The notes under the pieces: model-generated
Told to the model about the DNA's origin: nothing
The model's input: only the letters and a program-made list of their open reading frames with translations
Databases searched by the model: none
Part shown: one piece after another, positions 1 through 64,000 of the stretch
Position numbering within the stretch: the first letter of the stretch is position 1
How the letters are laid out: each line of letters opens with the position of its first letter
Translations under genes and position numbers: made by a program
NCBI GenBank assembly: GCA_050012135.1
Contig: JBEKHT010000008.1
Location: 3,773-67,772 of the forward strand
Direction: 5' to 3'
Length of the DNA: 64,000 bases
Source: Anaerolineales bacterium
GTDB taxonomy: Bacteria; Chloroflexota; Anaerolineae; Anaerolineales; RBG-16-64-43

Positions 1-297
1 TCTTTCCGGCATGGGCCGGCCAAGCTCGAGATCCTTTTGGGAGACCGCCATGGGTGGGCGCGGCCACCGTGACTGAGGACTTACCGGCAATCCCGGCTGG
101 ATGCGAGGCGCAGGTGAGCGGGGCGGCGTGGTCCCTCACGGGCCAGGTGCCGCAAATGCGCCTCAGGCAGGGTTTCTTGATGGAGAGCGATTCTTCGTCA
201 CCGGGAGGGAGGATCCTCGCAGTCTCGGACCGATGGGATAGAATCGCGGCGCAGATTGCGCCCCGCGTCTCGGGGCGGGCCGTTGGCGGAGCCGATC

Positions 298-1725
298 ATG
301 TGGAATGAGTACTACAGTGCCAGCGAAGTGGGCGAGGTGCTCGAGATTCTCGCGACTCGGGCGGAGCGGGCTCGAATTGTCGCCGGTGCCACGGACCTGC
401 TTCTGGAGATCGAGCGAGGCGTCCGCTCCGGCATCGAAGCCCTGGTTGATATTTCCCGGATCAAGGGTCTCCGTGAGATCCACCAGGACCGCCATGGCTG
501 GATTCACCTCGGTCCCCTGGTCACGCACAATGACTGTGTGGCCTCTCCGTTGGTTCGCCAGAAGGCCTTTCCCCTGGCGCGGGCTTGCTGGGAGGTGGGG
601 GCGGCCCAGATCCGCAACCGGGGGACCGTTGTCGGAAACCTGATCACGGCCTCGCCGGCGAACGATGCAATCCCTCCTTTGATGGCCTTGGGCGCGGAGG
701 TCAAACTCCTTTCCCAGGGCGGCGAGCGGATTGTCCCACTGGAGAGTTTCTATCAGGGGGTCCGACGGACCGTCATGGATCCCTCCGAATTCCTGAGCGA
801 GGTGGCCTTTCCCGCGCTGACCGCAACCCAGAGAGGTGGCTTCTCCAAGCACGCGCTTCGAGCGGCCCAGGCCGTCTCCGTGGTGAGTGTAGCCGCGGTG
901 CTTGATCTTGATCCCGGAGGCCGGGTCGGCGGCGCGGCCATCACCCTCGGGGCAGTCGCCCCAACGGTCATCCATGCCCGAGAGGCCGAGGAGGTGCTCT
1001 TGGGGCGCCAGCTCGATCCCTCCACTGTGGCGGAGGCGGCCCGCCGAGCCGCGGCTGAGGCCCGCCCCATCTCAGACGTCCGAGCCGGTGCAGAGTACCG
1101 CCGCCACATGGTCCGGATTGGCCTGGAGTGGCTGCTTCAGCAGATTGCCCGTGGGCAGGAGCGGGCCGGTTTTCCCGAAGCCGCCCCTCTGTTGTGGGGA
1201 TCATCCCACCCCATGGCGGGGAGCCTGCCAGCCACCGTGAGCCATCGGGAAGGGGATCTCATCGCCACGCGCGTAAACGGGATCGACTACCGGGTCCAAG
1301 GGGGCATGGAAAAGACCCTGCTCCGTTTGCTGCGTGAAGATCTCGGGCTGACCGGAACGAAGGAAGGGTGCGCCGAGGGGGAGTGCGGTGCCTGCACGGT
1401 GTTTCTCGACGGGGTGGCGGTCATGGCCTGCATGATCCCGGCGGCCAGGGCCCACGGGGCCGAGGTGGTCACGGTCGAGGGTCTATCGCGAGGGGAAGAC
1501 CTGCACCCCGTTCAAAGAGCCTTTGTCGAAAAGGGTGGGGTCCAATGCGGCTACTGCACCCCGGGCTTCGTGATGTCCACAGTCAAGTTGCTTGAGGAGA
1601 TTCCCCATCCGGATCGGGAGCAGGCGGCTTGGGCCCTGGCGGGGAATCTCTGCCGATGCACGGGCTACTACAAGATACTGGATTCCGTTGAGCGGGCGGC
1701 CGAGTTGGCCGGAGGCAAGGAATGA
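298..1725 (+). CDS. Xanthine dehydrogenase-family FAD-binding subunit fused C-terminally to a [2Fe-2S] subunit (CoxM/XdhB-like plus CoxS/XdhC-like)
   Basis: The N-terminus MWNEYYSASEVGEVLEILA...IVAGATDLL is typical of molybdopterin-dehydrogenase FAD-binding subunits. The C-terminus has both ferredoxin motifs, CAEGECGACTV...C and QCGYCTPGF...CRCTGY. ATG at 298 follows GGCGGAG; the ORF track starts earlier, at 256. The stop overlaps the next start (ATGA at 1722-1725). Confidence 0.9.
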   Translation: MWNEYYSASEVGEVLEILATRAERARIVAGATDLLLEIERGVRSGIEALVDISRIKGLREIHQDRHGWIHLGPLVTHNDCVASPLVRQKAFPLARACWEVGAAQIRNRGTVVGNLITASPANDAIPPLMALGAEVKLLSQGGERIVPLESFYQGVRRTVMDPSEFLSEVAFPALTATQRGGFSKHALRAAQAVSVVSVAAVLDLDPGGRVGGAAITLGAVAPTVIHAREAEEVLLGRQLDPSTVAEAARRAAAEARPISDVRAGAEYRRHMVRIGLEWLLQQIARGQERAGFPEAAPLLWGSSHPMAGSLPATVSHREGDLIATRVNGIDYRVQGGMEKTLLRLLREDLGLTGTKEGCAEGECGACTVFLDGVAVMACMIPAARAHGAEVVTVEGLSRGEDLHPVQRAFVEKGGVQCGYCTPGFVMSTVKLLEEIPHPDREQAAWALAGNLCRCTGYYKILDSVERAAELAGGKE

Positions 1726-2081
1726 CTGGGACCTATCACATTCACCTTCCGGAAGAGCGGACTCGTCGGGAGCCGCCCAATCCCATCTGGATGGGGATCG
1801 GGTGCATCCTCGTGGTGGGGCTGCCGGCGATCGGATTCCTTGTGGCGGAATGGTTCTTGCAGGCCAACCTGCTGTACCGGTGGGTCTATTTGCCCCCGTT
1901 GGTTGCTTGGCCGCCGATCGCGCCCTATCTCGTCTTCAAAGTCGTTTTCGCCGTGATCGTAATGCTTTTTGGGCTGGCCCTTTTCTCCGCCTTGTATTCG
2001 CTGATCGCACCGCTGAGGCCGGGCAAATACGATGCGCCACCCCTCACCAAGCGGCCGCGAAGGGTCCGTCCTTGGAGATAG
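1722..2081 (+). CDS. Small predicted 2-TM membrane protein, unknown family (paralog 1)
   Basis: 119 aa with two hydrophobic helices flanked by Arg/Lys-rich tails. ATGA overlap with the upstream FAD/FeS gene. Coding-like codon pattern. Shares a gapless conserved block with the next ORF (WVxLPPxxAWPPxAPxL...ALFxxLYxLxxPxRPGxxDA). Confidence 0.65.
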   Translation: MTGTYHIHLPEERTRREPPNPIWMGIGCILVVGLPAIGFLVAEWFLQANLLYRWVYLPPLVAWPPIAPYLVFKVVFAVIVMLFGLALFSALYSLIAPLRPGKYDAPPLTKRPRRVRPWR

Positions 2082-2216
2082 GACAACTCAACCAGAAGAG
2101 GCGGGAGAGAGGTGTTGCGCCTTTCAATCCGTTGCGAGGTCTTGTAAGAGGCCGGCCTCCGCGGCAGGACCTGAGGACCCGTTGACTAAAGAACGCAGGG
2201 AGGACCAAGAATAGCC

Positions 2217-2579
2217 ATGAGATCACCCGGTCGATACCAGATGCCTTCGAAGGAGTCTGAGAAGAAAACCCAGGAATCCAGGGACCTGTGGGGGGGAGTA
2301 TTCGCGCTGCTCTTCGGCATCGCCCTCGCGGTAGGGGGGTACATCGGTGCCGACCTGATGATTGGGGCGAACAAGGTTCAGAACTGGGTGACCCTTCCGC
2401 CCGAGCTGGCTTGGCCGCCAACCGCGCCCTTCTTGGCCCTCAAACTCGCGGTGGGGTTGGTGGCGATGCTAATTGGCGGAGCACTTTTCACCGTCCTGTA
2501 TGGCTTGGCCTACCCGGTGAGGCCGGGCGCACTTGACGCCGGTCCTACGCGCCTGCGCATGCCCAAGGAGCGAAGGTAG
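2217..2579 (+). CDS. Small predicted 2-TM membrane protein, unknown family (paralog 2)
   Basis: 120 aa with the same architecture and conserved block as 1722-2081. GGGAGGA lies upstream of the ATG. The stop is 3 nt before the Mo-subunit start at 2583. Confidence 0.65.
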   Translation: MRSPGRYQMPSKESEKKTQESRDLWGGVFALLFGIALAVGGYIGADLMIGANKVQNWVTLPPELAWPPTAPFLALKLAVGLVAMLIGGALFTVLYGLAYPVRPGALDAGPTRLRMPKERR

Positions 2580-2582
2580 GCG

Positions 2583-4811
2583 ATGTCAGCCGGGGTGGTG
2601 GGCGCATCGATTCCCCGGGTGGACGCCGTCGCGAAGGTGAAAGGCGCGGCGCCTTACCCCGGCGATTTCAATCTGCCCAATCAGGCCTTCATGAAGGTCT
2701 TATTTGCGCGGCGAGCCCACGCCTTGATCCGCGCCGTGGATACACGCCAAGCCGAAGCCCAACCCGGGGTTCTGGCGGTGCTGACAGCCAAAGATGTTCC
2801 CATCAACGAGTGCGGTCTGGTCATGCCCGACCAGCCGGTTCTCTGCGGCCCTGGATCCGGCAAGGTGGGTGCCGAGCGTGTCCGCTTCGTGGGGGACAAG
2901 GTCGCGCTGGTGGTCGCGGAAAGTGAGGCCATTGCGGCGCGCGCCCTGGCGTTGATTCGGGTGGACTGCGAAGACTTGCCGGTCGTGGCCGATGCCCGGG
3001 AGGCGATGGGCCCATCCAGTCCACTGCTTTTCCCGGAGAAGGGCACCAATGTCTTCTGCCATTATCGAATCCGCAAAGGCGATGCGGAGGGCGATCTCGC
3101 CCGGGCGGAGATCGTCATTCAAGGCGAATACCATACCCCCATGCAGGAGCATGCCTTTCTGCAGCCCGAGGCCGGGGTCGCATACGTGGATGAAGAGGGC
3201 AGGCTGACCATCGTCGTCGCCGGGCAATGGACCCACGAGGATCAAGAGCAGGTCGCTCATGCTCTGGGACTGCCGAAGGAGCGGGTAAGAGTCATTTACC
3301 CGGCGATCGGTGGAGCCTTTGGGGGGCGAGAAGACATGTCCGTCCAGATCCTTCTGGCGGTTGCAGTCTATCGCCTTCAGCAGGGTGGTCTCGCCCGTCC
3401 CGTGAAGATCGTCTGGTCAAGGGAAGAGTCAATCATTGGCCACCACAAGCGCCACATTTTCCACTTCCGGACTCGCTGGGGGGCCACCCGGGAAGGGAAG
3501 CTGGTCGCGGCCGAGGTAGAGATCATTCAGGATGGGGGTGCCTACGCCTGCACCTCCACCAAGGTACTCGGTAATGCCACCTTGTTGTGCACCGGCCCTT
3601 ACGAGATCCCAAGCGTCAAGGTGGATGCCTTCGCGGTCTACACGAACAACATCCCGGGGGGGGCCTTCCGGGGATTTGGAGGCCCGCAGGGACTGTTCGT
3701 CGCTGAGACGCAGATGAACAAGCTGGCGGAGAGATTGGGTTTGGATCCCTTCGAACTCCGCGGGCGGAACCTAATCCGCGAGGGTGGGCTCCTTTCGGTT
3801 GGAACGCCCCTTCCCAAAGGGGTCAGTATGGACCGCGTGGCCCAGGCCTGTGCCGAACGCGCGGGTTGGAAGAAGACTGGGTCCGGGTGGTTTCGGGGCC
3901 CAACCGCGCAGCCCTCGTCCGCTCCCGGCCGGCATTTGCGCTATGGCCGGGGTTTCGCCTGCGGATTCAAGAATGTAGGGTTCTCGTTTGGGGCGCCCGA
4001 GCGTTCGTCGGCTACGGTGGAACTACGCGGCGGGACTCAAATTGAAGAAGCGGTCGTGCATCAGGCCGGAGCGGAGGTGGGCCAGGGCGCCCACACGGTC
4101 ATGGCTCAAATGGCGGCAGAGGCCCTTGGCCTGCCCGTGGGCAAGATACGCATGATTGTTTCCGACACAGCCCGGACCGAGGATGCGGGGTCTTCTTCGG
4201 CTTCGCGGATGACTTTCATGTCGGGGAATGCGATTCGCGGAGCGGCGCAAGCGGCTCTGGAACGGTGGAAGGCCGAGGACCGCCCCGCGCTGGGGACCTA
4301 TCTGTACCGGCCACCCCGGACCACGCCTTACGATCCGGAAACCGGAAGATCGGAACCGAACTTCGCCTACGGATACGTCGCGGAGGCAGTGGACTTGGAA
4401 GTGGATTTGGACACGGGCCAAATCAGGATCCTGAAGGTGATCTGCGCCGACGACGTGGGTCACGCCGTCAACCCGCTGATGGTCGAAGGCCAGATCGAAG
4501 GAGCCATTGTTCAGGCTCAGGGGTACGTCCTGCTCGAGAATTTCGTGACGCGGGACGGCCAAGTCCTGACCCCTCACCTCTCCACCTACCTGATTCCAAC
4601 GGCCGTGGATGTGCCTCAAAAGGTGGAAAGCATCGTCCTCGAATATCCAGATCCCCTGGGACCTTGGGGCGCCCGGGGAATGGGAGAGATGCCTTACCTT
4701 CCTTTTGCCGGCGCGGTGATCGCCGCGGTGCACGACGCGACCGGAGTCTGGTTCGATGACTTCCCACTCACTCCCGAGCGGGTGTTGCGGGGTCTTGAAA
4801 GGCTGGGCTAA
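2583..4811 (+). CDS. Xanthine dehydrogenase/aldehyde oxidase-family molybdopterin-binding large subunit
   Basis: 742 aa. The N-terminal a/b-hammerhead-type start is IPRVDAVAKVKGAAPYPGD. It has the GGAFGGRED (GGxFGG) motif and a C-terminal GARGMGEMP motif carrying the catalytic-type Glu. No Tat or signal peptide. Confidence 0.92.
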   Translation: MSAGVVGASIPRVDAVAKVKGAAPYPGDFNLPNQAFMKVLFARRAHALIRAVDTRQAEAQPGVLAVLTAKDVPINECGLVMPDQPVLCGPGSGKVGAERVRFVGDKVALVVAESEAIAARALALIRVDCEDLPVVADAREAMGPSSPLLFPEKGTNVFCHYRIRKGDAEGDLARAEIVIQGEYHTPMQEHAFLQPEAGVAYVDEEGRLTIVVAGQWTHEDQEQVAHALGLPKERVRVIYPAIGGAFGGREDMSVQILLAVAVYRLQQGGLARPVKIVWSREESIIGHHKRHIFHFRTRWGATREGKLVAAEVEIIQDGGAYACTSTKVLGNATLLCTGPYEIPSVKVDAFAVYTNNIPGGAFRGFGGPQGLFVAETQMNKLAERLGLDPFELRGRNLIREGGLLSVGTPLPKGVSMDRVAQACAERAGWKKTGSGWFRGPTAQPSSAPGRHLRYGRGFACGFKNVGFSFGAPERSSATVELRGGTQIEEAVVHQAGAEVGQGAHTVMAQMAAEALGLPVGKIRMIVSDTARTEDAGSSSASRMTFMSGNAIRGAAQAALERWKAEDRPALGTYLYRPPRTTPYDPETGRSEPNFAYGYVAEAVDLEVDLDTGQIRILKVICADDVGHAVNPLMVEGQIEGAIVQAQGYVLLENFVTRDGQVLTPHLSTYLIPTAVDVPQKVESIVLEYPDPLGPWGARGMGEMPYLPFAGAVIAAVHDATGVWFDDFPLTPERVLRGLERLG

Positions 4812-4955
4812 CGCAGCTTGCTCGGGCTTCCGGGTTCGACGGGGCACAGTGAGAAAGCACCGGACCGCAGTCCAGAGGTCCAACGGATTCCCACTTTGTG
4901 GTTCCATCTTGGAGCCGGCATGGGGGATTGGACGGCAGGTTGAGGGTCCTCCCTG

Positions 4956-5810
4956 GTGGATGATATCCATCGCTCTCACAGCCTTGGCCCCATGGGCCGC
5001 TTTCCTGTCCTGGTAAGAGGAGGCGGGGACTTGGGCACGGGCGCCGCTGCGCGGCTGTGGCATGCCGGGTTCCCGGTAGCGGTGAGCGAAGTGCCCGAGC
5101 CGCTTGCTGTCCGGTTGGGAGTTGCCCTGGCGGCGGCCGTGTGGGAGGGGAAAGTGCAGATCGAGGATTTGCGGGCCCGGATCGTGTTTTCCGCCCAAGG
5201 ACTCCGGGAAGCCTGGGATCAGGGAGAGGTTCCTGTGGCCGTAGACGCGTCCGCCGGGTTGGCAAAGGAAATCGAATTCCTTGCTGTCATTGATGCTCGC
5301 ATGACAAAGCGTGGCGGGGACGGGCCGGTCCCGCCTCATCCACTGGTGATTGGGCTGGGGCCGGGTTTTGCGGCGGGTTGGGACTGTCATGCGGTCGTTG
5401 AGACCCAGCGCGGACACGATCTGGGGCGTGTCTATTGGTCTGGAGGAGCCCAGGGGGACACGGGCCTTCCCGATTCCGTCGAGGGTCATGGCTCCGACCG
5501 AGTCCTGCGCGCCCCTGTCGAGGGACGCATGCGGGGCGTGAAGCGGATTGGCGACTGGGTTGACGAGGGGGAAGTAATCGCGCACGTTGAGGATCGGGAC
5601 GTGCGCGCTCCCTTTCCGGGGGTTCTGCGCGGCCTGCTCCATGATGGCGTGCGGGTGCCCCAGGGGACGAAAATCGGCGACCTGGACTCGCGGAGCATCC
5701 GTGAGCACTGCTTCAGCATCTCGGACAAAGCACGGGCCGTGGGCGGAGGGGTTCTCGAAGCCCTACTGGCCTCTCCTCAGTTCGCCGAACTCATCCACAC
5801 TCCCACCTAG
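4956..5810 (+). CDS. yqeB: YqeB-family selenium-dependent molybdenum hydroxylase system protein (short form)
   Basis: VLVRGGGDLGTGAAARLWHAGFPVAVSE is a Rossmann-like N-terminus, matching my recollection of the TIGR03309-type family. It lies immediately downstream of the Mo hydroxylase and upstream of yqeC. The start is either GTG 4956 (GAGGG upstream) or ATG 4992. Confidence 0.72.
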   Translation: MDDIHRSHSLGPMGRFPVLVRGGGDLGTGAAARLWHAGFPVAVSEVPEPLAVRLGVALAAAVWEGKVQIEDLRARIVFSAQGLREAWDQGEVPVAVDASAGLAKEIEFLAVIDARMTKRGGDGPVPPHPLVIGLGPGFAAGWDCHAVVETQRGHDLGRVYWSGGAQGDTGLPDSVEGHGSDRVLRAPVEGRMRGVKRIGDWVDEGEVIAHVEDRDVRAPFPGVLRGLLHDGVRVPQGTKIGDLDSRSIREHCFSISDKARAVGGGVLEALLASPQFAELIHTPT

Positions 5811-5856
5811 CTTTTCCGAACCCTCGTCCACCTCCAGGAATTCGAGGAATAGGGCC

Positions 5857-7194
5857 TTGAAGCTGAGTCGAGCCTTGCGCATTGAACCAGGAAATGTGAT
5901 CGCGCTGGTCGGTTCGGGAGGCAAGACCACGACGATGATGAAGTTGGCCGAGGAGACATCGACGGTCGCGCCGGTCCTCCTCACCACAACCACCCATCTG
6001 GCCCAGCGCGAAGCGGAACGTGTGACAAACCGCCTGGTCGCGGCTCAAGGGGATTGGGTGGGAGAGACAGGGAATCGCCTGAGGCAGGGTGCTCCTCTGC
6101 TCCTCACCGGGCCGCTCGATCAAGAGCAAGGGAAGATGGGAGGCCTTTCGCGCAAGCAGTGGGCAAAACTGATGGCCCGCATCGGGGGCCACTATCCAAT
6201 CACGATCGTCGAAGCGGATGGGGCGCGAGGGCGACCTCTGAAGGCGCCGCTCGGGCATGAACCGGAGATTCCTGCGGGAACCTCGCTGGTCGTCCTCTTG
6301 ATTGGGATGGATGGCCTCGGGCAACCGGTCGGCGACTCCAGCGTGCACAGACCGGCTCGGTTTGCCGAACTGGCGGCCGCCGGACCGGAGGCTACTATCA
6401 CCCCGGAACTCATAGGACGAGCGCTGCTGCATCGCGAAGGATACGCGGCGAAGGTCCCGCCCGGCGCCCGATTGGTGGTTTTTCTGAATCAGGCTGAGGA
6501 CCCTTCGCGCCGTGAAGCGGCCCAGGACCTGGCCCAAAGGATTCTCCAATCCCCAGCAGTTGCGGAGGTCCTCATCGGTTCAGCGATTTCATCCGATCCG
6601 GTCCAGGTGGTCAAGGGTCGGACTGCAGGCGTCGTGCTTGCTGCCGGCGGCTCCCGGCGCATGGGCGAGCCGAAGCTGCTCAAGGAATTTCGAGGGCGGC
6701 CGCTGGTGGCCCAGGCGGTTGAGCTCGCCTCGCGGACAACGGAGGAAGTGCTCGTCATCCTAGGAGCCAATCAGTCATCGATCCGCTTGGCTCTGGCAGG
6801 ACGGGATGTCCGCTTTGTTGAGAACCCCCATTGGGATCAAGGACAAAGCACCTCCGTGCGGGCGGCGGTCCATGCCCTCGGAGAAAGGTTTCACAGCGCC
6901 CTCTTCCTTCTCGGCGATCAGCCCCTCATCCCGGATCAACTCGTGCACATGCTCGTCGCACGTCATGCCCAAACCCTGTCCCCCCTGGTCGGCCCTCGGG
7001 TTGCGGGCCGGCAAGCCAACCCCGTCCTCTTTGACCAGGCGACTTGGCCGGCCCTTCTCCAGGTTCGAGGCGACGTCGGTGGGCGAGGGCTGCTCGACCG
7101 GTATCCGGTCGAGTGGATCGAGTGGCCCGACCCGAATGCTTTCCTTGACCTGGACACAGCGGAGGACTATGGGAAGCTGCTGGAACTGGAATGA
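5857..7194 (+). CDS. Fusion protein: YqeC-family selenium cofactor accessory domain plus MocA/MobA-like molybdenum cofactor nucleotidyltransferase domain
   Basis: The N-terminal half has KLSRALRIEPGNVIALVGSGGKTTTMMKLAEE (YqeC-like P-loop). The C-terminal half has AGVVLAAGGSRRMG.PKLL...LLGDQPLI (MobA-like NTP-transferase). The track ORF starts at 5587 but overlaps yqeB out of frame. TTG at 5857, preceded by GAGGAA, fits the usual YqeC N-terminus. Confidence 0.75.
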   Translation: MKLSRALRIEPGNVIALVGSGGKTTTMMKLAEETSTVAPVLLTTTTHLAQREAERVTNRLVAAQGDWVGETGNRLRQGAPLLLTGPLDQEQGKMGGLSRKQWAKLMARIGGHYPITIVEADGARGRPLKAPLGHEPEIPAGTSLVVLLIGMDGLGQPVGDSSVHRPARFAELAAAGPEATITPELIGRALLHREGYAAKVPPGARLVVFLNQAEDPSRREAAQDLAQRILQSPAVAEVLIGSAISSDPVQVVKGRTAGVVLAAGGSRRMGEPKLLKEFRGRPLVAQAVELASRTTEEVLVILGANQSSIRLALAGRDVRFVENPHWDQGQSTSVRAAVHALGERFHSALFLLGDQPLIPDQLVHMLVARHAQTLSPLVGPRVAGRQANPVLFDQATWPALLQVRGDVGGRGLLDRYPVEWIEWPDPNAFLDLDTAEDYGKLLELE

Positions 7195-7847
7195 GCGTCG
7201 CAAATATGCCCGCGGAAGGGCAGGGGCAGAGGGATCAAACGCTGAGCGTGGCAGCGGTCGTTCTGGCCGCCGGCAGATCGAACCGCATGGGGGGCCCCAA
7301 GCTTCTCTTGCCCTGGGGGCAGTCCACCGTGATTGCCGAGGTCGCAAAGGTCCTCATCGAGGCCCAGATTGATCCGGTCGTTGTGGTGACGGGCGCCCGC
7401 CGCGAGCCGGTGCTGGACGCCTTGAAAGGTCTTGCGGTGTTGCCTGCGCACAACGATCGCTACGAGAGGTTCGGGATGACGTAATCGGCTCAGGTCGGCC
7501 TGCAAATTCTCCCCGGCTCATCTTCGGCCACCCTGATTGTGCTGGGCGATCAGCCTCAGCTGGAGCCAGGGATTGTGTGCCGCTTGGTCGGGGAATGGGC
7601 CGGATCTCAATGCCCAGTTGCGGTTCCGGTCTTTGAGGGACGGCGAGGACATCCCCTCCAACTGGATCGCCGGTTGTGGCCGGAGCTTCTGGCCATGGAT
7701 CCCGCCAGGTCGATTCGCGATCTGGTTCATCGGCATCTGGATGAGCTCTGCGAAGTGGGGGTAGAGAGCTCGTCGGTTCTTGCCGATCTTGATACACCCG
7801 CCCAATACCATCAGGCTCTTCGCCAGCACAACCAGCAAGTCCGCTAG
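7191..7847 (+). pseudogene. Second MocA/MobA-like nucleotidyltransferase interrupted by an in-frame TAA (7482-7484)
   Basis: ORFs 7191-7484 and 7539-7847 are in the same frame. Read through, the sequence is ...NDRYERFGMT*SAQVGLQILPGSSSATLIVLGDQPQL..., colinear with the MocA domain of the upstream gene (NPHWDQGQSTSVRAAVHAL...LLGDQPLI). The stop falls where a conserved Ser is expected. ATGA overlap with the upstream gene. Confidence 0.7.
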
Positions 7848-8133
7848 ACTGCAGATACAGCCCGGCAGGCCCATTCTACCGCCAAGAAAATGGGCTGGGC
7901 CGCCTCGACCTGGTCTGGGTCCGCCTTTGGCATGGGGCTCCCGCCCGCAGGGCGCGCCGCGGGCGTTCGGGACCGGACCCTGGCCCGGCATTCGGTGGGG
8001 GAAGAGTCGATACGACCCGAGGTGATCCCCCGGGGGGAACCCAGCTGTGGGCGCGTCGGGCCAGCCCCCGCCCTCAATGCGAAGGCCCAGCGAGTCGAGC
8101 TTGAAGGTCCGCACCGGCTCGAACCCTCCGACG

Positions 8134-9294
8134 CTAATTGCAGGCCGCCGCCAGGTGCTGCCCGTAGGTCTCTGAGAATACGTGACGGCCGCTTCCGTCG
8201 CAGGCGGCGCGGAAGTAGAGGTAGTCGGTCTTGGCAGGATGGGCGACGGATTGCAGGGCCGCGAGCCCCGGGTTGTCGATGGGGGAAGGTGGCAAGCCGT
8301 TGTGCAAGTAGGTGTTGAAGGGCGACTGGGTTTTCAGATCTTCCGAACTGAGCGGGTTTTTCCACCAGGTGCTCTCTTCCGGGACGAATCCGATTGCGTA
8401 CTGGATGGTCGCATCCGCCTGCAATGGCATTCCCCGCGCCAAGCGATTGAGGAAAACGGATGCGACGACGGGCATCTCGGCGGCGACGATCACTTCTCTT
8501 TGGACGATGGAGGCGAGTATGACAGCTTGGTAAAGGGTTAACCCTTGCTTCTCAAAGCCAGACCGCAGCGCTGCATCCACCCGTTGATCGAACCTCCCGA
8601 CCATTTGATAGACCAGCAAATCTGCGTTGGCATTTGGATCAACCAGGTACTGGTCCGGGAAAAGAAATCCCTCCAGGGTGGCCTGGGGAGGGATTGCGGA
8701 ATAGACAGAAAGGCTTCCGGGTCTGCGGCGCAGGGCGTCCAAGAAGTCCTGGGGTGGGATCTGTAATCCTGCGCTCGCCAAGGAGGGCGGGATCTCTTCC
8801 GAGCGCCAGCCAGAAAGAAGGGTTAACTCGCGCAGGCGCCCCGCCCCGCTCGCCAAGTTGTCCGCGATCGCGCGCGCCGACGCGCCCCCCGGAAGGCTGT
8901 AGATCCCGGGGGCCAGATGGCGATCTCCCCCCGTGTAGCGGAGATACAAGCGGAAGAGGAGGGGATCGCCCAACCAGCCCTCGGCGTGCAACCTGGCCGC
9001 GACGACCGAGGCGCTGTCTCCGGCCCGAATCTCGAAGTTGGTGGGCGCCTCCTGTGTGGAGGGGGCTTGCAGATCCGCCTCTCTCAGGGACAAATAGAAC
9101 TTGAGGGGGATTCCCTCGTACCCGGGGAGGTTCGCGGCGGGAGGGCCAAGCTGGCTCGGCCAGGGTGGGGCGGTGAGGGCCGCGCAAGAATAGGCCAGGG
9201 TTGCCGCGGCCAGCCCGAGCAGCATCACAGCCACCAGTACCCCCAGCGTGGATCGCAGGGGGTGTTGACCGGGCTTAACCCGGGAGGTGGGCAT
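8134..9294 (-). CDS. mltG: Endolytic murein transglycosylase MltG (YceG-like)
   Basis: N-terminal TM anchor. YceG motifs: ASIVQREV, VFLNRL, FNTYLHNGLPPSPIDNPG, DYLYFRA. ATG at 9294 is preferred over the ORF-track start at 9333. Confidence 0.9.
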   Translation of the reverse strand: MPTSRVKPGQHPLRSTLGVLVAVMLLGLAAATLAYSCAALTAPPWPSQLGPPAANLPGYEGIPLKFYLSLREADLQAPSTQEAPTNFEIRAGDSASVVAARLHAEGWLGDPLLFRLYLRYTGGDRHLAPGIYSLPGGASARAIADNLASGAGRLRELTLLSGWRSEEIPPSLASAGLQIPPQDFLDALRRRPGSLSVYSAIPPQATLEGFLFPDQYLVDPNANADLLVYQMVGRFDQRVDAALRSGFEKQGLTLYQAVILASIVQREVIVAAEMPVVASVFLNRLARGMPLQADATIQYAIGFVPEESTWWKNPLSSEDLKTQSPFNTYLHNGLPPSPIDNPGLAALQSVAHPAKTDYLYFRAACDGSGRHVFSETYGQHLAAACN

Positions 9295-9691
9295 TGAGGT
9301 AGTCCTGGAGCATCGCCGCGGCGGCACTGGCATCTATCGGAGCCCTCCTTCGCTTTCGCCGCTCGCCTCTTTCGAGGCGCGCCTGCCGGGCCGCCTCCGT
9401 GGAGAAAGATTCGTCCCAGGTTTCAATGGGCGTCCCGCACTTGGCTCTCAAGGCCGCAACCAGTCGGAGCGCGCGGTTGGCCTGCGGGCCGGGTCGGCCC
9501 TCGGAGTCCGTGGCCAGTCCGACAACGACCCTCTCGGCGCCATTCTGCGAAGCTAGGCGAACCAGGCGCTCCGCGTCCGCCTCGAGGCTTTCATGCAAGA
9601 GGATCACGAGCCCCCGGGCAACCATTCCCTCGGGATCGCTGAGGGCCACGCCGATACGGCGGGTTCCCGGGTCAACTCCTAGGATACGCAT
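9275..9691 (-). CDS. ruvX: Holliday junction resolvase-like nuclease RuvX (YqgF)
   Basis: MRILGVDPGTRRIGVALSD N-terminus, 138 aa. Sits in the classic position between alaS and mltG. Confidence 0.9.
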   Translation of the reverse strand: MRILGVDPGTRRIGVALSDPEGMVARGLVILLHESLEADAERLVRLASQNGAERVVVGLATDSEGRPGPQANRALRLVAALRAKCGTPIETWDESFSTEAARQARLERGERRKRRRAPIDASAAAAMLQDYLNAHLPG

Positions 9692-9774
9692 CTTGAGGCC
9701 TGTACGGGTCCAGGAGGGAAATCAAAGGATTGCTTGGCTTCGGAAACTCGACCTTGCGTGGATTCCCGGCGAGG

Positions 9775-11283
9775 CTAGGAGGGGTGCGCTTCCACATGGA
9801 TCCGCCACGGATAGAGAGGCAGGAAGGGTAGCCAGGAGGGCGAGATCTCGATCGCCGGGGTTATTCCGAGCGGAATACGACTCTGGATTATTCGGGCTGC
9901 CTCGCGGGGCCGCCGCAGACGGACTTGATAGGCAAGGTCACTCGGGTCCAGCACCGGGTAGGCCTTCGCTTCTACTTCCAGGATGGCATCGCCGGCGGGG
10001 GTGCTCGAGAGGGTCATTTCCATCTGGCTCCAATTCAGAGTCTCACCTCGGCCGATGCGCTCGGACAGTGTTTGGGCGGCGATCCTTTCGAGATCCGAGG
10101 AGTTGAAGGAGAGGACCGTCGCCTTGGCGGAAAGTGTCATCCCCACCGAATCGACGGGCGTGCCCGGCGTAGCATCGGCTTGAGATTCGACCGGTCCTTC
10201 GGTCGTGAGCGAGTCCCGAACCAGGAGGGAGCCCGAGGGAGCCTCCGCCTCGAGCCGGAGCAGGGCCTGGGACCGAAGTTCCCCCTCGAGTTCCACGCGG
10301 AGCGATTGCAGGTCATCCACACTCACAACCGCGCGGCGCTCGCTTTGTCCCCCGCTCATGGGGCTCGAGTCACTCACCTCCAGGATCAGGCCAAGCGGGC
10401 CTACGATCGTCCCCAGGGAACCGGCTGGCAGGTTCCCCTGGATCCCTGCTTGCGCTGCATTCACACCGATCCAAACCTTCTGATTGGGAGCAATAGCGGC
10501 GGGAGAGGAGGTCAGGAAAACCATTCGCGCGGAGGGTGCTTGGATCTGAAGACCGGGCGGCAGGAGCAGCGTGTCCGAGCTCCTATTGTGGAGCAGCACG
10601 GAACCCGAGGCGCTTTCGGTAGGGACCACTTCCTCCCCTGAAGACAACTGCCTTCCGGACACCTGGACCTGAGCGATTAGTCCCGCGCCCGAAGACTTGG
10701 GGAGCAAGCTGGAGGCGGCGACGGGCCGGCTCGGAAGCTGGAGACGGATGATCGCGGAGGGAACCCCAAGGACGATGGGGAGCAAGAGCAGACCGATCCC
10801 TACGGAGAATACCAGGATCCGGAATCTTCCCAACCCGAAGCCCTGGACCGCGCCTGAGCGAAACAGACAATTCGTGAGGAGATCCTCGTTCGGCCCTCGA
10901 GAGGTCGCTCCCGGAATCCGAACCGCCGAATCCTTTCCTTTTCCCGACCCGCGCGAGGGCGGGGGCAGGGGTTTTCGCATCTCGGGCGGCGGGGGTGGCA
11001 GAGCTTCGCGTGAGATCCGAAGGGCCGTCTGCAGGGAGGGGAAACAGGGAGTTTGGGTTTCCTTTGCGAGCGCCCGCAGGGGCCGAACCGAGGTGACCAA
11101 AGCGAGGGAGGATCCGACCGAGATCGCCCATCGGCGGGCGAGAACCAGATCCAGGCGTCTTCGGATCGCAGGGGAGGGGGAGGCCGCGTGGAGCAATACC
11201 AGACTTGCCTGTGCGCGGAGCACCTTGTCGCGCAGGGAGGCCAAGTCATCATTGGGCTCAACGCTGATAATCTGTTCTTTCAA
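9775..11283 (-). CDS. Hypothetical single-pass membrane protein with a Pro-rich linker and a large C-terminal extracytoplasmic domain (possible baseplate-J-like motif)
   Basis: 502 aa. N-terminal soluble domain, a PPPPPEMRKPLPPP linker, a TM segment (ILVFSVGIGLLLLPIVLGV), then about 300 aa. The motif AAQAGIQGNLPAGSLG...SSPMSGGQSER resembles the baseplate J/gp47 pattern from memory only. Confidence 0.55.
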   Translation of the reverse strand: MKEQIISVEPNDDLASLRDKVLRAQASLVLLHAASPSPAIRRRLDLVLARRWAISVGSSLALVTSVRPLRALAKETQTPCFPSLQTALRISREALPPPPPEMRKPLPPPSRGSGKGKDSAVRIPGATSRGPNEDLLTNCLFRSGAVQGFGLGRFRILVFSVGIGLLLLPIVLGVPSAIIRLQLPSRPVAASSLLPKSSGAGLIAQVQVSGRQLSSGEEVVPTESASGSVLLHNRSSDTLLLPPGLQIQAPSARMVFLTSSPAAIAPNQKVWIGVNAAQAGIQGNLPAGSLGTIVGPLGLILEVSDSSPMSGGQSERRAVVSVDDLQSLRVELEGELRSQALLRLEAEAPSGSLLVRDSLTTEGPVESQADATPGTPVDSVGMTLSAKATVLSFNSSDLERIAAQTLSERIGRGETLNWSQMEMTLSSTPAGDAILEVEAKAYPVLDPSDLAYQVRLRRPREAARIIQSRIPLGITPAIEISPSWLPFLPLYPWRIHVEAHPS

Positions 11284-11361
11284 TCAGGGTTCCGGGACTC
11301 CGTGACCCGCTTCGAATGGGTGCCCCGATCTCTGGGCTGGGCCGCTGGAGTTTGATTAACC

Positions 11362-14145
11362 TCAAGTCAGGGTGTCGGTCACCAGTCGGGCCACGAGTTT
11401 GAGCGCCTCGTTCATCCGGGTGGGGTCACTCCCCCCGGCCTGCGCCAGGGTGGGCCGTCCGCCGCCGCCGCCCCCAAGAATCTTGGCGGCGGCCTGCGCC
11501 AATCGCCCGGCATCGAGACCTCGCGCGGTAAGGTCCTCGCTTACCGCCACCACCAGGGTCGGCTTGCCGTGCTGCGTCGTCCCGATCGCGGCCACGCCCG
11601 AGGGATAGCGCTGCCGGAAAGCGTCGGTGAGCAGGCGCAGAGTCTCCGCATCAGCCTGTGATATCTCGGTGGTCAGGAGAGCTGCTCCCTGGATTCGATC
11701 GGCTCTCTGGAGGACCGTTTCAAATTCCCTCCTGGCCATTTCCTGACGCAGGCGCTGATTGTCTTTGCGCAAGGTCTCCAGCTCGCCCAGCAGGGCCAAC
11801 ACCTTGCGATCCACCTCTTGGTCGCTGACCCCCAGATAGGCCGCCATGTTGATGAGGTCTCGGGAGCGCTGCTGCGCGAGCGCCACCGCAGCATGTCCGG
11901 TCACAGCCTCGATTCGCCGCACTCCGGCTGCCACACTGCTCTCGCTCAGGATCAGGAAGAGCCCGATGTCCGCCGTCTCGAATACGTGGGTGCCGCCGCA
12001 GAGCTCATAGGAGAACACTTCCGGTTCCCCGATGGATATCGTGCGCACGACCTCGCCATATTTTTCGCCGAAAAGAGCGGTGGCTCCCTCGCTAACCGCC
12101 AGCTCGCGGGACTTGTGCTCGCTATTGACTGGGTAGTTTGCCAGGACAGCCTCGTTGACGTACCGCTCAACGCGCTCCAGGTCCTGTTGACTGACCATCG
12201 CGGGATGGGTGAAATCGAAGCGAAGCCGATCGGGCGCAACGAGGGAGCCGGACTGCCGGACATGCGGGCCCAGCACGTGGCGTAACTCGGCCTGCAACAA
12301 GTGGGTGGCGGTGTGGTTTCGCATGATATCCCAGCGTCTCTCGTTGTCCACGCTGGCCACGGCGAGGTCCCCGGCCTGGGGTGTCCCGATGGTCACTTCG
12401 CCCACGTGTACGATCAGGCCGGCGGCAGGCCGGCGGACCTCCTGCACGGCAATTTCCCAGAGAACTTCAGCGGTTTGTTCCTTGGATCGGCGAATCCACC
12501 CCGTGTCGGAGACTTGCCCGCCGGCCTCGAGGTAGAAACAAGTGCGTGGCAACACGACCTCCACCACAGAGCCCGCCGTCACCTGGGTCACCCGCTGATG
12601 ATCCTGGAGCAGCGCTATGACCGGCTCCTCCACGTCGAAATTGCTGTAGGGGTCGTACTCCGTTCCTTCTTCTGCGAGCAGGCCCTCGGCCTGCAGCTGT
12701 TCTTTGAGGGAACGATACAAGGCCACATCCTGGCCGTCCAGTTCACCCAGGGCCTGTCCGGCACCCGAAGCCTCGCGATGATCCTCCAGGGCCCGGCGAA
12801 ACCCCGCCTCGTCCACTTCCAGGCCGTGTTCTCGTGCCACGTCCCGGGTAATCTCCAGCGGCAGCCCGTAGGTTGCATACAGGCGGAAGGCATGTTCGCC
12901 TTCAAGGGTCTTGGCTCCTGCCTCCTTTTGAGTGCGAAGCACGTTTTCCAGATTCTCGATGCCGACATCAACCGTGCGTCGAAAGCGATTCTCCTCAAGA
13001 GTGAGGGTGCTCAGAATGGTGTCACGGGAGCGAGCGATTTCGGGGTAGGCCGTTTCATATTCGCGCAGGACGGCCTCCGCGATGCCAGCCAGGAAGGGTT
13101 CGGTGAATCCGATCTTGGCCCCAAACCGGGCGGCCCGCCGGATGATCATGCGGGTAACGTAGTTGCGCCCCAGGTTCCCGGGGACCACGCCGTCGGCGAC
13201 CAGGAAGGTGGCGGCACGCGCATGGTCGGCGACCACGCGGTAGGCAACAAGGTTTTCCGCCCGCTTTTTGTTCGTATGCCCCACCTGCTCCTGGATCTTC
13301 TCCATGATCGGTGTGAAGAGGTCGGTCTCGTAGCTATTGTCTTTTCCCTGGATGAGCATGGCAAGGCGCTCCAGGCCCATGCCTGTATCCACCCCGTGCG
13401 CGGGCAAAGAGCTTCGAGATCCGTCCGGGGACAGGTTGAACTGCATGAAAACCAAATTCCAGATTTCCAAGAATCGGCCGTCCGGGTTGTCGTCGAGGTG
13501 GTACAGGAGCTCCGCGCCGTGCAGGGCTCCGCGCGAGGGCGTGAAGTCGTAGTGGATCTCTGAGGTGGGACCGCAAGGCCCGACCTCAGCCATTTGCCAG
13601 AAGTTGGTCTTGTCGCCCATCCGGGCAACCCTGGCTGGAGGCACGCCGACTTCGTCGACCCAGTGCTGGTACGCCTCTTCATCTGATTCATGCACCGTGA
13701 AGTAAAGGCGATCCTCGGGCAGGCCGAAGGTGCCCGTCACGAGATCATACGCATAGCGAATGGCGTCCTTTTTGAAGTAGTCCCCGAAGGAGAAGTTACC
13801 GAGCATTTCGAAAAAGGTATGGTGACGGGGGCTTGGGCCGACATTTTCGAGGTCGTTGTGTTTTCCAGAAACCCGCATGCATCGTTGCACGCTCGTGGCC
13901 CGCACATAGGGGCGCCGATCCTGCCCCAGAAACACGTCCTTGAATTGCACCATTCCGGCATTAGTGAACAGAAGGGTCGGGTCGTTTCCGGGAACCAGAG
14001 AAGAAGAGGGGACGATCGTGTGGCCCCTCTCCGCAAAGAACTGAAGAAACGCGCGCCGGATTTCTGCGCCCTTCCCGTTGGCGGGATGGGACGCTGGATC
14101 GGACGGTCGCGTGCGTTTCCCTTCCTGGCCCTTGGCCTTTGGCAT
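11362..14145 (-). CDS. alaS: Alanine--tRNA ligase
   Basis: IRRAFLQFFAERGHTIVPSSSLVP, FTNAGMVQFK, and the editing-domain HTATHLL motif. ATG at 14145 is preceded by GGAGGTGG. The longer track ORF to 14352 adds an implausible Arg-rich leader. Confidence 0.95.
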   Translation of the reverse strand: MPKAKGQEGKRTRPSDPASHPANGKGAEIRRAFLQFFAERGHTIVPSSSLVPGNDPTLLFTNAGMVQFKDVFLGQDRRPYVRATSVQRCMRVSGKHNDLENVGPSPRHHTFFEMLGNFSFGDYFKKDAIRYAYDLVTGTFGLPEDRLYFTVHESDEEAYQHWVDEVGVPPARVARMGDKTNFWQMAEVGPCGPTSEIHYDFTPSRGALHGAELLYHLDDNPDGRFLEIWNLVFMQFNLSPDGSRSSLPAHGVDTGMGLERLAMLIQGKDNSYETDLFTPIMEKIQEQVGHTNKKRAENLVAYRVVADHARAATFLVADGVVPGNLGRNYVTRMIIRRAARFGAKIGFTEPFLAGIAEAVLREYETAYPEIARSRDTILSTLTLEENRFRRTVDVGIENLENVLRTQKEAGAKTLEGEHAFRLYATYGLPLEITRDVAREHGLEVDEAGFRRALEDHREASGAGQALGELDGQDVALYRSLKEQLQAEGLLAEEGTEYDPYSNFDVEEPVIALLQDHQRVTQVTAGSVVEVVLPRTCFYLEAGGQVSDTGWIRRSKEQTAEVLWEIAVQEVRRPAAGLIVHVGEVTIGTPQAGDLAVASVDNERRWDIMRNHTATHLLQAELRHVLGPHVRQSGSLVAPDRLRFDFTHPAMVSQQDLERVERYVNEAVLANYPVNSEHKSRELAVSEGATALFGEKYGEVVRTISIGEPEVFSYELCGGTHVFETADIGLFLILSESSVAAGVRRIEAVTGHAAVALAQQRSRDLINMAAYLGVSDQEVDRKVLALLGELETLRKDNQRLRQEMARREFETVLQRADRIQGAALLTTEISQADAETLRLLTDAFRQRYPSGVAAIGTTQHGKPTLVVAVSEDLTARGLDAGRLAQAAAKILGGGGGGRPTLAQAGGSDPTRMNEALKLVARLVTDTLT

Positions 14146-14889
14146 TCCACCTCCAAACGCGCGGGCAGCATTATAAGCTTTTGGGAATCGGAAATCAATT
14201 CGATAACGGGAGTGCCCGGTCTCGCGTCGGGCTCCGTGAGAACCAGACCGTGCCCGGGCCGCGATTAGAAAGCCAATCGGATCCAACCAGTGGGTCGGCT
14301 CTTTCCCTGACGGAGCCGGGCCGTCGTGCAGTCTGGGTCGGCTGGAGGCCATTCGGCGGGCGGGAAACTCCGCCCCGGGTGTGGGCTGGCTCTCGATTCG
14401 GGGCGCAGCGGTCAGCGGCGGTGGCGCCCATCGTCAGGCACGGGAAGAACGTCCAGCAGGATGATGATCGCCTCAACTCGGCCCGGTGCCACCGACCCGT
14501 CGGCTTGCAGGGGGACTGAAGAGGCCCTCTGGCGCGGAGCGCCGTCCCAGCGGATGGGATCTTCGTCTGCCGGCCGGCAGGCCGGGCCCGTGGGCTTGCT
14601 TGGATTTCCCCGTGGCTCGGAGGGTCGGAGGTTGACCTGGGTGAGAGAACAATCGCGCCGACCTCAAGTGGCTTCGCTTCCGAGGTCCGCCATGTGCATG
14701 GATGCCAAACTTCACCCAGCGAGACAAACGGGGGAGGGACCGGGGCCGCGACGCACAGATGGCGATCGGGACAGCTTGCCCGGCCGTTTGCTTGACGGAA
14801 GGTTCGCCGCTATGATGAAAGACAATTGAGGTCTAGCTTCGAGCGGAGCGCGACCATCCCTGGCGGGGGCCACACGGGAGACTTCCTCT

Positions 14890-15735
14890 ATGGTGCGGAT
14901 CGTCACGGACACTACCTCGGGCCTTCCTCGGGATCAGGCGGCAGCACTCGGCATCGCGATCGTCCCTCAGATCGTCGTGTTCGGCGAATCATCCTATCGA
15001 GATGATAACGAGATTGATACTGAAAGATTCTTGAGTCTGCTGCGGTCTTCGCCGGCCTTGCCAAAGACCGCGGCCCCGCCGCCCGCGCTGTTCACCCCTA
15101 TTTTTGAGGAGTGCGCCAAGCGGGGAGAAACGGTGATATGCCTTCATCCTTCGGCGCTGCTGAGCGGGACGGTGCGGAGCGCCGTGGTCGCTTCTCAGGA
15201 TTTTCCTGGGTCCGACATTCGGGTGGTGGATACCCGAACCATTTCTGCGCCTCTCGCGGCGATCGTGCTCGAGGCTGCCTCGATGGCCAAAGCGGGAGGG
15301 ACACCGGAGGAGATTCTTGCTCGGGTCACGGAATTGATGGGATGCCAGCACCTGTTTTTCGTGGTGGACACCCTGGAGTTCCTTCAGAGGGGCGGTCGAA
15401 TCGGGGGGGCCCAAAGATTGCTTGGCGAATTGTTGCAGATCAAGCCGATCCTGACCCTCCAGGAAGGGCGCGTGGAGCCCTTGGAAAGACAGCGCACGAG
15501 AAAGAAAGCGCTCGCCCGCGTTATCGAACTGGTCACGCGGGGCTGCCCTGCTCGCGAGGAGTCGCACCTTAGCGTAATCCATGCCGATGCAAGGCAGGAA
15601 GCCTTGGGCCTGGCGGCCGAGCTGTCTCGCCTTGTGGGCCTTCCACGGATTCCCATTTACGAGTTGCCGCCGGCCATTGTAGTTCATGGGGGACCTGGCC
15701 TTCTGGGCGCGAGCTACTTTGGCCCGCTACAGTGA
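14890..15735 (+). CDS. DegV-family fatty-acid-binding protein
   Basis: MVRIVTDTTSGLP...IVPQIVVFGESSYRD, 281 aa, typical DegV layout. Confidence 0.88.
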   Translation: MVRIVTDTTSGLPRDQAAALGIAIVPQIVVFGESSYRDDNEIDTERFLSLLRSSPALPKTAAPPPALFTPIFEECAKRGETVICLHPSALLSGTVRSAVVASQDFPGSDIRVVDTRTISAPLAAIVLEAASMAKAGGTPEEILARVTELMGCQHLFFVVDTLEFLQRGGRIGGAQRLLGELLQIKPILTLQEGRVEPLERQRTRKKALARVIELVTRGCPAREESHLSVIHADARQEALGLAAELSRLVGLPRIPIYELPPAIVVHGGPGLLGASYFGPLQ

Positions 15736-16112
15736 CACGGCCCCCGCCGGCCAAACCTCTTCGCGATTCGGGGGGCAGGATTTCCAAGTGGCGCTCCACA
15801 GCGCACAGCCAGCCTTGCGTGTCCATCCTCGCTCTGGTGACGCGCAGTCTCCTGGGCCTCCTAGGGAAAGTCGAAAATGCTGTTGGGCAAAGCAATTCCC
15901 CGGGCTGGGGCCTGGAAGTCCCGACCGCATCGCCCCCTCGCCGCAGCCGGATCCGTGGGGGGCACGAGCTCGCCACCTGCCGGCCACATCGCGTGCGGTC
16001 CGCGCAGGCCCTCTTGGCAGCCCGCGCGAGAAGTAGCGGGCCGGAGGGGCTGAGGGCAGCGTGACCGGATCCGGCGCAAACTCTGGTCGGGATCTCTCGT
16101 GGAGGTGAACCG

Positions 16113-17357
16113 GTGAACAAGAGTCCGATGCTCGTCTTTAAGAAGACCCTCAGGGCGACACCGGAGCAAGTCTTCCGCGCCTTCACCAACGCCTTGCATT
16201 TGCGGATGTGGTTGTGTGACCAGGGGATCCTGGAGCCGCGCAAGGCAGGCCGCCTCTACCTGGCCTGGAGCGGTGGCTACTACGTGGTTGGAGAATTCAC
16301 GACCTTCCGGCCACCTCGCAGCCTAGAGCTGAGGTGGATGGGTCGAGGTGAGCCCGGACCAAGCCGCGTTCGCCTTTCTCTAGTCCCCCGGGGAGGGGAA
16401 ACCTCCCTGACACTGACCCACGAGGACATGGGCCGCGGGCCAGCCTGGAGGGCGACCCTGCGCCGGCTTGACCGCGGCTGGCAGAGGGCTCTGCTGTCTC
16501 TGGCATCTTTGGTGGAGGACGGAACCGACCTGAGGTTTGCTCGTCGACCTCTCATCGGGATATCCTTCGCCGAAGAAGTGACCGCAGAGCGAGCGCGGAC
16601 GCGCGGGCTCCCACCGACGGGGGGGGTTGAGTTGATTTCGGTGGTGGAGGGGATGGCTCTCGAGCGAGGAGGGCTGCGGAAAGGCGACGTCATCCTAGGC
16701 TTGGGAAGGCGGAAGGTTAACGATTGGCGCTCTCTAGCCGCGGCCCTTGATCGTTATCAGGCCGGTGACCGGGTCAAGGTAGTTTTCGAGCGCAACGGCG
16801 AGCGGAGGAGCGCGGAGGTCGAGCTCTCAGAGCGCAGACTGCCCGAGATCCCTTGGGATCCGAAGGAGCTTGCGAAAAGGATGAGCTTCGTCTACGGGCA
16901 GGCGGATGCCGAGCTCCGCAAGGCGCTGGAAGGGATCTCCGAGGCCCTGTCAGAACGAGCACCTCACCCAGGGGAATGGAGTCCCAAGCAAGTCTTGGCG
17001 CACTTGGCCTTGTGCGAACGGGATATCCATTCTTGGATCGCAGCCCTGCTTGCCGGGGAAGAGTGCGAGACGGTCTTCCATTCAAACAATGCGCTCTGCC
17101 TGGATGCAACGGTTGCCGTCTATGTCAGCACCCGCGCCCTCTTGGACGAGCTTTGGCGCAACGAAGCTGAGACGCTAGCGCTCCTCGATTCACTGCCAGA
17201 TAAGTTCGTTGCGGATAAGGGTCTCTACACGCGGATGGCGCGCCTTCTGGCCGAGTCGCAGGACCACTTCGATGACCACATTCGGCAAATTGAGCAGAGC
17301 CTCGCGCTGTTCCAGGTGGCCGAAAGCGGCAAGGTCAAGACGGAGGAGATGCGCTAG
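16113..17357 (+). CDS. Three-domain fusion: SRPBCC/AHSA1-like, PDZ and DinB-like
   Basis: The N-terminus has FKKTLRATPEQVFRAFTNALHLRMW (Aha1/SRPBCC type). The middle has VVEGMALERGGLRKGDVILGLGRRKV (PDZ). The C-terminus has EWSPKQVLAHLALCERDIHSWI (DinB-like helix bundle). Confidence 0.65.
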   Translation: MNKSPMLVFKKTLRATPEQVFRAFTNALHLRMWLCDQGILEPRKAGRLYLAWSGGYYVVGEFTTFRPPRSLELRWMGRGEPGPSRVRLSLVPRGGETSLTLTHEDMGRGPAWRATLRRLDRGWQRALLSLASLVEDGTDLRFARRPLIGISFAEEVTAERARTRGLPPTGGVELISVVEGMALERGGLRKGDVILGLGRRKVNDWRSLAAALDRYQAGDRVKVVFERNGERRSAEVELSERRLPEIPWDPKELAKRMSFVYGQADAELRKALEGISEALSERAPHPGEWSPKQVLAHLALCERDIHSWIAALLAGEECETVFHSNNALCLDATVAVYVSTRALLDELWRNEAETLALLDSLPDKFVADKGLYTRMARLLAESQDHFDDHIRQIEQSLALFQVAESGKVKTEEMR

Positions 17358-17856
17358 GGACTCCCAAGGCGCTGCCCGGGTCCGCTGGCACGCTCTTGGG
17401 GGAAGCTGGGCGGGCTCAGGCCAGAAGCACGGAGGCTCAGGCTCCTGGGACATCCAGAGCCCCACATCGCCTGCACCGTGCGCGCATCCTCGCTTGGGCG
17501 TGGGAAGGGACGGTTCATTCAACCGAGATCGTTGACGGGCCAGGGGGATATTGGCAGGGCCGGGGCGGCGGTCCTGCCCCTGGCTCCTCAGAATGAATCC
17601 GCGCCACGCGATCATTGACGCCCAGGGGGGGCCCGATGACCTGGCAGGAAGGGCTGGTAGGCCATAATGCGCATAGGCACTAGGGGACAACCAATCCCAC
17701 CTCAACCTGCGCCCCCCCTCGCCAGCCACACTCAAACCAACCTCCCCAGAAGCTCAATTGGAGGCTGATCATGTAGGGTAGAATCGACGCACAAGGGATG
17801 GCTGGGCACTGGGAATCAAACAGGCAGGAGCCGAGTTCGGATCGCCCTCGGGGGGG

Positions 17857-18255
17857 TTGCCCATGTCGACGGGAAGGACGGCTCAAGGTCGGGAAGTCGC
17901 CGGGGAAAAGACTCAGGTCGGAACGGCCGCCGAGTCGCCTGAGGTGGAGGCCGAAATTCACCTGGGCTGGACGTTGTATGGCAAGGGGGACCTGGAGGGG
18001 GCCCTGAGCGCATTCGGACGTTCCAAGGCGTTTGGCCCGGATTCGGTTGATGCCTACTATGGCCTGGGAATCGTCCTCAAGGCGATGGACAGGAAAGACG
18101 AGTCGGGCCGAGCCTTCGACAAGGCCGCCGAACTGGCAAGGATAACGGACTCGGGGTCAGCCCGCATGCAAATGCTGCGACGAATGGCGATTGCCCACGC
18201 CAGTTTCGTGCGGACAGGCGAATGGAGCATGGAAGGGGAAGGACGGATCCGGTGA
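17857..18255 (+). CDS. TPR-repeat protein
   Basis: GWTLYGKGDLEGALSAFGRSKAFGPDSVDAYYGLGIVLKAMDRKDESGRAFDKAAELA forms two TPR-like repeats. The stop overlaps the next gene's GTG (GTGA). Confidence 0.6.
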   Translation: MPMSTGRTAQGREVAGEKTQVGTAAESPEVEAEIHLGWTLYGKGDLEGALSAFGRSKAFGPDSVDAYYGLGIVLKAMDRKDESGRAFDKAAELARITDSGSARMQMLRRMAIAHASFVRTGEWSMEGEGRIR

Positions 18256-19283
18256 GAGCCACCCACCGGGAGAGGATTCAGGTCGCCCTTTCGGGGCAGA
18301 AGCCTGATGAAATCCCGATCGCCCTTTGGCGGCACTTCCCAGTGGAAGACCAGGATGCGCATGCCCTGGCGGAGGCCACCCTACGATTCCAGCTCGAATT
18401 CGACTTCGACTTGGTGAAGGTGACCCCGTCCTCCAGCTTCAGTGTGCGTGATTGGGGCGTCGAGGACATTTGGGAGGGAGATCCTGAGGGGACTCGAAAG
18501 TATGTCCGGCAGGTGATCGAGAATCCGACGGACTGGTCCAAGCTTCGCCGACTTGACCCTGGCCGCGGCGCGCTGGGACGGCAGTTGATGTGTCTTGGGG
18601 AGGTGAAAGCACGGCTGGGGAGAGAGACCCCCGTACTTCAGACGGTTTTCAATCCCTTGGCTCAGGCCCGGCATCTGGCCGGGGACGCAGTTCTTATCGA
18701 GCACATTCGCCGATGGCCCGAGGCCGTTCTGGAGGGACTGGAGAGGATCACCGCCTCGACGGAGAGATTCGTGACGGCCTGTCTGGAACGATCGGAAGAT
18801 GGGATCTTCTTCGCGGTTCAGCACGCTTCGCGCCGCCTGCTCTCACCGGAAGAGTATCGTCAGTTCGGGCGACCCTTCGATCTTCGGGTCTTAGAAGCCG
18901 CCCAGGGCGGCTGGCTGAATCTCCTGCACCTTCATGGCGATGGAGTCTTGTTTGAGGATCTCTGCGACTACCCGGTCCAGGTGATCAATTGGCACGACCG
19001 CGAGGCAGGCCCATCGCTGAAGGAGGGGCACAAGCTCTCGGGGAAGGTCGTGTGCGGCGGGATGAGACAGTGGACGACGATGGTTTGCGGAGACCCGCAG
19101 CTCGTCTGGGAAGAGGCGGCCGAGGCCGTTCACCAAATGGCGGGCCGCGATCTGATCCTCGGGACCGGTTGTGTCTGCCCGGTTGTGACACCCTGGGTGA
19201 ACCTGCGCGCCGCGGTGGACTACTCCCGAAAGCAAGCGCCTCGTCCGAGGCGACCCGCGCGCCGTGTTTCGATTGCGGCCTAG
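18252..19283 (+). CDS. Uroporphyrinogen decarboxylase (URO-D) family protein, function unassigned
   Basis: RERIQVALSGQKPDEIPIALWRHFP...FDFDLVKVTP matches the N-terminal pattern of URO-D/MtaA-like TIM-barrel proteins. GTG at 18252 is coupled to the upstream stop. Confidence 0.7.
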   Translation: MRATHRERIQVALSGQKPDEIPIALWRHFPVEDQDAHALAEATLRFQLEFDFDLVKVTPSSSFSVRDWGVEDIWEGDPEGTRKYVRQVIENPTDWSKLRRLDPGRGALGRQLMCLGEVKARLGRETPVLQTVFNPLAQARHLAGDAVLIEHIRRWPEAVLEGLERITASTERFVTACLERSEDGIFFAVQHASRRLLSPEEYRQFGRPFDLRVLEAAQGGWLNLLHLHGDGVLFEDLCDYPVQVINWHDREAGPSLKEGHKLSGKVVCGGMRQWTTMVCGDPQLVWEEAAEAVHQMAGRDLILGTGCVCPVVTPWVNLRAAVDYSRKQAPRPRRPARRVSIAA

Positions 19284-19366
19284 GTTTCAGGTTCCCTCCC
19301 CGAAGTTGGTAGCCGTGTGCCGATCCTCCTGTCGGAGGGGATGAAGACCCTTCAAGGCTTGGTCCG

Positions 19367-20929
19367 TTGCTCTGGATCCGAATCGTAGTTTCGACGCTGG
19401 TTCTCAATCAACTTGCCTTCGGCCTCCCGCCTGTCCCGGGCAGGCATCCGCCGGTCGACCCGGGTGACGGAAGGCCGGTTTCTGCTGGGGCGCGGTGGGC
19501 AGAGGAGAGTTCCGCGATCCTGGGGGCAGCGGCGAGGCCCAGGGCGACTACCCGGCTGTCCGATTCGGCGGAACAGGGGGAAGAGCCAGCAGGCTGCCGG
19601 GAACCAAGCGACAATTACTCGAGAGTCGAGGTCAACGGGTTTTGGCTGGATGAACGCACCTACGACATGCTGAGGTACGCCTACTCGATGTACGGTGGGC
19701 CGATCGATATTCGTGGGCCGGCCATCACCCAAGGCAGTTTCAGCAACAATGGCTCCGAATCCTTTGGAACTCATCTCGGGGGCGGCGCAGTCGATCTTTC
19801 CGTGATTCGCCCCGGGGGGACGGACGTGCTCTTCACGGAAATTGAACCTCTCATCCGGGCCCTGCGGGCGGCGGGCTTTGCGGCTTGGCTCCGCGAGCCT
19901 GGTGAGTTGGGTCCGGGTTCGCCCATCCACATACACGCGATCGCGATCGGGGATCGCGAACTCTCGCCCCAGGCTGTGGATCAGTTGATCGGCCAGTTCG
20001 GATACTTTCGAGGATTTACGGGGGTGCCCACCAGCGATGGCGTTCCGCTCCCCGATCATGATGGGGGCTTGGTTCTCTGCAATTGGATGGTGCAGAGCGG
20101 CTATCGCGACCTTCGCGAAACGGCGAGCCAAGGGCTTCCCGGGTGGCCGCAACCCGGTTGGCAGCTCCGGCTTCAGCAGGTGGCCTCATCGTTCGTCACC
20201 TCCAGCGAAGCGCAGACGGCGACGTTGGCCCGCAAGCTTCACTTCTTGGCAGAGAACTACGAGGATCCCTCCAACATGTGCGGTCCCCTGGCCGCCACCA
20301 TCCTGGGGGAGGCCGGCCTGCTGCCCACGGATCCGGGCCCGTTGCAGGATTTGAAAAGCTACTGGCTTGCCAATCCGGACACAAATGGCAGGCCGTGGTC
20401 CCTTTTCCCTACCCAGGAGTACCAGGTTTTCAGATTCAAGACCCCAGTCAATCGATTCGACTTCTCTGTCTGGGCACTTCGCCCCGGCGACTTTGTCTAC
20501 ACCCATGCCGGCTGGGGCACGTACGATCATATGTTCGTGGTCACCGAGGTCGACGGAGCGGGAAGGGCCTTCACGGTCACCAACGAACGCCAACCGGATG
20601 GGGGATTCCTGGTGGAGCGCGTGTTGCTCTATGACCCCGCCCGGCTCGGTATCGGCGCGCTTCGCGAGGATTGGGTCGACAATCCCACGATGGGCACAAC
20701 CGGCTTGGGCGGGTTTGAGGTCCTTCGGCGGCGGGGAATAAGCCTGGCGCCAGGCACTCCTTATGAATACAGGGTGGAGCCGGGCGACACCCTTACGGCG
20801 ATCACTAGCACATTCTCTTCCGGCCTGGCCACCGTGATCACCGCCAATCCGGGAGCTGCCTTGACGCGCCTCCAGGTCGGTCAGATTCTCATTATCCCGG
20901 TGGGATTAGGCGGTGGTTCCGCCAGTTGA
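19367..20929 (+). CDS. Secreted multidomain cell-wall hydrolase: LAS/M15-like metallopeptidase motif, Cys-His peptidase-like domain and C-terminal LysM
   Basis: Hydrophobic N-terminus. SESFGTHLGGGAVDL (SxHxxGxAxD) plus HIHAIA (HxH) are LAS-peptidase signatures. Later come NMCGPLA and YDHMFVV. The C-terminal YRVEPGDTLTAITSTF...LQVGQILIIP is LysM. TTG start. Confidence 0.7.
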   Translation: MLWIRIVVSTLVLNQLAFGLPPVPGRHPPVDPGDGRPVSAGARWAEESSAILGAAARPRATTRLSDSAEQGEEPAGCREPSDNYSRVEVNGFWLDERTYDMLRYAYSMYGGPIDIRGPAITQGSFSNNGSESFGTHLGGGAVDLSVIRPGGTDVLFTEIEPLIRALRAAGFAAWLREPGELGPGSPIHIHAIAIGDRELSPQAVDQLIGQFGYFRGFTGVPTSDGVPLPDHDGGLVLCNWMVQSGYRDLRETASQGLPGWPQPGWQLRLQQVASSFVTSSEAQTATLARKLHFLAENYEDPSNMCGPLAATILGEAGLLPTDPGPLQDLKSYWLANPDTNGRPWSLFPTQEYQVFRFKTPVNRFDFSVWALRPGDFVYTHAGWGTYDHMFVVTEVDGAGRAFTVTNERQPDGGFLVERVLLYDPARLGIGALREDWVDNPTMGTTGLGGFEVLRRRGISLAPGTPYEYRVEPGDTLTAITSTFSSGLATVITANPGAALTRLQVGQILIIPVGLGGGSAS

Positions 20930-21245
20930 TGGGCTGCCGATACCGAGCTTGGCCAACCCAGCCAACTCCTGGCCAAGGGGAAGCACGGCTCAGGCCGGGG
21001 GGCGGGCCCTGCCGCCTCTGGCTCGGGGTGCCTGCTGGTGACACGTGGCGGAGCCTGGCGTGATGATGCTCACAGGCCAGGTCGTTCGCGGGCATGATGA
21101 CTTCGCCCGGGAGCCGGCTCCCGACTGAGGCTTAGGTCGGCATGGGCTGGCGAGGGTGCCTCGTCGCCAGCGGGTCGCACCTGCCCGGAGCAGGACCGAG
21201 GCGGTCGATCATCGGGAAAGGCCAGGGGAACGCGAGGAGGATCGT

Positions 21246-22130
21246 GTGACAGCCAAGATCATTGACGGAAAGGTGATCGCGGAGCAGGTCCGGGGGGAGG
21301 TGGCCAATGAGGTAAGACAAATGGTGGCCCAAGGATTGCCTCGGCCTGGTCTGGCGACCGTGTTGGTCGGCGACAACCCGGCTTCGGTAAGCTACGTTCG
21401 CAGCAAGCAAAAAGCGTGCGCGGAGCTGGGCATCGAGTCCTTTGGACACAATCTGCCCGCGAGCACGTCGCAGCAAGAGCTTGAGGATCTGCTGGGCAAG
21501 CTGAATGCCGATTTGAGGGTGAATGGCATCCTGGTCCAGTTGCCCCTGCCTTCCGGGCTTGATGAGGAACGCGCCCTCAGTGTGATCAGCATCAACAAGG
21601 ATGTGGATGGGTTTCATCCCATCAATGTAGGACGTCTAGCCATGAAGCGCAGAGACCCCGTTTTCGTCCCCTGCACGCCGGCGGGAGTGATCGTTCTGTT
21701 GGAACGCTCGGGCGCGAAGTTCTCGGGCGCGCGGGCGGTTGTGCTGGGTCGCTCGAATATTGTCGGAATGCCGGCGGCGCTCCTTCTGGTTCGCGAGAAC
21801 GCGACCGTGACGATCTGTCATTCCAAGACCCTCAACTTGCCCGAGGTGGTCGGTCAGGCTGACATTCTGGTGGCGGCAATCGGCAAGGCTCATTTTGTGC
21901 GCGGCAGTTGGGTCAAGCCGGGGGCCTTTGTGATTGATGTGGGAATCAATCGGGTCGAGGATCCCTCCACCAAAGCGGGCTATCGGCTTGTGGGCGACGT
22001 GGCATTTGACGAAGTCAAGGAGGTAGCGGGTGCGATTTCGCCTGTCCCGGGAGGGGTGGGCCCGATGACGATTGCCATGCTTATGAAGAACACGGCCCGC
22101 GCGGCTCGGCTGGCGGCGGTGAAGGGATAA
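21246..22130 (+). CDS. folD: Bifunctional methylenetetrahydrofolate dehydrogenase/cyclohydrolase
   Basis: AKIIDGKVIA...ATVLVGDNPAS.SYV..K, VDGFHPINVG, VVLGRSNIVGMP, PVPGGVGPMT. GTG at 21246 is preceded by GAGGAGGA. Confidence 0.92.
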   Translation: MTAKIIDGKVIAEQVRGEVANEVRQMVAQGLPRPGLATVLVGDNPASVSYVRSKQKACAELGIESFGHNLPASTSQQELEDLLGKLNADLRVNGILVQLPLPSGLDEERALSVISINKDVDGFHPINVGRLAMKRRDPVFVPCTPAGVIVLLERSGAKFSGARAVVLGRSNIVGMPAALLLVRENATVTICHSKTLNLPEVVGQADILVAAIGKAHFVRGSWVKPGAFVIDVGINRVEDPSTKAGYRLVGDVAFDEVKEVAGAISPVPGGVGPMTIAMLMKNTARAARLAAVKG

Positions 22131-22268
22131 GTCGCTGCTGCCATGTGGGAAAGCGCGCGGGCTGCTCGCGGGAGGGGGTGTTGAAGAAAGGTTGTATGAT
22201 GTCCGACAAGGCCTCTCGGCCCTCCTGAGACCTTGCCCTTGCTCGCGCTGCCTGAGTGAGCCAAGAAT

Positions 22269-23633
22269 ATGACCACTCTTCTGGTACGGCATGCGGATGT
22301 GCTGGTCACGATGGATGACGACCGCCGCGAGATCCGGGATGGCGGGCTGTTCATCCGGGATGGCTGGATTGAAATGGTCGGCGTGTCGGGGGAGCTTCCC
22401 CACGCCGCGGATGAAACCCTCGACCTGAGGGGCCACGTGCTGCTCCCGGGATTGGTGAATGCTCATCATCATCTCTACCAGACCCTTACGCGAGCCCTGC
22501 CCGCGGCGCAAGATGTAGACCTTTTCCACTGGCTGAGAACTCTTTACCCGATCTGGGCTCGACTCACTCCGGAAGCAATCCAAGTCTCAACCCAAGTAGG
22601 CCTAGCAGAGCTCGCGCTGTCGGGCTGCACCACGGCCTGCGACCATCTCTACCTCTTTCCGAATGGGGCACACTTGGACGACGAAATTGAGGCAGCCCTT
22701 CCGGTCGGATTGCGCTTTCATGCCTCCCGAGGCTCGATGAGCCTGGGGGAATCGCAGGGAGGCCTGCCACCCGATCGGGTCGTGGAAAAGGAGGAGGCGA
22801 TTCTGAAGGACACCCAACGCCTCATCGAGGGCTTTCACGACCCTCAGCCGGGCGCCATGTTGAGAATTGTTGTGGCTCCCTGCTCCCCCTTTTCGGTAAC
22901 GGCCGATCTGATGCGAGAGGCGGCCGCGCTCGCGCGCTCGGCCGGGGCCAGGCTGCATACTCACTTGGCGGAGACCTTGGACGAAGAGCGTTTCTGCTTG
23001 GAACGGTTCGGGCGCCGGCCGGTTGACTATGCCGAGGAGTTGTCCTGGTTGGGGGAAGATGTGTGGTTCGCTCACGGGGTGCACGTCAATCGCGAAGAGG
23101 CGGCAAGGCTGGCTCGGTCCGGATCGGGAATAGCCCATTGTCCCTCGTCGAACATGCGCCTGGCCTCGGGGATTGCCCCGGTGGATGAATACCTCCGCTG
23201 CGGCGTAAAGCTGGGCCTGGGGGTGGATGGTTCCGCGAGTAACGACAGCTCCCACCTCCTAGCCGAGGCTCGGCAAGCGATGCTCCTGGCACGCCTGTCG
23301 GTGGCCGTACGGGGTTCCGGCGGACCCTTGCTGAGCGCGCGCCAAGCGCTGGAGTTGGCGACGCGTGGGGGGGCGGAAGTCCTGGGCCGTTCTGACATCG
23401 GCCAGCTGGCGCGAGGGAAGTGCGGGGATTTTGTTGCCTTTCGGCTGGACCGCTTGGACTACGCGGGCGCGCTAGAAGACCCTGTCGCCGCCCTGGTCTT
23501 TTGCTCCCCGTGCCAAGCCGATGTCACGGTGGTTAATGGCCGGTTTGTGGTAAAGGAAGGGCGTCTGACCACCCTTGACTTGCCGATGCTGGTGGAGAGG
23601 CACAATCGAATCGCCAACGCGCTCTTGGGGTAG
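22269..23633 (+). CDS. 8-oxoguanine deaminase-like amidohydrolase (guanine/isocytosine deaminase clade, SsnA-related)
   Basis: LPGLVNAHHHLYQTLTR, LYPIWARLTPE, SGCTT..DH.YLFP, HTHLAETLDEE, HCPSSNMRLASGI, GVDGSASND. Closely colinear with my recollection of Pseudomonas 8-oxoguanine deaminase. Confidence 0.82.
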   Translation: MTTLLVRHADVLVTMDDDRREIRDGGLFIRDGWIEMVGVSGELPHAADETLDLRGHVLLPGLVNAHHHLYQTLTRALPAAQDVDLFHWLRTLYPIWARLTPEAIQVSTQVGLAELALSGCTTACDHLYLFPNGAHLDDEIEAALPVGLRFHASRGSMSLGESQGGLPPDRVVEKEEAILKDTQRLIEGFHDPQPGAMLRIVVAPCSPFSVTADLMREAAALARSAGARLHTHLAETLDEERFCLERFGRRPVDYAEELSWLGEDVWFAHGVHVNREEAARLARSGSGIAHCPSSNMRLASGIAPVDEYLRCGVKLGLGVDGSASNDSSHLLAEARQAMLLARLSVAVRGSGGPLLSARQALELATRGGAEVLGRSDIGQLARGKCGDFVAFRLDRLDYAGALEDPVAALVFCSPCQADVTVVNGRFVVKEGRLTTLDLPMLVERHNRIANALLG

Positions 23634-23654
23634 TGTGGCTGAAGGAGCTGAGCG

Positions 23655-25436
23655 ATGAGAGACGAATTCTCTTCCCGGCGGCTGGTCGATTGCGCGATGG
23701 GAAGGCTGGCGGCGGACCTGTTGATTCATCAAGGCCAGTGGGTGTCGGTCCAATCAGGCGAAATCGTGCCAGGCACAGACGTCGCCGTTCTGGGTGCCCG
23801 CATTGCCTATGTCGGTCCGGACGCAAGCCACTGCATCGGACCCAACACGCAGCTGATCGAGGCCCGAGGGCGGTTTCTTGTTCCCGGGTTGATTGAGGGT
23901 CATGTCCACGTCGAATCGGGAATGGTCACCATCAGCGAGTTCGTGAATGCCGTGCTGCCCCACGGCACCACCGCGATGATGATTGACCCTCACGAGATTG
24001 CCAACGTCTTTGGACTGCAAGGCGTGCGCACGATGGTGGACGAGGCTGCCGTCCAGCCCATTCACGTATGGGTCCAGATGCCTTCCTGCGTGCCTTCCGC
24101 TCCTGGGATGGAAACGCCGGGGGCCAACATCGGGCCCGCTGAAGTCGCGGAGGCCATGACTTGGCCAGGCATCATCGGTCTGGGGGAGGTCATGAACTTC
24201 CCGGCGGTTGTGGATGGGGACGAGAAGATCCATGCCGAGATGGACGCGGCACGGCATGCGGGCAAGGTGATTGGGGGCCATTACCCCTCCCCGGATCTGT
24301 CTCTGCCGTTCCACGGCTATGCCGCCGGGGGGCCCGAGGATGACCACGAGGGGACTCGCGCGGAGGATGCCGTCGCCCGGGTCCGACAGGGAATGCGTGC
24401 GATGCTGCGGTATGGGTCGGCCTGGCATGATGTGGAGGCCCAGGTCAAGGTCATCACCGAGCAGAATCTGGATCCTCGGCACTTTCTTCTGGTCACAGAC
24501 GACGCTCACGCGGGCACCCTGGTGGGTGAGGGCCACATGGATCGGGTAGTTCGGCATGCTGTGAAATGTGGTCTGGCCCCCCTGGTCGCCCTCCAGATGG
24601 CGACCCTGAACGCCGCAGAGCACTTCGGCGTCAGCCATGAGATCGGCCAAATTGCCCCCGGGCGGTATGCCGACATCCTCCTGGTGGGAGATCTGGAAGC
24701 GATGGATGTGCAACTCGTTATTGTGGGAGGCGTTCGGGCGGCCGAGGAGGGCAAGATGCTCCTTCCGCCGTCCGGGTTCCGATATCCTTCAAAGTATCGG
24801 CGCTCGGTTCATCTCATTCGCAATCTGGTGCCGGAGGATTTTGCTGTCCGATCGCGGGCGAAGGCTGTCACGGAAGCTCATGTGATCGGCGTCATTGAGA
24901 ATCAGGCACCCACGCGACACCTGCGCTTGCCGCTCCGGGTTCAGGAGGGTCTGGTTCAGATCCGCCCAGATGGCGAGGTCGCCAAGGTGGGCTTGGTCGA
25001 GCGCCATCTTCGGACGGGCAGAATCCAAGTTGGATTCGTGCACGGCTTTGGCTTCAACGTGCCCTGTGCGGTGGCTTCGACCGTGGCGCATGATTGCCAC
25101 CACTTGCTGGTCGTCGGCACGGATGACTCGCAGATGGCCATGGCGGGCAATGCCCTTGCCAAGCTCGGTGGCGGAATCCTGGTAGTCCGAGAGGGCAAGG
25201 TGCGGGCCGCGGTGGAACTCCCGATCGCAGGGCTCATGTCAGAGGAGCCCGCGGGCGATGTCGCCCACAAGATGTCGGCCGTTCTGGAAGAGTTTCGGGC
25301 CTGTGGTTGCCGGATGGCCAATGCGAACATGCAGCTCAGTCTCCTGGCCTTGGTCGTGATCCCCGAACTGCGCATCTCCGATCTGGGCCTGGTGGATGTG
25401 GAACGGTTTGAATTCGTCCCCGCGGTGGAAGGTTAG
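23655..25436 (+). CDS. ade: Adenine deaminase
   Basis: 593 aa. VPGLIEGHVHVESGM, TTAMMIDPHEIANV, and a two-domain length typical of Ade. Confidence 0.87.
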   Translation: MRDEFSSRRLVDCAMGRLAADLLIHQGQWVSVQSGEIVPGTDVAVLGARIAYVGPDASHCIGPNTQLIEARGRFLVPGLIEGHVHVESGMVTISEFVNAVLPHGTTAMMIDPHEIANVFGLQGVRTMVDEAAVQPIHVWVQMPSCVPSAPGMETPGANIGPAEVAEAMTWPGIIGLGEVMNFPAVVDGDEKIHAEMDAARHAGKVIGGHYPSPDLSLPFHGYAAGGPEDDHEGTRAEDAVARVRQGMRAMLRYGSAWHDVEAQVKVITEQNLDPRHFLLVTDDAHAGTLVGEGHMDRVVRHAVKCGLAPLVALQMATLNAAEHFGVSHEIGQIAPGRYADILLVGDLEAMDVQLVIVGGVRAAEEGKMLLPPSGFRYPSKYRRSVHLIRNLVPEDFAVRSRAKAVTEAHVIGVIENQAPTRHLRLPLRVQEGLVQIRPDGEVAKVGLVERHLRTGRIQVGFVHGFGFNVPCAVASTVAHDCHHLLVVGTDDSQMAMAGNALAKLGGGILVVREGKVRAAVELPIAGLMSEEPAGDVAHKMSAVLEEFRACGCRMANANMQLSLLALVVIPELRISDLGLVDVERFEFVPAVEG

Positions 25437-25478
25437 GGGGCAAACCGACCACGAGGGTTGGCCGGGCGGCGCTCATGA

Positions 25479-26215
25479 CAAAACAAGAAGAGGTTCGGGC
25501 CGATCCCCGACCTCTCTGCGCGGGCTGGAAAGCGATTGCCGGGCGAGCCGGACCTGGCTAGGCAGATGGGCGTCAGTCGCGCGACCCTGCGCGGGGCCAT
25601 GCGCGCATTGGCTCAGAAGGGGGGAATTATTCGTCGCCTAGGAGTTGGAACGTTCGTCGTTGCCAAGCGCGCGTTCTTGGACGATGGGCGGGAGGTCCGG
25701 GAGAGCCCGCCAAGCATCGCGCGGCGAAATGGGCTCACGCCAGTCATGGGGAATCACCGCTTGGAGGAACGGGGTGCGACCGCCCGCGGGGCAAGGCACT
25801 TGGGCCGGAGCTAGGGTCCGCGGTTCTGGTGGCCTCCCGAACCATGCTGGTCGAAGGGAGCCCTGTGGCCTTTCTGGTAGACGTGGTGCCGGCCGCGCAC
25901 CTCAGCGGCTGCGACTTCCGTTCCTTCTGCGGCTCAGGCTTGGACCTGCCGGTTGGGCGCGGGGATCCCGGACTTGCTTATTTGGGGACGCGGCTTGGGG
26001 CAGAGCTGAGCGCGGGTGAGATTCGGCGCCGACTCAAGCGGCGGGAGCCGCATGCGCTGCTCAGGCTGGAGGCCGAACTGTTCAGTCTGGAGGACGAGGT
26101 AGTGGACGATTCGGCGAGTCACTTTGTCCCGGAATCCTTCCACTTCCACAACAACCGACGGGTCAATGCGATTCCGGCGGCCGCATGGGAAAGGACTACC
26201 GGCCTGGCGGGCTAA
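25479..26215 (+). pseudogene. GntR/HutC-family regulator (wHTH plus UTRA) disrupted by a frameshift and lacking a clean start
   Basis: Frame 0 encodes RLPGEPDLARQMGVSRATLRGAMRALAQKGGIIRRLGVGTFVV (GntR HTH) and stops at 25812-25814. The UTRA-like remainder (...LGPELGSAVLVASRTMLVEGSPVAFLVDVV...) continues in another frame to 26215. The switch lies near 25780-25800, next to a G-run. The only upstream ATG (25475) is out of frame. Confidence 0.6.
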
Positions 26216-26303
26216 GAGAGAGCAGATCTTGCGCATAGGGTCTGGCGCGTGATCGGCTGTTGGTCCTTTTCTCGCGAATCTTGAAACAGGAGGAGACAAT
26301 CCA

Positions 26304-27257
26304 ATGCGCAGTTTTCTGGGACGCGACATCCTTTCGCTGAAGGATTTCGAGCGGGAGGAATTCTTCCGGGTATTCCAAGTTGCCAAAGAGTTGGAGCCCA
26401 TTGCTCGGGACCGTAGGAACAGCGACATGCTGCGTCATAAGATCCTGGTCACGGCGTTCTACCAGCCCAGCACACGCACGCGGTTGGCTCACGAGGCAGC
26501 GATGCACCGTCTGGGAGGCCATGTGACCGGCTTCGCGGACGCTAAGATGACGCGGGCTGGGGACTTCTACCAGGAGTCTATCAAAGACACGGTTAAGATG
26601 CTGGAGTTCTATGGGGACGTCATCGTCATGCGCCACTTTCAACAGGGAGCTCCTCACGAAGCGGCCCGCTGGGCATCGATTCCGGTCATCAACGGCGGAG
26701 ACGGCTGGGGCGAACATCCGACCCAAATCCTGACGGATCTATATACCGTCCTGCAAGAAAAGGGCCGAATCGACGGGCTGAACTGGCTGGCGGTGGGCGA
26801 CATGCGAATGCGCACCATGCACTCGTTGGCGTATGCTCTGACCCAGTTTGATTGCCCCATCACTTTCGTGGCTCCGGCGGAGATGACTCTCACCCCAGAG
26901 TTCAAGGACGAGCTGGAGAAGTACAGCCTCAACTTTTCGGAGGCGGACCACGTCGAGAAGGTGATCGGCAAGGCGGACGTGATCCTGGTAGAGCCCGTGG
27001 TCCAACCGGACTACACCAAATCGCGAGACGAGCGCACCGGAAGCGTGGGCCTGACCCCCGGTAATTACAAGATCACGCGGGAGTTGCTGTCCTCGAAAGC
27101 CAAATCGGATGCCATCCTCCTGCATTCCCTTCCGCGCATGGACGAGATCCCAACCGACGTGGACATCACTCGGTGGTCCCGCTACTGGCAGGAGGCTTTC
27201 AACGGGGTGGTGATGCGCATGGCTCTGCTCGCTCTGATCTTGGGTGCGGTCGAATAG
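26304..27257 (+). CDS. ATCase-like carbamoyltransferase with divergent second-substrate motifs
   Basis: Colinear with E. coli PyrB as recalled: FYQPSTRTRLAHE, VMRH, GEHPTQILTDL, GDMRMRTMHSL, LHSLPRMDEIPTDVD. However, the KK of the 80s loop is replaced (TRAGDFYQE) and TRVQKER is replaced by EPVVQPD. AGGAGGA RBS. Confidence 0.85.
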   Translation: MRSFLGRDILSLKDFEREEFFRVFQVAKELEPIARDRRNSDMLRHKILVTAFYQPSTRTRLAHEAAMHRLGGHVTGFADAKMTRAGDFYQESIKDTVKMLEFYGDVIVMRHFQQGAPHEAARWASIPVINGGDGWGEHPTQILTDLYTVLQEKGRIDGLNWLAVGDMRMRTMHSLAYALTQFDCPITFVAPAEMTLTPEFKDELEKYSLNFSEADHVEKVIGKADVILVEPVVQPDYTKSRDERTGSVGLTPGNYKITRELLSSKAKSDAILLHSLPRMDEIPTDVDITRWSRYWQEAFNGVVMRMALLALILGAVE

Positions 27258-27376
27258 AACCGGGAAACCAAGGCGGGCTGGGCGGCCGGGGTCGCGTCAA
27301 CCCCCGGGGGCCGGCGGGTCCCATGGCTGGAGGCGGGCCGCGTGGGGGCTTTGCAGGTAGTCCTGGAGAGGATGCA

Positions 27377-28354
27377 ATGCAGACACACCTGAAGGGGCGC
27401 GATCTGATCAGTGATCTGGATTTCAGCCGGGAAGAGGTCGAAACCGTGCTGGATGTGGCCTTCGACCTCAAGCGCAAACGGGCGCTGGGCGAACCTCATC
27501 CCATCTTGCGCGACAAGGTCCTGGCGATGCTTTTCTTCTTCAGCAGCACGCGCACACGCGGGTCCTTCGAAGCGGGGATGGCTCAACTGGGGGGGCACGC
27601 AGCCTTCATCGAGAGCCGGACGACCCAGATCGCGCATGGCGACACCCCCAAGGAGATTGGTGAGATTTTTGGGCGATATTTCGATGGCATTGCCATCCGG
27701 CACGTGGACTGGGGTGTCGGGAACGGATATCTCAGAGAGGTCGCCCGCGCCTCCCGAGTCCCGGTGCTGAACATGCAGTGTGACATCTACCATCCGTTCC
27801 AGATTCTGGCGGATCTGATGACGATCGTGGAGAAGAAGGGTCGGGACCTGCGCCACAAGAAGATGGTGGTTTCTTGGGCCTATGCGGCCTCGTATCAGAA
27901 GCCGATGTCGGTTCCTCAATCGCTCATCCTGCAGATGCCGCGCTTCGGATTGGACGTGGTCCTGGCACACCCGCCGGAGTTCCGCTTGATGCCGGAGATC
28001 GTCAGCCAGGCCAGGGAACAGGCCAAGGAATTCGGGGCTGGTTTTGAAGTCGTGGACGACATGGAAGCGGCTTTCCGGGATGCGGACATCATCTACGCCA
28101 AGTCCTGGGGGGCATTGGTCCACACGCCCGACCCGGATGAGGGTGCTAGAATCATTCAGAAGTACCCGCATTGGATCACCGACGAGAGGAAGATGGCCCT
28201 CGCCAAAAAGGATGCCATCTACATGCACCCCCTGCCGGCCGACCGCAACATCGAAGTCACCGACGGCGTGATGGACGGACCGCATTCGGTCGTCTATGAT
28301 GAGGCCGAGAATCGCTTGCACGCCCAGAAGGCGGTCATGGCTCTGACGATGTAG
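27377..28354 (+). CDS. Knotted-type carbamoyltransferase (AOTCase/SOTCase/YgeW clade), substrate unassigned
   Basis: FFFSSTRTR, YHPFQILADL, DIIYAKSWGAL, ITDERKMAL, MHPLPADRN, DEAENRLHAQKAVMA. These match my recollection of Xanthomonas N-acetylornithine transcarbamylase and its relatives. ATG at 27377 follows GGAGAGGA; the track ORF start at 27173 is spurious. Confidence 0.85.
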   Translation: MQTHLKGRDLISDLDFSREEVETVLDVAFDLKRKRALGEPHPILRDKVLAMLFFFSSTRTRGSFEAGMAQLGGHAAFIESRTTQIAHGDTPKEIGEIFGRYFDGIAIRHVDWGVGNGYLREVARASRVPVLNMQCDIYHPFQILADLMTIVEKKGRDLRHKKMVVSWAYAASYQKPMSVPQSLILQMPRFGLDVVLAHPPEFRLMPEIVSQAREQAKEFGAGFEVVDDMEAAFRDADIIYAKSWGALVHTPDPDEGARIIQKYPHWITDERKMALAKKDAIYMHPLPADRNIEVTDGVMDGPHSVVYDEAENRLHAQKAVMALTM

Positions 28355-28360
28355 GAGAGA

Positions 28361-29329
28361 GTGTCGATGAGCGGGCCAAGCAAGAAAGTCGCCGTCGTTG
28401 CCATTGGCGGCAACTCGCTGATCCGGGACCCGAAACGCGTCTCGGTGGAAGACCAGGAGGATGCGTTGCGGGAGACCGCTCGCCATATTGTCGACATGGT
28501 CGCGGCCGGATGGGACGTGGCCATTGGGCATGGCAATGGACCTCAGGTCGGCTTCATCCTGCGGCGCTCGGAGATTGCGGCCAAGGCCGAGGGGATGCAC
28601 GAGGTTCCGCTGGACGTGTGCGGGGCCGACAGCCAAGGGGCGATCGGGTACGAATTCCAGCAGGCGCTGCAAAACGAACTCTTTCGTTGCGGCATCAAGA
28701 AGAACGTGTGCACCGTGATCACCCAAACCCTGGTGGATAAGGACGACCCGGCCTTCCAGAATCCGAGCAAACCTATCGGCAGCTTCATGGAGGAAGACGA
28801 GGCGAGGCGTCGTGAGAGAGAAATGGGCTGGAGTGTGGTTGAGGATGCCGGGCGGGGCTGGAGGCGCGTGGTAGCCTCCCCGTTGCCCAAGGAGATCGTC
28901 GAGCTGGATTCGGTCCGGACGCTGATCCACGCGGGCGTTCTGGTCATCACGGTGGGGGGCGGCGGTATCCCGGTCATTGATGCGGGCGGCGGCCAATATC
29001 GTGGCACGGCCGCTGTCATTGACAAGGACTTCGGCTGCAGTCTGCTCGCGCGCGAAATCAAGGCGGACCTTTTCCTGATCGCTACGGCCGTCGAGAGAGT
29101 CGCCCTCCATTTCGGGCAGCCCGACCAGAAATGGCTTGAGCGGATGACTTTGGCCGAGGCCAAACGGTATCTGGCCGAAGGGATACACTTTGCCAAAGGC
29201 TCCATGGCCCCCAAGATCCAGGCGATCATCTGGTACTTGGAAGCCGGTGGCAAACAGGCGCTGATCACCAACCCGGAGAATATCGGCCGGGCCTTGGATG
29301 GGAAGACGGGCACATGGATCGTGCCCTGA
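28361..29329 (+). CDS. arcC: Carbamate kinase
   Basis: KVAVVAIGGNSL, GHGNGPQVG, DKDF, MAPKI motifs. About 320 aa. Confidence 0.9.
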   Translation: MSMSGPSKKVAVVAIGGNSLIRDPKRVSVEDQEDALRETARHIVDMVAAGWDVAIGHGNGPQVGFILRRSEIAAKAEGMHEVPLDVCGADSQGAIGYEFQQALQNELFRCGIKKNVCTVITQTLVDKDDPAFQNPSKPIGSFMEEDEARRREREMGWSVVEDAGRGWRRVVASPLPKEIVELDSVRTLIHAGVLVITVGGGGIPVIDAGGGQYRGTAAVIDKDFGCSLLAREIKADLFLIATAVERVALHFGQPDQKWLERMTLAEAKRYLAEGIHFAKGSMAPKIQAIIWYLEAGGKQALITNPENIGRALDGKTGTWIVP

Positions 29330-29480
29330 CTTCTGCGACCGAGGGCCGGACAGAATCGAGTCGAGTGCAACTATGGTATTTCTGAGCGGACCGCGGAAAG
29401 GAGGTGACGGGGAAGGCAAGAATCCTTTCGTGTTTGGCGACCATGAGTTGTTCACCGATTTCTAGTGACCCTAAAGGAGG

Positions 29481-30836
29481 ATGAACGTGATCCGTAAAGC
29501 GCTCAAGTACATCGCCTTACCGGGCATGGCACTCGTGTTCGTGCTGACGGCCTGCGGACCTGCTGCCACGCCGACCGCCGCTCCCGCCCCAGCGGCCACC
29601 TCGGCGCCCGCCGTGGTCCCGACTTCGGCGCCGACCGTGGCACCCACCGCCGCTGCCACAGCAGCTGCAACGGTTGCTGCTGCGGCCGCGCCGACCGCGA
29701 CTTTGGCTCCTGTGGGAACTGCATTCCCATCTGGCCAGATGTTCACCATCGGTATGATTCTGGTTGGTCCCTACAATGACTCGGGTTGGAGCCAGGCTAC
29801 CTACGAAGGTGGCGAGTATGCAATTGCTAATGTTCCCAATACCAAGCTGATCTATATCGACAACGGCTTCAGCCATCAGGGCTCGACACCGGCCCAGCTG
29901 GCCGAGCAGCTGCTGGCGAAGGGTGCCAACATGATCATCTTCAACTCGGATGATTTCAAGGATGAGTCCAATACCTTCGCCAAGAACCATCCGACCATCC
30001 CGACCATCATGCTTTCGGGCGATCAGTCCTGGGCGCAGGGTCAGGCGTATCTGATCCTCCCCAACATGGCCAACATCATGGGCAAGATGGAGTACATGAA
30101 GATGCTCGCGGGATGCGCGGCCGCCATGACCACCCAGACCGGCAAGATCGGCTACCTGGGTCCGCTGATCAACGACGAAACCCGCCGCCTGTCCTCTTCC
30201 GCCTACCTGGGCGCCAAATACTGCTGGACCAATGTCCTGAAGAAGGATCCGTCGGCGCTGCAATTCCAGGTGACCTGGATCGGATACTGGTTCAACGAAC
30301 CTGGCACGACGCTGGATCCGACCAAGGTCGCGGATGCCTTCTTTAACACCGGCTTTGATGTGGTCATGTCGGGCATTGACACTTCCGAGGCGGTGGTCGA
30401 GGCGAAGAAGATGACCGGGGCCGGCGAGAAGGTCTATGCCGTTGGCTATGACTACAAAGGCAACTGCAGCGCAGGTCCGTCGGTCTGCCTGGGCGTTCCC
30501 TATTTCAACTGGGGCCCGGGGATCGCGGCCGAGGTCAAGAAGGCGATGGCGGGCACTTTCACCCAGGACTGGCAGTGGTTGGGCCCGGACTGGACGAACA
30601 TCAATAATCCGGATACCAGCAATGTCGGCTTCGTGAAGGGCCAGGCTCTCAGCCCGGCTGCCTCTGCTGCGGTCGATCAGCTGACCGCTGCCCTGGCGGG
30701 CGGCCTGGATCTTTGGACCGGCCCGTTGAGCCTGCAGGATGGGACCCAGTACCTGGGATCTGGCGTGGCCGCCACCCCGCAGCAGCTCTGGTACCTGCCG
30801 CAACTGCTCCTGGGCATGGCCGGCAGCAGCAAGTAA
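29481..30836 (+). CDS. BMP-family (PnrA/Med-like) ABC transporter substrate-binding lipoprotein
   Basis: Lipobox VLTAC followed by a long Ala/Pro/Thr linker. IGMILVGPYNDSGWSQATYEGG is typical of basic-membrane-protein nucleoside-binding proteins. Confidence 0.87.
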   Translation: MNVIRKALKYIALPGMALVFVLTACGPAATPTAAPAPAATSAPAVVPTSAPTVAPTAAATAAATVAAAAAPTATLAPVGTAFPSGQMFTIGMILVGPYNDSGWSQATYEGGEYAIANVPNTKLIYIDNGFSHQGSTPAQLAEQLLAKGANMIIFNSDDFKDESNTFAKNHPTIPTIMLSGDQSWAQGQAYLILPNMANIMGKMEYMKMLAGCAAAMTTQTGKIGYLGPLINDETRRLSSSAYLGAKYCWTNVLKKDPSALQFQVTWIGYWFNEPGTTLDPTKVADAFFNTGFDVVMSGIDTSEAVVEAKKMTGAGEKVYAVGYDYKGNCSAGPSVCLGVPYFNWGPGIAAEVKKAMAGTFTQDWQWLGPDWTNINNPDTSNVGFVKGQALSPAASAAVDQLTAALAGGLDLWTGPLSLQDGTQYLGSGVAATPQQLWYLPQLLLGMAGSSK

Positions 30837-30854
30837 CCATTCCTGATACTGATG

Positions 30855-30884
30855 ATTGGGGGAAGGCAGGCGCCTTCCCCCAAT
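30855..30884 (+). terminator. GC-rich hairpin downstream of the substrate-binding-protein gene (possible attenuator or partial terminator)
   Basis: ATTGGGGGAAGGC (30855-30867), a 4-nt loop, then GCCTTCCCCCAAT (30872-30884): a perfect 13-bp stem. The weak T-tract (TCTTAA) keeps confidence limited. Confidence 0.4.
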
Positions 30885-31111
30885 TCTTAAGCACCTGACA
30901 CAGGGGTGCAATCGTTTGTCCGGAAGGGATGCCGATCGTGAGGTAGGATAAATGCAGCAGTTCTGAGCCGAAGCCGGTATACCAAGGGCGCAAGAGGGCT
31001 GGAGCTTGAGAGGCAGTCGTCACACAAGTAAAAGGTTCTCGCCTCCCGCTCGCGAAGAGATCCAGGGACCCCTCCAAATGAACCAACAGTTCGCCATTCA
31101 GGGAAAGAACC

Positions 31112-32623
31112 ATGAACGTTGAACTCAAGGACATCCATAAGACATTCGGTGCGGTGCATGCCAACGCGGGCATCAGCATGGACATCCCGGGAGGGACGAT
31201 CCAGGGCATCCTCGGGGAGAACGGTGCGGGCAAGAGCACCCTGATGAAGATCTTATCCGGATTTATTCGGGCGGACCAGGGCGAAATCCTGCTCGACGGC
31301 CACCCGGTTTCCATTCATTCACCTGCCGATGCCATTCGGAATGGGGTGGGCATGCTCCACCAGGATCCGCTGGATTTCCCCCCGTTACGCGTCATCGATA
31401 ATTTCATCCTGGGCCGATCCGGCGGCCTGCTGCCCGGAGAGGGCGCAGCCCTGCAGGACTTCAAGAAGCTGGCCGGACAGTTCGGCTTCTCCTTGGACCC
31501 GCAGGCTTACGTGGATTCGCTGACCGTCGGGGAACGCCAGCAGCTGGAGATCCTGCGTTTGATCTGGCTGGGCGCCCGGGTGCTGATCTTTGACGAACCC
31601 ACCACCGGCATCAGCGCGCAGCAGAAAGTGAAACTCTTCGCAGCCCTGCGCCTGCTGGCCAAGCAGGGCATGACTGTGTTGTTCGTCTCACACAAGCTGG
31701 AGGACGTCGAAGGGCTGTGCGACAGCGTGGTGGTCCTGCGCCAGGGATACCTGGTTGGCAGCGTCAAACCCCCTTACGACACCCACCAGCTGGTTGAGAT
31801 GATGTTCGGCAAGGAGGTCACGTTGGGGGCGCGCAGCGCTGGTTGCGCGGGTGAGGTGGCCTTTTCCCTGCGCAACCTAGCTGTTGAGGATTACCGCCTG
31901 CACATTGGCGAGATCAACCTCGACATTTGCCACGGCGAGGTAATCGGCCTGGCCGGCATGGAAGGGAGCGGCCAGGCGCTTTTTCTGCGGGCGGTTGCTG
32001 GCCTGGTGCGGACGGTCGGCGGGCAGATCCTGCGGGGCGACCGGGATTTAACCGGCCGCAACTATCATTTCTACAAGCGGGGCGGGGTGGCGTTCTTACC
32101 CGCCTCCCGCCTGGAGGAAGGTTTGGTGGCTGGACTGAACCTGACCGAGCATGTCATTCTGGCGGAAGAGGCCACAGGTTTTTCCATTAATTGGGAAAAG
32201 GGCCGCCAGCTGGCGCAGAGCCGCATCACGGAATTCAATATTCATGGTACGCCGGTCAACACCGTCGAATCGCTGTCGGGGGGTAACCAGCAGCGGACCT
32301 TGCTGGCCCTGATGCGGGTCCCGCTCGATCTGATGCTACTGGAACACCCGACGCGCGGGCTGGACATCGAGTCTACCATTTATATCTGGAATAAGCTCAA
32401 GGAACGCTGCCAGCAGGGAACGTCGATCCTGTTTGTTTCTTCTGACCTGGATGAGATCCTGCAGTACAGTGATCGGGTGCTGGTCTTCTTCAGCGGCCGG
32501 GTGACGCCTCCATTGGATGTCTCGACATTAACTACGGAGAAACTCGGCGAGTTGATCGGCGGTATGGGCTGGCCGGAATCAAAGAACGAGGCAAGCGTCC
32601 ATGAAAGAAAACCAGTGGCTTAA
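31112..32623 (+). CDS. ABC transporter ATP-binding protein (tandem ATPase domains, sugar/nucleoside type)
   Basis: GENGAGKST Walker A, LSGGNQQR and LTVGERQQ signatures, two NBDs in 503 aa. Confidence 0.9.
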   Translation: MNVELKDIHKTFGAVHANAGISMDIPGGTIQGILGENGAGKSTLMKILSGFIRADQGEILLDGHPVSIHSPADAIRNGVGMLHQDPLDFPPLRVIDNFILGRSGGLLPGEGAALQDFKKLAGQFGFSLDPQAYVDSLTVGERQQLEILRLIWLGARVLIFDEPTTGISAQQKVKLFAALRLLAKQGMTVLFVSHKLEDVEGLCDSVVVLRQGYLVGSVKPPYDTHQLVEMMFGKEVTLGARSAGCAGEVAFSLRNLAVEDYRLHIGEINLDICHGEVIGLAGMEGSGQALFLRAVAGLVRTVGGQILRGDRDLTGRNYHFYKRGGVAFLPASRLEEGLVAGLNLTEHVILAEEATGFSINWEKGRQLAQSRITEFNIHGTPVNTVESLSGGNQQRTLLALMRVPLDLMLLEHPTRGLDIESTIYIWNKLKERCQQGTSILFVSSDLDEILQYSDRVLVFFSGRVTPPLDVSTLTTEKLGELIGGMGWPESKNEASVHERKPVA

Positions 32624-33638
32624 GATCGGTTTTCAACTGGCAGCGATCGTCCTGGCGCTGCTCTTTACTACCCTGGTCCTGTTGATGGCCGGCGCGTCGC
32701 CGCTGCAGGCCTACCTGAATGTGCTTGAGGGCATTTTCAGTTCCACCGCAGACATCACCAATGTCCTGGCCGCCTGGATTCCCCTGCTGCTGACCACCTC
32801 CGGTGTGCTGATCACCTTCGCGGCCGGCCTGTGGAATATCGGCATCGAGGGGCAGATCATGCTCGGAGCGGTCTTCACGACAGGAGCGCTGCGCCTGCTG
32901 GAGAACAGTTCGCTGGTCGGAGGATGGATCATCCTGCTCGGTTTTCTGGCGGGCCTGCTGGGCGGAGCCTTATGGGGGGCGCTGGCAGGCGTGCTGAAGA
33001 CCTTCGGCGGGGTCAATGAGATTTTTGGCGGGCTGGGGTTGAATTTTGTGGCCACCGCCTTCGCGCTCTACCTGATCATTGGCCCGTGGGGGCGGCCGGG
33101 AATTGCCTCGACAAGTGGGACCCTGCTCTTTCCGACCAGGCTCTGGTTGCCAACCCCGACCAACGTGGCACTCAGCCCCTGGGCATTGGTGGTGGGCATC
33201 CTGTCGGCCGTGCTGGTCTATTTCCTGTTGCGTGGAACCTACTTCGGTCTGCGCCTGAAAGCGGTGGGCAAGAACATGCGGGCAGCCTTTCTGCTGGGGG
33301 TCCCGACCTGGCAGTACAGCATGTACGCGTTCCTGCTGTGCGGCGCCTTCGCCGGCCTGGCGGGCGCGGTTCAGGTCACCGCTGTCTATCACCGCCTCAT
33401 TCCGACCATTTCAAGTGGGTATGGCTTCCTGGGCTTGTTGGTGGCCATGCTGATCAACTACCAGGCGATCTGGGCTGCACCCATTGCCCTGTTCTACGCA
33501 GCTTTGAACATTGGCGGCATTCAGCTGCCGATCGTGATGAAAATGGACTCATCCCTTTCGGGCGTACTGCAGGGGATCCTCGTCCTGTTCGTTTTGATGG
33601 TCGAGGGCGCCCGCCAGCGACTGTTTGAGAAACGATAG
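32601..33638 (+). CDS. ABC transporter permease (BMP/sugar-type)
   Basis: Multi-TM protein of 345 aa. Its start overlaps the ATPase gene. Confidence 0.85.
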   Translation: MKENQWLKIGFQLAAIVLALLFTTLVLLMAGASPLQAYLNVLEGIFSSTADITNVLAAWIPLLLTTSGVLITFAAGLWNIGIEGQIMLGAVFTTGALRLLENSSLVGGWIILLGFLAGLLGGALWGALAGVLKTFGGVNEIFGGLGLNFVATAFALYLIIGPWGRPGIASTSGTLLFPTRLWLPTPTNVALSPWALVVGILSAVLVYFLLRGTYFGLRLKAVGKNMRAAFLLGVPTWQYSMYAFLLCGAFAGLAGAVQVTAVYHRLIPTISSGYGFLGLLVAMLINYQAIWAAPIALFYAALNIGGIQLPIVMKMDSSLSGVLQGILVLFVLMVEGARQRLFEKR

Positions 33639-33647
33639 GTAGGGACT

Positions 33648-34646
33648 ATGACTTCCATAGGTCTTCTGATTAGTCTGGCAGGAATCCTGTACGGTGCGGC
33701 CCCGATCATGTTCGGAGTGATCGGCGAGACGATCACCGAACGGGCTGGCATCATCAACCTCTCCATGAACGGGACCATCCTGCTCTCGGCCATGGTCGGC
33801 TTTGCCGTAGCGTACGGGACCGGCAGCCTCCTCCTTGGCTTCCTGGCCGGCGCATTGATTGGCGGCCTTGTAGCGCTGGTCGTCGCATTCAGCAGCATCG
33901 CCCTCAAGCAGTCCCAGGTGGCGGTGGGCTTCGTGCTGGCCGTGCTCTGCCTTAATCTTTCGTATTTCCTCGGTCATGCGTATATCAGCAAGAACGGTCC
34001 AAGCATGAACATCCTCCCCATCGCAGGGCTGGACAAGATCCCCATTCTGGGAACGTTATTCTTTAGACAGGATTTGATGACCTACTTCAGTTTTGTGATC
34101 ATCTTCCTGACCTGGTTTTGGATCTACCGGACCCGCCCGGGGTTGATGCTGCGCGGGATCGGGGAACGCCCGGCCGCGGCCTATGTGCGCGGGGCGGATG
34201 TTAACCGCCTGCGCTACATCTATACCTTCCTGGGTGGGGCGATCGCAGGATTGGCGGGCCCGACCTTTTCCCTGGATGTTAAAGCCGGGTGGGCGGGACA
34301 GCTTTCCGGTCTGGATGGCTACGGCTGGATCGTCCTTTCGATCACCATCTTCGGCGGCTGGAATCCATTCCGAGCGGCCTTCGGAGTGTACCTGTTCTCC
34401 TTCCTGCAGTGGCTCGGCCTCGTGCTGCAGCCTGTCTTGCCCAACATCCCGACCCAGGTGCTGCAGGTGGCACCTTTCCCGCTCATGATCCTGACCCTGC
34501 TGCTGGTCAACATTGGGAATGCCGAATGGATCAATCGCATGATGGCCACCTTGCCTGAAGGGACCCGGCGGCTGGTAGCCCGCCTTTTGCGGGCTTTGCG
34601 CGCCTCGCCGCCGGCCTCGCTGGGCGTTCCCTTCGACAGCGAATGA
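33648..34646 (+). CDS. ABC transporter permease (BMP/sugar-type)
   Basis: Multi-TM protein of 332 aa, 9 nt after the previous permease. Confidence 0.85.
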   Translation: MTSIGLLISLAGILYGAAPIMFGVIGETITERAGIINLSMNGTILLSAMVGFAVAYGTGSLLLGFLAGALIGGLVALVVAFSSIALKQSQVAVGFVLAVLCLNLSYFLGHAYISKNGPSMNILPIAGLDKIPILGTLFFRQDLMTYFSFVIIFLTWFWIYRTRPGLMLRGIGERPAAAYVRGADVNRLRYIYTFLGGAIAGLAGPTFSLDVKAGWAGQLSGLDGYGWIVLSITIFGGWNPFRAAFGVYLFSFLQWLGLVLQPVLPNIPTQVLQVAPFPLMILTLLLVNIGNAEWINRMMATLPEGTRRLVARLLRALRASPPASLGVPFDSE

Positions 34647-34878
34647 CGGATGACCGGACTGCCCGTGTCCGGCTGGCCGAAGAACCCAACAAGCCGTGAA
34701 TAGAGACCCTGCCGGTTGAGGCCAATGCAGTGCGCGTTCGGCCGAGGGCGGCTTTGTGCGCTCGCAGCGTCTTTTTCCTGGAAGTGCGGGTCGCCGATCT
34801 TGGGCCCCGCAGGCGCGGCGGAGACCCGGCCTGGCCACGACAAGTGCTCGTGACCATTCCGGTGAAAAGAGGAAACGC

Positions 34879-36132
34879 ATGAACTTCCTGGGTTACCGCT
34901 GTTCGAGATGCTCGCGGGAGTACTCGCCGGGAGAAGCAACCTACCTCTGTCCCGCCGATGGCGGGAACCTCGATGTGGTACTCGACTACGATAAGCTGCG
35001 GACCGGGGTCGATCCACGCGAGCTTGAAACCTCGCCCCAGCGGTCTTTGTGGAGGTACCAGAGGTTGCTCCCCGTGGAAAACCTGGGCGAAGAGCGCACG
35101 CCCATGGGGGCGGTCGGCTGGACTCCCGTCTACGATGAGCCGGCCCTTGCCAGAGAACTTGGCCTTGGCCAATTGTGGCTGAAGGATGAAGGCCGCAACC
35201 CGACGGGCTCTCTCAAAGACAGGGCCAGCGCGGTCGTGCTCGCTCGCGCGAAAGAGATTGCGGCCAAGGTAGTCGTCACGGCCTCAACCGGGAACGCGGG
35301 TGCGGCCCTGGCCGGGTTAGCCGCTGCCTGCGGCCAACGGGCTGTTATCTTTGCACCAAGGGGTGCGCCCCCGGCCAAGGTCGCGCAGCTTCTGATCTAC
35401 GGGGCCACCGTCTTGCTGGTGGAGGGGAATTACGACCAGGCCTTTGACCTCTCCATTGAGACAGCCAACGAATTTGGATGGTATTGCCGCAACACGGGGT
35501 ATAACCCTTTCACCGTGGAGGGGAAGAAGACCGCCGCCTATGAAATCTGGGAACAAGTCCTGGAGGCAGGAGCCTCGCCAAAGAGCGGCCTTCCGGTCCC
35601 GGCGGTTGTTGTGTCGGTTGGAGATGGAAATATCATCTCCGGTCTCTACAAGGGGTTCCAGGATCTGCAGGCTCTCGGCTGGCTGGACCGAGTTCCGCGA
35701 CTGTTCGGGGTTCAGGCGGAGGGCTCTGCCGCCATCGCCAATGCCTGGCGGCAGGGGAGCGAGCGGATCGTGCCCGTCGCGGCCAGGACCTTGGCGGACA
35801 GCATTTCGGTGGATCTTCCTCGCGATGGCGTGCGCGCCGTGCGGGCCGTGTCGCAGTCGGGAGGAGCTTGCCTGACGGTGAGCGATGCGGACATCCTGGG
35901 GGCTATGGCTGACCTCGGGCGGGTTGGCGTGTTTGCGGAGCCGGCCGCAGCCGCCGCCCATGCCGGTCTCAAACAAGCCGTTCGCGAGGGCAGGCTGGGA
36001 CGCGAGGACCGCGTGCTGGTGATCATCACCGGAAGCGGCCTCAAGGACGTCCGGGCTGCCTCTCAAGCGGTCGGGAAGGCGAAGGTCATCGAGCCCAGGC
36101 TCAAGGCGGTGAAAGTGGCACTGGGGCTGTGA
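34879..36132 (+). CDS. Threonine synthase-like fold-type-II PLP enzyme with N-terminal (partly degenerate) zinc-ribbon
   Basis: YRCSRCS...YLCPADGGNLDV, then NPTGSLKDRAS (PLP-Lys motif) and TASTGNAGAA. ATG at 34879; the track ORF start at 34756 is an Arg-rich extension. Confidence 0.8.
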   Translation: MNFLGYRCSRCSREYSPGEATYLCPADGGNLDVVLDYDKLRTGVDPRELETSPQRSLWRYQRLLPVENLGEERTPMGAVGWTPVYDEPALARELGLGQLWLKDEGRNPTGSLKDRASAVVLARAKEIAAKVVVTASTGNAGAALAGLAAACGQRAVIFAPRGAPPAKVAQLLIYGATVLLVEGNYDQAFDLSIETANEFGWYCRNTGYNPFTVEGKKTAAYEIWEQVLEAGASPKSGLPVPAVVVSVGDGNIISGLYKGFQDLQALGWLDRVPRLFGVQAEGSAAIANAWRQGSERIVPVAARTLADSISVDLPRDGVRAVRAVSQSGGACLTVSDADILGAMADLGRVGVFAEPAAAAAHAGLKQAVREGRLGREDRVLVIITGSGLKDVRAASQAVGKAKVIEPRLKAVKVALGL

Positions 36133-36206
36133 TGCGGATCAAAGTCAGTTCCTGGACCCGACCTCGGTCGCCCGGCTGACCTGTCCGGGGGCGTCAGGAC
36201 GGGTTG

Positions 36207-36253
36207 AAGAAGGACCGCTCTGCCCGAATCTGGTGGCAGAGCGGTCCCTTCTT
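36207..36253. terminator. Bidirectional hairpin between convergent genes
   Basis: AAGAAGGACCGCTCTGCC, a 10-nt loop, then GGCAGAGCGGTCCCTTCTT: an 18-19 bp stem with one bulge. It lies between the stop at 36132 (+) and the stop at 36276 (-). Confidence 0.55.
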
Positions 36254-36275
36254 ATCAAGGCGGCGGCCGAAGGCC

Positions 36276-37217
36276 CTAGACCTTGGCTTCGTATCCCTTC
36301 TGAGCCAGGCGTGGATCGAGCGCGTCGCGGAATCCGTCCCCCAGAAGGTTGAAGGAAAGAACGGTGATCATGATCGCAATTCCTGGGAAGACCACCAGAT
36401 GGGGGGCATTGAAGACACTGTTGCGCTCCTCGCCCAGCATCAACCCCCATTCCGGAGTAGGGGGTTCGGCACCCAAGCCCAGGAAGGAGAGCGCGGCGGC
36501 ATCCAGAATGGCGGTGGCGATACCCAGGGTCCCTTGGACGATGAGGGGCGTGAGCGAGTTGGGCAGGACCCGGGTGAGAAGCAGGCGGCTCGGGGAGGCT
36601 CCCAGAGCTCGAGAAGCAACCACGTAATCGAGCTCCTTCACGGAAAGGACGCTCGCGCGTACCAGCCTGGCATAAATCGGGATCGAAACGACACTAATGG
36701 CGATGAGAGCGTTGATCAACCCGGGACCCAGGACGCTGACGATGGCCACGGCGAGCAGAAGGCTTGGGAATGCGAGCAGCACATCCATCGAGCGCATGAT
36801 GACATTGTCGATCCAACCTCCGAGGAATCCTGCGATCGCTCCCAGGAAGGTGCCGATAATGATGGCAAAGGTGATCGTGGAGAACCCAATTTGCAGCGAC
36901 AGGCGGGAGCCAAAGATCACGCGTGAAAACAGGTCGCGGCCGTTGCCATCGATCCCCATCAGATGCTGGGGGGCTGAAGCGGGGCAGCCGAGTAGGTGGA
37001 TGCAGGGCGGCGTTCTGCGCTGGACGTCTCGCAGCGGGACCAGGGGATCGTAGGGGGCAATCAGCGGGGCCAGAATCGCGATGGAGGCAAGAAACGCGAG
37101 CAGGACCAGGCCCACCTGAGCCGAGCGATGGCGCAACAGGCGGCGCAGGGTTTGAGCGAACGGCGAGCGCCGGGAGGCGACCGGTTCGGCAGAAAGGATC
37201 TCAGTCGCGACGGCCAT
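36276..37217 (-). CDS. Peptide/nickel ABC transporter permease (DppC/OppC-like)
   Basis: 313 aa, multi-TM, with an N-terminal OppC-type extension and an EAA-like loop. Confidence 0.87.
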   Translation of the reverse strand: MAVATEILSAEPVASRRSPFAQTLRRLLRHRSAQVGLVLLAFLASIAILAPLIAPYDPLVPLRDVQRRTPPCIHLLGCPASAPQHLMGIDGNGRDLFSRVIFGSRLSLQIGFSTITFAIIIGTFLGAIAGFLGGWIDNVIMRSMDVLLAFPSLLLAVAIVSVLGPGLINALIAISVVSIPIYARLVRASVLSVKELDYVVASRALGASPSRLLLTRVLPNSLTPLIVQGTLGIATAILDAAALSFLGLGAEPPTPEWGLMLGEERNSVFNAPHLVVFPGIAIMITVLSFNLLGDGFRDALDPRLAQKGYEAKV

Positions 37218-37234
37218 CGGTCACAACCAAGGCA

Positions 37235-38311
37235 CTACTGGGGGCGAATTCGCGGATCCAGGTAGGCATAGGAAAGGTCAACGATGAGATTCACGCTAAC
37301 ATAGATGAGTGCGACCACCAGGGTAAACGCCTGCACGATAGGATAGTCTCGCCCCAGAATGGCCGTGACGATGGCCGTGCCCATCCCCGGTAGCGCGAAC
37401 ACCGTCTCGGTGAGCACCGCCCCGGACAGCAGCCCTCCAACTTCCAATCCCACAATTGTGACAATCGGGATCAAGGCGTTCCGCATGGCGTGACGCACCA
37501 GTACCAGGCGCTCAACGAGCCCCTTGGCGCGAGCCGTACGGATGTAATCTTGGCCAAGGATCTCGAGCAGGCTGGAGCGGGTCATGCGGGCAATAATCGC
37601 CAGGGGAATGGTTCCGACCGCAACCGAGGGGAGGATCAGATGCCAGACAGCATCTTTCAAGACCGGGAGGTCTCCAATCAGGAGGCTGTGCAAGATCACC
37701 GAATTGGATACCAGTGAGAGCAGAAAGGTGGGCAGGCCGGGGAGGGACTGGAAATGCCACGCCTCCGCCAGCGGGGTCAGGCTGATCCCAGAGGTCATCC
37801 GTCCGGAAGGGGGGATCCAAAAGGGGGTTCCTTTGAGGGTCAGGGCGAACACGTAGGCCAGCATGAGACCCAGCCAGAAAACGGGCATCGATACTCCGAT
37901 ATTGGCCAGAATCATGGTGGCGACATCCACCATGCTGTTTTGGCGGATGGCTGAGACGACCCCGAAAAGGACACCAAAGGTTGCGGCAAAGATGATTGCG
38001 CCGAAGGTCAACTCCATGGTCATTGGAAGCCGTTCGGCCAGGACATCAACCACCGGACGCCCGTCCTTGATCGAGGTGCCCAAATTGCCCTGGGCGATGT
38101 TTCCGACATATCGCAAGAACTGAACCGGGATGGGGTCGTTCAGCCCGAGGCGCTGGCGAAAACCGGCGCACGCTTCCGGGGTGGCCCTTTCACCCAGCAT
38201 GACAACGCAGGGATCCCCGGGAATGGCATGGACGATCGCGAAGGTGACCAGCAGGATCCCGAGCAGGACGGGAATGAGGAGGACGATTCGGCGGACGAGG
38301 AGTTGGATCAT
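37235..38311 (-). CDS. Peptide/nickel ABC transporter permease (DppB/OppB-like)
   Basis: MIQLLVRRIVLLIPVLLGILLVTFAIVHAIPGDP is the canonical DppB N-terminus. Confidence 0.88.
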   Translation of the reverse strand: MIQLLVRRIVLLIPVLLGILLVTFAIVHAIPGDPCVVMLGERATPEACAGFRQRLGLNDPIPVQFLRYVGNIAQGNLGTSIKDGRPVVDVLAERLPMTMELTFGAIIFAATFGVLFGVVSAIRQNSMVDVATMILANIGVSMPVFWLGLMLAYVFALTLKGTPFWIPPSGRMTSGISLTPLAEAWHFQSLPGLPTFLLSLVSNSVILHSLLIGDLPVLKDAVWHLILPSVAVGTIPLAIIARMTRSSLLEILGQDYIRTARAKGLVERLVLVRHAMRNALIPIVTIVGLEVGGLLSGAVLTETVFALPGMGTAIVTAILGRDYPIVQAFTLVVALIYVSVNLIVDLSYAYLDPRIRPQ

Positions 38312-38389
38312 GGGGATGGGCGAAGCGCGCCCGGATGAAGGAGGGGCACGGCACGGCGCCGTGCCCCTCTCATTGGGACCGAAAGCACT

Positions 38390-40117
38390 CTACTTCTTGG
38401 CGTTCAGGAAGGCACCGAAGAAAGCGCCGAAGTAGCTGAAGTCACCGGTGCGGCCCTTGTGATTCGGGCTGGAGGCGTCCCACTGCGAGGCGTAGGTAGC
38501 CACAACGTCGTTGGCACTCAGGACGTCGCCGTTGCTGAACTTCACGCCTGGGCGCAGGTGGAAGGTCCACTGGCTGGCGTCGGAATTGGCCTCATACGTT
38601 TGCGCCAGGCCGGGCTGAATGGCCACCCCGCCGAGCTGGTAGGAGAGCAGCGTATCGTAGAGCTGCAGGCAAGCCCGCAAGGATTCGCCGTCGGTTTCGT
38701 CGGAGCACCAGATCGCGCCCGGCTCGCCGTTTTGCATGAAGACCAGCTGGTCGGTCCCGTTGCTCATCACCGCGAAGTACTCATCGCTGAGGGGGCTGGC
38801 GAATGCGCCCTGGACGCTGGCCTTGTAGGCGACCGCGGAAGCGCCGTGGGCCACCGGGATCATCGGGACGTGCTGCTTGATCAGCGTGTTGACCTGGTCG
38901 TAATCCTTCTGGCGCTGGGCCGGGTCGGAGACCTGCCCACCGGCGTGAATCGCGGAGACCAGATCACTGAACGGCGTGCCAAACTGGAGGTTGGCCGCAT
39001 TCGCGAAGTGGTAGTCGTAGAAGTCTGTGGAATCCGGGTAGTCGACGCTCCATCCGAGCATGTAGAAGGGCTTCTGGCCTTTGGAGGTGGCATCGAGGAA
39101 GGCCGTTGACTCCATCACGTCCAGCTTGACATTGACCCCGATTTGCTTCAGCTCGGCCTGAATCTCCTGGGCAACCTTGCCGGGCAGGGGCAGATAGCCG
39201 CGCACAACGTCACGATAGGAGAGCGTGGTGGAGAACCCATTCGGATATCCTGCCGCCGCCAGGAGTTTCTTGGCTCCCGCGGGGTCATACGGGTACCAGC
39301 TGAAGCCGGCGGTGAACCCTGGTTCCAGGGAAGGGGGCACGAACTGCTCGGCCACGAGCGATCCCGCCGGATAGAAGGTATCGACAATGTGCTTGCGGTC
39401 GATCGCCATGGCGATGGCCTGGCGAACCTGCTCATTGTCAAAAGGCTTCATCGTGTCCTGGAACCCGATGTAGAAGATGTTGATCGCAGGGCGCGGATAA
39501 AGCTTGAGGGTTGTGTCGGACTGAATCTTGGCGAAGTCATCAGGGGACGGGTTGTCAATACCATCCGCAGTGCCCGCCTGGAGTTCCAGCAGGCGCTGGG
39601 CGGCCTCGGTCGACCAGCGCAGGATCACCGTCTTGGCCAAAGGAGGCGTCCCCCAGTAGTTGGGGTTGGCAACATAGGTGATGTGGTCGCCGTGCACCCA
39701 TTCCTTGAGCATGTAGGGGCCCGTGCCATTGGGGTTAACGCTCATCTTCACCGAGTCGCCCCCATTGGCATCCAGGTAGCTCTTGCTTTGAATCGCAAAT
39801 ACATTGAAAGCCACCTTCGAGGCGAAGGCAGGATCGGGGTGGCAGAGGGTAAACTGCACCGTATTCGCGTCCAGGGCCGCAATCGACTTAAATTCAGCTG
39901 GGTTGTCCGAAGTGCCGTAGTTGCAGTCCGGCGCCGAGACCACCATCGGCTGGAAGGCGGGAGCCGCGGTCGGCGCCGGGGCTGCGGTGGGCGGAACGGC
40001 GGTGGGTTGCGGAGGTACGCTCGGAACGGGCGCGGGCGTTGCCGCCGGCGCGCAAGCCGCGAGGATCAGGCTCGTCAGGACCACAGCGCTCAATATGAAC
40101 TGCAGATTGCGTTTCAT
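38390..40117 (-). CDS. ABC transporter substrate-binding lipoprotein, family 5 (peptide/nickel)
   Basis: Lipobox LILAAC, a Pro/Ala/Thr linker, and 575 aa with family-5 SBP features (NPNYWG, GYPNGF). Confidence 0.87.
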   Translation of the reverse strand: MKRNLQFILSAVVLTSLILAACAPAATPAPVPSVPPQPTAVPPTAAPAPTAAPAFQPMVVSAPDCNYGTSDNPAEFKSIAALDANTVQFTLCHPDPAFASKVAFNVFAIQSKSYLDANGGDSVKMSVNPNGTGPYMLKEWVHGDHITYVANPNYWGTPPLAKTVILRWSTEAAQRLLELQAGTADGIDNPSPDDFAKIQSDTTLKLYPRPAINIFYIGFQDTMKPFDNEQVRQAIAMAIDRKHIVDTFYPAGSLVAEQFVPPSLEPGFTAGFSWYPYDPAGAKKLLAAAGYPNGFSTTLSYRDVVRGYLPLPGKVAQEIQAELKQIGVNVKLDVMESTAFLDATSKGQKPFYMLGWSVDYPDSTDFYDYHFANAANLQFGTPFSDLVSAIHAGGQVSDPAQRQKDYDQVNTLIKQHVPMIPVAHGASAVAYKASVQGAFASPLSDEYFAVMSNGTDQLVFMQNGEPGAIWCSDETDGESLRACLQLYDTLLSYQLGGVAIQPGLAQTYEANSDASQWTFHLRPGVKFSNGDVLSANDVVATYASQWDASSPNHKGRTGDFSYFGAFFGAFLNAKK

Positions 40118-40339
40118 GTGCTCTCTCCTCCTGATTGGGCTAAGATGCCAAACTGGGGAACAGTCAACGGGCCTTGGCGATACGCCTCACCTCCTCCCAA
40201 CAACTGAGCGTTGAATAGGGCCAGATAACAAAAACAGGTCCTTCACCGCATTTCCGCGGGTGGATCGGGCCCATGTGATCCGCTGAACAGAAGACCCATT
40301 AGGGGTTTGGAGATGAGTATACACCCCTCGGGGTCGTTG

Positions 40340-41185
40340 TCAACGCTTTGTCAGGGCCAGCAGGGCGAGCAAAGCCAGGGCCGCCACAACAGCGTATTCA
40401 ACCAGCGAGGCGCGACGGAGCTCAGACTGCAAGCGAAGCTTGCCCAGCCCGCCGAGAACATACGCGGAGACGGTCAATCCCAGGCCATAGGCGACAGATG
40501 GCAGTGGCCAGAAGTTCAGGGGGAGCGCGAGCTCGCCGACGAGAAGCCCAATGCCGGCAGTGTAGGCCCAGATCCTGCGGTCGAGGGGGGCCGCGAGGGC
40601 CAGCACGCGCAGGGTGAGGACCGAGGTCGACAGGGCAATTAGGGGCATCGCCATCGCCAGGCGAGTGTCAGCCGCGTGGAGAGCGCTGAAGACCAAGACC
40701 AGGAGAGAGTAGACGAGGATCTCCAGGCCGATGGAGGCCTGGTCATAGTGAGGGTCGTCACGATCGAGAGCAAGGTACTCGCCAGCCACCGCCAGAACGA
40801 CCAGCGCGCTTAAGAAGGCCAACCCAACCCACCAGCGCGGCCCGGAAGGGACGAGACTTAGCGCCGCGCCCCCTCCAACCGCCGTCAGAGCCGGGACAAT
40901 CAGATGAATGCCCAACCCCTCCTTTTCGCTGGAGGGACGCTGCGCAGGGGAGTGAGAACGGTAGATCGAGTAAGCACCCGAGGCCACGAGGGCGCCCAGG
41001 AGAACCATGAACAGCATTGGACCATTGACCCCGACCATCCAGTGGATGTTGAGGACGGTGACAACATAATCCTGGCTGGGGAGACGGACGAGTCGCGACA
41101 ACCCGTTGGCTAGGACGATCGCTGCAGCCAGAACGCTGAAGCGCTTCGCGTCCAGGGGAGGTGACTGGGAGGGCACATCGGGCAT
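40340..41185 (-). CDS. Hypothetical polytopic membrane protein
   Basis: 281 aa with about 7-8 hydrophobic segments. No recognisable motif. Confidence 0.5.
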   Translation of the reverse strand: MPDVPSQSPPLDAKRFSVLAAAIVLANGLSRLVRLPSQDYVVTVLNIHWMVGVNGPMLFMVLLGALVASGAYSIYRSHSPAQRPSSEKEGLGIHLIVPALTAVGGGAALSLVPSGPRWWVGLAFLSALVVLAVAGEYLALDRDDPHYDQASIGLEILVYSLLVLVFSALHAADTRLAMAMPLIALSTSVLTLRVLALAAPLDRRIWAYTAGIGLLVGELALPLNFWPLPSVAYGLGLTVSAYVLGGLGKLRLQSELRRASLVEYAVVAALALLALLALTKR

Positions 41186-41281
41186 TCTATCACCCGCGGG
41201 CTTCAGCCCGGTGGGATGCCTTGTCCTGGCGCGGGCAGCGTCGCGTATAATCGTTTGGGTCGAGACCGGACTGAGGCAGAG

Positions 41282-42118
41282 ATGAGTGTAGAGGGATTCT
41301 TGGCCAACACCCTGGCGCTCGTGTCACTGGCCCTGCTGGGGTTGGGCTTGGCCCCCGTCCTGAATGGTCTGGCGGACAACCTGCCGAGGACCAACCGGGA
41401 GGGTGAGGGATCTTCGGGGTGGCGGCTGTTCGTGCCGCGTTGCGTCTGGTGCGGGGAACCGCGAAGGGGCGTGGCGGCCCATGCGCTTCTGGCCAGAATG
41501 ATGGGGAAGCCGGCTTGCGGTCACTGCGGAGGGCCCGCTCCAAGGCGCAACGAATGGGTCGAGGTCGTCCTGGGGATTCTCTTGCCGTTGCTCTGGATCC
41601 AGGGGCGTCAGGCCGCGCTGCCTTTGTTGGAGGGCATCGTGGCGGTGATGCTTTTTGTCCTGGTGACGGTTGTCGACCTGGAGCAGCGATTGGTCCTGAT
41701 GGAGGTCGTGCTGGGCGGTGCGCTCTTGCTCCTTGTCGCCTCGGCCCTTCGTGGAGAGTTGGTTGGTTCCTTGGTCGGCATGGCGGTTGGAGGCGCGGTC
41801 TTCTTCCTGCTCTTTACGTTGAGCGTGCTGTTCGCTCGTGTGATTGGCTCGGACCTGGCGGCCGCGTTGGGTTTGGGGGATGTGTCGCTGGCCGCCCTGG
41901 TCGGGCTGGGGGTCGGGTGGCCAGCGGTGCTGCCCGCACTCCTGCTGGCGATCCTCTTCGCGGGCGGCGCGGGAGGCGCAATCTTGCTCTGGAACCTCGC
42001 CCGCCACAGGCCCCTGCGCGGGATCACGATGGCCTACGGGCCCTACCTTGCGTTGGCGGCGCTGGTCATCCTGGTCTTGGGGCCGAAGCTATTGTCCCGA
42101 GGGATGCCGGTCGGCTAG
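41282..42118 (+). CDS. Prepilin peptidase (A24 family)
   Basis: CVWCGEP...CGHCG zinc motif, VVDLEQRLV and GLGDVSLAALVGLGVGW aspartyl motifs, polytopic. Confidence 0.8.
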   Translation: MSVEGFLANTLALVSLALLGLGLAPVLNGLADNLPRTNREGEGSSGWRLFVPRCVWCGEPRRGVAAHALLARMMGKPACGHCGGPAPRRNEWVEVVLGILLPLLWIQGRQAALPLLEGIVAVMLFVLVTVVDLEQRLVLMEVVLGGALLLLVASALRGELVGSLVGMAVGGAVFFLLFTLSVLFARVIGSDLAAALGLGDVSLAALVGLGVGWPAVLPALLLAILFAGGAGGAILLWNLARHRPLRGITMAYGPYLALAALVILVLGPKLLSRGMPVG

Positions 42119-42165
42119 TTACCTCCCACCGCCTGTCGCCCCAAGTGAGGTTACCCAGAGGTTCG

Positions 42166-43086
42166 CTATGCAGCGCTCGCTTGGGCGGGACCGCGGCGAA
42201 ACCATGTCCGCCACTCTCTGTTCTCCCAGACCACCAGGATGGCAGCCGCATTGAAGATCGAAGAGTAGGTCCCGCTGGCCATGCCGAGCAGCAGGATGAG
42301 GATAAAATGGCGCGTGGTCACTCCTCCGAAGATGGCCAGGGCAAGCAAGGTCAGGAGTACCGTGAGGGAGGTGTTGATGGATCGGTCAAGGGTCTGCACC
42401 ACGCTGTGATTGACAATCGTCTCAAAAGGAATGCGTTTGTACTGTAGCTCATTCTCGCGGATGCGGTCGAAGACCACGATGGTGTCGTGGACCGAAAAGC
42501 CGATCACGGTGAGTAGGGCAGTCAAGAAGAGGGAATCGGCCTGCCACCCGAGGAAGTGACCGAGAATCGCCTCGCCACCAATGACCACCAGGACATCATG
42601 GATCATGGCCACCACCGCGGCGATTCCGAAGCGAAAGGCGTTCGGTACCCGCCGGAAGGCGTAGGTGATGTAGAGGGTGATCGCCAGCGCGGCCAGGGCC
42701 ACCGTCCCCGCGGCACGCTGTGCCACCTCTGATCCCAGCGCGGGACCGACGCTCTCGAATTGCGTGACCGTCGCGGCACCGAACTCACTGGAAAGGGCCT
42801 TGGCCACCTTGTCCTTGGTGGTCGTGTCCATCTCTTGCGCCTGGATGGCTATCGAGTCGGTTCCCACCGTCTGAACGCTCGGCCCTGTGATTCCCAATCG
42901 GGCGAGAGCAAGCTCAACTGAGGCAGGTTGGGGAGCTTGGCCGGAGGTGAACTTGAGTTGAAGCAGGCTCCCCCCAGTGAAATCAATGGCCGGATGCAAG
43001 CCCCCCATGGCCAGAAAGATCATGCCCGGAATGATGATCGCCAGGGAGAGACCGAAAAACCAATACCGCTTCCCTATGATATTCAT
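42166..43086 (-). CDS. secF: Protein translocase subunit SecF
   Basis: MNIIGKRYWFFGLSLAIII..., GIDFTGG, and DTIVVFDRIREN motifs. Confidence 0.9.
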   Translation of the reverse strand: MNIIGKRYWFFGLSLAIIIPGMIFLAMGGLHPAIDFTGGSLLQLKFTSGQAPQPASVELALARLGITGPSVQTVGTDSIAIQAQEMDTTTKDKVAKALSSEFGAATVTQFESVGPALGSEVAQRAAGTVALAALAITLYITYAFRRVPNAFRFGIAAVVAMIHDVLVVIGGEAILGHFLGWQADSLFLTALLTVIGFSVHDTIVVFDRIRENELQYKRIPFETIVNHSVVQTLDRSINTSLTVLLTLLALAIFGGVTTRHFILILLLGMASGTYSSIFNAAAILVVWENREWRTWFRRGPAQASAA

Positions 43087-43156
43087 GACGAGAGCTCCTT
43101 CATTCCTTTCGAAGCTGATCCTGGGTGAATTCCCTGGGCCCCAACCATGGTCAGCT

Positions 43157-44623
43157 CTAGATCCCAAACCACGAATGGCGGCGCGAGAAGTCCATGCGAT
43201 CCAGGACCAAATGCAAGAAAGTTCGCGTCACGATGATGGCCGTGAACATGCTGACGAGGACCCCGATTGCGAGCGTCAAGGCAAAACCTTTCACCAGACT
43301 GGCTCCAAAGGCTCCGCCGAACCAGTACAGTATGATGCAGGTGATGAGGGTTGAGAAATTGGAATCGCGAATGGATAGCCAAGCGCGAGAGAATCCCGCC
43401 TCGACGGCCGCCCGCAGAGGTTTGCCGCCGCGAAGCTCCTCCTTGAGCCTCTCGAAGATCAGCACGTTCGCGTCGACCGCCATGCCCACGGACAGCACAA
43501 ACCCAGCGATGCCGGGCAGGGTGAAAGTCACCGGGAGGACACGGAAGATGGAAAGGGCCGTGAGGAAATACAGGGCCAGGGCTACGTCGGCCACGATCCC
43601 GGGCAGCCGATAGTAAAGAATCATGAAGAGGGCCACTACCGACATGCCCACGGCACCGGCGACCAAGCTCCGTCGTAGCGAGTCTTGGCCCAGCGAGGGG
43701 CCGACCGTTTCGATTTGGGCGACCCGCAAGGGAATCGGCAGAGCTCCGTATCTCAGCTGGATGGCCAGAGCATTGGCGGACTCGACCGTGAAACTCCCCG
43801 AAATCTGACCTTGGCCGTTGGTGATTGGGGTCTCGACCACCGGCGAGGACAACACTTGATCGTCCAAGACGATAGCCAGATATTGACCCACGTGACTGGT
43901 TGTGTAGTCTGAGAAGATCTTCGTTCCTGCCGCACTAAGCACAAAGTTGATCACGGGCTTGCCCAACTGATCAGCCCCCGCATTCACCGAACTGAGATCG
44001 GCTCCGGTCATCACGGTGTGGTACACCGGTCCGGTCGGGGTTGGAACGGCGGTTGCCGCTCCCGCGGCGGGAGTTCCGGTCGTGGCCCCTGCGGCCAAGG
44101 TCTCGGTGCTGGCGGGCGTCGACTGAGGGGTGGCGGATGGGGACAAGGATTGGCTCGGCTCGGCGGAAGGGGTGGCTTGCGCGGCCCCGTTTCCCGCGAC
44201 GTCCGTCCTTACTTGCATTCCCGCCACGAGCGGCGTCGTGCCCGCGTCGACGAATTCGAGAAGTCCCGTCTGCTTGATCAAGGCGACGGCGTCTTGCGGG
44301 TTCTCGTAACCGGGAAGTTCGACCAGGATTCGCCGACTACCCGACAGCTGGACGACCGGCTGGGACACGCCGAGACCATTGACCCGGCTTTCAATGACCG
44401 CCCGCACCGCGTCCATGCTCGTGGCATCCACGGCCTGATTGGCTGGCACATCGGCCTCCAGGAGAACTTCGAGTCCGCCCTGAAGGTCCAAGCCTTCCCG
44501 CAGGCTAACATTCTGTGAATACGGGCCGATGCGAACGGATGTCGTGCCCGGCCAGTTGATCCAAAGGTCGATGCCCAGGAGGATCACGATGACGATCAGC
44601 CAGCGCAAGTGTCGTTGACCCAT
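43157..44623 (-). CDS. secD: Protein translocase subunit SecD
   Basis: LGLDLQGG-like REGLDLQGG, ANVLIFERLKEE, and a low-complexity Ala/Thr/Pro insert in the periplasmic domain. Confidence 0.9.
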   Translation of the reverse strand: MGQRHLRWLIVIVILLGIDLWINWPGTTSVRIGPYSQNVSLREGLDLQGGLEVLLEADVPANQAVDATSMDAVRAVIESRVNGLGVSQPVVQLSGSRRILVELPGYENPQDAVALIKQTGLLEFVDAGTTPLVAGMQVRTDVAGNGAAQATPSAEPSQSLSPSATPQSTPASTETLAAGATTGTPAAGAATAVPTPTGPVYHTVMTGADLSSVNAGADQLGKPVINFVLSAAGTKIFSDYTTSHVGQYLAIVLDDQVLSSPVVETPITNGQGQISGSFTVESANALAIQLRYGALPIPLRVAQIETVGPSLGQDSLRRSLVAGAVGMSVVALFMILYYRLPGIVADVALALYFLTALSIFRVLPVTFTLPGIAGFVLSVGMAVDANVLIFERLKEELRGGKPLRAAVEAGFSRAWLSIRDSNFSTLITCIILYWFGGAFGASLVKGFALTLAIGVLVSMFTAIIVTRTFLHLVLDRMDFSRRHSWFGI

Positions 44624-44841
44624 TGGGTATGTCTGCCTCCAATTGAACCGCGCCCCGGGTTATCACCTCGAGGGCATGCAAAAAAAAGCCAGCCGGGAAG
44701 AGGGCCCCACAGGTCTGGCCGGACAGCCCATCGATTATACCAGCACTTCCAAGGTTCGCCGCTTGAAAATAGGAGGGACGTCCTCCGACTTCCTGGCCGT
44801 AGGTCCCGCGGTGCCTGGCCCAGCCATGCTAGAATGGAAGA

Positions 44842-46479
44842 GTGCCTGCGGTGCCGCGCTGGTGGGGGTGGGGTTCGCTCGATACGTCCTACTCGGCCGA
44901 GGAGCACCCTGGGCTGGGGCCCTTCCTCTCCGCGCACATCGGTCCCCCTTTTCGCGGCTATGCGGTGCCGGCCCTCGAAAGCCTATCTCTTCCTGCCCCT
45001 ACCTCTGGGTTCCTCTCCCAAGTGTTCTCCGGCGTGCTTTCCAAACAGGACATCCGCATTGACCGGCTCAGTCGGGTAGGACACGCATTGGGGAAGTCGT
45101 ACACGGATCTGATGCGGATCCGGACCAACACGATTGCTCATGCCCCTGAGGCCGTACTATTCCCTCGCACCATCGAACAAGTGGAATTGATCCTGGACAC
45201 TTGCGAGAGAGAAAGCCTCGCTGTGATCCCGTTCGGGGGAGGGACCTCGGTGACAGGAGCTCTCGACGCGGAGCAGGAACCCACAATCAGTTTGGATCTT
45301 GAGAACCTTCAAGGCCTTTCCGGTCTCGATGAGGTTTCGCACTTGGCTACATTCGGGGCGGGAACCTTGGGACCCAAACTGGAGGAAGCCTTAGCCAGCC
45401 GGGGATTCACCCTGGGGCACTTCCCCCAATCCTTCGAGTACAGCACCTTGGGAGGATGGCTGGCGAGCCGGTCGGCCGGCCAGAACTCGATCGGCTATGG
45501 GAGGATCGAGGATGCGGTTTTCCATCTGGAGGCCGTGACTCCAAGGGGAAGGCTATCGATGGGGAGAGGCCCGGCCTCCGCTTCAGGCCCTTCACTGAAG
45601 GACCTTTTTCTCGGAGGGGAGGGGGCTTTCGGTGTAATCGTGTCCGCCACCCTGCGGGTGCGCCCACTTCCTGCGAAGAAAGACTATCGGGCCTACTTCT
45701 TCCACTCGTTTGAGGAAGGAGTGGAGGCCGTCCGCGAATTGCTCCAGACCGGGCCCAAGCCCTCGCTGGCCCGTCTTTCCGACGCTTGCGAAACCCAGGC
45801 CGGGTTGGCCCTCTCCGGGGGCCCACACGGGGCAGGCTCCCAGCTCGTGCGAAAGGTCGGGCTGCGCCTGGTTGAAACCCTTGGCTATGAGCCGGGCCAC
45901 ACTTCGCTTCTTTTGCTGGGCTATGAAGGAGGGGAAAGAGAGGTGGAGGATGGGGGCTCACGGGCGATGCGCGTCTGCAAGGCCCGGGGGGCGTTCGACC
46001 TGGGTCATTCTCCGGCCAAGGAATGGTTGGCGGAAAGGTTCTTGCATCCCTACCTGCGCGACTTGCTCATGGACTGGGGTGTCATGGTGGACACCTTTGA
46101 GACGGCAACCTCCTGGTCGAACCTGGTCCCGCTGCATGCGCAATTGACGGGCAGCGCGAGGCAGGCTTTGGGACACGGCTTTGTGATGTGTCACCTGTCT
46201 CATGCCTACGAGACGGGCGCGTCTTTGTATTTCACCTTTTTCGCTGCGCAGGACCTGCGAGATCCGTTCGAGCAATGGGATCGGGTCAAGAAGGAAGTCA
46301 CCGATCAGATCATGAAGGGCGGGGCTACCCTTACTCACCACCACGGCATCGGGCGCTTCCATCGGCCCTGGCTGGAAGGGGAGATTGGAGCCAGGGGTTT
46401 GGACGGCCTGCAGGCGATGAAGCGCGCGCTTGACCCTGCGGGAATCATGAATCCCGGTGTCCTCTGGAGGCCGTCGTGA
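44842..46479 (+). CDS. FAD-linked oxidase, alkyl-dihydroxyacetonephosphate-synthase-like (GlcD superfamily)
   Basis: N-terminal RWWGWG motif, an FAD-binding PCMH domain (VIPFGGGTSVTG), and a C-terminal HHHGIG. Its stop overlaps the glpD GTG (GTGA). Confidence 0.78.
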   Translation: MPAVPRWWGWGSLDTSYSAEEHPGLGPFLSAHIGPPFRGYAVPALESLSLPAPTSGFLSQVFSGVLSKQDIRIDRLSRVGHALGKSYTDLMRIRTNTIAHAPEAVLFPRTIEQVELILDTCERESLAVIPFGGGTSVTGALDAEQEPTISLDLENLQGLSGLDEVSHLATFGAGTLGPKLEEALASRGFTLGHFPQSFEYSTLGGWLASRSAGQNSIGYGRIEDAVFHLEAVTPRGRLSMGRGPASASGPSLKDLFLGGEGAFGVIVSATLRVRPLPAKKDYRAYFFHSFEEGVEAVRELLQTGPKPSLARLSDACETQAGLALSGGPHGAGSQLVRKVGLRLVETLGYEPGHTSLLLLGYEGGEREVEDGGSRAMRVCKARGAFDLGHSPAKEWLAERFLHPYLRDLLMDWGVMVDTFETATSWSNLVPLHAQLTGSARQALGHGFVMCHLSHAYETGASLYFTFFAAQDLRDPFEQWDRVKKEVTDQIMKGGATLTHHHGIGRFHRPWLEGEIGARGLDGLQAMKRALDPAGIMNPGVLWRPS

Positions 46480-48107
46480 AGCTCGACCGGGAGAGTTGCT
46501 GGCAGAGGCTGGCCTCCGAGAGGTTCGACCTGCTCGTTATCGGAGGAGGCATTGTGGGCGTGGGGATCGCCTGGGATGCTGCGCTTCGAGGGCTGAAAGT
46601 GGCCTTGGTCGAAAAGGAGGACTTCGCTTCCGGAGCCTCCAGCCGCTCATCGCGGATGATCCATGGGGGGTTGAGATACCTCGAATACATGCATTTCGGC
46701 CTCGTCCGGGAAGCCAGTCGGGAACGAGGAGTCTTGCTCCGCATCGCACCTGGGTTGGTTCGCAGAACGCCCTTCTTGATTCCCTTCTACGCGAAGGATT
46801 GCCCCAGCCCGTGGATGATGAATGCGGGGTTGATGCTCTACGAGCTGCTCGGTTGGGTGAGCCGTAATCAGCACCACCGGATGCTTCGCCCAGAGGAGGC
46901 CCTGACCCGCGAGCCGACGCTTCGCCCGGAGGGTCTTCAGGGTGCCGCGCGCTACTACGACGCCCTGGCGGATGATGCGCGCCTCGTGTGGTGCGTTGCG
47001 GAAAGGGCGATGGAGGCTGGGGCCACCCTCTGTAACCATGCCGAGGTCATCCAGATCCTCAAGGGGTCCAAGGGAGGGGTGGCCGGCGCGGGAGCCAAGG
47101 ATGTGCTGTGTGGCCGGGAGGCCGAAATCCGAGCCGGGGTGGTGGTCAACGCTTGCGGTCCTTGGGCCGATGCTATCCGCAGACTGGATGACCCGGACGC
47201 CGAGCCGCTCCTTCGTCCAACCAAGGGAGTCCACCTGGTCTTCCGCGTCGAGGGAGGCCCTCGTAGGGAGGCGATTGTTTTCAACGCTCCTCAGGATAAC
47301 CGTAAGCTCTTCCTGGTTCCCTGGGGGAGTTTTGAATACGTGGGGACTACCGACACGGACTATGACGGGTCGCTCGAGGAGGTGCAGACCGAACCCGCAG
47401 ACATCGCCTATACCCTTCAGGCGATGGAACGGGCTTTTGGCCGTCGCTATGAGGAGGACCGCATTTGGAGTGCCTGGGCGGGCGTGCGCAATCTGCTGCG
47501 GGACGAGCAGGAACGACCGGGCAGGGTCTCACGGGAGCACCGCTATGTGCGCAGCGCCTCCGGATTGCTGACGGTTGCGGGTGGCAAACTGACGACCTTC
47601 CGAGCAATGGCGGAGCAGGTCACCTCGCTTGTCTTGCGGGAGCTGGGAGTCCCGAGACGGGCAGCGCGCACAGCACAAACGGCTCTTCTGCCCCCCTTTC
47701 CCGAAGAGTGGGAGCAAGTGGAGAGTGACCCGAGAACGGCGGAGCTCGTTTGGAACTACGGGGCCCGCTCTTGGGCCGTCATTCGCAGGATGCTGGAGAA
47801 TCCGGACCAGGCGGCGCCCCTCACGAAGGGCTCGTCCTATCCTTGGGCCTGCGTGGAACATGCCATAGAGGAAGAGCTGGCGCAGACCGTGAGCGACGTG
47901 CTGGTTCGTCGCACTCGCACGGTTCTGGAGGCGGACGACGGTGGCCTGGGCGTGGCCGCCCATGTGGCCCAGAGGCTCGCCGAGCATCATGGCTGGACCC
48001 TTGAGGAGCAGGTTCGCCAATTGGCCCAATTCCGCGGCGAGATTGATCGAGCTCATCCTGGCAGGCGGGTCGGCTCGCCTGTTGTTTCCGCTGCGACCTC
48101 AGGTTAG
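46476..48107 (+). CDS. glpD: FAD-dependent glycerol-3-phosphate dehydrogenase/oxidase
   Basis: FDLLVIGGGIVGVGIAWDAALRGLKVALVEKEDFASGASSRSSRMIHGGLRYLE. Confidence 0.88.
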   Translation: MKLDRESCWQRLASERFDLLVIGGGIVGVGIAWDAALRGLKVALVEKEDFASGASSRSSRMIHGGLRYLEYMHFGLVREASRERGVLLRIAPGLVRRTPFLIPFYAKDCPSPWMMNAGLMLYELLGWVSRNQHHRMLRPEEALTREPTLRPEGLQGAARYYDALADDARLVWCVAERAMEAGATLCNHAEVIQILKGSKGGVAGAGAKDVLCGREAEIRAGVVVNACGPWADAIRRLDDPDAEPLLRPTKGVHLVFRVEGGPRREAIVFNAPQDNRKLFLVPWGSFEYVGTTDTDYDGSLEEVQTEPADIAYTLQAMERAFGRRYEEDRIWSAWAGVRNLLRDEQERPGRVSREHRYVRSASGLLTVAGGKLTTFRAMAEQVTSLVLRELGVPRRAARTAQTALLPPFPEEWEQVESDPRTAELVWNYGARSWAVIRRMLENPDQAAPLTKGSSYPWACVEHAIEEELAQTVSDVLVRRTRTVLEADDGGLGVAAHVAQRLAEHHGWTLEEQVRQLAQFRGEIDRAHPGRRVGSPVVSAATSG

Positions 48108-48120
48108 GAGGCTACCTCGA

Positions 48121-49356
48121 ATGGAAACACTCTGGGATCAGCGCTACGCGCAGCGCACCCAACGGATGGAAAGCTCGGCGATCCGCGAGCTGCTCAAGTT
48201 GACGGAGCAGCCGGAGTTGATCTCCTTCGCCGGGGGCTTACCGGGGCCGGATGTCTTCCCGTTGCAGGAGATCGCGGAGGCCGCGCAGCGGGTGCTTCGT
48301 GACGTCGGGCCTCAGGCTTTGCAGTATGGCACCACGGAGGGCCATCTCCCCTTGCGAGAGATGATCGTGCGCCATTCCGGCCGCTACGGTTTTGACATTT
48401 CCGCCGAGAACGTGCTCATCACCTCGGGCTCTCAACAGGCTTTGGATCTGTTGGGTCGCATCTTCATCAACCGAGGGGACCGCATCCTGGTGGAGTCCCC
48501 TACCTATCTGGGGGCGATCCAGGCTTGGAATGCCTACGGTGCCGAGTACGTGCCGGTGTCGATCGATGAGGACGGGATGATCACCGCCGCCCTGGAAGAG
48601 GCCCTACGTGCCGGGCCGAAATTCATCTACGTGCTGCCGAATTTTCAGAATCCGACCGGGGTGACCCTCTCGCTTGAGCGGCGAGAGGCTCTTGTCCATC
48701 TCGCCGATCAGTACGGGGTGCCGATTATCGAGGATGACCCGTACGGCCAGCTTCGGTATGAAGGAGACCACCTCCCGGCCGTGGTGACGCTCGATGGAAG
48801 GTCCCGCACGAACGGGGATCACTGCTACCACGGGAATGTGATCTATCTGAGCACCTTCTCGAAGGTCCTGGCCCCTGGATTCCGCCTGGCCTGGGTAGTG
48901 GCGCCGCCCGAGGTGGTGCGAAAGCTGGTTCAGGCAAAGCAAGGGGCCGATTTGCACACCTCCACCTTCAACCAGTTCTTGGCGTACGAAGTGGCCCGAG
49001 GCGGCTTCCTCGATCGACACGTTCGTCTGATTCGTCAAGTCTACCGCCGCCGACGGGATGTCATGTTGAAAGCCATGGAAAGCGATTTCCCCACGGGGGT
49101 CCATTGGACCAAGCCGAAGGGCGGCCTTTTCCTGTGGGGTGTCCTTCCTGAGGGCATGAAGTCGGTGGAAGTCCTGCAATCTGCCGTTGAGCAAAAAGTA
49201 GCTTTTGTTCCGGGAGGCCCCTTTTTCGCGCGGGGAGGCGGCGAGAACACAATGAGGCTCAACTTCTCCTTTGCCAGCGAGGATCGCATCCTGGAGGGGA
49301 TCCGCCGCCTGGGGAATGTGCTGGCCGAGAGGGTGGGCCGGCAGCAGGCAGGATAG
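48121..49356 (+). CDS. PLP-dependent aminotransferase (class I/II, LysN/2-aminoadipate-aminotransferase-like)
   Basis: SSAIRELLKLTEQPELISFAGGLP, NFQNPTG, and STFSKVLAPGFRLAW (PLP Lys). Confidence 0.85.
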   Translation: METLWDQRYAQRTQRMESSAIRELLKLTEQPELISFAGGLPGPDVFPLQEIAEAAQRVLRDVGPQALQYGTTEGHLPLREMIVRHSGRYGFDISAENVLITSGSQQALDLLGRIFINRGDRILVESPTYLGAIQAWNAYGAEYVPVSIDEDGMITAALEEALRAGPKFIYVLPNFQNPTGVTLSLERREALVHLADQYGVPIIEDDPYGQLRYEGDHLPAVVTLDGRSRTNGDHCYHGNVIYLSTFSKVLAPGFRLAWVVAPPEVVRKLVQAKQGADLHTSTFNQFLAYEVARGGFLDRHVRLIRQVYRRRRDVMLKAMESDFPTGVHWTKPKGGLFLWGVLPEGMKSVEVLQSAVEQKVAFVPGGPFFARGGGENTMRLNFSFASEDRILEGIRRLGNVLAERVGRQQAG

Positions 49357-49421
49357 ACTGGGATCTGCTTGAGCTGCGCCCCCGGCTGGGCGACTTCCGA
49401 TGAAAGCGGCACGGACTGGCT

Positions 49422-50351
49422 TCATCCGCCAGGTCCTGATTCTTGGTCCTCGCGCACTGGCCAGAGCAACATTGGGCGGCGCAGGCGGCCGGCCACCATG
49501 GGGGCCACGCTTCGAGCCCAGAAGGCGTCCATCCCTGCCTTGCCGTGGGTGGACAACACAACCAGATCGGCATTGAGACTCTCGGAGAATTCCACGATCG
49601 TCGCCACGGGGTCGCCCCGCACGACCTCGGCTTCACACGCAATCCCCGCAGCTCGTATTCTGTCCACCTGGCGGCGCAGGTAGTCTGCTCCACCTTCGCA
49701 GGCAAGGTCGAGAACCGCGCTCATCGCACCGGGCAATAGGATCCCGGTTCCCGAGGCCTCGGCAGGCAAAGTGGTCAGGGTTGGGACGACCAGCAGCAGG
49801 AGAATTGTCGCATCGAAGGCCTGACCGAGTTCCAGAGCGGCGGGCAGGGCCTTTTCATGGGCCGCCGAACCATCCAGCGGGATCAGAATCCGTCGCAAGG
49901 TGAAGGAGGGAGGCTCCTTTCCCTCCGCGGTAGGCGGAACGAGCAGCACAGGGGTCGCGCCCTGGCCCACAACCTGCTGGGCTTTGCTGCCGAACAAGGC
50001 TCCGCGGAGACCTCCACGGCCGTGAGTGCACATGATGATCAAATCGGGGGCCAGCTCCTGCGAATGAGCGACCAGGCTCCGCGCGACATCCGCCGCGGCG
50101 CCGGCGTGGACGTGAATCTCAGGGGCGGCGCCTTCGCCGAAGTATTGGCGGCGCACCTCCTGCAGATAACTTGCGGCCTCCGAGGCATCCGTCAAATGGC
50201 GTTCGCCGTGAATGACCTGCGGCGGATCGCGTTCGACAATGTGAACCAGGGTGATGCTTGCCCGGGTTGCCTCGGCGAGAGCCCGAGCCGGGGGCAGCGC
50301 CGCCTCGGCGAGTTTGGAGCCATCCAAAGGGACTAAGAGACTTCTGAACAT
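49422..50351 (-). CDS. Universal stress protein (tandem UspA domains)
   Basis: Two repeats of the ILVPLDGS...GRGG...GS motif set. Confidence 0.85.
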   Translation of the reverse strand: MFRSLLVPLDGSKLAEAALPPARALAEATRASITLVHIVERDPPQVIHGERHLTDASEAASYLQEVRRQYFGEGAAPEIHVHAGAAADVARSLVAHSQELAPDLIIMCTHGRGGLRGALFGSKAQQVVGQGATPVLLVPPTAEGKEPPSFTLRRILIPLDGSAAHEKALPAALELGQAFDATILLLLVVPTLTTLPAEASGTGILLPGAMSAVLDLACEGGADYLRRQVDRIRAAGIACEAEVVRGDPVATIVEFSESLNADLVVLSTHGKAGMDAFWARSVAPMVAGRLRRPMLLWPVREDQESGPGG

Positions 50352-50355
50352 CGCC

Positions 50356-51669
50356 TCATCTCGTCAGGAGCAGCTGATGAAGCAGGGCGACGTTGAGCAG
50401 GATGATCAGCGTCGCCACGAGCCAGGCGGCGATGGTCGTGAGTCGCGAATTCACGAGAGGGCCCATGACGTCGCGCCGGCGAGTGAACAGGACCAGCGGA
50501 ACAACTGCGAAAGGTAGGCCGAAGCTGAGAACCACCTGGCTGAGGATGAGCACGCGGGTGGGGTCAAGGCCCACGCCGATCACGATCAGCGAGGGGGCCA
50601 TGGTCGCCAGGCGTCGGATCCAGACAGGGATGCGACGATGCAGAAAGCCCTGCATGATAACTTGGCCCGACATGGTACCCACCGACGAGGACGAAAGACC
50701 GGCGGCGAGAAGGGCAATGGCGAACACCGAGCCTGCGGCCGGACCGAGCAGAGGTTGAAGTGTGCGGTAAGCCTCCTGAAGACTGGCAATCGTGGTGAGC
50801 CCCCGGTAGTAGAAGGTCCCAGCGGCCATGATCAACATGGCCGCATTGATGAGGCCTGCGACTCCCATTGCCAGGGCGACGTCAACCAACTCGTATCGGT
50901 AAAGACGCTTCATCTGCGAAGGCTCGCGGGTAATGATGCGGCCCTGGGTCAGAGAGGAGTGGAGAAAGACGACGTGGGGCATTATCGTCGCTCCCAAAAT
51001 CCCGGCGGCCAGGACGAGGCTTTCCGGACCGGAGAACTGGGGGATCACGGCGTGGGCCAGAATGGGGGTCCAGTTGGGACGAACGAGGACGATTTCGACC
51101 AAGTAGGAGGCGGCGATCACGCCGACCATTCCTGTGATGACGGCTTCAAGGAGCCGAAAGCCACGCCGCTCCAAGCCGAGGATCAGGAACGTGAAAACCG
51201 CCGTGAGAACAGCGGCCACGGCCAAAGGAAGGCCGAAGAGCAGGTTGAGGCCCACGGCCGCCCCCAGAAACTCGGCCAAGTCGGTCGCCATGGCAACCAC
51301 CTCCATAAGACCCCACATGGCCCAGGTGACGGGCTTGGGGAAGTGGCGGCGACACTGTTCCGCTAGGTTCAGCCCGGTGGCAATGCCGAGCTTGGCCGAA
51401 AGGGCTTGAATGAGCATGCCCGTCAGGTTGCTGAGCAGCACGACCCACAGAAGGGTGTAGCCGAACTCTGCCCCCCCCTGAATGTTGGTGGCGAAGTTGC
51501 CGGGGTCCACATAGGCCACGCTGGCGATAAAGGCGGGGCCCAGGAAAGGCAGAAGGCGAGTCAGGCCTTTCCGCTTGCTTTTCCCGGAAAGGATGAGACC
51601 TGCCTCTTTGATTGTGGCGGCGTCACCCGGCTGGACCTCCGCGCGAGTGGGTGGGGGGAGGGCAGGCAT
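50356..51669 (-). CDS. mntH: Nramp-family divalent metal (Mn2+/Fe2+) transporter
   Basis: GPAFIASVAYVDPGNFATNIQGGAEFGY; polytopic. ATG at 51669 is preferred over the track start at 51867. Confidence 0.9.
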   Translation of the reverse strand: MPALPPPTRAEVQPGDAATIKEAGLILSGKSKRKGLTRLLPFLGPAFIASVAYVDPGNFATNIQGGAEFGYTLLWVVLLSNLTGMLIQALSAKLGIATGLNLAEQCRRHFPKPVTWAMWGLMEVVAMATDLAEFLGAAVGLNLLFGLPLAVAAVLTAVFTFLILGLERRGFRLLEAVITGMVGVIAASYLVEIVLVRPNWTPILAHAVIPQFSGPESLVLAAGILGATIMPHVVFLHSSLTQGRIITREPSQMKRLYRYELVDVALAMGVAGLINAAMLIMAAGTFYYRGLTTIASLQEAYRTLQPLLGPAAGSVFAIALLAAGLSSSSVGTMSGQVIMQGFLHRRIPVWIRRLATMAPSLIVIGVGLDPTRVLILSQVVLSFGLPFAVVPLVLFTRRRDVMGPLVNSRLTTIAAWLVATLIILLNVALLHQLLLTR

Positions 51670-51751
51670 GGCAGCAGCACCAACCTCAATCGTTTCCGGC
51701 AGAGATAGAAAAGAGGCCCATCCGTTTGCAGCGCCAGCGTGACAATGGGTT

Positions 51752-52486
51752 CTAGCGGGCCGTCCCTCGGGAATGGGTCGAGGAGCGGGGGGCAGAAGCC
51801 CGGCTCTTCCTGGAGCCCGAATTGGCATGCTCTTGGCGGACCAGGATGCGACGGGCCAGCGAGGCACTCAGCTGCCGGAGTGTGCCTTGCACGCTCACTT
51901 CGAGAGGGTCATTGAATGGCCCGCGCTTGATCAAAAGAACGGAAGCACCTGGGACCAAGCCCACGGATTTCGCATAGCGCAGGAATTTGGGCTCTTCGTC
52001 CGCCATTTGAGCGATCGTGGCGCGTTGTCCGTGCGCCAAATCCGCGAGAGTGGTTTCCGATTGCTCGGGGACACGGCCTCCGGGCGAGGGGATGGGGTCG
52101 CCATGAGGATCAACCTGCGGATGGTCGAGCAACTGGTCGAGCCGGTCGACGAAGCGTTGGGAAACGACATGTTCGAGACCATCCGCCTCCGCATGAACCT
52201 GATCCCAGCGGAAGTCAAGGACTTGGACCAGGAAGGTTTCGAGCAGTCGATGGCGTCGGAGGACCGAGCGCGCCGCGCGTCGCCCGCTGGGGGAGAGGGT
52301 CACATCTCGGTAGGGCCTGTGTCGGACGAGACCGGCCGAGGACAACCGCTTCAACATTGCGGTGACGCTGGGCAGCGTGACCTGCAAGGATCTGGCTAGG
52401 CCGCTGGTGGTCGCGGCCCTTCCTTGGGCTTCGAGGGCGTGTATCGCAAGAAGGCAATCCTGTTGGGCCGCGCTGAGATCAGCCAT
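51752..52486 (-). CDS. DtxR/MntR-family metal-dependent repressor with C-terminal FeoA/SH3-like domain
   Basis: LPSVTAMLKRLSSAGLV, RRHRLLETFL, HAEADGLEHV, VDPHGDPIP. Confidence 0.88.
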   Translation of the reverse strand: MADLSAAQQDCLLAIHALEAQGRAATTSGLARSLQVTLPSVTAMLKRLSSAGLVRHRPYRDVTLSPSGRRAARSVLRRHRLLETFLVQVLDFRWDQVHAEADGLEHVVSQRFVDRLDQLLDHPQVDPHGDPIPSPGGRVPEQSETTLADLAHGQRATIAQMADEEPKFLRYAKSVGLVPGASVLLIKRGPFNDPLEVSVQGTLRQLSASLARRILVRQEHANSGSRKSRASAPRSSTHSRGTAR

Positions 52487-52493
52487 CGCAGGC

Positions 52494-52515
52494 TAAGTTA
52501 GTCGCATCTAACTTA
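52494..52515. promoter_or_regulatory. Candidate DtxR/MntR operator palindrome
   Basis: TAAGTTAG-TCGCAT-CTAACTTA is a perfect 8-bp inverted repeat starting 8 nt upstream of the repressor ATG. The half-sites resemble the TTAGGTTAG/CTAACCTAA DtxR box. Confidence 0.5.
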
Positions 52516-52631
52516 CAGTTTTCATCCTACTCACTTCGCGGCGGCCTGTCAAGCGGAATCGAGGCGGGCCGACCCTCGCCGGCCAAGGGATTCAATCATC
52601 TACGGTCGTGGAGCCAGGAGGATTCGAAGGG

Positions 52632-53405
52632 TCAGAGTGGGTCGGGCGGGGGTGAATTGGGCAGAAGCCCCTGACCTCCCCCCGGGAGGGTGAAGCTGCT
52701 GACATTATCCAGGGTCACAACTTGGACGTGGTTGTCAAGATTCGGGAGGCGGGACTCGTTTTCGGCAAGGAGCCGATCCAAAGGAATCGTGGAGCGGATG
52801 TGGCTGGGAGCCAATCCCGCGAGGATGAATTCCTCCCGGCCGGGGGGGATGCGGAGAGCCAGAGCTCGAACCACTTTGGCTTCATATTCAAGGGCGTCCA
52901 GCGGTGAGTTCTGGTCGCTTAGGAGCGCGTCGACTACTTCCTGACCCCGAAGGGATCGGCCGTCCAGAAAAACCCCTCCGAGCCGATTGGCAACCGTCTC
53001 AAACGCCTGGTTGTCAACCTGGATGACCGCATCTGGCTGACCCTTGAGGTAGCTCTGGAGTACGTCAGGGTTTACGGATTCCGGGTCCGCCAGCACATCC
53101 CGCAGCACGGCGGGTTGCCCGTTCGACAGGAACACGATGGTTGCCGGCGAGATCCCGAGGAGCTTGACTTGGGCACTATTCTGCAGCTGGACGATCCAAA
53201 CGGCGAGCAAGTGAGAGGGTGGAACCAGCTGGTCGTACCCGAGCACCAAATAGGTTTGAGACTGAGGCGCGCTGGTCGGAGCGGCGAGCGGAGTCCACTG
53301 TTGCCCGGCGACCCGGCCAAGGAACACGCCCACAACTAGGAAGGACACAACCACGAGGAGAGTGGCAGCGAACCGCATTTGGCTACTTCGGTTGGCCGCT
53401 AGCAT
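52632..53405 (-). CDS. Membrane-anchored LytR-CpsA-Psr (LCP)-like protein
   Basis: N-terminal TM, then YLVLGYD...LLAVWIV...ISPATIV, with ...NQAFETVANRLGGV further downstream, resembling the LCP-domain core. Weak. Confidence 0.45.
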   Translation of the reverse strand: MLAANRSSQMRFAATLLVVVSFLVVGVFLGRVAGQQWTPLAAPTSAPQSQTYLVLGYDQLVPPSHLLAVWIVQLQNSAQVKLLGISPATIVFLSNGQPAVLRDVLADPESVNPDVLQSYLKGQPDAVIQVDNQAFETVANRLGGVFLDGRSLRGQEVVDALLSDQNSPLDALEYEAKVVRALALRIPPGREEFILAGLAPSHIRSTIPLDRLLAENESRLPNLDNHVQVVTLDNVSSFTLPGGGQGLLPNSPPPDPL

Positions 53406-53518
53406 GGCCCGATGATGGTCTCGTCACCGTGCTTTAACAAATCCAAGCCTATGCTATTCCACTTACCCACAAAACGCAAGCAGTCGCCGGGATGGGCAAG
53501 GATTCTGTCCGGTTTCAC

Positions 53519-54799
53519 TCAAGGACTCTTGCGTTGGATGTCCGCTCCTAGTTGCCTCATCTTCTCGTCGATGCGCTCATAGCCGCGGTCGATCTGGGCA
53601 ATATTGCGGATTACAGAAGTCCCGCGGCCGGCCAGAGCGGCCAAGATGAGCGCCATTCCGGCGCGGATGTCTGGGCTTTCGAGTTGTTCACCCCAGAGCT
53701 CGCTGGGGCCTTGGACGATAGCTCGGTGCGGATCGCAAAGCACAACCCGGGCCCCCATGGCCACAAGCTTGTCGATGAAGAACATGCGGCTCGGGTACAT
53801 CCAATCGTGGAACAGAACTGTTCCGTTGGATTGAGTTGCCGCCACAATGGCCATGCTCATCATATCGGTGGGAAAGGCTGGCCAAGGCATCACGCTGATC
53901 TCGGGAATTGCCCCTCCCAGATCGGGCCGGATCGCCAATTGCTGATCGCTCGGGACCAGAATGCTGTTTTCTTGCTCCTGCCACTCGATGCCCAAGCGGC
54001 CAAACACCAGGCGGGTCATGGTCAAGTACTCCGGCTGCACTTTCTCAATCCGGACGCTGCCGTGGGTCACCGCGGCCGCCACGATGAAGCTGGCGACCTC
54101 CAGATAGTCAGCCCCCAGGGTGAACTCTCCGCCGCGGAGCCCCGGCACGCCCTCGATGTGCAGGATGTTGGAGCCGATATTGTTGATTCTCGCGCCCAGC
54201 CCGTTGAGGAAATGACAGAGCTCTTGAACATGAGGTTCGGAGGCCGCATTGCGCAGGATGGTTTCTCCCTGGGCAAGCGCCGCAGCCATGATGGCGTTCT
54301 CCGTCGCAGTGACACTGGCTTCATCCAAGAGAATCTCGGCTCCGCGCAGTCCCTGGGTCTGCATATCCATGACTCGTTCATATACGACTCGCGCGCCTAG
54401 TGCCGAAAGGGCGAGAATATGGGTGTCAACCCTGCGCCTGCCGATGACATCCCCTCCCGGCGGCGGAAGACGAACTCGGCCCAGGCGAGCCAGCAAAGGA
54501 CCCGCGAGCAGGATCGAGGCCCGGATCTGACGGCAGAGGTCTGGGTCCAGCTCGTTGCCGCGAATGTCCTTGGCCCAAATCCTCCATGTGTGAGGCGCGA
54601 TGGCCTCCAGAGAAGCTCCCAGACTGGCCAATAGGGCCATGAGAGCATGCACATCCTGAATCTCCGGAACATTGTGAAGGACTACGGGTTGGTCTGTGAG
54701 CAGGCAAGCGGCCAGCAAGGGCAGGGCCGAATTCTTGTTGCCTGAGGGGGTGACCGTCCCGTGCAGCGGCACTTGGCCTTCAATGACAAGTTGTTCCAT
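53519..54799 (-). CDS. murA: UDP-N-acetylglucosamine 1-carboxyvinyltransferase
   Basis: [19 protein letters not shown], the PGG..IG.R loop, and FPTDMMS. ATG at 54799 with an AAGGAA RBS. Confidence 0.92.
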
Positions 54800-55200
54800 T
54801 TGGGTTCCTTCGCATGCGAGGATGACTGTCAATGCCGCGTCCGGCTGGGCCCTGCTCCTTCCCGGAGGAGACCGGGCGCCCGAAGCTTGAGCGCGGTTCG
54901 AGAAATACTCTCGGCGAGGTTCTGGCGGCTCGGATGGCCGAGTCGGGCTCGAGGCGCGCTGGGCATCGGGGGTAACCCTGACAATCCCAGCCGAGAGCCT
55001 CATGGGTCAGGTGATCCGCCAGCGATCGGGTCGCCACTGTTTCTTGCCGGCAGGTCGATTGTAGCGGGGTTGGAACGATCCTACAAGCTCAGGGAGCAGG
55101 CAGGGAGCGAGCTTGGATTCCCCTGCGTCCTGAGCGGTTGGGGGCAGGGGTTGTGGTAAAATTCGTTATCGTGAATCAGCAGAATCCAGCAATCCCAAAG

Positions 55201-58141
<2,941 letters not shown>

Positions 58142-58355
58142 GCCGGGTCGGAAGCGACCATCCCGTGGGTCTCGATGCTGCGCCTGTGGGCGCAGTATTT
58201 GCACCCCGGAGATGCGCCTCCGCACAGATCCGGGGGGAGGCCGTCGCCGCCGGGCGCCTCCGTGAGGATTCCAGGGTAAACTAGCGGGGGAACGAGAAGG
58301 GGGGAAAGACTAGGGCGCGTCACCGTTCCAATCCGCCAACCCCTTGGGCGATTGC

Positions 58356-60404
58356 ATGGCACTTGAGGCAGGCGCTCTTCTCAACGGGAGATATCGCATC
58401 GACCGAGTCCTCGGACAGGGAGGCATGGGCGCGGTCTACTCTGCCGTTGACGAGAATCTTGGCCTGCCGGTCGCCGTCAAAGAGAATCTCTTCACCACGG
58501 AAGAGTATGCCCGCCAATTCCGGCGGGAAGCGACCATCTTGGCTGGCCTGCGTCACCCCAACCTGCCGCGTGTCACGGATCACTTTGTGATTCCGGGACA
58601 GGGCCAGTATTTGGTGATGGACTACATTGACGGCGAGGATCTTCGCCACCGCCAGGAAGGGCGCGAACCCGTTCTTGAAAATGAGCTCCTGAGTTGGGCC
58701 CGGCAAATCTGCGAGGCCATTGGCTATCTCCATCATCAGCGACGGCCGATCCTGCACCGTGATATTAAGCCCAGCAACATTCGGTTGACCGCCGATGGGC
58801 GGGCCGTGCTGGTGGATTTCGGGCTGGCACGCGTGGAAGGAGCCACGGCCACGGCCGGGGCCAAGGGAATGTCCCCCGGCTTCGCACCGCCGGAGCAGTA
58901 CGGGAGCAATCGTGTTGATGTGCGGGCCGACATCTATTCTTTCGCGGCAACGCTCTATGCACTGCTGACCGGCGTGCCCCCGGAGGACGCCTTGGATCGG
59001 GCCATGGGCTGGGGCCAACTCACGCCAATCCTCACACGCAGACCCTCCGTTTCTCCGGGTCTGGCGAAAGTGGTGGAGAGGGGCCTCGAGGTCCAGGCCG
59101 ATGATCGTTACGCCTCGATTGACGACTTCTGCTCAGCGCTGGCCGAGGCCAGTACCAAGCCGGTCCCGGCCGTGGAGGGGGCGACCCGGATCGCCGGGGG
59201 CGCACCCACTTTGCCCAGACCACCGGTCGGGGCGGTTCCTCAGGCCAGACCTGGCCGTGGAGCCTGGGGTCTTTGGATCGGGTTGGGGGCCGCAGGCATC
59301 GTCGTGCTCGCTGGAGCGGCCCTGTGGGGGGCCCGCTACGTGTTCCCTTCTGCGCCTGGGGCAAGTTCTGGCACTCCTGGAGAGCCTGGGCAGAGCGCGG
59401 TGCCTGTGGAGACGAGCGCGTTGTTAGCTCCGGGGACCGCTGCGGCCCTCGAGGTGACCCCCTCGCCTCCCCTCCCAGCGACCCTTGGGGTTGTGCCGAG
59501 CGAGACCTCGCTCGTCTTGCAGCCCACCGCGATCGCGTCTGACACGCCGGGCGCTCAGCCGTCCCCGGTCGGCGGCGGAGATCTCGTTGCATTTGTTTCC
59601 GACCAGGCTGGAACCCCCCAGATCTTCCTGCTGGACCCGAGCACTCGAGTCGCGAAGCAGGTTACCAATTTGGACGAGGGAGCCTGCCAGCCGGACTGGT
59701 CGCCGGACGGGATGCGCTTGGCGTTCACCTCGCCCTGCCCGGGGAATCAATCGAGCTATGTCAATGCCTCCATCTGGGTGATGAACCGGGACGGGACGAA
59801 TGTGAACCCGATCTCAACGGCTCCTGGGGGGGACTATGATCCGGCGTGGTCTCCGGATGGGAAGCAGATAGCCTTCACCTCCTTGCAAAGAGGGCAGGCA
59901 CAGGTCTATGTGATGGATGCGACGGGTGGGAATCGAAAGCCGCTGAGCCCTCCGGGTGCCGTGGATGGTCAACCGCGCTGGTCGCCGGACGGTAGCCTGC
60001 TCGTGTTCATTTCGGTCTCCTCGGATCAGACCCCCACGGTCTTTGTGATGAACGCGGACGGCAGTAACCGCCAACAGTATTCGCGGGGGCCAGGCGCCTA
60101 TTCGAGTCCGGACTGGTCTCCCAACGGCCAATTGATACTTGCCGTGCGAGCGGCTCTCAACGGTCAAGTGGTGACCACTTTGTTTGGCGATCACGGTTTT
60201 AGCGAGAAGCAGATTCTGTTCGCCAGCGGGGCGGTAACACAGGCTCGCTTTTCTCCGGACAGCCGCTGGGTGCTTGCGGATGCCTTGGGACCCAGTGGAC
60301 ACCACAATCTCTTCATCGCTCGTGTCGTCGGCGGCGGCCTTGACGAACTGACGTTTGACCCCCACGTCGAATATGATGCCGCCTGGTGCCCGCTTCCCCA
60401 CTGA
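58356..60404 (+). CDS. Ser/Thr protein kinase with TM segment and C-terminal TolB-like (PD40/WD40-like) beta-propeller
   Basis: GQGGMGAVY, VAVK, HRDIKPSNI, DFGLA. TM segment: WGLWIGLGAAGIVVLAGAALW. Repeated P.WSPDG blocks follow. Confidence 0.85.
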   Translation: MALEAGALLNGRYRIDRVLGQGGMGAVYSAVDENLGLPVAVKENLFTTEEYARQFRREATILAGLRHPNLPRVTDHFVIPGQGQYLVMDYIDGEDLRHRQEGREPVLENELLSWARQICEAIGYLHHQRRPILHRDIKPSNIRLTADGRAVLVDFGLARVEGATATAGAKGMSPGFAPPEQYGSNRVDVRADIYSFAATLYALLTGVPPEDALDRAMGWGQLTPILTRRPSVSPGLAKVVERGLEVQADDRYASIDDFCSALAEASTKPVPAVEGATRIAGGAPTLPRPPVGAVPQARPGRGAWGLWIGLGAAGIVVLAGAALWGARYVFPSAPGASSGTPGEPGQSAVPVETSALLAPGTAAALEVTPSPPLPATLGVVPSETSLVLQPTAIASDTPGAQPSPVGGGDLVAFVSDQAGTPQIFLLDPSTRVAKQVTNLDEGACQPDWSPDGMRLAFTSPCPGNQSSYVNASIWVMNRDGTNVNPISTAPGGDYDPAWSPDGKQIAFTSLQRGQAQVYVMDATGGNRKPLSPPGAVDGQPRWSPDGSLLVFISVSSDQTPTVFVMNADGSNRQQYSRGPGAYSSPDWSPNGQLILAVRAALNGQVVTTLFGDHGFSEKQILFASGAVTQARFSPDSRWVLADALGPSGHHNLFIARVVGGGLDELTFDPHVEYDAAWCPLPH

Positions 60405-60433
60405 TCCGGCGGACACGGCCTCATCGAGCAGGA

Positions 60434-60991
60434 ATGCGCGTTATCTCCGGAACGGCCAAAGGGCGAAAACTGAAAGGGGTACCCGGCGGGTCGACCCGCC
60501 CCATCACCGATCGGGCAAAGGTCGCGCTATTTGACTTGTTGGGTGAGGAAGTCGCCGGGGCCCGCCTCTTGGATCTGTTTGCTGGCACAGGAGGAGTTGG
60601 AATCGAGGCTCTCAGCCGGGGCGCTCGCTTGGTGGTGTTCGTGGATCGCGACCCGCTTGCCATCCGGACCGTGCATCAAAACCTCGAACTGACGGGTTTG
60701 AGCGATCGGGCCCGGGTGATCCACTCAGATGCCTTCCGGTTCCTAGGCAGAAGGCCCGCGGAGAGATTTGAGATCATCTATGTTGCTCCCCCCCAGTACG
60801 AGGGGCTCTGGATTCGTTCGCTTGAGAAACTGGATCAATCGCCAGATTGGCTGAGCGGCGAGGGGCAGATCGTGGTTCAGATTGACCCGAGAGAGTACCG
60901 GCCGGTCCGTGCGGGGAATCTCCAAGAGAGGGAACAGCGCCGATATGGGAGTACTCTACTGTGCTTCTTTGATCGAGCCGGGGGCGACTAG
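60434..60991 (+). CDS. rsmD: 16S rRNA (guanine966-N2)-methyltransferase
   Basis: MRVISGTAKGRKLK...TRPITDRAKVALF, DLFAGTGGVGIEALSRGA, PPQY. Confidence 0.85.
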   Translation: MRVISGTAKGRKLKGVPGGSTRPITDRAKVALFDLLGEEVAGARLLDLFAGTGGVGIEALSRGARLVVFVDRDPLAIRTVHQNLELTGLSDRARVIHSDAFRFLGRRPAERFEIIYVAPPQYEGLWIRSLEKLDQSPDWLSGEGQIVVQIDPREYRPVRAGNLQEREQRRYGSTLLCFFDRAGGD

Positions 60992-61005
60992 AGCCGGTCG
61001 CGAGA

Positions 61006-61557
61006 TCATGGACTGAAACGGACTCGCAGCGTCTCGTGTTCATCGTAGTACGAGTGGGCATGAAACACGGGTGCATCGGGCTTCCAAGAAAAAACGCGCG
61101 GCAAGACCTCGTACAGGTCGGGAACGAGAGGGAGACTAGGTACCTCCCGAATAGCGACCCACTCGGCCGTTCCCTCGGGCGACGAATGGGCCCGAGGGCG
61201 GGATGGCAATTCAGCGCGAAAGACAGCGACCAGCACGCCTCGCTCGGGCTCGGCATCCACCGTGATAAGCCCGCACAAGTGCAAGTCCTCGGTTTCCAGA
61301 CCCGCCTCCTCTCGCAGCTCCCTGCGAGCGGCCTCGAGCAGGCTTTCCCCCCGTTCGAGGTGGCCTCCCACGCCGTTGTAGCGGCCTGGCCAGATCCGCT
61401 TGCCCGGGGCGCCTTGCAGGAGCAGGACTTGGTCGCGGCAGAACAAGAATACAAGCGTGCGCGGGATCAGCGCGTATCGCGCCTGCCCTCGCACGCCTTG
61501 TTCTTCTCGGCCCATGGCAGTTCGCTCGCCGAGCAGTCGTTCTTGGTCACAGGCCAT
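61006..61557 (-). CDS. NUDIX hydrolase
   Basis: Nudix box GVGGHLERGESLLEAARRELREEAGL. Its start abuts the stop of the upstream aldolase-family gene. Confidence 0.8.
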   Translation of the reverse strand: MACDQERLLGERTAMGREEQGVRGQARYALIPRTLVFLFCRDQVLLLQGAPGKRIWPGRYNGVGGHLERGESLLEAARRELREEAGLETEDLHLCGLITVDAEPERGVLVAVFRAELPSRPRAHSSPEGTAEWVAIREVPSLPLVPDLYEVLPRVFSWKPDAPVFHAHSYYDEHETLRVRFSP

Positions 61558-62985
61558 TCAATCGGCAAGATCGCCGGGGCCCGATGACCGTGCGGTCTCC
61601 CGCGCACCAAAATCCTGCGGGGAACGATGGAGAGCCGGGGCCTTGACGTTCCGGGCCACCGTGTCGGCCGTTCCGCCCACGCAGAGTTGATCGAAGAGAA
61701 ACCCGAATTGTTTCTCCCAGGCGTCACGGATTCTCAGGCGGCTCTCTTGAGGTAGGTTCCAGAGCCGCTCCTTAAAGGGGCCGATCGTCCTCTTGCGGGT
61801 CTTGTAAAGGAACTGTTCCTCCGTGTCCTGGGGCTTTCGCTCGTCCGCGCAGTTTTCCTTGGCCCACGCGTACATCTCAGCGGACAAGTCAGCGGGGAGA
61901 AGATCGAAGGCGATATTCTGGAAATTGGTCGCCAGGTGCACCTCGCAGGCTTCGTGCTCGACAAAACTCCGAAAGGCGCCTTCGGGGAGGGTGGAGGCGC
62001 CATGCTGCACGGCGCCGGCGAGGCCGAAGTCCTTGCGGGCCACCTGGGAGAGATGCTGCAGCGTCTTGAAATCGACAGCCACCTGGGCGATCGTCCCATC
62101 CGGCAGGACGACTCCTCCGTGGGAAGTGCCTGTTTGAATGCTGATCTTGCTGACCCCATGGGCCTCACTCGAGCGGCGATCGAGTTCAACCCCGAACAGC
62201 TCGAGGAAGGCCCGCAATTCTTCCTCGGTACTATTCCGGCCGCCGACCTCCCCGATTTCCCCACCGATTGAAACCTCGACTCCCTTGGGCTGCCTCTGAC
62301 GAATGAAGGCAGAGAACTCGGCACACAAGCTGGCGTTGACCTTCTGTTGCTCTCGGACTGTAGATCGGGTCAGATCCACGAGGGTCGAGGTGTCAATGTC
62401 AATGTTGTAGAAGCCAGCCGCGAGCGCTTCCACGATCAGGTCGCGGATGGCCTGAATCTCCACCTCAGGCGAGGTAGCATACTTCTTGGCTGAAACCTGA
62501 AAGTGGTCTCCTTGAATGAAGAGCGGGCCGCTCCACATCTCGGCCAGGGCCGCTGCCAAGACCGAGGCGGAATACTCGCCCGGACGCTGCTCGGTATAGC
62601 CAATCTCTGACCGCGCGATCTCAAAGACGATCGCCCCGGCGGCGCGGGACTTGGCGGCACGGAAGACGGCCCGAGCGGCATCGAAGGCCAGCATGCGCAG
62701 ATTCATCGCGGGCACGGTGAAAGTGGGTGGAATCTCGCCTCGACCGCGCGCCATGTAGAGGGAGTTGATCGAGGCAGGTACGATGCCCATCGCTTGGGCG
62801 GTTTCCCAGATCAGCCAGCGGGCCTCACTTTGCTCTGCGGGCGATCCTAAGGCCGAGAGTCTCGCCAACCCTTCCGCTTGATCCCGGACGCGTCCCTTAT
62901 CCTTCACGGCCAGATGGCCGGCGTCCATAGAGACGACATTGCCTTTCAAATGTCGATCAATGATCTCTTGTTCGAGTGCGCTCAT
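61558..62985 (-). CDS. Class II ketose-bisphosphate aldolase family protein (long form)
   Basis: FTVPAMN, FIQGDH, GGEIGEVGG, QTGTSHGG, AVQHGAS: the ordered class II FBA motif set. GAGAGGA RBS. Confidence 0.75.
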   Translation of the reverse strand: MSALEQEIIDRHLKGNVVSMDAGHLAVKDKGRVRDQAEGLARLSALGSPAEQSEARWLIWETAQAMGIVPASINSLYMARGRGEIPPTFTVPAMNLRMLAFDAARAVFRAAKSRAAGAIVFEIARSEIGYTEQRPGEYSASVLAAALAEMWSGPLFIQGDHFQVSAKKYATSPEVEIQAIRDLIVEALAAGFYNIDIDTSTLVDLTRSTVREQQKVNASLCAEFSAFIRQRQPKGVEVSIGGEIGEVGGRNSTEEELRAFLELFGVELDRRSSEAHGVSKISIQTGTSHGGVVLPDGTIAQVAVDFKTLQHLSQVARKDFGLAGAVQHGASTLPEGAFRSFVEHEACEVHLATNFQNIAFDLLPADLSAEMYAWAKENCADERKPQDTEEQFLYKTRKRTIGPFKERLWNLPQESRLRIRDAWEKQFGFLFDQLCVGGTADTVARNVKAPALHRSPQDFGARETARSSGPGDLAD

Positions 62986-63249
62986 CTTGTCCTCTCGCTC
63001 GAGCTTTGTCCCTGGAAAGGGCCGCGATCTTCAGTTCCGGGCCCATTGCATCATTATACCCTTGGGGAGTTGCTTCGGGCGGCGGCTTGTCACCTCCTCC
63101 CAGGGGTCAGGCGGAGGGGAGCAGCATTCTGCCCGGAGTCTCGGGGACCCGGTCCCGTTCTCCTAGCCTCTCGGCTAGATTCTCGCCGCCGGCCGACTTC
63201 GGGATGGCGGGAGACAAGGGCCGGGGGCCGGGGTGTGGAGATCTGGTTC

Positions 63250-63885
63250 TTACGCGGAGATCGGCTGCTGGCAATTGGGACATCGGTTCAGCGAGCGGGG
63301 GAGGACGAAGCCGCAGTGTGGACACGTCGTTGGCTGTGCGGAGCCAAGGGGAGCGCCGCAGGCCGGGCAGGAGGGCTCGCCTACGGGCGCGGCAATTCCG
63401 CAGTACTCGCACTTGACCCGCCTGAGTCTCTCGGAGAGGGCAGTCCCGGCTCCAATCGCTGCCGCCGTGGCCTCCACCAGAGCCCAAACCTCATCTCGAA
63501 GCTGCAGCGAGGAGATGTCCTGCGCAATTTCATCCAATCGCCCCGCAAGGGAAAAGGGATTGCGAAGGGCGGTGAGTGCTGTCAACCCAAAGCTGGCTGC
63601 CAGGCCCAGCCACTCCTGATTCCCAACCTGGACCAGGACGCCGTCTTCGGTCTTCTCAAGCAGAACCGAAAGAGCCGTTTGTCCACCGGAATGAGGTTGT
63701 TGACGTGTCGCGATTTGGACCACCACTTGGTCGCCTTGCCCCAGGACTTGCGCGCGCAGGTTGCCCTGGTCGAAGCGTGATACCAGCGCATTGGCAAGTA
63801 GGTCCAAGGTCAAGTCCCCGTGATACACACGCTTATCCACGGCCCAGCCTCGTTCCTCGAGATTGTGCGCGAGAGGTGCAGCCAT
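63250..63885 (-). CDS. Hypothetical protein with C-terminal double zinc-ribbon
   Basis: C-terminal CEYCG...CPACG...CPHCG...CPNCQ. The start is uncertain: ATG at 63885, or TTG at 63951 in the track. Confidence 0.5.
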   Translation of the reverse strand: MAAPLAHNLEERGWAVDKRVYHGDLTLDLLANALVSRFDQGNLRAQVLGQGDQVVVQIATRQQPHSGGQTALSVLLEKTEDGVLVQVGNQEWLGLAASFGLTALTALRNPFSLAGRLDEIAQDISSLQLRDEVWALVEATAAAIGAGTALSERLRRVKCEYCGIAAPVGEPSCPACGAPLGSAQPTTCPHCGFVLPRSLNRCPNCQQPISA

Positions 63886-64000
63886 CGGGCGACGCTGGCG
63901 GCTATTGTAGCTTGGACCCCAGAAAGCCGCGGGCTCCGCGAGCGAAGTCAACTGCCTGAAGAACCTTGCGCCCAGGGAGTTGAATCTGCAGAAGCAGGAG

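Follow-up and report, generated by a model that had tools for sequence, protein, structure and literature searches.

The operon and its two mini-protein genes

The stretch of DNA analyzed here (the window) comprises 64,000 nucleotides from an Anaerolineales bacterium, and all genes described lie on its forward (+) strand. The gene at positions 298 to 1725 encodes a 475-aa fusion of the FAD and [2Fe-2S] subunits of a molybdenum hydroxylase, identified by Pfam matches to FAD_binding_5 (1e-43), CO_deh_flav_C (7e-23), Fer2_2 (2e-30) and Fer2 (4e-05). This FAD/FeS subunit is 100% identical to the database protein P0270, 'FAD binding domain-containing protein [Anaerolineales bacterium]', and the matches listed in a search with it are Anaerolineae relatives of 59–64% identity. 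The molybdopterin-binding large subunit (Mo subunit, 742 aa, 2583 to 4811) matches the Pfam domains Ald_Xan_dh_C, MoCoBD_1 and MoCoBD_2 at E ≤ 1e-20, and its closest solved relative is the alpha subunit of 4-hydroxybenzoyl-CoA reductase (1rm6, 4e-87). By these matches, the host enzyme is a member of the xanthine dehydrogenase (XDH)/molybdenum hydroxylase family. Assignment as xanthine dehydrogenase proper (PucD/XdhA equivalogs) was rejected, the best NCBIfam match, pucD, reaching 551 bits where 784 are required and the others also remaining below their cut-offs. A preliminary description of this locus had noted that the large subunit is devoid of an export signal, and indeed neither a twin-arginine motif nor another export signal was present in the FAD/FeS or the Mo subunit.

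Downstream of the structural genes lie genes of the maturation type. A YqeB-type maturation protein, a marker of the selenium-dependent molybdenum cofactor, is encoded at 4956 to 5810 (TIGR03309, 305.7 bits with a cut-off of 220), followed by a fusion of YqeC with the cytidylyltransferase MocA at 5857 to 7194 (TIGR03172, 166.7 bits with a cut-off of 73; Pfam YqeC and NTP_transf_3). The start of the latter is uncertain; the TTG at 5857 yields a protein of 445 aa, equal to the lengths of its orthologs. A second MocA-like gene (7191 to 7847) is interrupted by an in-frame TAA at 7482–7484 and matches NTP_transf_3 on both halves, while its ortholog in a close relative of the window (L002) is intact (218 aa) and has CAA at the position of the stop codon. 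In the operons of relatives, a gene for XdhC is located upstream.

Two small genes, in the following termed A and B, are placed between the genes for the FAD/FeS and the Mo subunit. Gene A (1722 to 2081) encodes the more canonical mini-protein of 119 aa. Its start codon and the stop codon TGA of the FAD/FeS gene overlap within the sequence ATGA, and the Shine-Dalgarno sequence GGAGG precedes this start at a distance of 6 nt, so that positions 1711 to 1725 read as a translational-coupling junction. Gene B (2217 to 2579) encodes the more divergent copy of 120 aa and has the sequence GGGAGGA (2197–2203) 14 nt upstream of its start; 3 nt separate its TAG from the start codon ATG of the Mo subunit gene. 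Coordinates, ATGA coupling and the 3-nt gap are thus as initially described. The Shine-Dalgarno sequence of B belongs to a 135-nt spacer (2082 to 2216) that is conserved with respect to L002 but not to L006; the spacers of L006 and L099 are of similar length (137 and 141 nt, respectively). No Rfam match was obtained for this spacer, the z-score of its fold was −0.44, and a signal scan for an internal promoter or terminator stayed at chance level.

A and B had been regarded as paralogous proteins with two transmembrane (TM) segments on the basis of a hand count of identical residues. BLASTP surpassed this count, with 41 identical residues out of 110 (37%, E=7e-26) over nearly the full length, and each protein has two hydrophobic segments, confirming the relationship. 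When compared with their orthologs at dS≈1, A and B yielded dN/dS values of 0.105 and 0.193, the same test giving 0.126 for the FAD/FeS subunit, 0.072 for the Mo subunit and 0.236 for YqeB. The ranges obtained were 0.07–0.19 for the two genes at dS≈1, 0.07–0.22 for A and 0.17–0.42 for B. By this sequence measure A and B are real genes under purifying selection comparable to that on the enzyme genes, and because of this selection both reading frames are presumably translated. Further copies of the mini-protein gene were not found within the 64-kb window.

A family of membrane hairpins encoded next to the FAD/FeS gene

A profile built from A and B retrieved 161 representatives (50% identity clustering, E ≤ 1e-3), nearly all of them 110–140 aa in length, and a second search with a profile of the family retrieved 282 proteins. 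Among these, proteins of the window type (P0003, P0004 and P0006) were found at ~1e-31 to 1e-35; P0001, P0002, P0005, P0007 and P0011 are orthologs of B. Scanning 185,579 species genomes for the family motif gave 272 confirmed loci, a number that refers only to members carrying HPIWRGIG as it was obtained with a narrower alignment. The profile search proposed for A and B thus reveals homologs in many genomes and a family that spans hundreds of loci. All 80 loci that were retrieved for inspection stem from Chloroflexota/Anaerolineae, as does every named source, and tblastn with A and B detects the mini-protein gene in most of the 80.

No family match for the mini-proteins was obtained in Pfam (A, B and 37 relatives) or NCBIfam, and in particular no existing Pfam or DUF family with an unrelated function turned up; such a family would have spoken against a new component. 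Sub-threshold matches to Yip1, DctQ, MnhB and OAD_gamma did not recur across members and were dismissed as noise caused by hydrophobic composition. A sequence-profile search of the PDB with the family gave noise only (best E=0.32), and Foldseek returned nothing meaningful for the hairpin model of A (best E=4.2, TM 0.23). A and B consequently belong to an unnamed family of ~120-aa 2-TM proteins that has no match in Pfam, NCBIfam or the PDB. Its members are currently annotated as 'hypothetical protein' or, wrongly, as 'cytochrome b subunit'. The name 'quinol-cytochrome oxidoreductase complex cytochrome b subunit' assigned automatically by JGI was rejected, since there is no family match and there are no conserved heme ligands; cytochrome b families were absent from the Pfam results for 39 members and from the NCBIfam results for four members named in this way by JGI and two others.

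Hydrophobic segments comprise residues ~20–47 and 60–98 in A and ~23–51 and 68–101 in B, and exactly two such segments are present in 241 of 250 family proteins. The AlphaFold2 model of A is a hairpin with helices at residues 21–52 and 70–95 (mean pLDDT 84). In the family the net charge amounts to +2.7 for the N-terminal tail, +0.2 for the loop and +4.4 for the C-terminal tail. Segment number, charge bias and model fit the prediction that A, B and the family as a whole are two-helix hairpins with N-in/C-in orientation and both tails in the cytoplasm. This is the orientation previously proposed from the basic nature of the tails, and the charges are consistent with it. Basic tails are also expected from the positive-inside rule alone.

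The family is characterized by the signature HP[IV]WRG[IV]G[CF] before TM1, an N that ends TM1, a loop containing W..[IL]P, and, after TM2, the motif GPxDAPP (G/P-x-D-A/V-P-P) followed by a poly-K/R tail. Nearly invariant positions are W23, G25 and G27 on the cytoplasmic N-terminal side, P97 and D104 on the cytoplasmic C-terminal side, and N49 and P58 on the outer side, so that the best-conserved positions reside mostly in the two predicted cytoplasmic juxtamembrane segments, HPIWRGIG and GPxDAPP with its basic tail. A has kept most of the signatures (NPIWMGIGC, N49, W54..LPP, RPGKYDAPP and the tail KRPRRVRPWR). In B, which has a Gly-rich TM1, the N-terminal motif has degenerated to RDLWGGVFA, while the N..W..LPP loop, RPGALDAGP and the basic tail are retained. 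The loop motif LPPxxAWPPxAP, to which attention had been drawn at first, holds for the sub-lineage of A and B but not as a signature of the family. The only common His of the family is that of the cytoplasmic HPIW motif, and it is absent from A and B. The family alignment shows no conserved His within the TM helices, and the mini-proteins contain no conserved heme or metal ligands.

In 78 of the 80 genome loci, the gene immediately upstream of the mini-protein gene encodes the FAD+[2Fe-2S] fusion. The two genes overlap by stop and start codon in 55 of these 78 loci and are separated by no more than 30 nt in 73. The same order is found in L001–L015, in the cultured Thermanaerothrix daxensis (L096) and in L099, and the junction is kept at mini-protein identities as low as 24–33%. 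The Mo-subunit gene adjoins the mini-protein gene in only seven of the 80 loci, is located 1.8–4.2 kb away in 24 and is absent within at least 4.5 kb in another 24. As the position of the Mo-subunit gene varies and the adjacency of the FAD/FeS gene hardly does, it is the latter junction that selection preserves. The original statement that the mini-protein genes lie between subunit genes therefore applies to the window and some lineages but not in general, the conserved partner being the FAD/[2Fe-2S] gene and not the Mo gene. These loci also contain another XDH-type set of genes, for a separate FAD subunit of 250–275 aa and an FeS-Mo fusion of ~1000 aa, and this set is not accompanied by a mini-protein gene. 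Genes for F420 biosynthesis and F420-type (luciferase-like) oxidoreductases are frequent neighbors. Homologs next to XDH genes, the occurrence of which had been named as a decisive check, were thus found in 78 of the 80 loci and in all other contexts examined with two exceptions: in L030 the mini-protein gene resides beside genes for a heme oxygenase and an MBL-fold protein, and in L100 (P0010) between genes for an FMN_red flavoprotein and a lycopene-cyclase-family protein. Within a single bacterial class, such linkage could partly reflect shared ancestry.

Most lineages have one mini-protein gene per operon. The tandem arrangement initially reported is real in the window but is no rule for the family: the pair is kept in the lineage of the window, with B in second position as in L001–L009, and in one other (L099). 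A and B form separate orthologous lines (A-A 50%, B-B 45%, A-B 31–37% identity), and from these sequence relationships the pair is an old, retained duplication. In addition, fused double versions occur (P0056, 219 aa; P0073, 200 aa; P0091, 208 aa), such that the family displays one unit in three forms, as a single copy, as a retained tandem pair and as a fused pair. AlphaFold2 predicts four TM helices for P0056 (pLDDT 81) with a pTM of only 0.51, which does not establish how the hairpins pack. The fused 4-TM versions together with the retained pair suggest a dimeric unit.

A proposed membrane anchor and the competing explanations

XDH-family molybdenum hydroxylases are textbook soluble enzymes. 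Since the genes of an unnamed family of membrane proteins are in nearly all cases coupled in translation to the FAD/FeS gene, a membrane-tethered form of this enzyme type is probable here. The suggestion that the mini-proteins constitute an undescribed accessory component is supported, as a candidate, by the homologs found next to the FAD/FeS gene in many genomes, and nothing relevant on a membrane subunit of such enzymes in Chloroflexi came up when we searched the literature. Either a membrane tether or a docking module for electron transfer, as initially suggested, would fit all findings. We favor, with moderate confidence, the idea of a membrane anchor: the mini-proteins would dock the FAD/FeS subunit to the inner side of the membrane, where it could exchange electrons with the quinone pool. 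A and B would then be integral membrane subunits holding the cytoplasmic enzyme through its FAD/[2Fe-2S] subunit, with the cytoplasmic segments of the mini-proteins as the putative binding sites. The hairpins may dimerize, as a homodimer in most lineages, as an A/B heterodimer in the window and as a pseudo-dimer in the fused versions, and a hairpin dimer would match the dimer-of-heterotrimers architecture of XDH-family enzymes. FAD is the electron exit site of these enzymes. Placed at the membrane, it could exchange electrons with menaquinone, whereby substrate hydroxylation would be coupled to the respiratory chain. As conserved heme and metal ligands are missing, the mini-proteins would not be redox carriers; they would serve as a dock or contribute to a quinone site.

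It is also conceivable that the mini-proteins are a tether without a role in electron transfer, which would localize the enzyme in a metabolon with an importer or exporter or would sequester it, while electrons pass from FAD to soluble NAD(P)+, ferredoxin or F420. Topology, coupling to the FAD/FeS gene and conserved cytoplasmic motifs also fit such a tether, and both the F420-related genes commonly nearby and an EamA-type transporter gene, which in some loci (L022) is among the genes separating mini-protein and Mo genes, are in line with it. However, the mini-protein gene is coupled to the FAD/FeS gene, whose product is the side on which electrons leave, instead of to the Mo gene, whose product binds the substrate; moreover, no transporter gene is consistently linked, and we regard this explanation as unlikely. 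Slightly less probable, in our estimate, is an assembly, maturation or regulatory factor that acts on the FAD/FeS subunit in cofactor insertion or stability and is not a stoichiometric part of the mature enzyme. Small membrane proteins often serve as assembly factors, and maturation genes abound in the operon (YqeB, YqeC-MocA and MocA, with XdhC upstream in relatives). On the other hand, a stop/start overlap with the gene of a structural subunit usually indicates stoichiometric co-production, two diverged copies that are kept and two copies that are fused fit a structural oligomer better, and the known maturation factors of the XDH family, XdhC and CoxD/E/F, are soluble.

An independent membrane function, for instance as a small channel or stress protein, with the gene position inherited as Anaerolineae synteny, would agree with the two members in non-XDH contexts and with the restriction of the family, so far, to one class, which makes many of the loci non-independent. 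We consider it improbable, given that the junction survives at 24–33% identity while Mo, maturation and flanking genes rearrange, that the coding overlap is kept in 55 of 78 loci and that the window contains no extra copies elsewhere. Finally, DNA with a GC content as high as here (~60–65%) yields many long chance ORFs, of which overlapping ORFs in the window are examples, but the notion that A and B are spurious ORFs in intergenic DNA is already refuted by dN/dS values far below 1, hundreds of homologs in which motifs and length are conserved, Shine-Dalgarno sites at both genes and a confident AlphaFold2 hairpin.

Going beyond the anchor that we favor, we tentatively raise a more specific and somewhat doubtful possibility, namely that the mini-proteins represent a novel type of membrane subunit by which a cytoplasmic XDH-family hydroxylase of Anaerolineae becomes a genuine respiratory quinone-reducing dehydrogenase, the hairpin dimer itself contributing to the quinone-binding site where it meets the FAD. 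The L100 member beside the FMN_red gene hints that the family might be a general flavoprotein dock. The hand-over of electrons from bacterial XDH-family enzymes to the respiratory chain has been worked out only recently, for CO dehydrogenase via CoxG, and a conserved, unannotated 2-TM family linked to the FAD/FeS gene points to a membrane route that differs from CoxG. If a quinone site were indeed formed, this would be a second wiring of XDH-family enzymes into the membrane, with an evolutionary origin independent of CoxG. Sediments, peat, digesters and wastewater harbor Anaerolineae in abundance, and few members of this class have been brought into culture. If an anchoring role were confirmed, these operons would have to be annotated differently, models of purine or heterocycle oxidation in these organisms would gain an energy-conserving step, and a compact natural module would be at hand by which flavoenzymes could be tethered to membranes.

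Comparison with known systems

The host operon resembles those of selenium-dependent molybdenum hydroxylases (SDMH) in that it carries the markers yqeB and yqeC above curated cut-offs. Among the closest solved relatives of the host enzyme is nicotinate dehydrogenase from Eubacterium barkeri (3hrd), which is a selenium-dependent enzyme. As many mini-protein lineages lack yqeB and yqeC next to the operon (L012, L014), the mini-protein is not tied to the selenium trait. A membrane subunit of SDMH is not mentioned in the titles and abstracts of the pertinent papers found (Haft and Self, 2008, PMC2276186; a C. difficile study, PMC11448449).

SdhC and SdhD of succinate dehydrogenase possess heme ligands and a defined quinone site. 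RdhB of reductive dehalogenases is presented as a small membrane anchor that holds the catalytic subunit (PMC6797604). Like the mini-proteins, RdhB and SdhC/SdhD are short, hydrophobic, poor in or free of cofactors and encoded beside the catalytic subunit; they belong, however, to other protein families and have other partner enzymes. Moreover, RdhB presents its enzyme outside the membrane, whereas conserved tails and enzyme are predicted to be cytoplasmic here, and the heme ligands of SdhC/D contrast with the mini-protein family, in which no TM-helix His is conserved.

The aldehyde dehydrogenase of acetic acid bacteria (8gy3) likewise is an XDH-family enzyme at the membrane that delivers electrons to the respiratory chain, and the FeS domain of the host enzyme is related to its small FeS subunit (8gy3_B, 6.6e-31). 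That enzyme is periplasmic and attached via a multi-heme cytochrome c subunit, and it is not known to have a 2-TM mini-protein.

The closest analogue for a possible mode of action of the mini-proteins is CoxG of [MoCu]-CO dehydrogenase, which is likewise encoded with an XDH-family enzyme as an accessory protein and resides in the cytoplasmic membrane. CoxG consists of an SRPBCC domain and a C-terminal TM helix by which it is membrane-tethered; its lipid-binding SRPBCC domain extracts menaquinone, and a positively charged interface is proposed to let CoxG dock close to the FAD in CoxM, deliver menaquinone there and thereby link the enzyme to the menaquinone pool (Kropp et al., 2025, PMC12202499). 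In the same work, menadione was reduced by purified Mo-CODH. An assignment of the mini-proteins to CoxG/SRPBCC (PF06240-type), a class marked by a Bet v 1-like domain that has a hydrophobic cavity and by a C-terminal TM helix, was rejected, as Pfam gave no such match for A, B and 37 relatives and the model is a bare helical hairpin. While CoxG combines a soluble SRPBCC domain with a single TM helix, a mini-protein of ~120 aa consists of a 2-TM hairpin alone and has no soluble domain. As the two are related neither in sequence nor in fold, any similarity between CoxG and the mini-proteins would be convergent.

Operon structure and authenticity of the two small genes

The window opens with an XDH-family molybdenum hydroxylase operon on the + strand. 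The gene for a 475-aa fusion subunit carrying FAD and [2Fe-2S] (FAD/FeS, 298-1725) is followed by ORF A (1722-2081, 119 aa), ORF B (2217-2579, 120 aa), the gene for the 742-aa molybdopterin subunit (Mo, 2583-4811), yqeB (4956-5810), a yqeC-mocA fusion (about 5857-7194) and a second mocA-like gene (7191-7847), all on the + strand. The FAD/FeS stop codon overlaps the start of A as ATGA, and GGAGG is located 6 nt before A. GGGAGGA is found 14 nt upstream of B, the end of which is separated by 3 nt from the ATG of the Mo subunit gene. The spacer between A and B had no Rfam match, its predicted fold was not unusual and promoter or terminator signals did not exceed chance.

The second MocA-like gene, which encodes a cytidylyltransferase, is broken by an in-frame TAA at 7482-7484, beyond which the frame runs on unchanged to 7847. 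The ortholog at the related locus L002 has CAA (Gln) at this site and encodes an intact 218-aa protein. We regard the TAA as a nonsense mutation, incipient pseudogene or sequencing error.

The preliminary description of A and B proved accurate with respect to coordinates, overlap and the two hydrophobic segments and basic tails present in both proteins. Their paralogy was also borne out, the alignment now extending over 110 residues (37% identity, E=7e-26) compared with the 55-residue stretch counted originally. Selection was assessed against the syntenic relative L006, which has a synonymous divergence of about 1 from the window. A and B had dN/dS values of 0.105 and 0.193, respectively, those of the FAD/FeS, Mo and YqeB genes being 0.126, 0.072 and 0.236. 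In an independent comparison of L002 with L006, the values were 0.071 (A) and 0.166 (B). AlphaFold2, run on A with the family alignment, returned a helical hairpin with helices at residues 21-52 and 70-95 and a mean pLDDT of 84. We conclude that A and B are genuine genes, and we attach practically no probability to their being spurious ORFs.

A new family of two-helix membrane proteins

When A and B were used as queries in a word-indexed search, no more than eight close relatives emerged; all come from Anaerolineales MAGs, and they separate into A-type and B-type orthologs. With an exhaustive profile search the count rose to 161 cluster representatives at E<=1e-3, of which 29 reached E<=1e-10; almost all of the 161 measure 110-140 aa. 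Their alignment reveals a basic N-terminal tail terminating in HP[IV]WRG[IV]G[CF], a first transmembrane helix that has Pro at its center and Asn at its end, a W..[IL]P-containing loop whose length varies, a second transmembrane helix and a tail with GPxDAPP followed by a Lys/Arg run. Exactly two hydrophobic segments were present in 241 of 250 members. Over these 250 the N-tail, loop and C-tail have net charges of +2.7, +0.2 and +4.4, from which an N-in/C-in topology is predicted for the family. Most of the nearly invariant residues reside in the two cytoplasmic juxtamembrane segments.

With a 39-member profile 282 proteins were retrieved. None carried a precomputed Pfam domain, and most had either no name or that of 'hypothetical protein'. 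Foldseek comparison of the model with the PDB gave no match, and the family has no description in Pfam, NCBIfam, the PDB or the searchable literature. The mini-proteins, as we term its members, thus constitute a new protein family. To several of them (P0052, P0236, P0238, P0247, P0250, P0256 and P0257) JGI has automatically assigned the name 'quinol-cytochrome oxidoreductase complex cytochrome b subunit'; P0205 appears as 'amino acid transporter'. An identity as cytochrome b subunits was rejected: Pfam and NCBIfam cytochrome b models and PDB chains were unmatched, and no conserved His occurs inside the helices of the family. Both names appear to be annotation errors because they lack family or motif support, and both could spread.

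Operons normally contain a single mini gene. The tandem pair noted in the preliminary description is real, but it elaborates a single-copy system in particular lineages and is not the general arrangement; the window contains no further copy besides A and B. A separate lineage (L099) repeats both pair and layout, with an ATGA overlap, an A-like gene, a 141-nt spacer, a B-like gene and the following gene 2 nt on. Identity amounts to 50% between the A proteins and 45% between the B proteins, as against 31-37% between A and B inside one genome, so the duplication must be old, with both copies maintained since as separate lines. Of the two, A is closer to the canonical form; B lacks the HPIWRGIG motif and evolves faster. 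Three natural fusions, P0056 (L087, 4956-5618), P0073 and P0091, combine a canonical with a degenerate copy in single proteins of 200-220 aa with four transmembrane segments. Their second halves lack the HPIWRGIG motif, parallel to B in the window, and AlphaFold2 predicted four transmembrane helices for P0056 (pLDDT 81, pTM 0.51). Taken together, the tandem pairs and the fusions indicate duplication or fusion in more than one lineage, always joining a canonical to a degenerate copy. This recurrent pairing suggests that the hairpins work as dimers.

Linkage to the FAD/FeS subunit gene

The layout of the window is common to all close relatives (L001-L009). Distant members with 24-33% identity to A were checked one by one. 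At L010 (in a 5.4-Mb genome), L012/13 and L014/15, one mini gene lies between the genes for FAD/FeS (463-478 aa) and Mo (737-740 aa), and at L011 it follows the FAD/FeS gene, the next gene not encoding a Mo subunit. The cultured Thermanaerothrix daxensis (L096) has the order FAD/FeS (474 aa), a 125-aa mini-protein with stop/start overlap and Mo (740 aa), followed by yqeB-like, yqeC-mocA and mocA genes.

When 185,579 species, each represented by one genome, were scanned by motif, 272 loci were confirmed; the 80 retrieved from these all stem from Chloroflexota/Anaerolineae MAGs. As far as sampled, the family is confined to Anaerolineae. In a tblastn census, the FAD/FeS fusion gene was directly upstream of the mini gene at 78 of the 80 loci, with stop/start overlap in 55 of the 78 and a gap of <=30 nt in 73. 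Of the two exceptions, L043 begins at the edge of a contig, and L030 (5001-5390) is a true stand-alone copy next to heme oxygenase and MBL-fold genes. A further exception, P0010 (L100, 862-1224), is preceded at 125 nt by an FMN_red flavoprotein gene and followed by a gene of the lycopene-cyclase family (FAD-dependent type). It is possible that other flavoproteins can also serve as partners of the mini-protein; alternatively, L030 and L100 may represent rearrangements.

The Mo gene is a less faithful neighbor. It adjoins the mini gene at seven of the 80 loci, is found 1.8-4.2 kb downstream at 24 and is missing from at least 4.5 kb downstream at another 24, the remaining 25 contigs being too short to judge. 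Hence, of the earlier placement of A and B between both subunit genes, the association with FAD/FeS holds generally while that with Mo does not. Moreover, a second XDH-type gene set present at the same loci, comprising a separate FAD subunit of 250-275 aa and an FeS-Mo fusion of about 1000 aa, is without a mini gene. We therefore consider the FAD/[2Fe-2S] fusion subunit to be the conserved partner.

In many Anaerolineales (L022, L023, L024, L027 and others) an insert of ~3 kb separates the mini and Mo genes, and the genes in between vary by lineage. At L022 (5416-8553) an unknown 136-aa ORF, an EamA-type transporter and DUF6909 all share the strand of the operon, and could belong to the same pathway; at L040 the interval holds an aminotransferase gene on the opposite strand.

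The enzyme and the possible role of the mini-proteins

The best NCBIfam matches of the enzyme (pucD and others) were all below cut-off, and its closest solved relatives are 4-hydroxybenzoyl-CoA reductase, Desulfovibrio aldehyde oxidoreductase, nicotinate dehydrogenase and XDH. YqeB and YqeC, markers of selenium-dependent molybdenum hydroxylases, exceed curated cut-offs in the operon (4956-7194); the pair is also found at L010, L063, L070-L078 and L096. L012 and L014 have the same enzyme and mini-protein but only MocA genes, so the selenium trait seems variable within the enzyme clade. Upstream of the operon, L001-L009, L012-L014 and L096 carry the second XDH-type enzyme, XdhC and F420-related genes (CofC, CofD, F420-0:glutamyl ligase family, F420_oxidored family and a luciferase-like oxidoreductase of the F420-dependent type), and the window begins just downstream of the corresponding region. 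These genes may hint at the pathway or electron carrier. An amidohydrolase gene is also among the neighbors.

The mini genes are real, conserved and currently unannotated accessory genes of an XDH-family enzyme, and the proposal of an undescribed accessory component is supported as a candidate by the FAD/FeS linkage and the absence of the family from Pfam, NCBIfam and PDB. In XDH-family enzymes, electrons pass from Mo via a pair of [2Fe-2S] clusters to FAD, the site of reaction with the external acceptor. The acceptor of Mo-CO dehydrogenase is menaquinone, brought by the membrane-tethered CoxG, a lysine-rich surface of which docks beside the FAD subunit (PMC12202499). On the most economical view, the mini-proteins, as integral membrane hairpins, may well dock the FAD/FeS subunit on the inner face of the membrane, where its FAD would exchange electrons with the quinone pool. 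This docking proposal is drawn from genomic context: the membrane hairpins, their conserved cytoplasm-facing parts, the linkage to the FAD/FeS gene and an enzyme in whose subunits no export signal was found.

The same features could be read in other ways. A membrane tether without a role in electron transfer would share the hairpins and the linkage with the docking proposal, and we rate it as improbable. A function in assembly or regulation appears slightly less probable again. Lower still we place a function unrelated to the enzyme, the gene position then being inherited synteny. A small part of the probability is assigned to none of these readings.

The system lends itself to experiments in a cultured organism and is relevant to the way in which molybdenum hydroxylases connect to membranes. 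If docking by the mini-proteins holds, they would function in the manner of CoxG or of small anchors such as RdhB. The families are nevertheless separate, as the mini-proteins lack an SRPBCC domain, match no family and differ in topology. A small membrane anchor of a peripheral redox enzyme is of a known kind, but the protein family that carries it here is new.

Follow-up and report, generated by a model that had tools for sequence, protein, structure and literature searches.

A purine-linked gene module with two transcarbamylases in Anaerolineae and its possible role in a variant of reductive urate fermentation

Analysis of a 64,000-nt stretch of the Anaerolineales bacterium contig JBEKHT010000008.1 (GCA_050012135.1; here called the window) revealed, at positions 22269-36132, ten intact plus-strand genes and one decayed GntR/HutC regulator. 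The evidence supports a catabolic, purine-linked module that partly mirrors the ygeW-xdhD neighbourhood of E. coli. On balance, we favour an Anaerolineae variant of reductive (2,8-dioxopurine) purine/urate fermentation, of which the locus would encode uptake, deamination and the final ATP-yielding steps and in which both ureido groups of 2,3-diureidopropionate would leave with phosphate.

Gene content and conservation of the locus

The following features were identified, together with a second locus near the left edge of the window:

256-4811, +: XDH-family molybdenum hydroxylase, not of XdhD type (Pfam)
256-1725, +: FAD+2Fe-2S fusion of this hydroxylase (Pfam)
2583-4811, +: its Mo subunit (Pfam)
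4956-7847, +: selenium/molybdenum cofactor maturation genes (TIGR03309, TIGR03172, TIGR03310)
about 4992-5810, +: YqeB (TIGR03309 305.7 bits, cut-off 220; 46.5% identity to E. coli YqeB)
about 5857-7194, +: YqeC-MocA fusion (TIGR03172 166.7, cut-off 73; 31% to E. coli YqeC)
7191-7847, +: second MocA-like gene with an in-frame TAA (7482-7484)
22269-23633, +: 8-oxoguanine deaminase orthologue, an amidohydrolase (NF006055 687 bits, cut-off 532)
23655-25436, +: adenine-deaminase-like binuclear amidohydrolase (Pfam Adenine_deam_C 186 bits)
25437-26215, +: GntR/HutC (GntR+UTRA) regulator pseudogene (at least two frameshifts)
26304-27257, +: CT1, pseudo-ATCase, an ATCase-like carbamoyltransferase with altered second-substrate site (OTCace_N and OTCace domains)
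27377-28354, +: CT2, short YgeW-type carbamoyltransferase, 325 aa (36% to E. coli YgeW over 350 aa)
28361-29329, +: carbamate kinase (CK), YqeA/ArcC type (NF009007 407 bits, cut-off 266)
29481-30836, +: Bmp/PnrA-family lipoprotein, substrate-binding protein (SBP; Pfam Bmp 52.7 bits, a weak match)
31112-34646, +: ABC importer, ATPase and two permeases (Pfam)
31112-32623, +: double-NBD ATPase (Pfam)
32601-33638 and 33648-34646, +: two BPD_transp_2 permeases (Pfam)
34879-36132, +: threonine-synthase-like fold-type-II PLP enzyme (PALP 253 bits)

Profile and domain matches recovered every gene type that the original prediction had listed for the module, on the plus strand and where it had placed them; its count of thirteen genes is reached solely by counting the regulator fragments one by one. 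The comparison across related genomes that it had proposed showed that the order folD-deaminase-deaminase-regulator-CT1-CT2-CK-SBP-ABC-PLP, with regulator-CT1-CT2-CK as its core, recurs in dozens of 80 Anaerolineae genomes, so the module is more than a chance association. This comparison set comprised the best 80 matches to CT2, all from Anaerolineae, and its loci are therefore non-independent samples.

The amidohydrolase at 22269-23633 matches PDB 3HPA, which we take to be an 8-oxoguanine deaminase of solved structure, with 607 bits and 62% identity, and PDB 7WW2 (deposited as '8-oxoguanine deaminase') with 563 bits. Its HxH, HTHLAE and DGSASND motifs are kept in 36 orthologues, and its predicted product is urate, or xanthine from guanine. 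The family had been named correctly beforehand; the suggested equivalence to SsnA was rejected (120 bits with SsnA models against a cut-off of 444; 24% identity). The adjacent adenine deaminase gene, likewise anticipated, passes TIGR01178 narrowly (472.7; cut-off 472.5), and its product keeps the HxH, HE, E, H, HE, DD and HD motifs, presumably metal ligands, in alignment with PDB 3NQB (267 bits). The enzyme probably converts adenine to hypoxanthine; a role in ring opening is conceivable. Its gene is present in 49 of the 80 related loci, sometimes within the operon between CK and SBP, and for the two deaminases synteny with the core was seen in 37 to 49 loci.

The regulator is broken, as had been noted. 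Its matches to intact GntR+UTRA orthologues (tblastn, blastx) are split over two frames (25527-25781 and 25793-26167), and the N terminus forms a separate third segment. The same broken sequence occurs in three independent metagenome assemblies (99.7-100% identity), and the regulator lies 5' of CT1 in 60 related loci. HutC-type regulators mostly control catabolic operons. Since the repressor gene has decayed in this species, the operon may be constitutively expressed.

The two transcarbamylases and their partner genes

CT1 shows 39% identity to E. coli PyrB and retains the carbamoyl-phosphate motifs, while K84 and the RxQ context are lost. At the site of PyrB K83/K84, CT1 reads GDFYQES; its TKSRDER, the counterpart of TRVQKER in PyrB, follows an 8-residue insert (EPVVQPDY); and HSLP stands in place of HPLP. 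All of these changes are invariant in 65 orthologues. On these motifs, CT1 is a "pseudo-ATCase" without the aspartate-binding signature. It has no E. coli counterpart and shares only 43-50% identity with the nearest other full-length clusters. In the grouping of pseudo-ATCases by Barba et al. 2013 (PMC4016543), it fits the HSLP and VXP signature of group 3, with STRT and HPTQ kept and HSLP and V-Q-P replacing HPLP and RxQ, but the Na+ symporter and asparaginase of the group 3 context are missing around it. Like group 2, which in Nocardioides JS614 neighbours a ygeW homologue, xdhABC and hyuA, CT1 adjoins a YgeW-type gene and has XDH genes nearby; like group 1, the Rxyl_2847 ureidoglycine carbamoyltransferase, it adjoins a carbamate kinase (PMC4016543). 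A related pseudo-ATCase was shown to phosphorolyse allantoate, a diureido acid (PMC4016543). The substrate of CT1 is putative.

CT2 starts at 27377 and not at the GTG at 27173. It falls under every NCBIfam cut-off (OTC 258/306, AOTC 252/288, YgeW 195/453), lacks the OTC motifs DxxxSMG and HCLP, and has QCDIxHPxQ, WAYxxSYxKPxSVPQ and YxKSW in common with YgeW, all three missing in ArgI. CT2 is a YgeW-type transcarbamylase, its motifs being invariant in 75 orthologues. Public annotations name it 'ornithine carbamoyltransferase'. By their altered motifs, and for CT2 also by the OTC and AOTC scores, neither enzyme is a biosynthetic PyrB or ArgF, in line with what the original prediction presupposed.

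The predicted carbamate kinase gene follows CT2 after 6 nt and is present in 72 of the 80 loci; its product scores 378 bits with TIGR00746 (cut-off 358) and is 49% identical to E. coli YqeA. A BMP-family ABC importer is encoded at 29481-34646, again as expected; the match of its binding protein to Bmp is weak. The SBP carries a signal peptide with a lipobox-like LTAC, matches PDB 3S99 ('basic membrane lipoprotein') at E 2e-11 and aligns at 48% identity with the C-terminal half of a double-Bmp protein from one related locus (L017). The best NCBIfam matches of the importer are components of a Bmp-type 'putative B6' transporter, all under cut-off, and the importer genes are syntenic in 55-56 of the 80 loci.

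For the PLP enzyme, whose gene starts at 34879 and not at 34756, gene and fold were as predicted, whereas orthology to YgeX was rejected: identity to E. coli YgeX is 32% over 112 aa only, and the protein is threonine-synthase-like (PRK08197 268/303; TIGR00260 170.8 vs 167.1; best PDB match ThrC 2ZSJ, 178 bits). Where ThrC has STGNT(S) and NPxR, the enzyme reads STGNAG and NPFT, and these changed forms are kept in about 40 of 42 orthologues. We propose that it may act as a 2,3-diaminopropionate or ureido-alanine lyase.

Urate-pathway hallmarks and related systems

The predicted XDH/YqeB/YqeC locus was confirmed, at 256-7847 (298-7847 in the original prediction), the maturation genes being supported also by gene calls in the related locus L086 and by a TIGR03310 match of 147.5. 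Two small ORFs separate the FAD+2Fe-2S fusion from the Mo subunit. The hydroxylase stays under all equivalog cut-offs (best pucD, 551/784), and its Mo subunit is without the XdhD-specific insertion carrying Glu606, which places it in a lineage different from the XdhD type with which it had been equated. An XdhD-type subunit with the Glu606 insertion lies immediately left of the window, together with a YgfM-like FAD subunit, an F420-type luciferase-like (LLM) reductase and CofC.

The proposed parallel to the E. coli gene set holds for the YgeW-type CT2, the YqeA-like kinase and YqeB/YqeC/MocA; SsnA, YgeX and XdhD are absent from the window. Searches of the window also found no HyuA, YgeY or YgfK/UacX, the lack of hyuA, ygeY and ygfK having been foreseen, and in a sister species the 10 kb to the left of the F420 cluster contained no SsnA, so that ring opening in this organism is unaccounted for. 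In related Anaerolineae, genes for SsnA, YgfK and YgeY above curated cut-offs and XDH-family genes adjoin CT1-CT2-CK. At least one of these hallmarks lies within 10 kb of the core in 18 of the 80 loci and none in the other 62. SsnA is encoded in L048, L052, L068, L073 and L091 (NF005540 563 and 526 bits, cut-off 444), full-length YgfK in L015 (TIGR03315 917 bits, cut-off 835) with partial copies in L048, L036 and L050/51, and XDH-family genes near the core in nine loci. YgeY occurs in seven loci (TIGR03526 449 bits, cut-off 321), and six loci combine it with both transcarbamylases, so CT1 is no simple replacement for YgeY. Gene orders include regulator-CT1-CT2-CK-ThrC-like-VanZ-CysK-like-hydrolase-SsnA-x-DHO_dh-YgfK (L048), XdhD-type-CT2-SsnA (L073) and YgeY-CT2-CK (L040).

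The reductive urate cluster of E. coli and Clostridium comprises XdhD-YgfM, YgfK or UacX, SsnA, HyuA, YgeW and YqeA, as well as YgeY and YgeX, together with YqeB/YqeC/MocA (PMC12507026; bioRxiv 10.1101/2025.04.24.650524). Common to both systems are a YgeW-type transcarbamylase followed directly by carbamate kinase, cofactor genes beside XDH-family enzymes, purine deaminase and uptake genes in the neighbourhood, and a fold-type-II PLP enzyme at the end. The Anaerolineae locus differs in its second, ATCase-like transcarbamylase, in the short form of CT2, in a ThrC-like enzyme instead of YgeX, in a Bmp-type ABC importer instead of NCS2 permeases, and in a HutC-type regulator instead of the sigma-54 activator YgeV. 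Furthermore, HyuA is encoded in none of the 91 loci examined, and an F420-type luciferase-like reductase stands at the place expected for YgfK/UacX.

For Chloroflexota, Li et al. 2025 (PMC12507026) mention SsnA clusters that include an F420-dependent enzyme of the luciferase family; the CofC, LLM, YgfM-like and XdhD-type genes left of the window match this variant. The order in Thermanaerothrix daxensis is SsnA-Fno-CofE-CofD-CofC-LLM-FAD-XdhD-XdhC-XDH-YqeB-YqeC, whereas in the lineage studied here the equivalent position yielded no SsnA. That paper covers SsnA neighbourhoods and does not describe the separate CT1-CT2-CK-transporter-ThrC-like operon. The arginine and agmatine deiminase pathways (catabolic OTC or PTC with carbamate kinase) likewise run from ureido phosphorolysis over carbamoyl phosphate to substrate-level ATP; in contrast, the present locus has two transcarbamylases, one kinase and no deiminase, and CT1 and CT2 lack ornithine- and putrescine-binding motifs.

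Alternative explanations and the proposed pathway

The locus might instead degrade another imported ureido compound by phosphorolysis and carbamate kinase, such as pyrimidine-derived N-carbamoyl-beta-amino acids, hydantoin-derived N-carbamoyl amino acids or a citrulline-like compound, with the purine deaminases and XDH as mere neighbours. Such a function would suit the many loci without a nearby hallmark gene and an SBP match that does not fix the ligand; moreover, group 3 pseudo-ATCases adjoin hydantoin-type genes in marine bacteria (Barba et al., PMC4016543), and a catabolic role of transcarbamylases on pyrimidine products has been suggested (PMC4581275). We regard it as rather unlikely, given that all pathway-specific neighbours (SsnA, YgfK, YgeY, XdhD-type, XdhC, MocA) are purine/urate-specific, that the deaminases are syntenic with the core, the adenine-deaminase-like gene lying inside the operon in some loci, and that CT2 has the substrate-side motifs of YgeW. 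Less probable still is an allantoate-type route, in which CT1 would act like the Rubrobacter ureidoglycine carbamoyltransferase (allantoate + Pi to ureidoglycine + carbamoyl phosphate), CT2 would release the remaining ureido group of ureidoglycine or oxalurate, and the kinase would yield ATP. Allantoate also bears two ureido groups, its phosphorolysis has the precedent cited above, and urate would come from 8-oxoguanine deaminase and XDH. Against this, CT1 has HSLP and VQP where the allantoate-active group 1 has HPLA and AIA/AIS/SIA (PMC4016543). CT2 resembles YgeW, and the recurrent neighbour families annotated in the 80 loci include no gene for uricase, allantoinase, allantoicase or ureidoglycolate dehydrogenase and none of AllFGH type. 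These organisms are anaerobic, and oxygen-dependent urate oxidation is unlikely in them.

That CT1 and CT2 are the organism's biosynthetic PyrB and ArgF, with carbamate kinase supplying carbamoyl phosphate as in some archaea and an incidental purine clustering, seems highly improbable. CT1 does exceed the TIGR00670 ATCase cut-off (256.8 vs 236.95), the public annotation of CT2 points this way, and both transcarbamylases are 74-91% identical among relatives, compared with 60-70% for most neighbouring genes and about 75% for the kinase. Yet the motif losses described above are invariant among orthologues, the genes lie behind a HutC-type regulator and beside carbamate kinase, importer and deaminases, and in the related loci pyrC/pyrI or arg genes never adjoin them.

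In the favoured purine/urate fermentation, purine bases or nucleosides would be imported by the Bmp-type ABC importer, adenine would be deaminated to hypoxanthine, and 8-oxoguanine or guanine to urate or xanthine, by enzymes assigned at the family level. Selenium-dependent XDH-family enzymes (256-7194 and left of the window) would interconvert hypoxanthine, xanthine, urate and 2,8-dioxopurine; the ring would then be reduced, probably by the F420-type luciferase-like enzyme, and opened, with no ring-opening enzymes found within the window. Phosphorolysis would dismantle 2,3-diureidopropionate, one ureido group being removed by CT2 and the other by CT1, which would replace or work alongside the hydrolase YgeY. 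Because two 2025 papers conflict over the ureido group removed by YgeW, CT1 and CT2 cannot be placed in order. Carbamate kinase would turn each carbamoyl phosphate into ATP, CO2 and NH3, and the threonine-synthase-like enzyme, as a YgeX analogue, would convert 2,3-diaminopropionate to pyruvate and ammonia. For CT1, CT2, the PLP enzyme and the SBP, we infer substrates from sequence motifs and genomic context.

ATP formation from 2,3-diureidopropanoate has been demonstrated for YgeW and YqeA of E. coli (bioRxiv 10.1101/2025.04.24.650524). The urate fermentation pathway itself was recently solved in gut bacteria, and a two-transcarbamylase variant is not described in the literature searched. If the proposed pathway is true, it would raise the yield per purine from one ATP to as many as two.

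Organization and conservation of the module

The gene map of positions 22269 to 36132 comprises 10 intact plus-strand genes and one pseudogene, which confirms both the module and the gene list put forward in the original prediction. Two starts were corrected, to 27377 for the second carbamoyltransferase (CT2) and to 34879 for the PLP enzyme, the latter agreeing with public gene calls on the same contig.

Genes of the module
22269-23633, plus strand: amidohydrolase
23655-25436, plus strand: adenine-deaminase-like protein
25437-26215, plus strand: regulator remnant (pseudogene)
26304-27257, plus strand: carbamoyltransferase CT1
27377-28354, plus strand: carbamoyltransferase CT2, start preceded by a GGAG-like ribosome-binding sequence
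28361-29329, plus strand: carbamate kinase, starting 6 nt 3' of CT2
29481-30836, plus strand: Bmp-family lipoprotein
31112-34646, plus strand: ABC ATPase and two permeases
34879-36132, plus strand: fold-type-II PLP enzyme

The window has a G+C content of ~63%, its proteins find their matches in Anaerolineales (Chloroflexota) metagenome-assembled genomes, and a 358-kb JGI metagenome contig (3300038418 Ga0427942_000022) showed 100% identity to the compared 21-kb stretch. Two minus-strand ORFs facing the CT2, kinase and binding-protein genes (27182-29455, 757 aa, and 29517-30911, 464 aa) were dismissed as high-G+C artefacts, because the plus-strand genes match Pfam families and are richer in GC3, and the antisense ORFs have no family hits. 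An Rfam scan of the whole window revealed no riboswitches or other RNA families, and promoter and terminator counts between 21000 and 37000 were not above those of shuffled sequence. An Opp/Dpp-type ABC system (36276-40117, minus strand; binding protein and two permeases, no adjacent ATPase genes) converges on the PLP gene.

Pieces of the GntR/HutC regulator remnant match intact GntR+UTRA orthologues in different frames; an intact single-frame GntR helix-turn-helix plus UTRA is absent, and Pfam gave no match for the ORF fragments. Since the identical damage was found in three independent assemblies, the regulator is a fixed pseudogene and not a sequencing error.

For comparison, 80 loci from different Anaerolineae genomes were fetched with CT2 as the query, and their ORFs were clustered into families. 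Gene order was nearly always the same as in the window, and the arrangement is not due to chance. It is complete in the cultured Levilinea saccharolytica and Thermanaerothrix solaris (L049 and L062). Median identity to the window among the fetched loci was 85% for CT1 and 88% for CT2, as against 60-70% for most neighbours and ~75% for the kinase; selection by CT2 similarity inflates the absolute CT2 identity, not the contrast with neighbouring genes within the same genomes.

Occurrence of module genes in the 80 fetched loci
Transcarbamylases: 80
Carbamate kinase: 72
GntR+UTRA regulator immediately 5' of CT1: 60
Permeases: 56
ABC ATPase: 55
Bmp binding protein: 50
Adenine-deaminase-like gene: 49
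Threonine-synthase-like (ThrC-like) PLP gene: 44
8-Oxoguanine-deaminase-like gene: 37

Several loci carry genes that the window does not. A 126-aa four-helix-bundle protein is encoded inside the CT1-CT2-kinase operon, in the CT1/CT2 or the CT2/kinase gap, in 14 related genomes (L004, L006, L009, L014, L015, L017, L019, L022, L039, L046, L052, L067, L068 and others); the L068 copy matches Pfam family 23S_rRNA_IVP (PF05635). CT1 and CT2 are separated in 11 other loci by a gene for a membrane protein of 691 aa, sometimes together with a glycosyltransferase-like gene. A 488-aa CysK/CBS-like PLP protein is encoded 3' of the ThrC-like gene or of the cluster in 25 of the 80 loci (e.g., L044 19378-20844, L014 12759-14297 and L048 13799-15259), and in compact clusters its gene stands between the ThrC-like gene and SsnA/YgfK; its PALP match of 59 bits is accompanied by scores far under all cysteine synthase cut-offs.

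Two divergent transcarbamylases

The anaerobic urate pathway was not solved until 2025, and then in gut Proteobacteria and Firmicutes alone. In E. coli and clostridia, XdhD-YgfM reduces urate to 2,8-dioxopurine, YgfK or UacX reduces the ring, and ring opening by SsnA and subsequently HyuA gives 2,3-diureidopropionate; YgeW takes one ureido group as carbamoyl phosphate, from which YqeA makes ATP, YgeY hydrolyses the other, and YgeX converts diaminopropionate to pyruvate (PMC12507026; bioRxiv 10.1101/2025.04.24.650524).

CT1 shows 39% identity to E. coli PyrB. It scores 256.8 against TIGR00670, above the cut-off of 236.95; automatic annotation would therefore mislabel it. Its 80s loop reads GDFYQES, with loss of K83 and K84 of PyrB, and EPVVQPDY-TKSRDER and HSLP stand in place of TRVQKER and HPLP, so that the aspartate-binding set of K84, R229-x-Q231 and HPLP is not found. 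HMMER and MAFFT position the residues of the TRVQKER region differently, and RxQ appears in neither alignment. The altered motifs are invariant in 65 orthologues, and CT1 keeps STRT (STRTR) and HPTQ alongside HSLP (HSLPR) and V-Q-P within EPVVQPDY. Pseudo-ATCases described by Barba et al. in 2013 have the signatures HSLP plus VXP in group 3 and H[ST]LP in group 2, and the one assayed member cleaves allantoate, a diureido acid (PMC4016543). CT1 carries the group 3 signature, with an alignment-dependent placement of VXP, but the gene context described for that group (PMC4016543) is absent around it. A search of 1.84 billion representatives showed a compact family, with at least 70% identity in only two full-length clusters, nested in a wider clade whose members have a TRAGD[FY]Y loop and an xPxY insert in common; among the same matches, KGE and TRIQxER are retained by true ATCases.

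CT2 stays under every curated cut-off, namely those for ornithine transcarbamylase (OTC; 258 versus 306 and 249 versus 281), for AOTC (252 versus 288) and for YgeW (194.6 and 181.7 bits versus 453 and 500). The OTC motifs DxxxSMG and HCLP were not found in it, and it has YAKSWGAL and HPLP. In an alignment with E. coli YgeW, ArgI and PyrB, CT2 has QCDIxHPxQ, WAYxxSYxKPxSVPQ and YxKSW in common with YgeW only. Judged by these YgeW-only motifs, by 36% identity over 350 residues to E. coli YgeW and by the lack of YgeW's terminal extensions and two insertions, CT2 is probably a short YgeW-type enzyme. One published survey admitted only sequences with 63% or more identity to YgeW, a filter to be set against this 36%.

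The adjoining kinase scores 407 bits against NF009007 (cut-off 266) and is 49% identical to YqeA; a YqeA-type kinase thus lies beside a transcarbamylase. Housekeeping PyrB and ArgF identities for CT1 and CT2, which the TIGR00670 score would favour for CT1, were rejected on motifs and gene context. An alpha-ureido acid suits the chemistry of an ATCase-like enzyme, and a terminal ureido group suits a YgeW/OTC-like one. The regiochemistry of YgeW itself is disputed between PMC12507026 and bioRxiv 10.1101/2025.04.24.650524, removal of the 2-ureido group to give albizziin standing against removal of the 3-ureido group to give 3-amino-2-ureidopropanoate. An organism with adjacent ATCase-like and YgeW-like enzymes could help to decide the matter.

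Predicted deaminases, PLP enzyme and hydroxylases

The protein encoded at 22269-23633 exceeds the NF006055 equivalog cut-off for 8-oxoguanine deaminase (687 bits versus 532), has 62% identity to PDB 3HPA and matches 7WW2, a structure deposited as 8-oxoguanine deaminase, with 563 bits; by this score and its closeness to characterised enzymes, it is predicted to be an 8-oxoguanine deaminase. The proposed equivalence to SsnA did not hold (119.8 bits versus a cut-off of 444; 24% identity to the E. coli enzyme). That it could nonetheless substitute for SsnA was ruled out by the identity to 3HPA and by Thermanaerothrix species, which carry both enzyme types.

The neighbouring protein (23655-25436) is exactly borderline for TIGR01178 (472.7 versus 472.5) and scores 350 against the E. 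coli-type model (cut-off 768). It has an Adenine_deam_C domain and conserved ligand motifs, which we take to be the metal-ligand motifs of Agrobacterium adenine deaminase 3NQB. It is a probable adenine deaminase, assigned on motifs in which deamination and ring opening or other hydrolysis look alike.

Among solved structures, the PLP enzyme comes closest to threonine synthases (2ZSJ, 178 bits), and its scores against the corresponding models were 268 versus 303 for PRK08197 and a borderline 170.8 versus 167.1 for TIGR00260. The positions of STGNT and NPxR read STGNAG and NPFT, as they do in ~40 of 42 orthologues; the Thr of STGNT and the Arg of NPxR are presumably the substrate-phosphate-binding residues in Thermus ThrC. 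Curated cut-offs and phosphate-binding residues taken together thus argue against a threonine synthase, and the altered motifs point to a new specificity. The earlier likening to YgeX also has to be given up: PRK08206 gave 58.9 bits (cut-off 276), identity was 32% over only 112 aa, and the protein is ThrC-like.

Positions 256-7847 encode an enzyme of the XDH family, YqeB and a fusion of YqeC to MocA, and contain a second MocA-like gene that is interrupted. YqeB scored 305.7 against TIGR03309 (cut-off 220), YqeC 166.7 against TIGR03172 (cut-off 73) and the MocA domain 147.5 bits, so that YqeB and YqeC, genes of the selenium-cofactor trait, are present together with MocA. The second MocA-like (NTP_transf_3) gene (7191-7847, plus strand), directly 3' of the fusion, has an in-frame TAA at 7482-7484 (...YERFGMT*SAQVG...); it is probably a pseudogene copy, because contigs of other samples show this short gene call of 97 aa as well. 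Two small plus-strand ORFs (1722-2081 and 2217-2579; 119 and 120 aa) separate the XDH FAD/Fe-S gene from that of the Mo subunit and gave no confident Pfam match and one weak Yip1 match. They may encode conserved accessory subunits, as a small ORF has the same position in Thermanaerothrix daxensis.

The XDH had been equated with XdhD, but its 742-aa Mo subunit is 30% identical to XdhD and has no insertion carrying Glu606, a residue linked to 2,8-dioxopurine formation by Li et al. (PMC12507026). An XdhD-type protein is encoded immediately left of window position 1, in a flank known from contigs of the same organism with identical proteins (L086/L087/L088, 1-9997). Encoded in this flank are CofC, a luciferase-like oxidoreductase of the F420 type (333 aa, with ~78-80% identity across Anaerolineae), a thioesterase of the 4HBT family, an FAD subunit resembling YgfM (270 aa) and preceding a 1022-aa Fe-S and Mo protein, a 296-aa membrane protein with no Pfam match, and XdhC. 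The 1022-aa protein is of the XdhD type, has the Glu606 insertion and is 39% identical to XdhD; the luciferase-like oxidoreductase is a candidate for the dearomatising reductase. In T. daxensis, this block follows SsnA, Fno, CofE and CofD, and the resulting SsnA/F420 block is the Chloroflexota variant mentioned in passing by Li et al. (PMC12507026). In a sister species, the 10 kb upstream of the block encode a purine nucleoside phosphorylase along with Fno, CofE and CofD of F420 biosynthesis. SsnA was found neither in the 7.4 kb left of the window nor in the 10 kb further in the sister species.

A putative variant of the reductive purine pathway

As originally noted, hyuA, ygeY and ygfK are absent from the window; searches of it for SsnA, YgfK/UacX, HyuA, YgeY and CysK-like genes found none. 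With E. coli HyuA as the query, tblastn gave no match in the window or in any of 91 loci. At least one urate-pathway hallmark gene was found within 10 kb of the core in 18 of the 80 loci. YgeY lies beside the core in seven loci (TIGR03526, 449 bits; cut-off 321), and some relatives have YgeY plus both carbamoyltransferases. SsnA is present in L048, L052, L068, L073 and L091 (563 and 526 bits; cut-off 444). YgfK is complete in L015 (917 bits; cut-off 835) and partial in L048, L036 and L050/51, and L048 also has a UacX-like gene of the DHO_dh type. Genes of the XDH family occur near the core in nine loci, and XdhC and MocA in L081/82. The gene order is regulator-CT1-CT2-kinase-ThrC-like-VanZ-CysK-like-hydrolase-SsnA-x-DHO_dh-YgfK in L048, XdhD-type-CT2-SsnA in L073 and YgeY-CT2-kinase, with CT1 missing, in L040. 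The purine/urate interpretation of the locus stands in outline, without the equivalences to SsnA, YgeX and XdhD.

The locus would belong to a variant of the known reductive purine pathway with two enzyme specificities that are probably new. In the model best supported by the sequences, purines would be imported and then deaminated, and would next be processed by selenium-dependent hydroxylases and an F420-dependent reductase, whose genes lie in part within the window and in part just beyond its edge. After ring opening, CT1 and CT2 would strip ureido groups by phosphorolysis, both feeding one carbamate kinase, and the ThrC-like enzyme would finish the C3 skeleton. Ring-opening enzymes of this organism were not found in the window or the left flank.

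More tentatively, and with some doubt, the reductive purine pathway of Anaerolineae might be fully phosphorolytic. CT1 and CT2, the latter as a miniature YgeW, would each release carbamoyl phosphate from one of the ureido groups of 2,3-diureidopropionate; a ThrC-derived lyase would replace YgeX, an F420-dependent reductase YgfK, and the hydantoin ring would be opened by an enzyme other than HyuA, possibly the adenine-deaminase-like amidohydrolase. Were this true, the ATP yield would be doubled compared with E. coli, a pseudo-ATCase family uncharacterised since 2013 would gain its first function, and purine fermentation would be a common energy source of Anaerolineae. Our literature searches found no description of a two-transcarbamylase arrangement.

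Anaerolineae are abundant in digesters, sediments and peat. The variant pathway proposed here would mean that this widespread environmental class carries a rearranged urate pathway, with key enzymes too divergent for the identity filters of published surveys. It makes testable the substrates of two transcarbamylase families now mislabelled PyrB and ArgF by annotation pipelines, and of the ThrC-like enzyme. Purines from decaying biomass may serve these organisms as an ATP-yielding fermentation substrate.

Follow-up and report, generated by a model that had tools for sequence, protein, structure and literature searches.

Paired carbamoyltransferases upstream of carbamate kinase in Anaerolineales and their putative role in reductive urate catabolism

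Known systems related to the locus

The closest described counterpart of the locus is the YgeW-YqeA module of Escherichia coli. YgeW phosphorolyses 2,3-diureidopropionate (DUPA) in the reductive (2,8-dioxopurine) urate pathway, as shown by two studies from 2025 (bioRxiv 10.1101/2025.04.24.650524; PMC12507026), which settle the YgeW substrate that a sequence-only reading of this DNA had called unresolved. The reaction is coupled to the carbamate kinase YqeA, and YgeW and YqeA together make ATP from DUPA in vitro. As to which of the two ureido groups is released by YgeW, the studies reach different conclusions. The Chloroflexota replacement of YgfK in this pathway is a luciferase-type reductase (PMC12507026).

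The second related group is formed by the pseudo-ATCases, enzymes of aspartate carbamoyltransferase (ATCase) ancestry described in 2013 by Barba et al. (PMC4016543). The only assayed members belong to subgroup 1, which cleaves allantoate and works ahead of carbamate kinase. They include the UGTCase Rxyl_2847 of Rubrobacter, which derives from ATCase, is catabolic and phosphorolyses one ureido group of allantoate, a diureido acid. The subgroup 2 member from Nocardioides JS614 adjoins a ygeW homologue, xdhABC and hyuA, the context that is also found around some of the genes described here. The third group, the DPTCases of viomycin and zwittermicin biosynthesis (PMC4581275), carbamoylate 2,3-diaminopropionate supplied by an SbnA/SbnB-type pair.

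The two carbamoyltransferases

The analysed window is a 64-kb stretch of DNA, and all of the features described here are located on its forward strand. The first carbamoyltransferase gene (CT1, 26304–27257) encodes 317 amino acids, starts with ATG and is preceded by AGGAGG at a distance of 8 nt. The second (CT2, 27377–28354) encodes 325 amino acids from an ATG start with GGAGAGG upstream. Both products match PF02729 and PF00185. They had been described as mutually unrelated; at 30% identity (E = 1e-30), the similarity places them in one superfamily and identifies them as paralogues. The carbamate kinase gene (28361–29329) follows CT2 after 6 nt, in agreement with the gene order first proposed, and translation of the kinase probably begins at the ATG at 28367. 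The kinase scores above the cut-offs of NF009007 (407 versus 266 bits) and TIGR00746 (378.1 versus 358.25) and is 49% identical to E. coli YqeA. It would convert carbamoyl phosphate and ADP to ATP, CO2 and NH3.

In ATCase, R229 and Q231 of the RxQxER motif bind the beta-carboxylate of aspartate, and Lys84 of the 80s loop is supplied by the neighbouring subunit. Alignments to the Pyrococcus abyssi and E. coli ATCases show that CT1 keeps STRTR, VMRH (R105), HPTQ, MRTMH (R167) and HSLPR, the last being an HPLP-type motif in which P266 is replaced by serine. The 80s loop N-T-S-L-G-K-K-G-E is replaced by M-T-R-A-G-D-F-Y-Q-E, with the loss of K83 and K84, a one-residue insertion and a new arginine at position 80. 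The 240s loop T-R-V-Q-K-E-R is replaced by E-P-V-V-Q-P-D, in which R229 and Q231 are gone. All 80 orthologues have the same replacement and signature motifs, which are therefore not sequencing noise. S52–T55, R105, H134, Q137, R167 and HxLPR are also invariant among the orthologues. The alignments thus bear out both halves of the initial description, which had CT1 keeping the carbamoyl-phosphate motifs and R167 and losing the 80s-loop lysine pair and R229.

The intact STRT and HPTQ motifs, the H[ST]LP sequence in place of HPLP and the loss of RxQ identify CT1, on sequence grounds, as an ATCase-lineage pseudo-ATCase, a type known since 2013. The predicted structure of CT1 (AlphaFold2, pLDDT 91.6) has ATCase as its best match in the PDB (1ml4, TM 0.88), and the closest relative of solved structure is the ATCase of P. 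abyssi. In a rough neighbour-joining distance tree without support values, which was used solely to place CT1, it lies among sequences lacking RxQ, outside the canonical ATCase clade. CT1 may be related to pseudo-ATCase subgroup 2 or 3, with which it was compared through published motifs and gene context. These subgroups are marked by GX[SC] or VXP and represented by the proteins of Nocardioides JS614 and Rhodopirellula (RB13301). The stated subgroup 3 motif is HSLP with V-x-P, and VQP of CT1 fits it only with a two-residue alignment shift. Furthermore, subgroup 3 comes from marine bacteria, where its genes lie beside a Na+ symporter and asparaginase, not ygeW and carbamate kinase.

CT1 could alternatively be a ureidoglycine carbamoyltransferase that acts on allantoate in an oxidative purine pathway, like Rxyl_2847. 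CT1 and Rxyl_2847 are both pseudo-ATCases in the broad sense, and the CT1 gene lies 5' of carbamate kinase in a purine-catabolic setting. However, subgroup 1 carries the motifs HPLA and AIA, AIS or SIA, in place of which CT1 has HSLP and PVV/VQP. UGTCase acts in an oxidative context with uricase and allantoinase, and neither of these genes, nor those of HIU hydrolase and OHCU decarboxylase, was seen in the window or the surveyed loci. There is thus only a slim chance that CT1 cleaves allantoate, a substrate other than the one proposed below.

CT2 contains the sequences AKSWGAL, DERKMAL and DEAENRLHAQKA, as first noted. It lacks 9+3 residues of the 80s loop of Xanthomonas acetylornithine carbamoyltransferase (AOTCase), which confirms the earlier count of about a dozen missing residues. 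The gap is not an altered specificity determinant, as had been supposed, because YgeW and the ornithine carbamoyltransferases (OTCases) also lack those residues. The replacement of HCLP by HPLP is real and conserved. CT2 shares 36% identity with YgeW of E. coli and contains the YgeW motif QCDIxHPxQ and the loop WAYxxSYxKPxSVPQ; its proline-rich (knot) loop WAYAASYQKPMSVPQ is YgeW-like in sequence. Five of the six second-substrate residues proposed for YgeW in a table of PMC4581275 are kept (Q160, S200, K203, K270 and L331), and the sixth, D124, is valine. CT2 differs from the 396-residue YgeW in its length, in the absence of four insertions and the C-terminal tail, and in its OTCase-like C-terminus. 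Its scores against the YgeW models are far below the cut-offs (TIGR03316 and NF005538; 182.7 versus 500 and 195.2 versus 453), and the alignment to the YgeW model covers residues 3–246 only. An AlphaFold2 model of CT2 calculated from 30 close homologues has a pLDDT of 51.5. We propose that CT2 fulfils the function of YgeW as a putative 2,3-diureidopropionate carbamoyltransferase.

Public records call the two genes ATCase and OTCase, and CT1 has the predicted fold of ATCase and scores above the cut-off of TIGR00670 (256.8 versus 236.95). We consider it scarcely credible that this annotation is right and that CT1 is pyrB and CT2 an ornithine or acetylornithine carbamoyltransferase. CT1 is below the cut-off of NF002032 (223.6 versus 263), and RxQxER and K84 are lost in every CT1 orthologue. 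CT2 lacks DxxxSMG, HCLP and the AOTCase insertion, and is below the cut-offs of the NCBIfam models for OTCase and AOTCase (258.9 versus 306 for OTCase, 253.4 versus 288 for AOTCase, and a further 250.3 versus 280.85). There are no pyr or arg genes among the large open reading frames of the window, as had been remarked, no pyr genes across the 80 related loci and no arg neighbours in any surveyed locus, whereas the catabolic partners are constant. The evidence supports the view that neither protein is a conventional ATCase or OTCase.

Gene neighbourhoods in the window and in related loci

The genes upstream of CT1 encode two putative deaminases and a regulator. The 8-oxoguanine deaminase-type amidohydrolase (22269–23633; NF006055, 687 bits versus a cut-off of 532) would be expected to produce urate, and its gene is found 5' of CT1 in 42–44 of the 80 loci. 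The possibility that it is a disguised SsnA was rejected, as it is 24% identical to E. coli SsnA, in comparison with 35–36% for the SsnA-like genes of loci L003, L004 and L055. The adenine deaminase (23655–25436; TIGR01178, 472.7 versus 472.5; PF13382, 186 bits) is encoded in 39 of the 80 loci. The GntR/UTRA-family operon regulator (25515–26215, with PF00392 at 25536–25814) is split over two reading frames in the window; according to tblastn, intact orthologues of about 240 residues match frame 2 and then frame 1, and 52 of the 80 loci contain an unbroken copy.

Downstream of the kinase, a BMP/PnrA-type ABC importer (29481–34646), recognised from PF02608 and the translations, consists of a binding protein (29481–30836), an ATPase (31112–32623) and two permeases (32601–33638 and 33648–34646). 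Its cargo is probably purine nucleosides, and about 30 loci keep the importer genes 3' of the kinase. They are followed by the gene of a ThrC-like PLP enzyme with an N-terminal zinc ribbon (34756–36132, probably starting at 34879; PF00291, 253 bits; NF006050, 268 versus a cut-off of 303), which in related loci often lies immediately 3' of the kinase. The enzyme is not an orthologue of YgeX. A xanthine-dehydrogenase-type molybdoenzyme region (181–7194), identified by Pfam matches, comprises a FAD/2Fe-2S fusion (256–1725), a Mo subunit (2583–4811) and a YqeC-MocA maturation fusion (5587–7194). The enzyme shares 29–30% identity with XdhA and XdhD of E. coli and, at a distance of 20 kb, may be an upstream part of the same catabolism. 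An Rfam search of the window gave no matches, the CT1–CT2 spacer has no unusual fold (z = +0.88), and a scan for promoters and terminators gave background level only.

Close relatives of CT1 occur in more than 575 species genomes, mostly of Anaerolineae. Among related species loci with enough sequence, 61 of 68 carry an orthologue of CT2; of those with enough downstream sequence, 53 of 65 carry the kinase. The core of CT1, CT2, kinase and two PLP enzymes is repeated in L087 (Acidimicrobiia), L088 and L090. The median identity is 86% for CT1 and 80.5% for CT2, compared with 62–73% for neighbouring genes. This unusual conservation, the strict co-occurrence of the two genes and the loss of canonical second-substrate residues would agree with CT1 having no catalytic role of its own and serving CT2 structurally or in regulation, such as within a mixed complex, or with CT1 being a redundant paralogue that acts on the same bond with opposite stereochemistry. 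We consider both forms of this explanation very unlikely, as the carbamoyl-phosphate-binding and catalytic residues of CT1 are all invariant, CT1 is equally paired with genuine YgeW, and CT1-family genes occur in actinomycete biosynthetic clusters without any CT2.

The gene content of related loci ties the CT1–CT2 pair to the reductive urate pathway. As in E. coli, an enzyme of the YgeW/AOTCase branch is encoded immediately 5' of carbamate kinase in a purine-catabolic cluster, and related loci add genes for YgeY and for SsnA-like, HyuA-like and xanthine-dehydrogenase-type proteins. A bona fide YgeY hydrolase gene (TIGR03526, 470 bits versus a cut-off of 321) lies directly 5' of CT1 in 29 loci. 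Locus L004 contains YgeY, CT1, CT2 and the kinase together with SsnA-like (36% identity) and HyuA-like (40%) genes, xanthine dehydrogenase, and genes for a YgfM-like protein and a luciferase-type oxidoreductase. Locus L003 has no CT2; instead, CT1 adjoins a genuine YgeW gene, the product of which shares 65% identity with YgeW of E. coli. The loci differ from the E. coli module in the presence of a second carbamoyltransferase of ATCase lineage, in ThrC-like and CysK-like PLP enzymes in place of YgeX and, in loci related to the window, in an F420-type reductase in place of YgfK.

Other features of the neighbourhoods would fit a different purine pathway of Chloroflexota and Actinomycetota that depends on F420 and has yet to be described, and in which the substrates of CT1 and CT2 would be neither DUPA nor its mono-ureido products and the two amidohydrolases and two PLP enzymes of the operon would have pathway-specific roles. 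In most loci, CT1, CT2 and the kinase are accompanied by two deaminase-type amidohydrolases and two PLP enzymes that are absent from E. coli. SsnA and HyuA are not the usual partners, with SsnA-like or HyuA-like genes within 10 kb in 3 of the 80 loci only, and SsnA-like, HyuA-like, F420-type reductase and xanthine dehydrogenase genes are each present in few related loci. F420 genes are nearby, the adenine deaminase scores exactly at its cut-off, and CT2 is just 36% identical to YgeW. Nevertheless, we regard such a pathway as unlikely, in view of the co-location of YgeY, SsnA-like and HyuA-like genes in several loci, the genuine YgeW in the place of CT2 in L003, the match of the 8-oxoguanine deaminase model far above its cut-off, and the link of the CT1 family to synthases of diaminopropionate, the carbon backbone of DUPA.

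The latter link comes from actinomycetes. SbnA and SbnB jointly make L-2,3-diaminopropionate. The CT1-family signature (TRAGD[FY]YQES, EPV[VI]QPDY and HSLPR) is also present in proteins from Actinoplanes (74% identity) and Streptomyces (44–47%), the genes of which adjoin SbnA and SbnB genes, scoring above equivalog cut-offs, in NRPS-type clusters. The Actinoplanes PLP enzyme that adjoins SbnA/SbnB and the CT1-family gene is 42% identical to the ThrC-like enzyme of the window. The setting is that of the DPTCases; however, those enzymes belong to the OTCase branch and carry HDLP and (T/S)RWQTTG, whereas the CT1 family, with HSLPR and EPVVQPDY, is part of the ATCase branch.

FolD genes occur 5' in 13–14 loci. 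The clostridial xanthinase (Rabinowitz) pathway was rejected as the main reading because in L090 FolD lies among housekeeping genes such as gyrB and guanylate kinase, and because the beta-carboxylate binders missing from CT1 would be required for the ureido substrate of that pathway.

Proposed function and implications

We propose that CT1, CT2 and carbamate kinase form the energy-conserving end module of a Chloroflexota version of the anaerobic reductive urate pathway, in which CT2 and CT1 would each remove one ureido group of DUPA and thus yield two carbamoyl phosphates and two ATP. We give this model an even chance of being right. Purines would enter through the ABC importer, and the operon deaminases would produce urate from 8-oxoguanine and hypoxanthine from adenine. 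Enzymes encoded elsewhere, for which the xanthine-dehydrogenase-type, F420/luciferase-type, SsnA-like and HyuA-like proteins are candidates, would reduce urate and open the rings to form DUPA. CT2, as a trimmed YgeW equivalent, would phosphorolyse one ureido group, probably the 3-ureido group because of its OTCase/YgeW ancestry. CT1 would phosphorolyse the 2-(alpha)-ureido group of DUPA or of the carbamoyl-diaminopropionate 2-ureido-3-aminopropionate. It keeps the putative alpha-carboxylate clamp R167, and the beta-carboxylate binders K84, R229 and Q231 would be exchanged for the new invariant residues R84, D87 and D236. Carbamate kinase would turn the two carbamoyl phosphates into two ATP, and the ThrC-like PLP enzyme, in the place of YgeX, may convert diaminopropionate or ureido-alanine to pyruvate and ammonia. 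Ureido phosphorolysis, already suggested by the sequence-only reading, remains the best explanation of the catabolic setting ahead of the kinase, but related loci point to the DUPA pathway rather than to ureido compounds of unknown identity.

The DUPA model is favoured by the conservation of the pair, YgeY 5' of CT1 in 29 loci, the gene set of L004, the likeness of CT2 to YgeW, the replacement of CT2 by YgeW in L003, the repeated core of L087, L088 and L090, the occurrence of CT1-family genes beside diaminopropionate synthases, ATP formation from DUPA by YgeW and YqeA, and allantoate cleavage by subgroup 1. The last of these offers, by analogy, a direct mechanistic precedent for the proposed role of CT1. 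Several findings count against the model. The window contains no gene for SsnA, HyuA, YgeY or a luciferase-type reductase. CT2 scores well short of the YgeW cut-offs, has V in place of D124 and carries HPLP rather than HCLP. Loci with YgeY, such as L004, hold three ureido-cleaving candidates for two ureido groups, and this co-occurrence means that CT1 is no simple YgeY substitute everywhere. For the published intermediates the R (D) configuration is proposed, but the aspartate used by ATCases is the L form. Nor does the model explain the conserved pair of PLP enzymes. Since the published studies disagree on the ureido group removed by YgeW, the assignment of one group to each enzyme is our inference.

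CT1 may represent a new activity, that of an ATCase-lineage carbamoyltransferase for the alpha-amino/ureido group of 2,3-diaminopropionate derivatives, and we hold this view tentatively, at somewhat less than even confidence. In Anaerolineae, Acidimicrobiia and relatives the enzyme would be catabolic, acting beside a YgeW-type enzyme so that both ureido groups of DUPA are conserved as carbamoyl phosphate. In actinomycetes it would run anabolically and provide a carbamoyl-diaminopropionate building block for non-ribosomal peptides.

Whichever model holds, there is little doubt that hundreds of genes in Chloroflexota and Actinomycetota carry incorrect ATCase and OTCase annotations, since CT1 still passes one curated ATCase model; in hundreds of genomes, CT1 itself most likely bears the wrong name pyrB. 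It was not until 2025 that the reductive urate pathway was worked out, in gut bacteria; the pathway is of medical interest in gout and hyperuricaemia. The locus represents a new, widespread environmental version of this known pathway, as we propose, in which a second carbamoyltransferase of different lineage accompanies the YgeW-type enzyme and the substrate of CT1 is putative. The split between ATCase-type and OTCase/YgeW-type enzymes would also help to settle which of the two ureido groups YgeW-type enzymes attack. If each enzyme takes one ureido group, the pathway would yield two ATP per urate compared with one in E. coli, the pseudo-ATCase class would gain a second assigned function, and the pair would provide a clean experimental handle on the dispute about YgeW regiochemistry.

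Gene row of the two carbamoyltransferases

The window is Anaerolineales (Chloroflexota) sequence with a GC content of 62%, and the recorded proteins identical or near-identical to its own come from Anaerolineales MAGs. A single co-directional gene row extends from approximately 21.1 to 36.1 kb. It begins with FolD (21156–22130), an 8-oxoguanine-deaminase-type amidohydrolase (22269–23633; NF006055, 687 bits against a cut-off of 532), adenine deaminase (23655–25436), and a GntR/UTRA regulator (about 25515–26215). Then follow two carbamoyltransferases, the pseudo-ATCase CT1 (26304–27257) and the short YgeW-like CT2 (27377–28354), carbamate kinase (28361–29329; TIGR00746, 378 against a cut-off of 358), a BMP/PnrA-type ABC importer (29481–34646), and a ThrC-like PLP enzyme (34756–36132). 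The kinase is likely to start at ATG 28367, 8 nt past GGAGAG and later than the longest ORF (28354–28370 region). The likely start of the PLP enzyme is ATG 34879 rather than 34756, because its orthologues have 416–436 residues. The GntR/UTRA gene is split over two reading frames, with the frame shift placed between about 25770 and 25830, directly upstream of CT1. Intact orthologues of approximately 240 residues are present in 52 related loci, and the split stems either from an assembly error or from genuine loss of the regulator, in which case the operon might be derepressed.

Twenty kilobases upstream of the CT1/CT2 gene row is a xanthine-dehydrogenase-type enzyme (181–7194), composed of a FAD/2Fe-2S fusion and a Mo subunit and followed by a YqeC-MocA maturation fusion. 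The ygf/yqe urate cluster of E. coli contains the same accessory genes, and in the pathway the window enzyme could serve as the redox enzyme for urate or xanthine. A URO-D/MtaA-like methyltransferase-family gene (18222–19283), also upstream of the operon, adjoins a LysM protein gene and is not conserved in the related loci. As the sequence-only reading had stated, neither transferase sits with pyr or arg genes, none of which were found among the large ORFs of the 64-kb window.

Sequences and annotation of CT1 and CT2

CT1 and CT2 share 30% identity and represent the two main branches of a single superfamily; they are distant paralogues, and not mutually unrelated as had been claimed. The remaining claims about CT1, that the carbamoyl-phosphate motifs and R167 are kept and that the lysine pair of the 80s loop and R229 are gone, were all borne out. 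In an alignment with the P. abyssi and E. coli ATCases, CT1 retains STRTR, R105, HPTQ, R167, and HxLPR (as HSLPR). It has RAGDFYQE in the 80s loop where ATCase has SLGKKGE, and EPVVQPD where ATCase has TRVQKER; K83, K84, R229, and Q231 are therefore all lost. Both replacements are invariant across 80 orthologues from different species, the best of more than 575 relatives, and CT1 gains the invariant residues R84, D87, and D236. The AlphaFold model of CT1 has a pLDDT of 91.6, with lower confidence confined to the 80s and 240s loops; it superposes best on ATCases (PDB: 1ml4, TM 0.88). The curated ATCase equivalog TIGR00670 accepts both CT1 (256.8 against a cut-off of 236.95) and its Actinoplanes homologue (246 bits), neither of which has the aspartate-binding motif, and a second ATCase model rejects CT1. 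The acceptance by TIGR00670 explains the uniform ‘aspartate carbamoyltransferase’ labels of CT1 in public records, and the model is the likely source of systematic mis-annotation. The public annotation of CT1 and CT2 is almost certainly wrong.

CT2 lies below every curated cut-off: 258.9 bits for the OTCase model NF001986 (cut-off 306), 253.4 for the AOTCase model NF003384 (288), and 195 for the YgeW model NF005538 (453). The motifs quoted for it in the sequence-only reading, and HPLP, are present. The dozen residues reported as missing relative to Xanthomonas AOTCase are indeed absent, but YgeW and ordinary OTCases also lack them, and they do not mark an altered specificity determinant. CT2 shares with E. 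coli YgeW, and not with AOTCase or OTCase, the 80s loop TQIAHGDT, the QCDIxHPxQ motif, the proline-rich loop WAYxxSYxKPxSVPQ, and YAKSWG. Among the residues proposed in the review of Shi et al. to form the second-substrate site of YgeW (PMC4581275), CT2 keeps Q160, S200, K203, K270, and L331, five of the six, whereas D124 is replaced by valine. The N-terminal extension, three internal insertions, and the C-terminal tail of YgeW are absent from CT2, and its C-terminus is OTCase-like. Judged by these motifs, CT2 is a minimal YgeW-type enzyme outside the curated YgeW family, and probably works like YgeW.

Conservation of the pair and its proposed link to the reductive urate pathway

The existence of the two-transferase feature is confirmed, and its conservation is strong. 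When one genome was scanned for each species, more than 575 close relatives of CT1 emerged, the best 80 of which, with 85–90% identity, were kept (loci L001–L080). Most are from Anaerolineae, among them MAGs classified as Anaerolinea thermophila and Caldilinea aerophila. Where enough downstream sequence was available, a CT2 orthologue is present in 61 of 68 loci and carbamate kinase in 53 of 65. The usual order is (FolD), 8-oxoguanine deaminase, adenine deaminase, GntR, (YgeY), CT1, CT2, kinase, (ABC importer), ThrC-like PLP enzyme, and (CysK-like PLP enzyme). Compared with window positions 22269–36132, the best-conserved proteins of the row in the 80 loci are CT1 (median 86% identity) and CT2 (80.5%), followed by the kinase (73%), the deaminases (63–66%), and the PLP enzyme (62%). 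The high conservation of the transferases could have its origin in complex formation, a recent spread, or strong structural constraint. Although labelled Verrucomicrobiia, Eisenbacteria, or Zixibacteria, several contigs with CT1 are 87–89% identical to the Anaerolineae genes, and mis-binning or lateral transfer may be the cause.

A bona fide YgeY hydrolase (TIGR03526, 470 bits, cut-off 321) is encoded directly upstream of CT1 in 29 loci. Locus L004 has a near-complete set, with xanthine dehydrogenase (XDH), both PLP enzymes, a luciferase-type oxidoreductase, YgeY, CT1, CT2, the kinase, an SsnA-like gene (36% identical to E. coli SsnA), XDH again, a HyuA-like gene (40%), and a YgfM-like gene; L055, L019, and L040 have subsets of it. 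There is no CT2 in L003, where a genuine YgeW (L003:8144–9313, 65% identical to the E. coli enzyme) adjoins CT1 in the position of CT2; the contig is labelled Verrucomicrobiia, and SsnA-like and XDH genes are present on it as well. The YgeY genes, the L004 set, and the YgeW of L003 tie the CT1/CT2 pair to the reductive urate pathway. Outside Chloroflexota, the core recurs in an Acidimicrobiia MAG (L087) after an XDH fragment, an amidohydrolase, and a luciferase-type gene. It is also found in L088 and L090, with F420 genes near the core of the latter. In L088, a 23S-rRNA-intervening-sequence-protein (bAvd-like) gene (9393–9773) is inserted between CT1 and CT2.

The constant partners of CT1, CT2, and the kinase are the ThrC-like PLP enzyme (~420 residues, with a zinc ribbon) and a CysK-like one (~488 residues, with long extensions), at window 34756–36132, L002:12917–14455, L055:11961–14744, and L087:5542–8328; neither is a YgeX orthologue. 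SsnA, HyuA, YgeY, and the luciferase-type reductase are absent from the window, and the formation of 2,3-diureidopropionate (DUPA), the pathway intermediate, would therefore have to be encoded elsewhere. Furthermore, loci with YgeY have three candidate enzymes for two ureido groups, and the proposed D-configuration of the pathway intermediates contrasts with the L-substrate of ATCase. Because of these weak points and the PLP enzymes, a distinct, new F420-dependent purine pathway, although less likely, stays a serious rival to the reductive urate pathway.

YgeW, whose substrate the sequence-only reading had called unresolved, was shown in 2025 to phosphorolyse DUPA, with the carbamate kinase YqeA generating ATP from the carbamoyl phosphate (bioRxiv 10.1101/2025.04.24.650524; PMC12507026). 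The two groups assign different targets to YgeW, the 2-ureido group in one case and the 3-ureido group in the other, a point that a commentary lists as an open question, and Li et al. describe the phosphorolysis as thermodynamically unfavourable. In Chloroflexota SsnA neighbourhoods, a luciferase-family, presumably F420-dependent, reductase replaces YgfK, and any PF00185 protein was counted as ‘YgeW’ (PMC12507026). Pseudo-ATCases are paralogues in the ATCase branch that keep the carbamoyl-phosphate motifs intact but have an altered HxLP and lack RxQ (Barba et al. 2013, PMC4016543). The assayed subgroup 1 enzyme (Rubrobacter Rxyl_2847, Q1AS69) is a ureidoglycine carbamoyltransferase that cleaves allantoate, and its gene precedes one for carbamate kinase; subgroup 2 (Nocardioides JS614) adjoins a ygeW homologue, xdhABC, and hyuA, and subgroup 3 has HSLP and VxP (PMC4016543). 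No later work on subgroups 2 and 3 was found in the literature searched.

Diaminopropionate and the proposed function of the pair

The matches of CT1 among 1.8 billion cluster representatives fell into three groups: a tight group with only two full-length representatives (70–75% identity), diverse ATCase-like proteins (35–50% identity) with a TR(A/S)GD-type 80s loop and without RxQxER, and canonical ATCases. CT1 lies outside the canonical ATCase clade in a rough distance tree. Its exact signature (TRAGD[FY]YQES, GWGEHPTQ, DxR-MRTM, EPV[VI]QPDY, and HSLPR) is shared by proteins of Actinoplanes (74% identity), Acidimicrobiia, a MAG labelled Zixibacteria, and Streptomyces (44–47%). In Streptomyces griseoflavus and Actinoplanes, the CT1-family genes are housed in NRPS-type clusters (L083:10001–10996, L085:102–1085) and adjoin SbnA and SbnB, both above equivalog cut-offs, which together form a two-enzyme L-2,3-diaminopropionate synthase. 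A ThrC-like PLP enzyme in the Actinoplanes cluster shares 42% identity with that of the window operon. The catabolic and the biosynthetic context, which are independent, thus both indicate that the second substrate of the CT1 family is diaminopropionate or one of its derivatives. Diaminopropionate is the carbon backbone of DUPA. The SbnA/SbnB neighbourhoods imply that the actinomycete clusters encode a candidate carbamoyl-diaminopropionate-forming enzyme of the ATCase lineage, distinct from the known OTCase-branch diaminopropionate carbamoyltransferases.

In the proposed mechanism, the two ureido groups of DUPA would be phosphorolysed by CT2 and CT1, one by each enzyme; the kinase would make two ATP from the two carbamoyl phosphates, and a PLP enzyme would convert diaminopropionate to pyruvate and ammonia. 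In ATCase, R167 clamps the alpha-carboxylate, and the beta-carboxylate of aspartate is held by K84, R229, and Q231. We infer the regiochemistry: CT1 would take the alpha-ureido group, because R167 is kept while K84, R229, and Q231 are lost and the invariant R84, D87, and D236 are gained, a residue exchange that would suit a side chain of the aminomethyl or ureidomethyl type. The 3-ureido group would fall to CT2, whose OTCase/YgeW branch targets ureido groups on side chains. For CT1, the mechanistic precedent is the cleavage of allantoate by the pseudo-ATCase that has been assayed. YgeY, where present, may be a hydrolytic, irreversible alternative to phosphorolysis.

The feature is not categorically new, as earlier publications cover the reaction of YgeW, the pathway, the class of pseudo-ATCases, and the adjacency of pseudo-ATCase and ygeW. 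What is new is how widely and constantly the two-transferase module occurs, its assignment to the reductive urate pathway, and the diaminopropionate link of the CT1 family. Together, these three points provide a specific, testable candidate function for an enzyme class lacking one.
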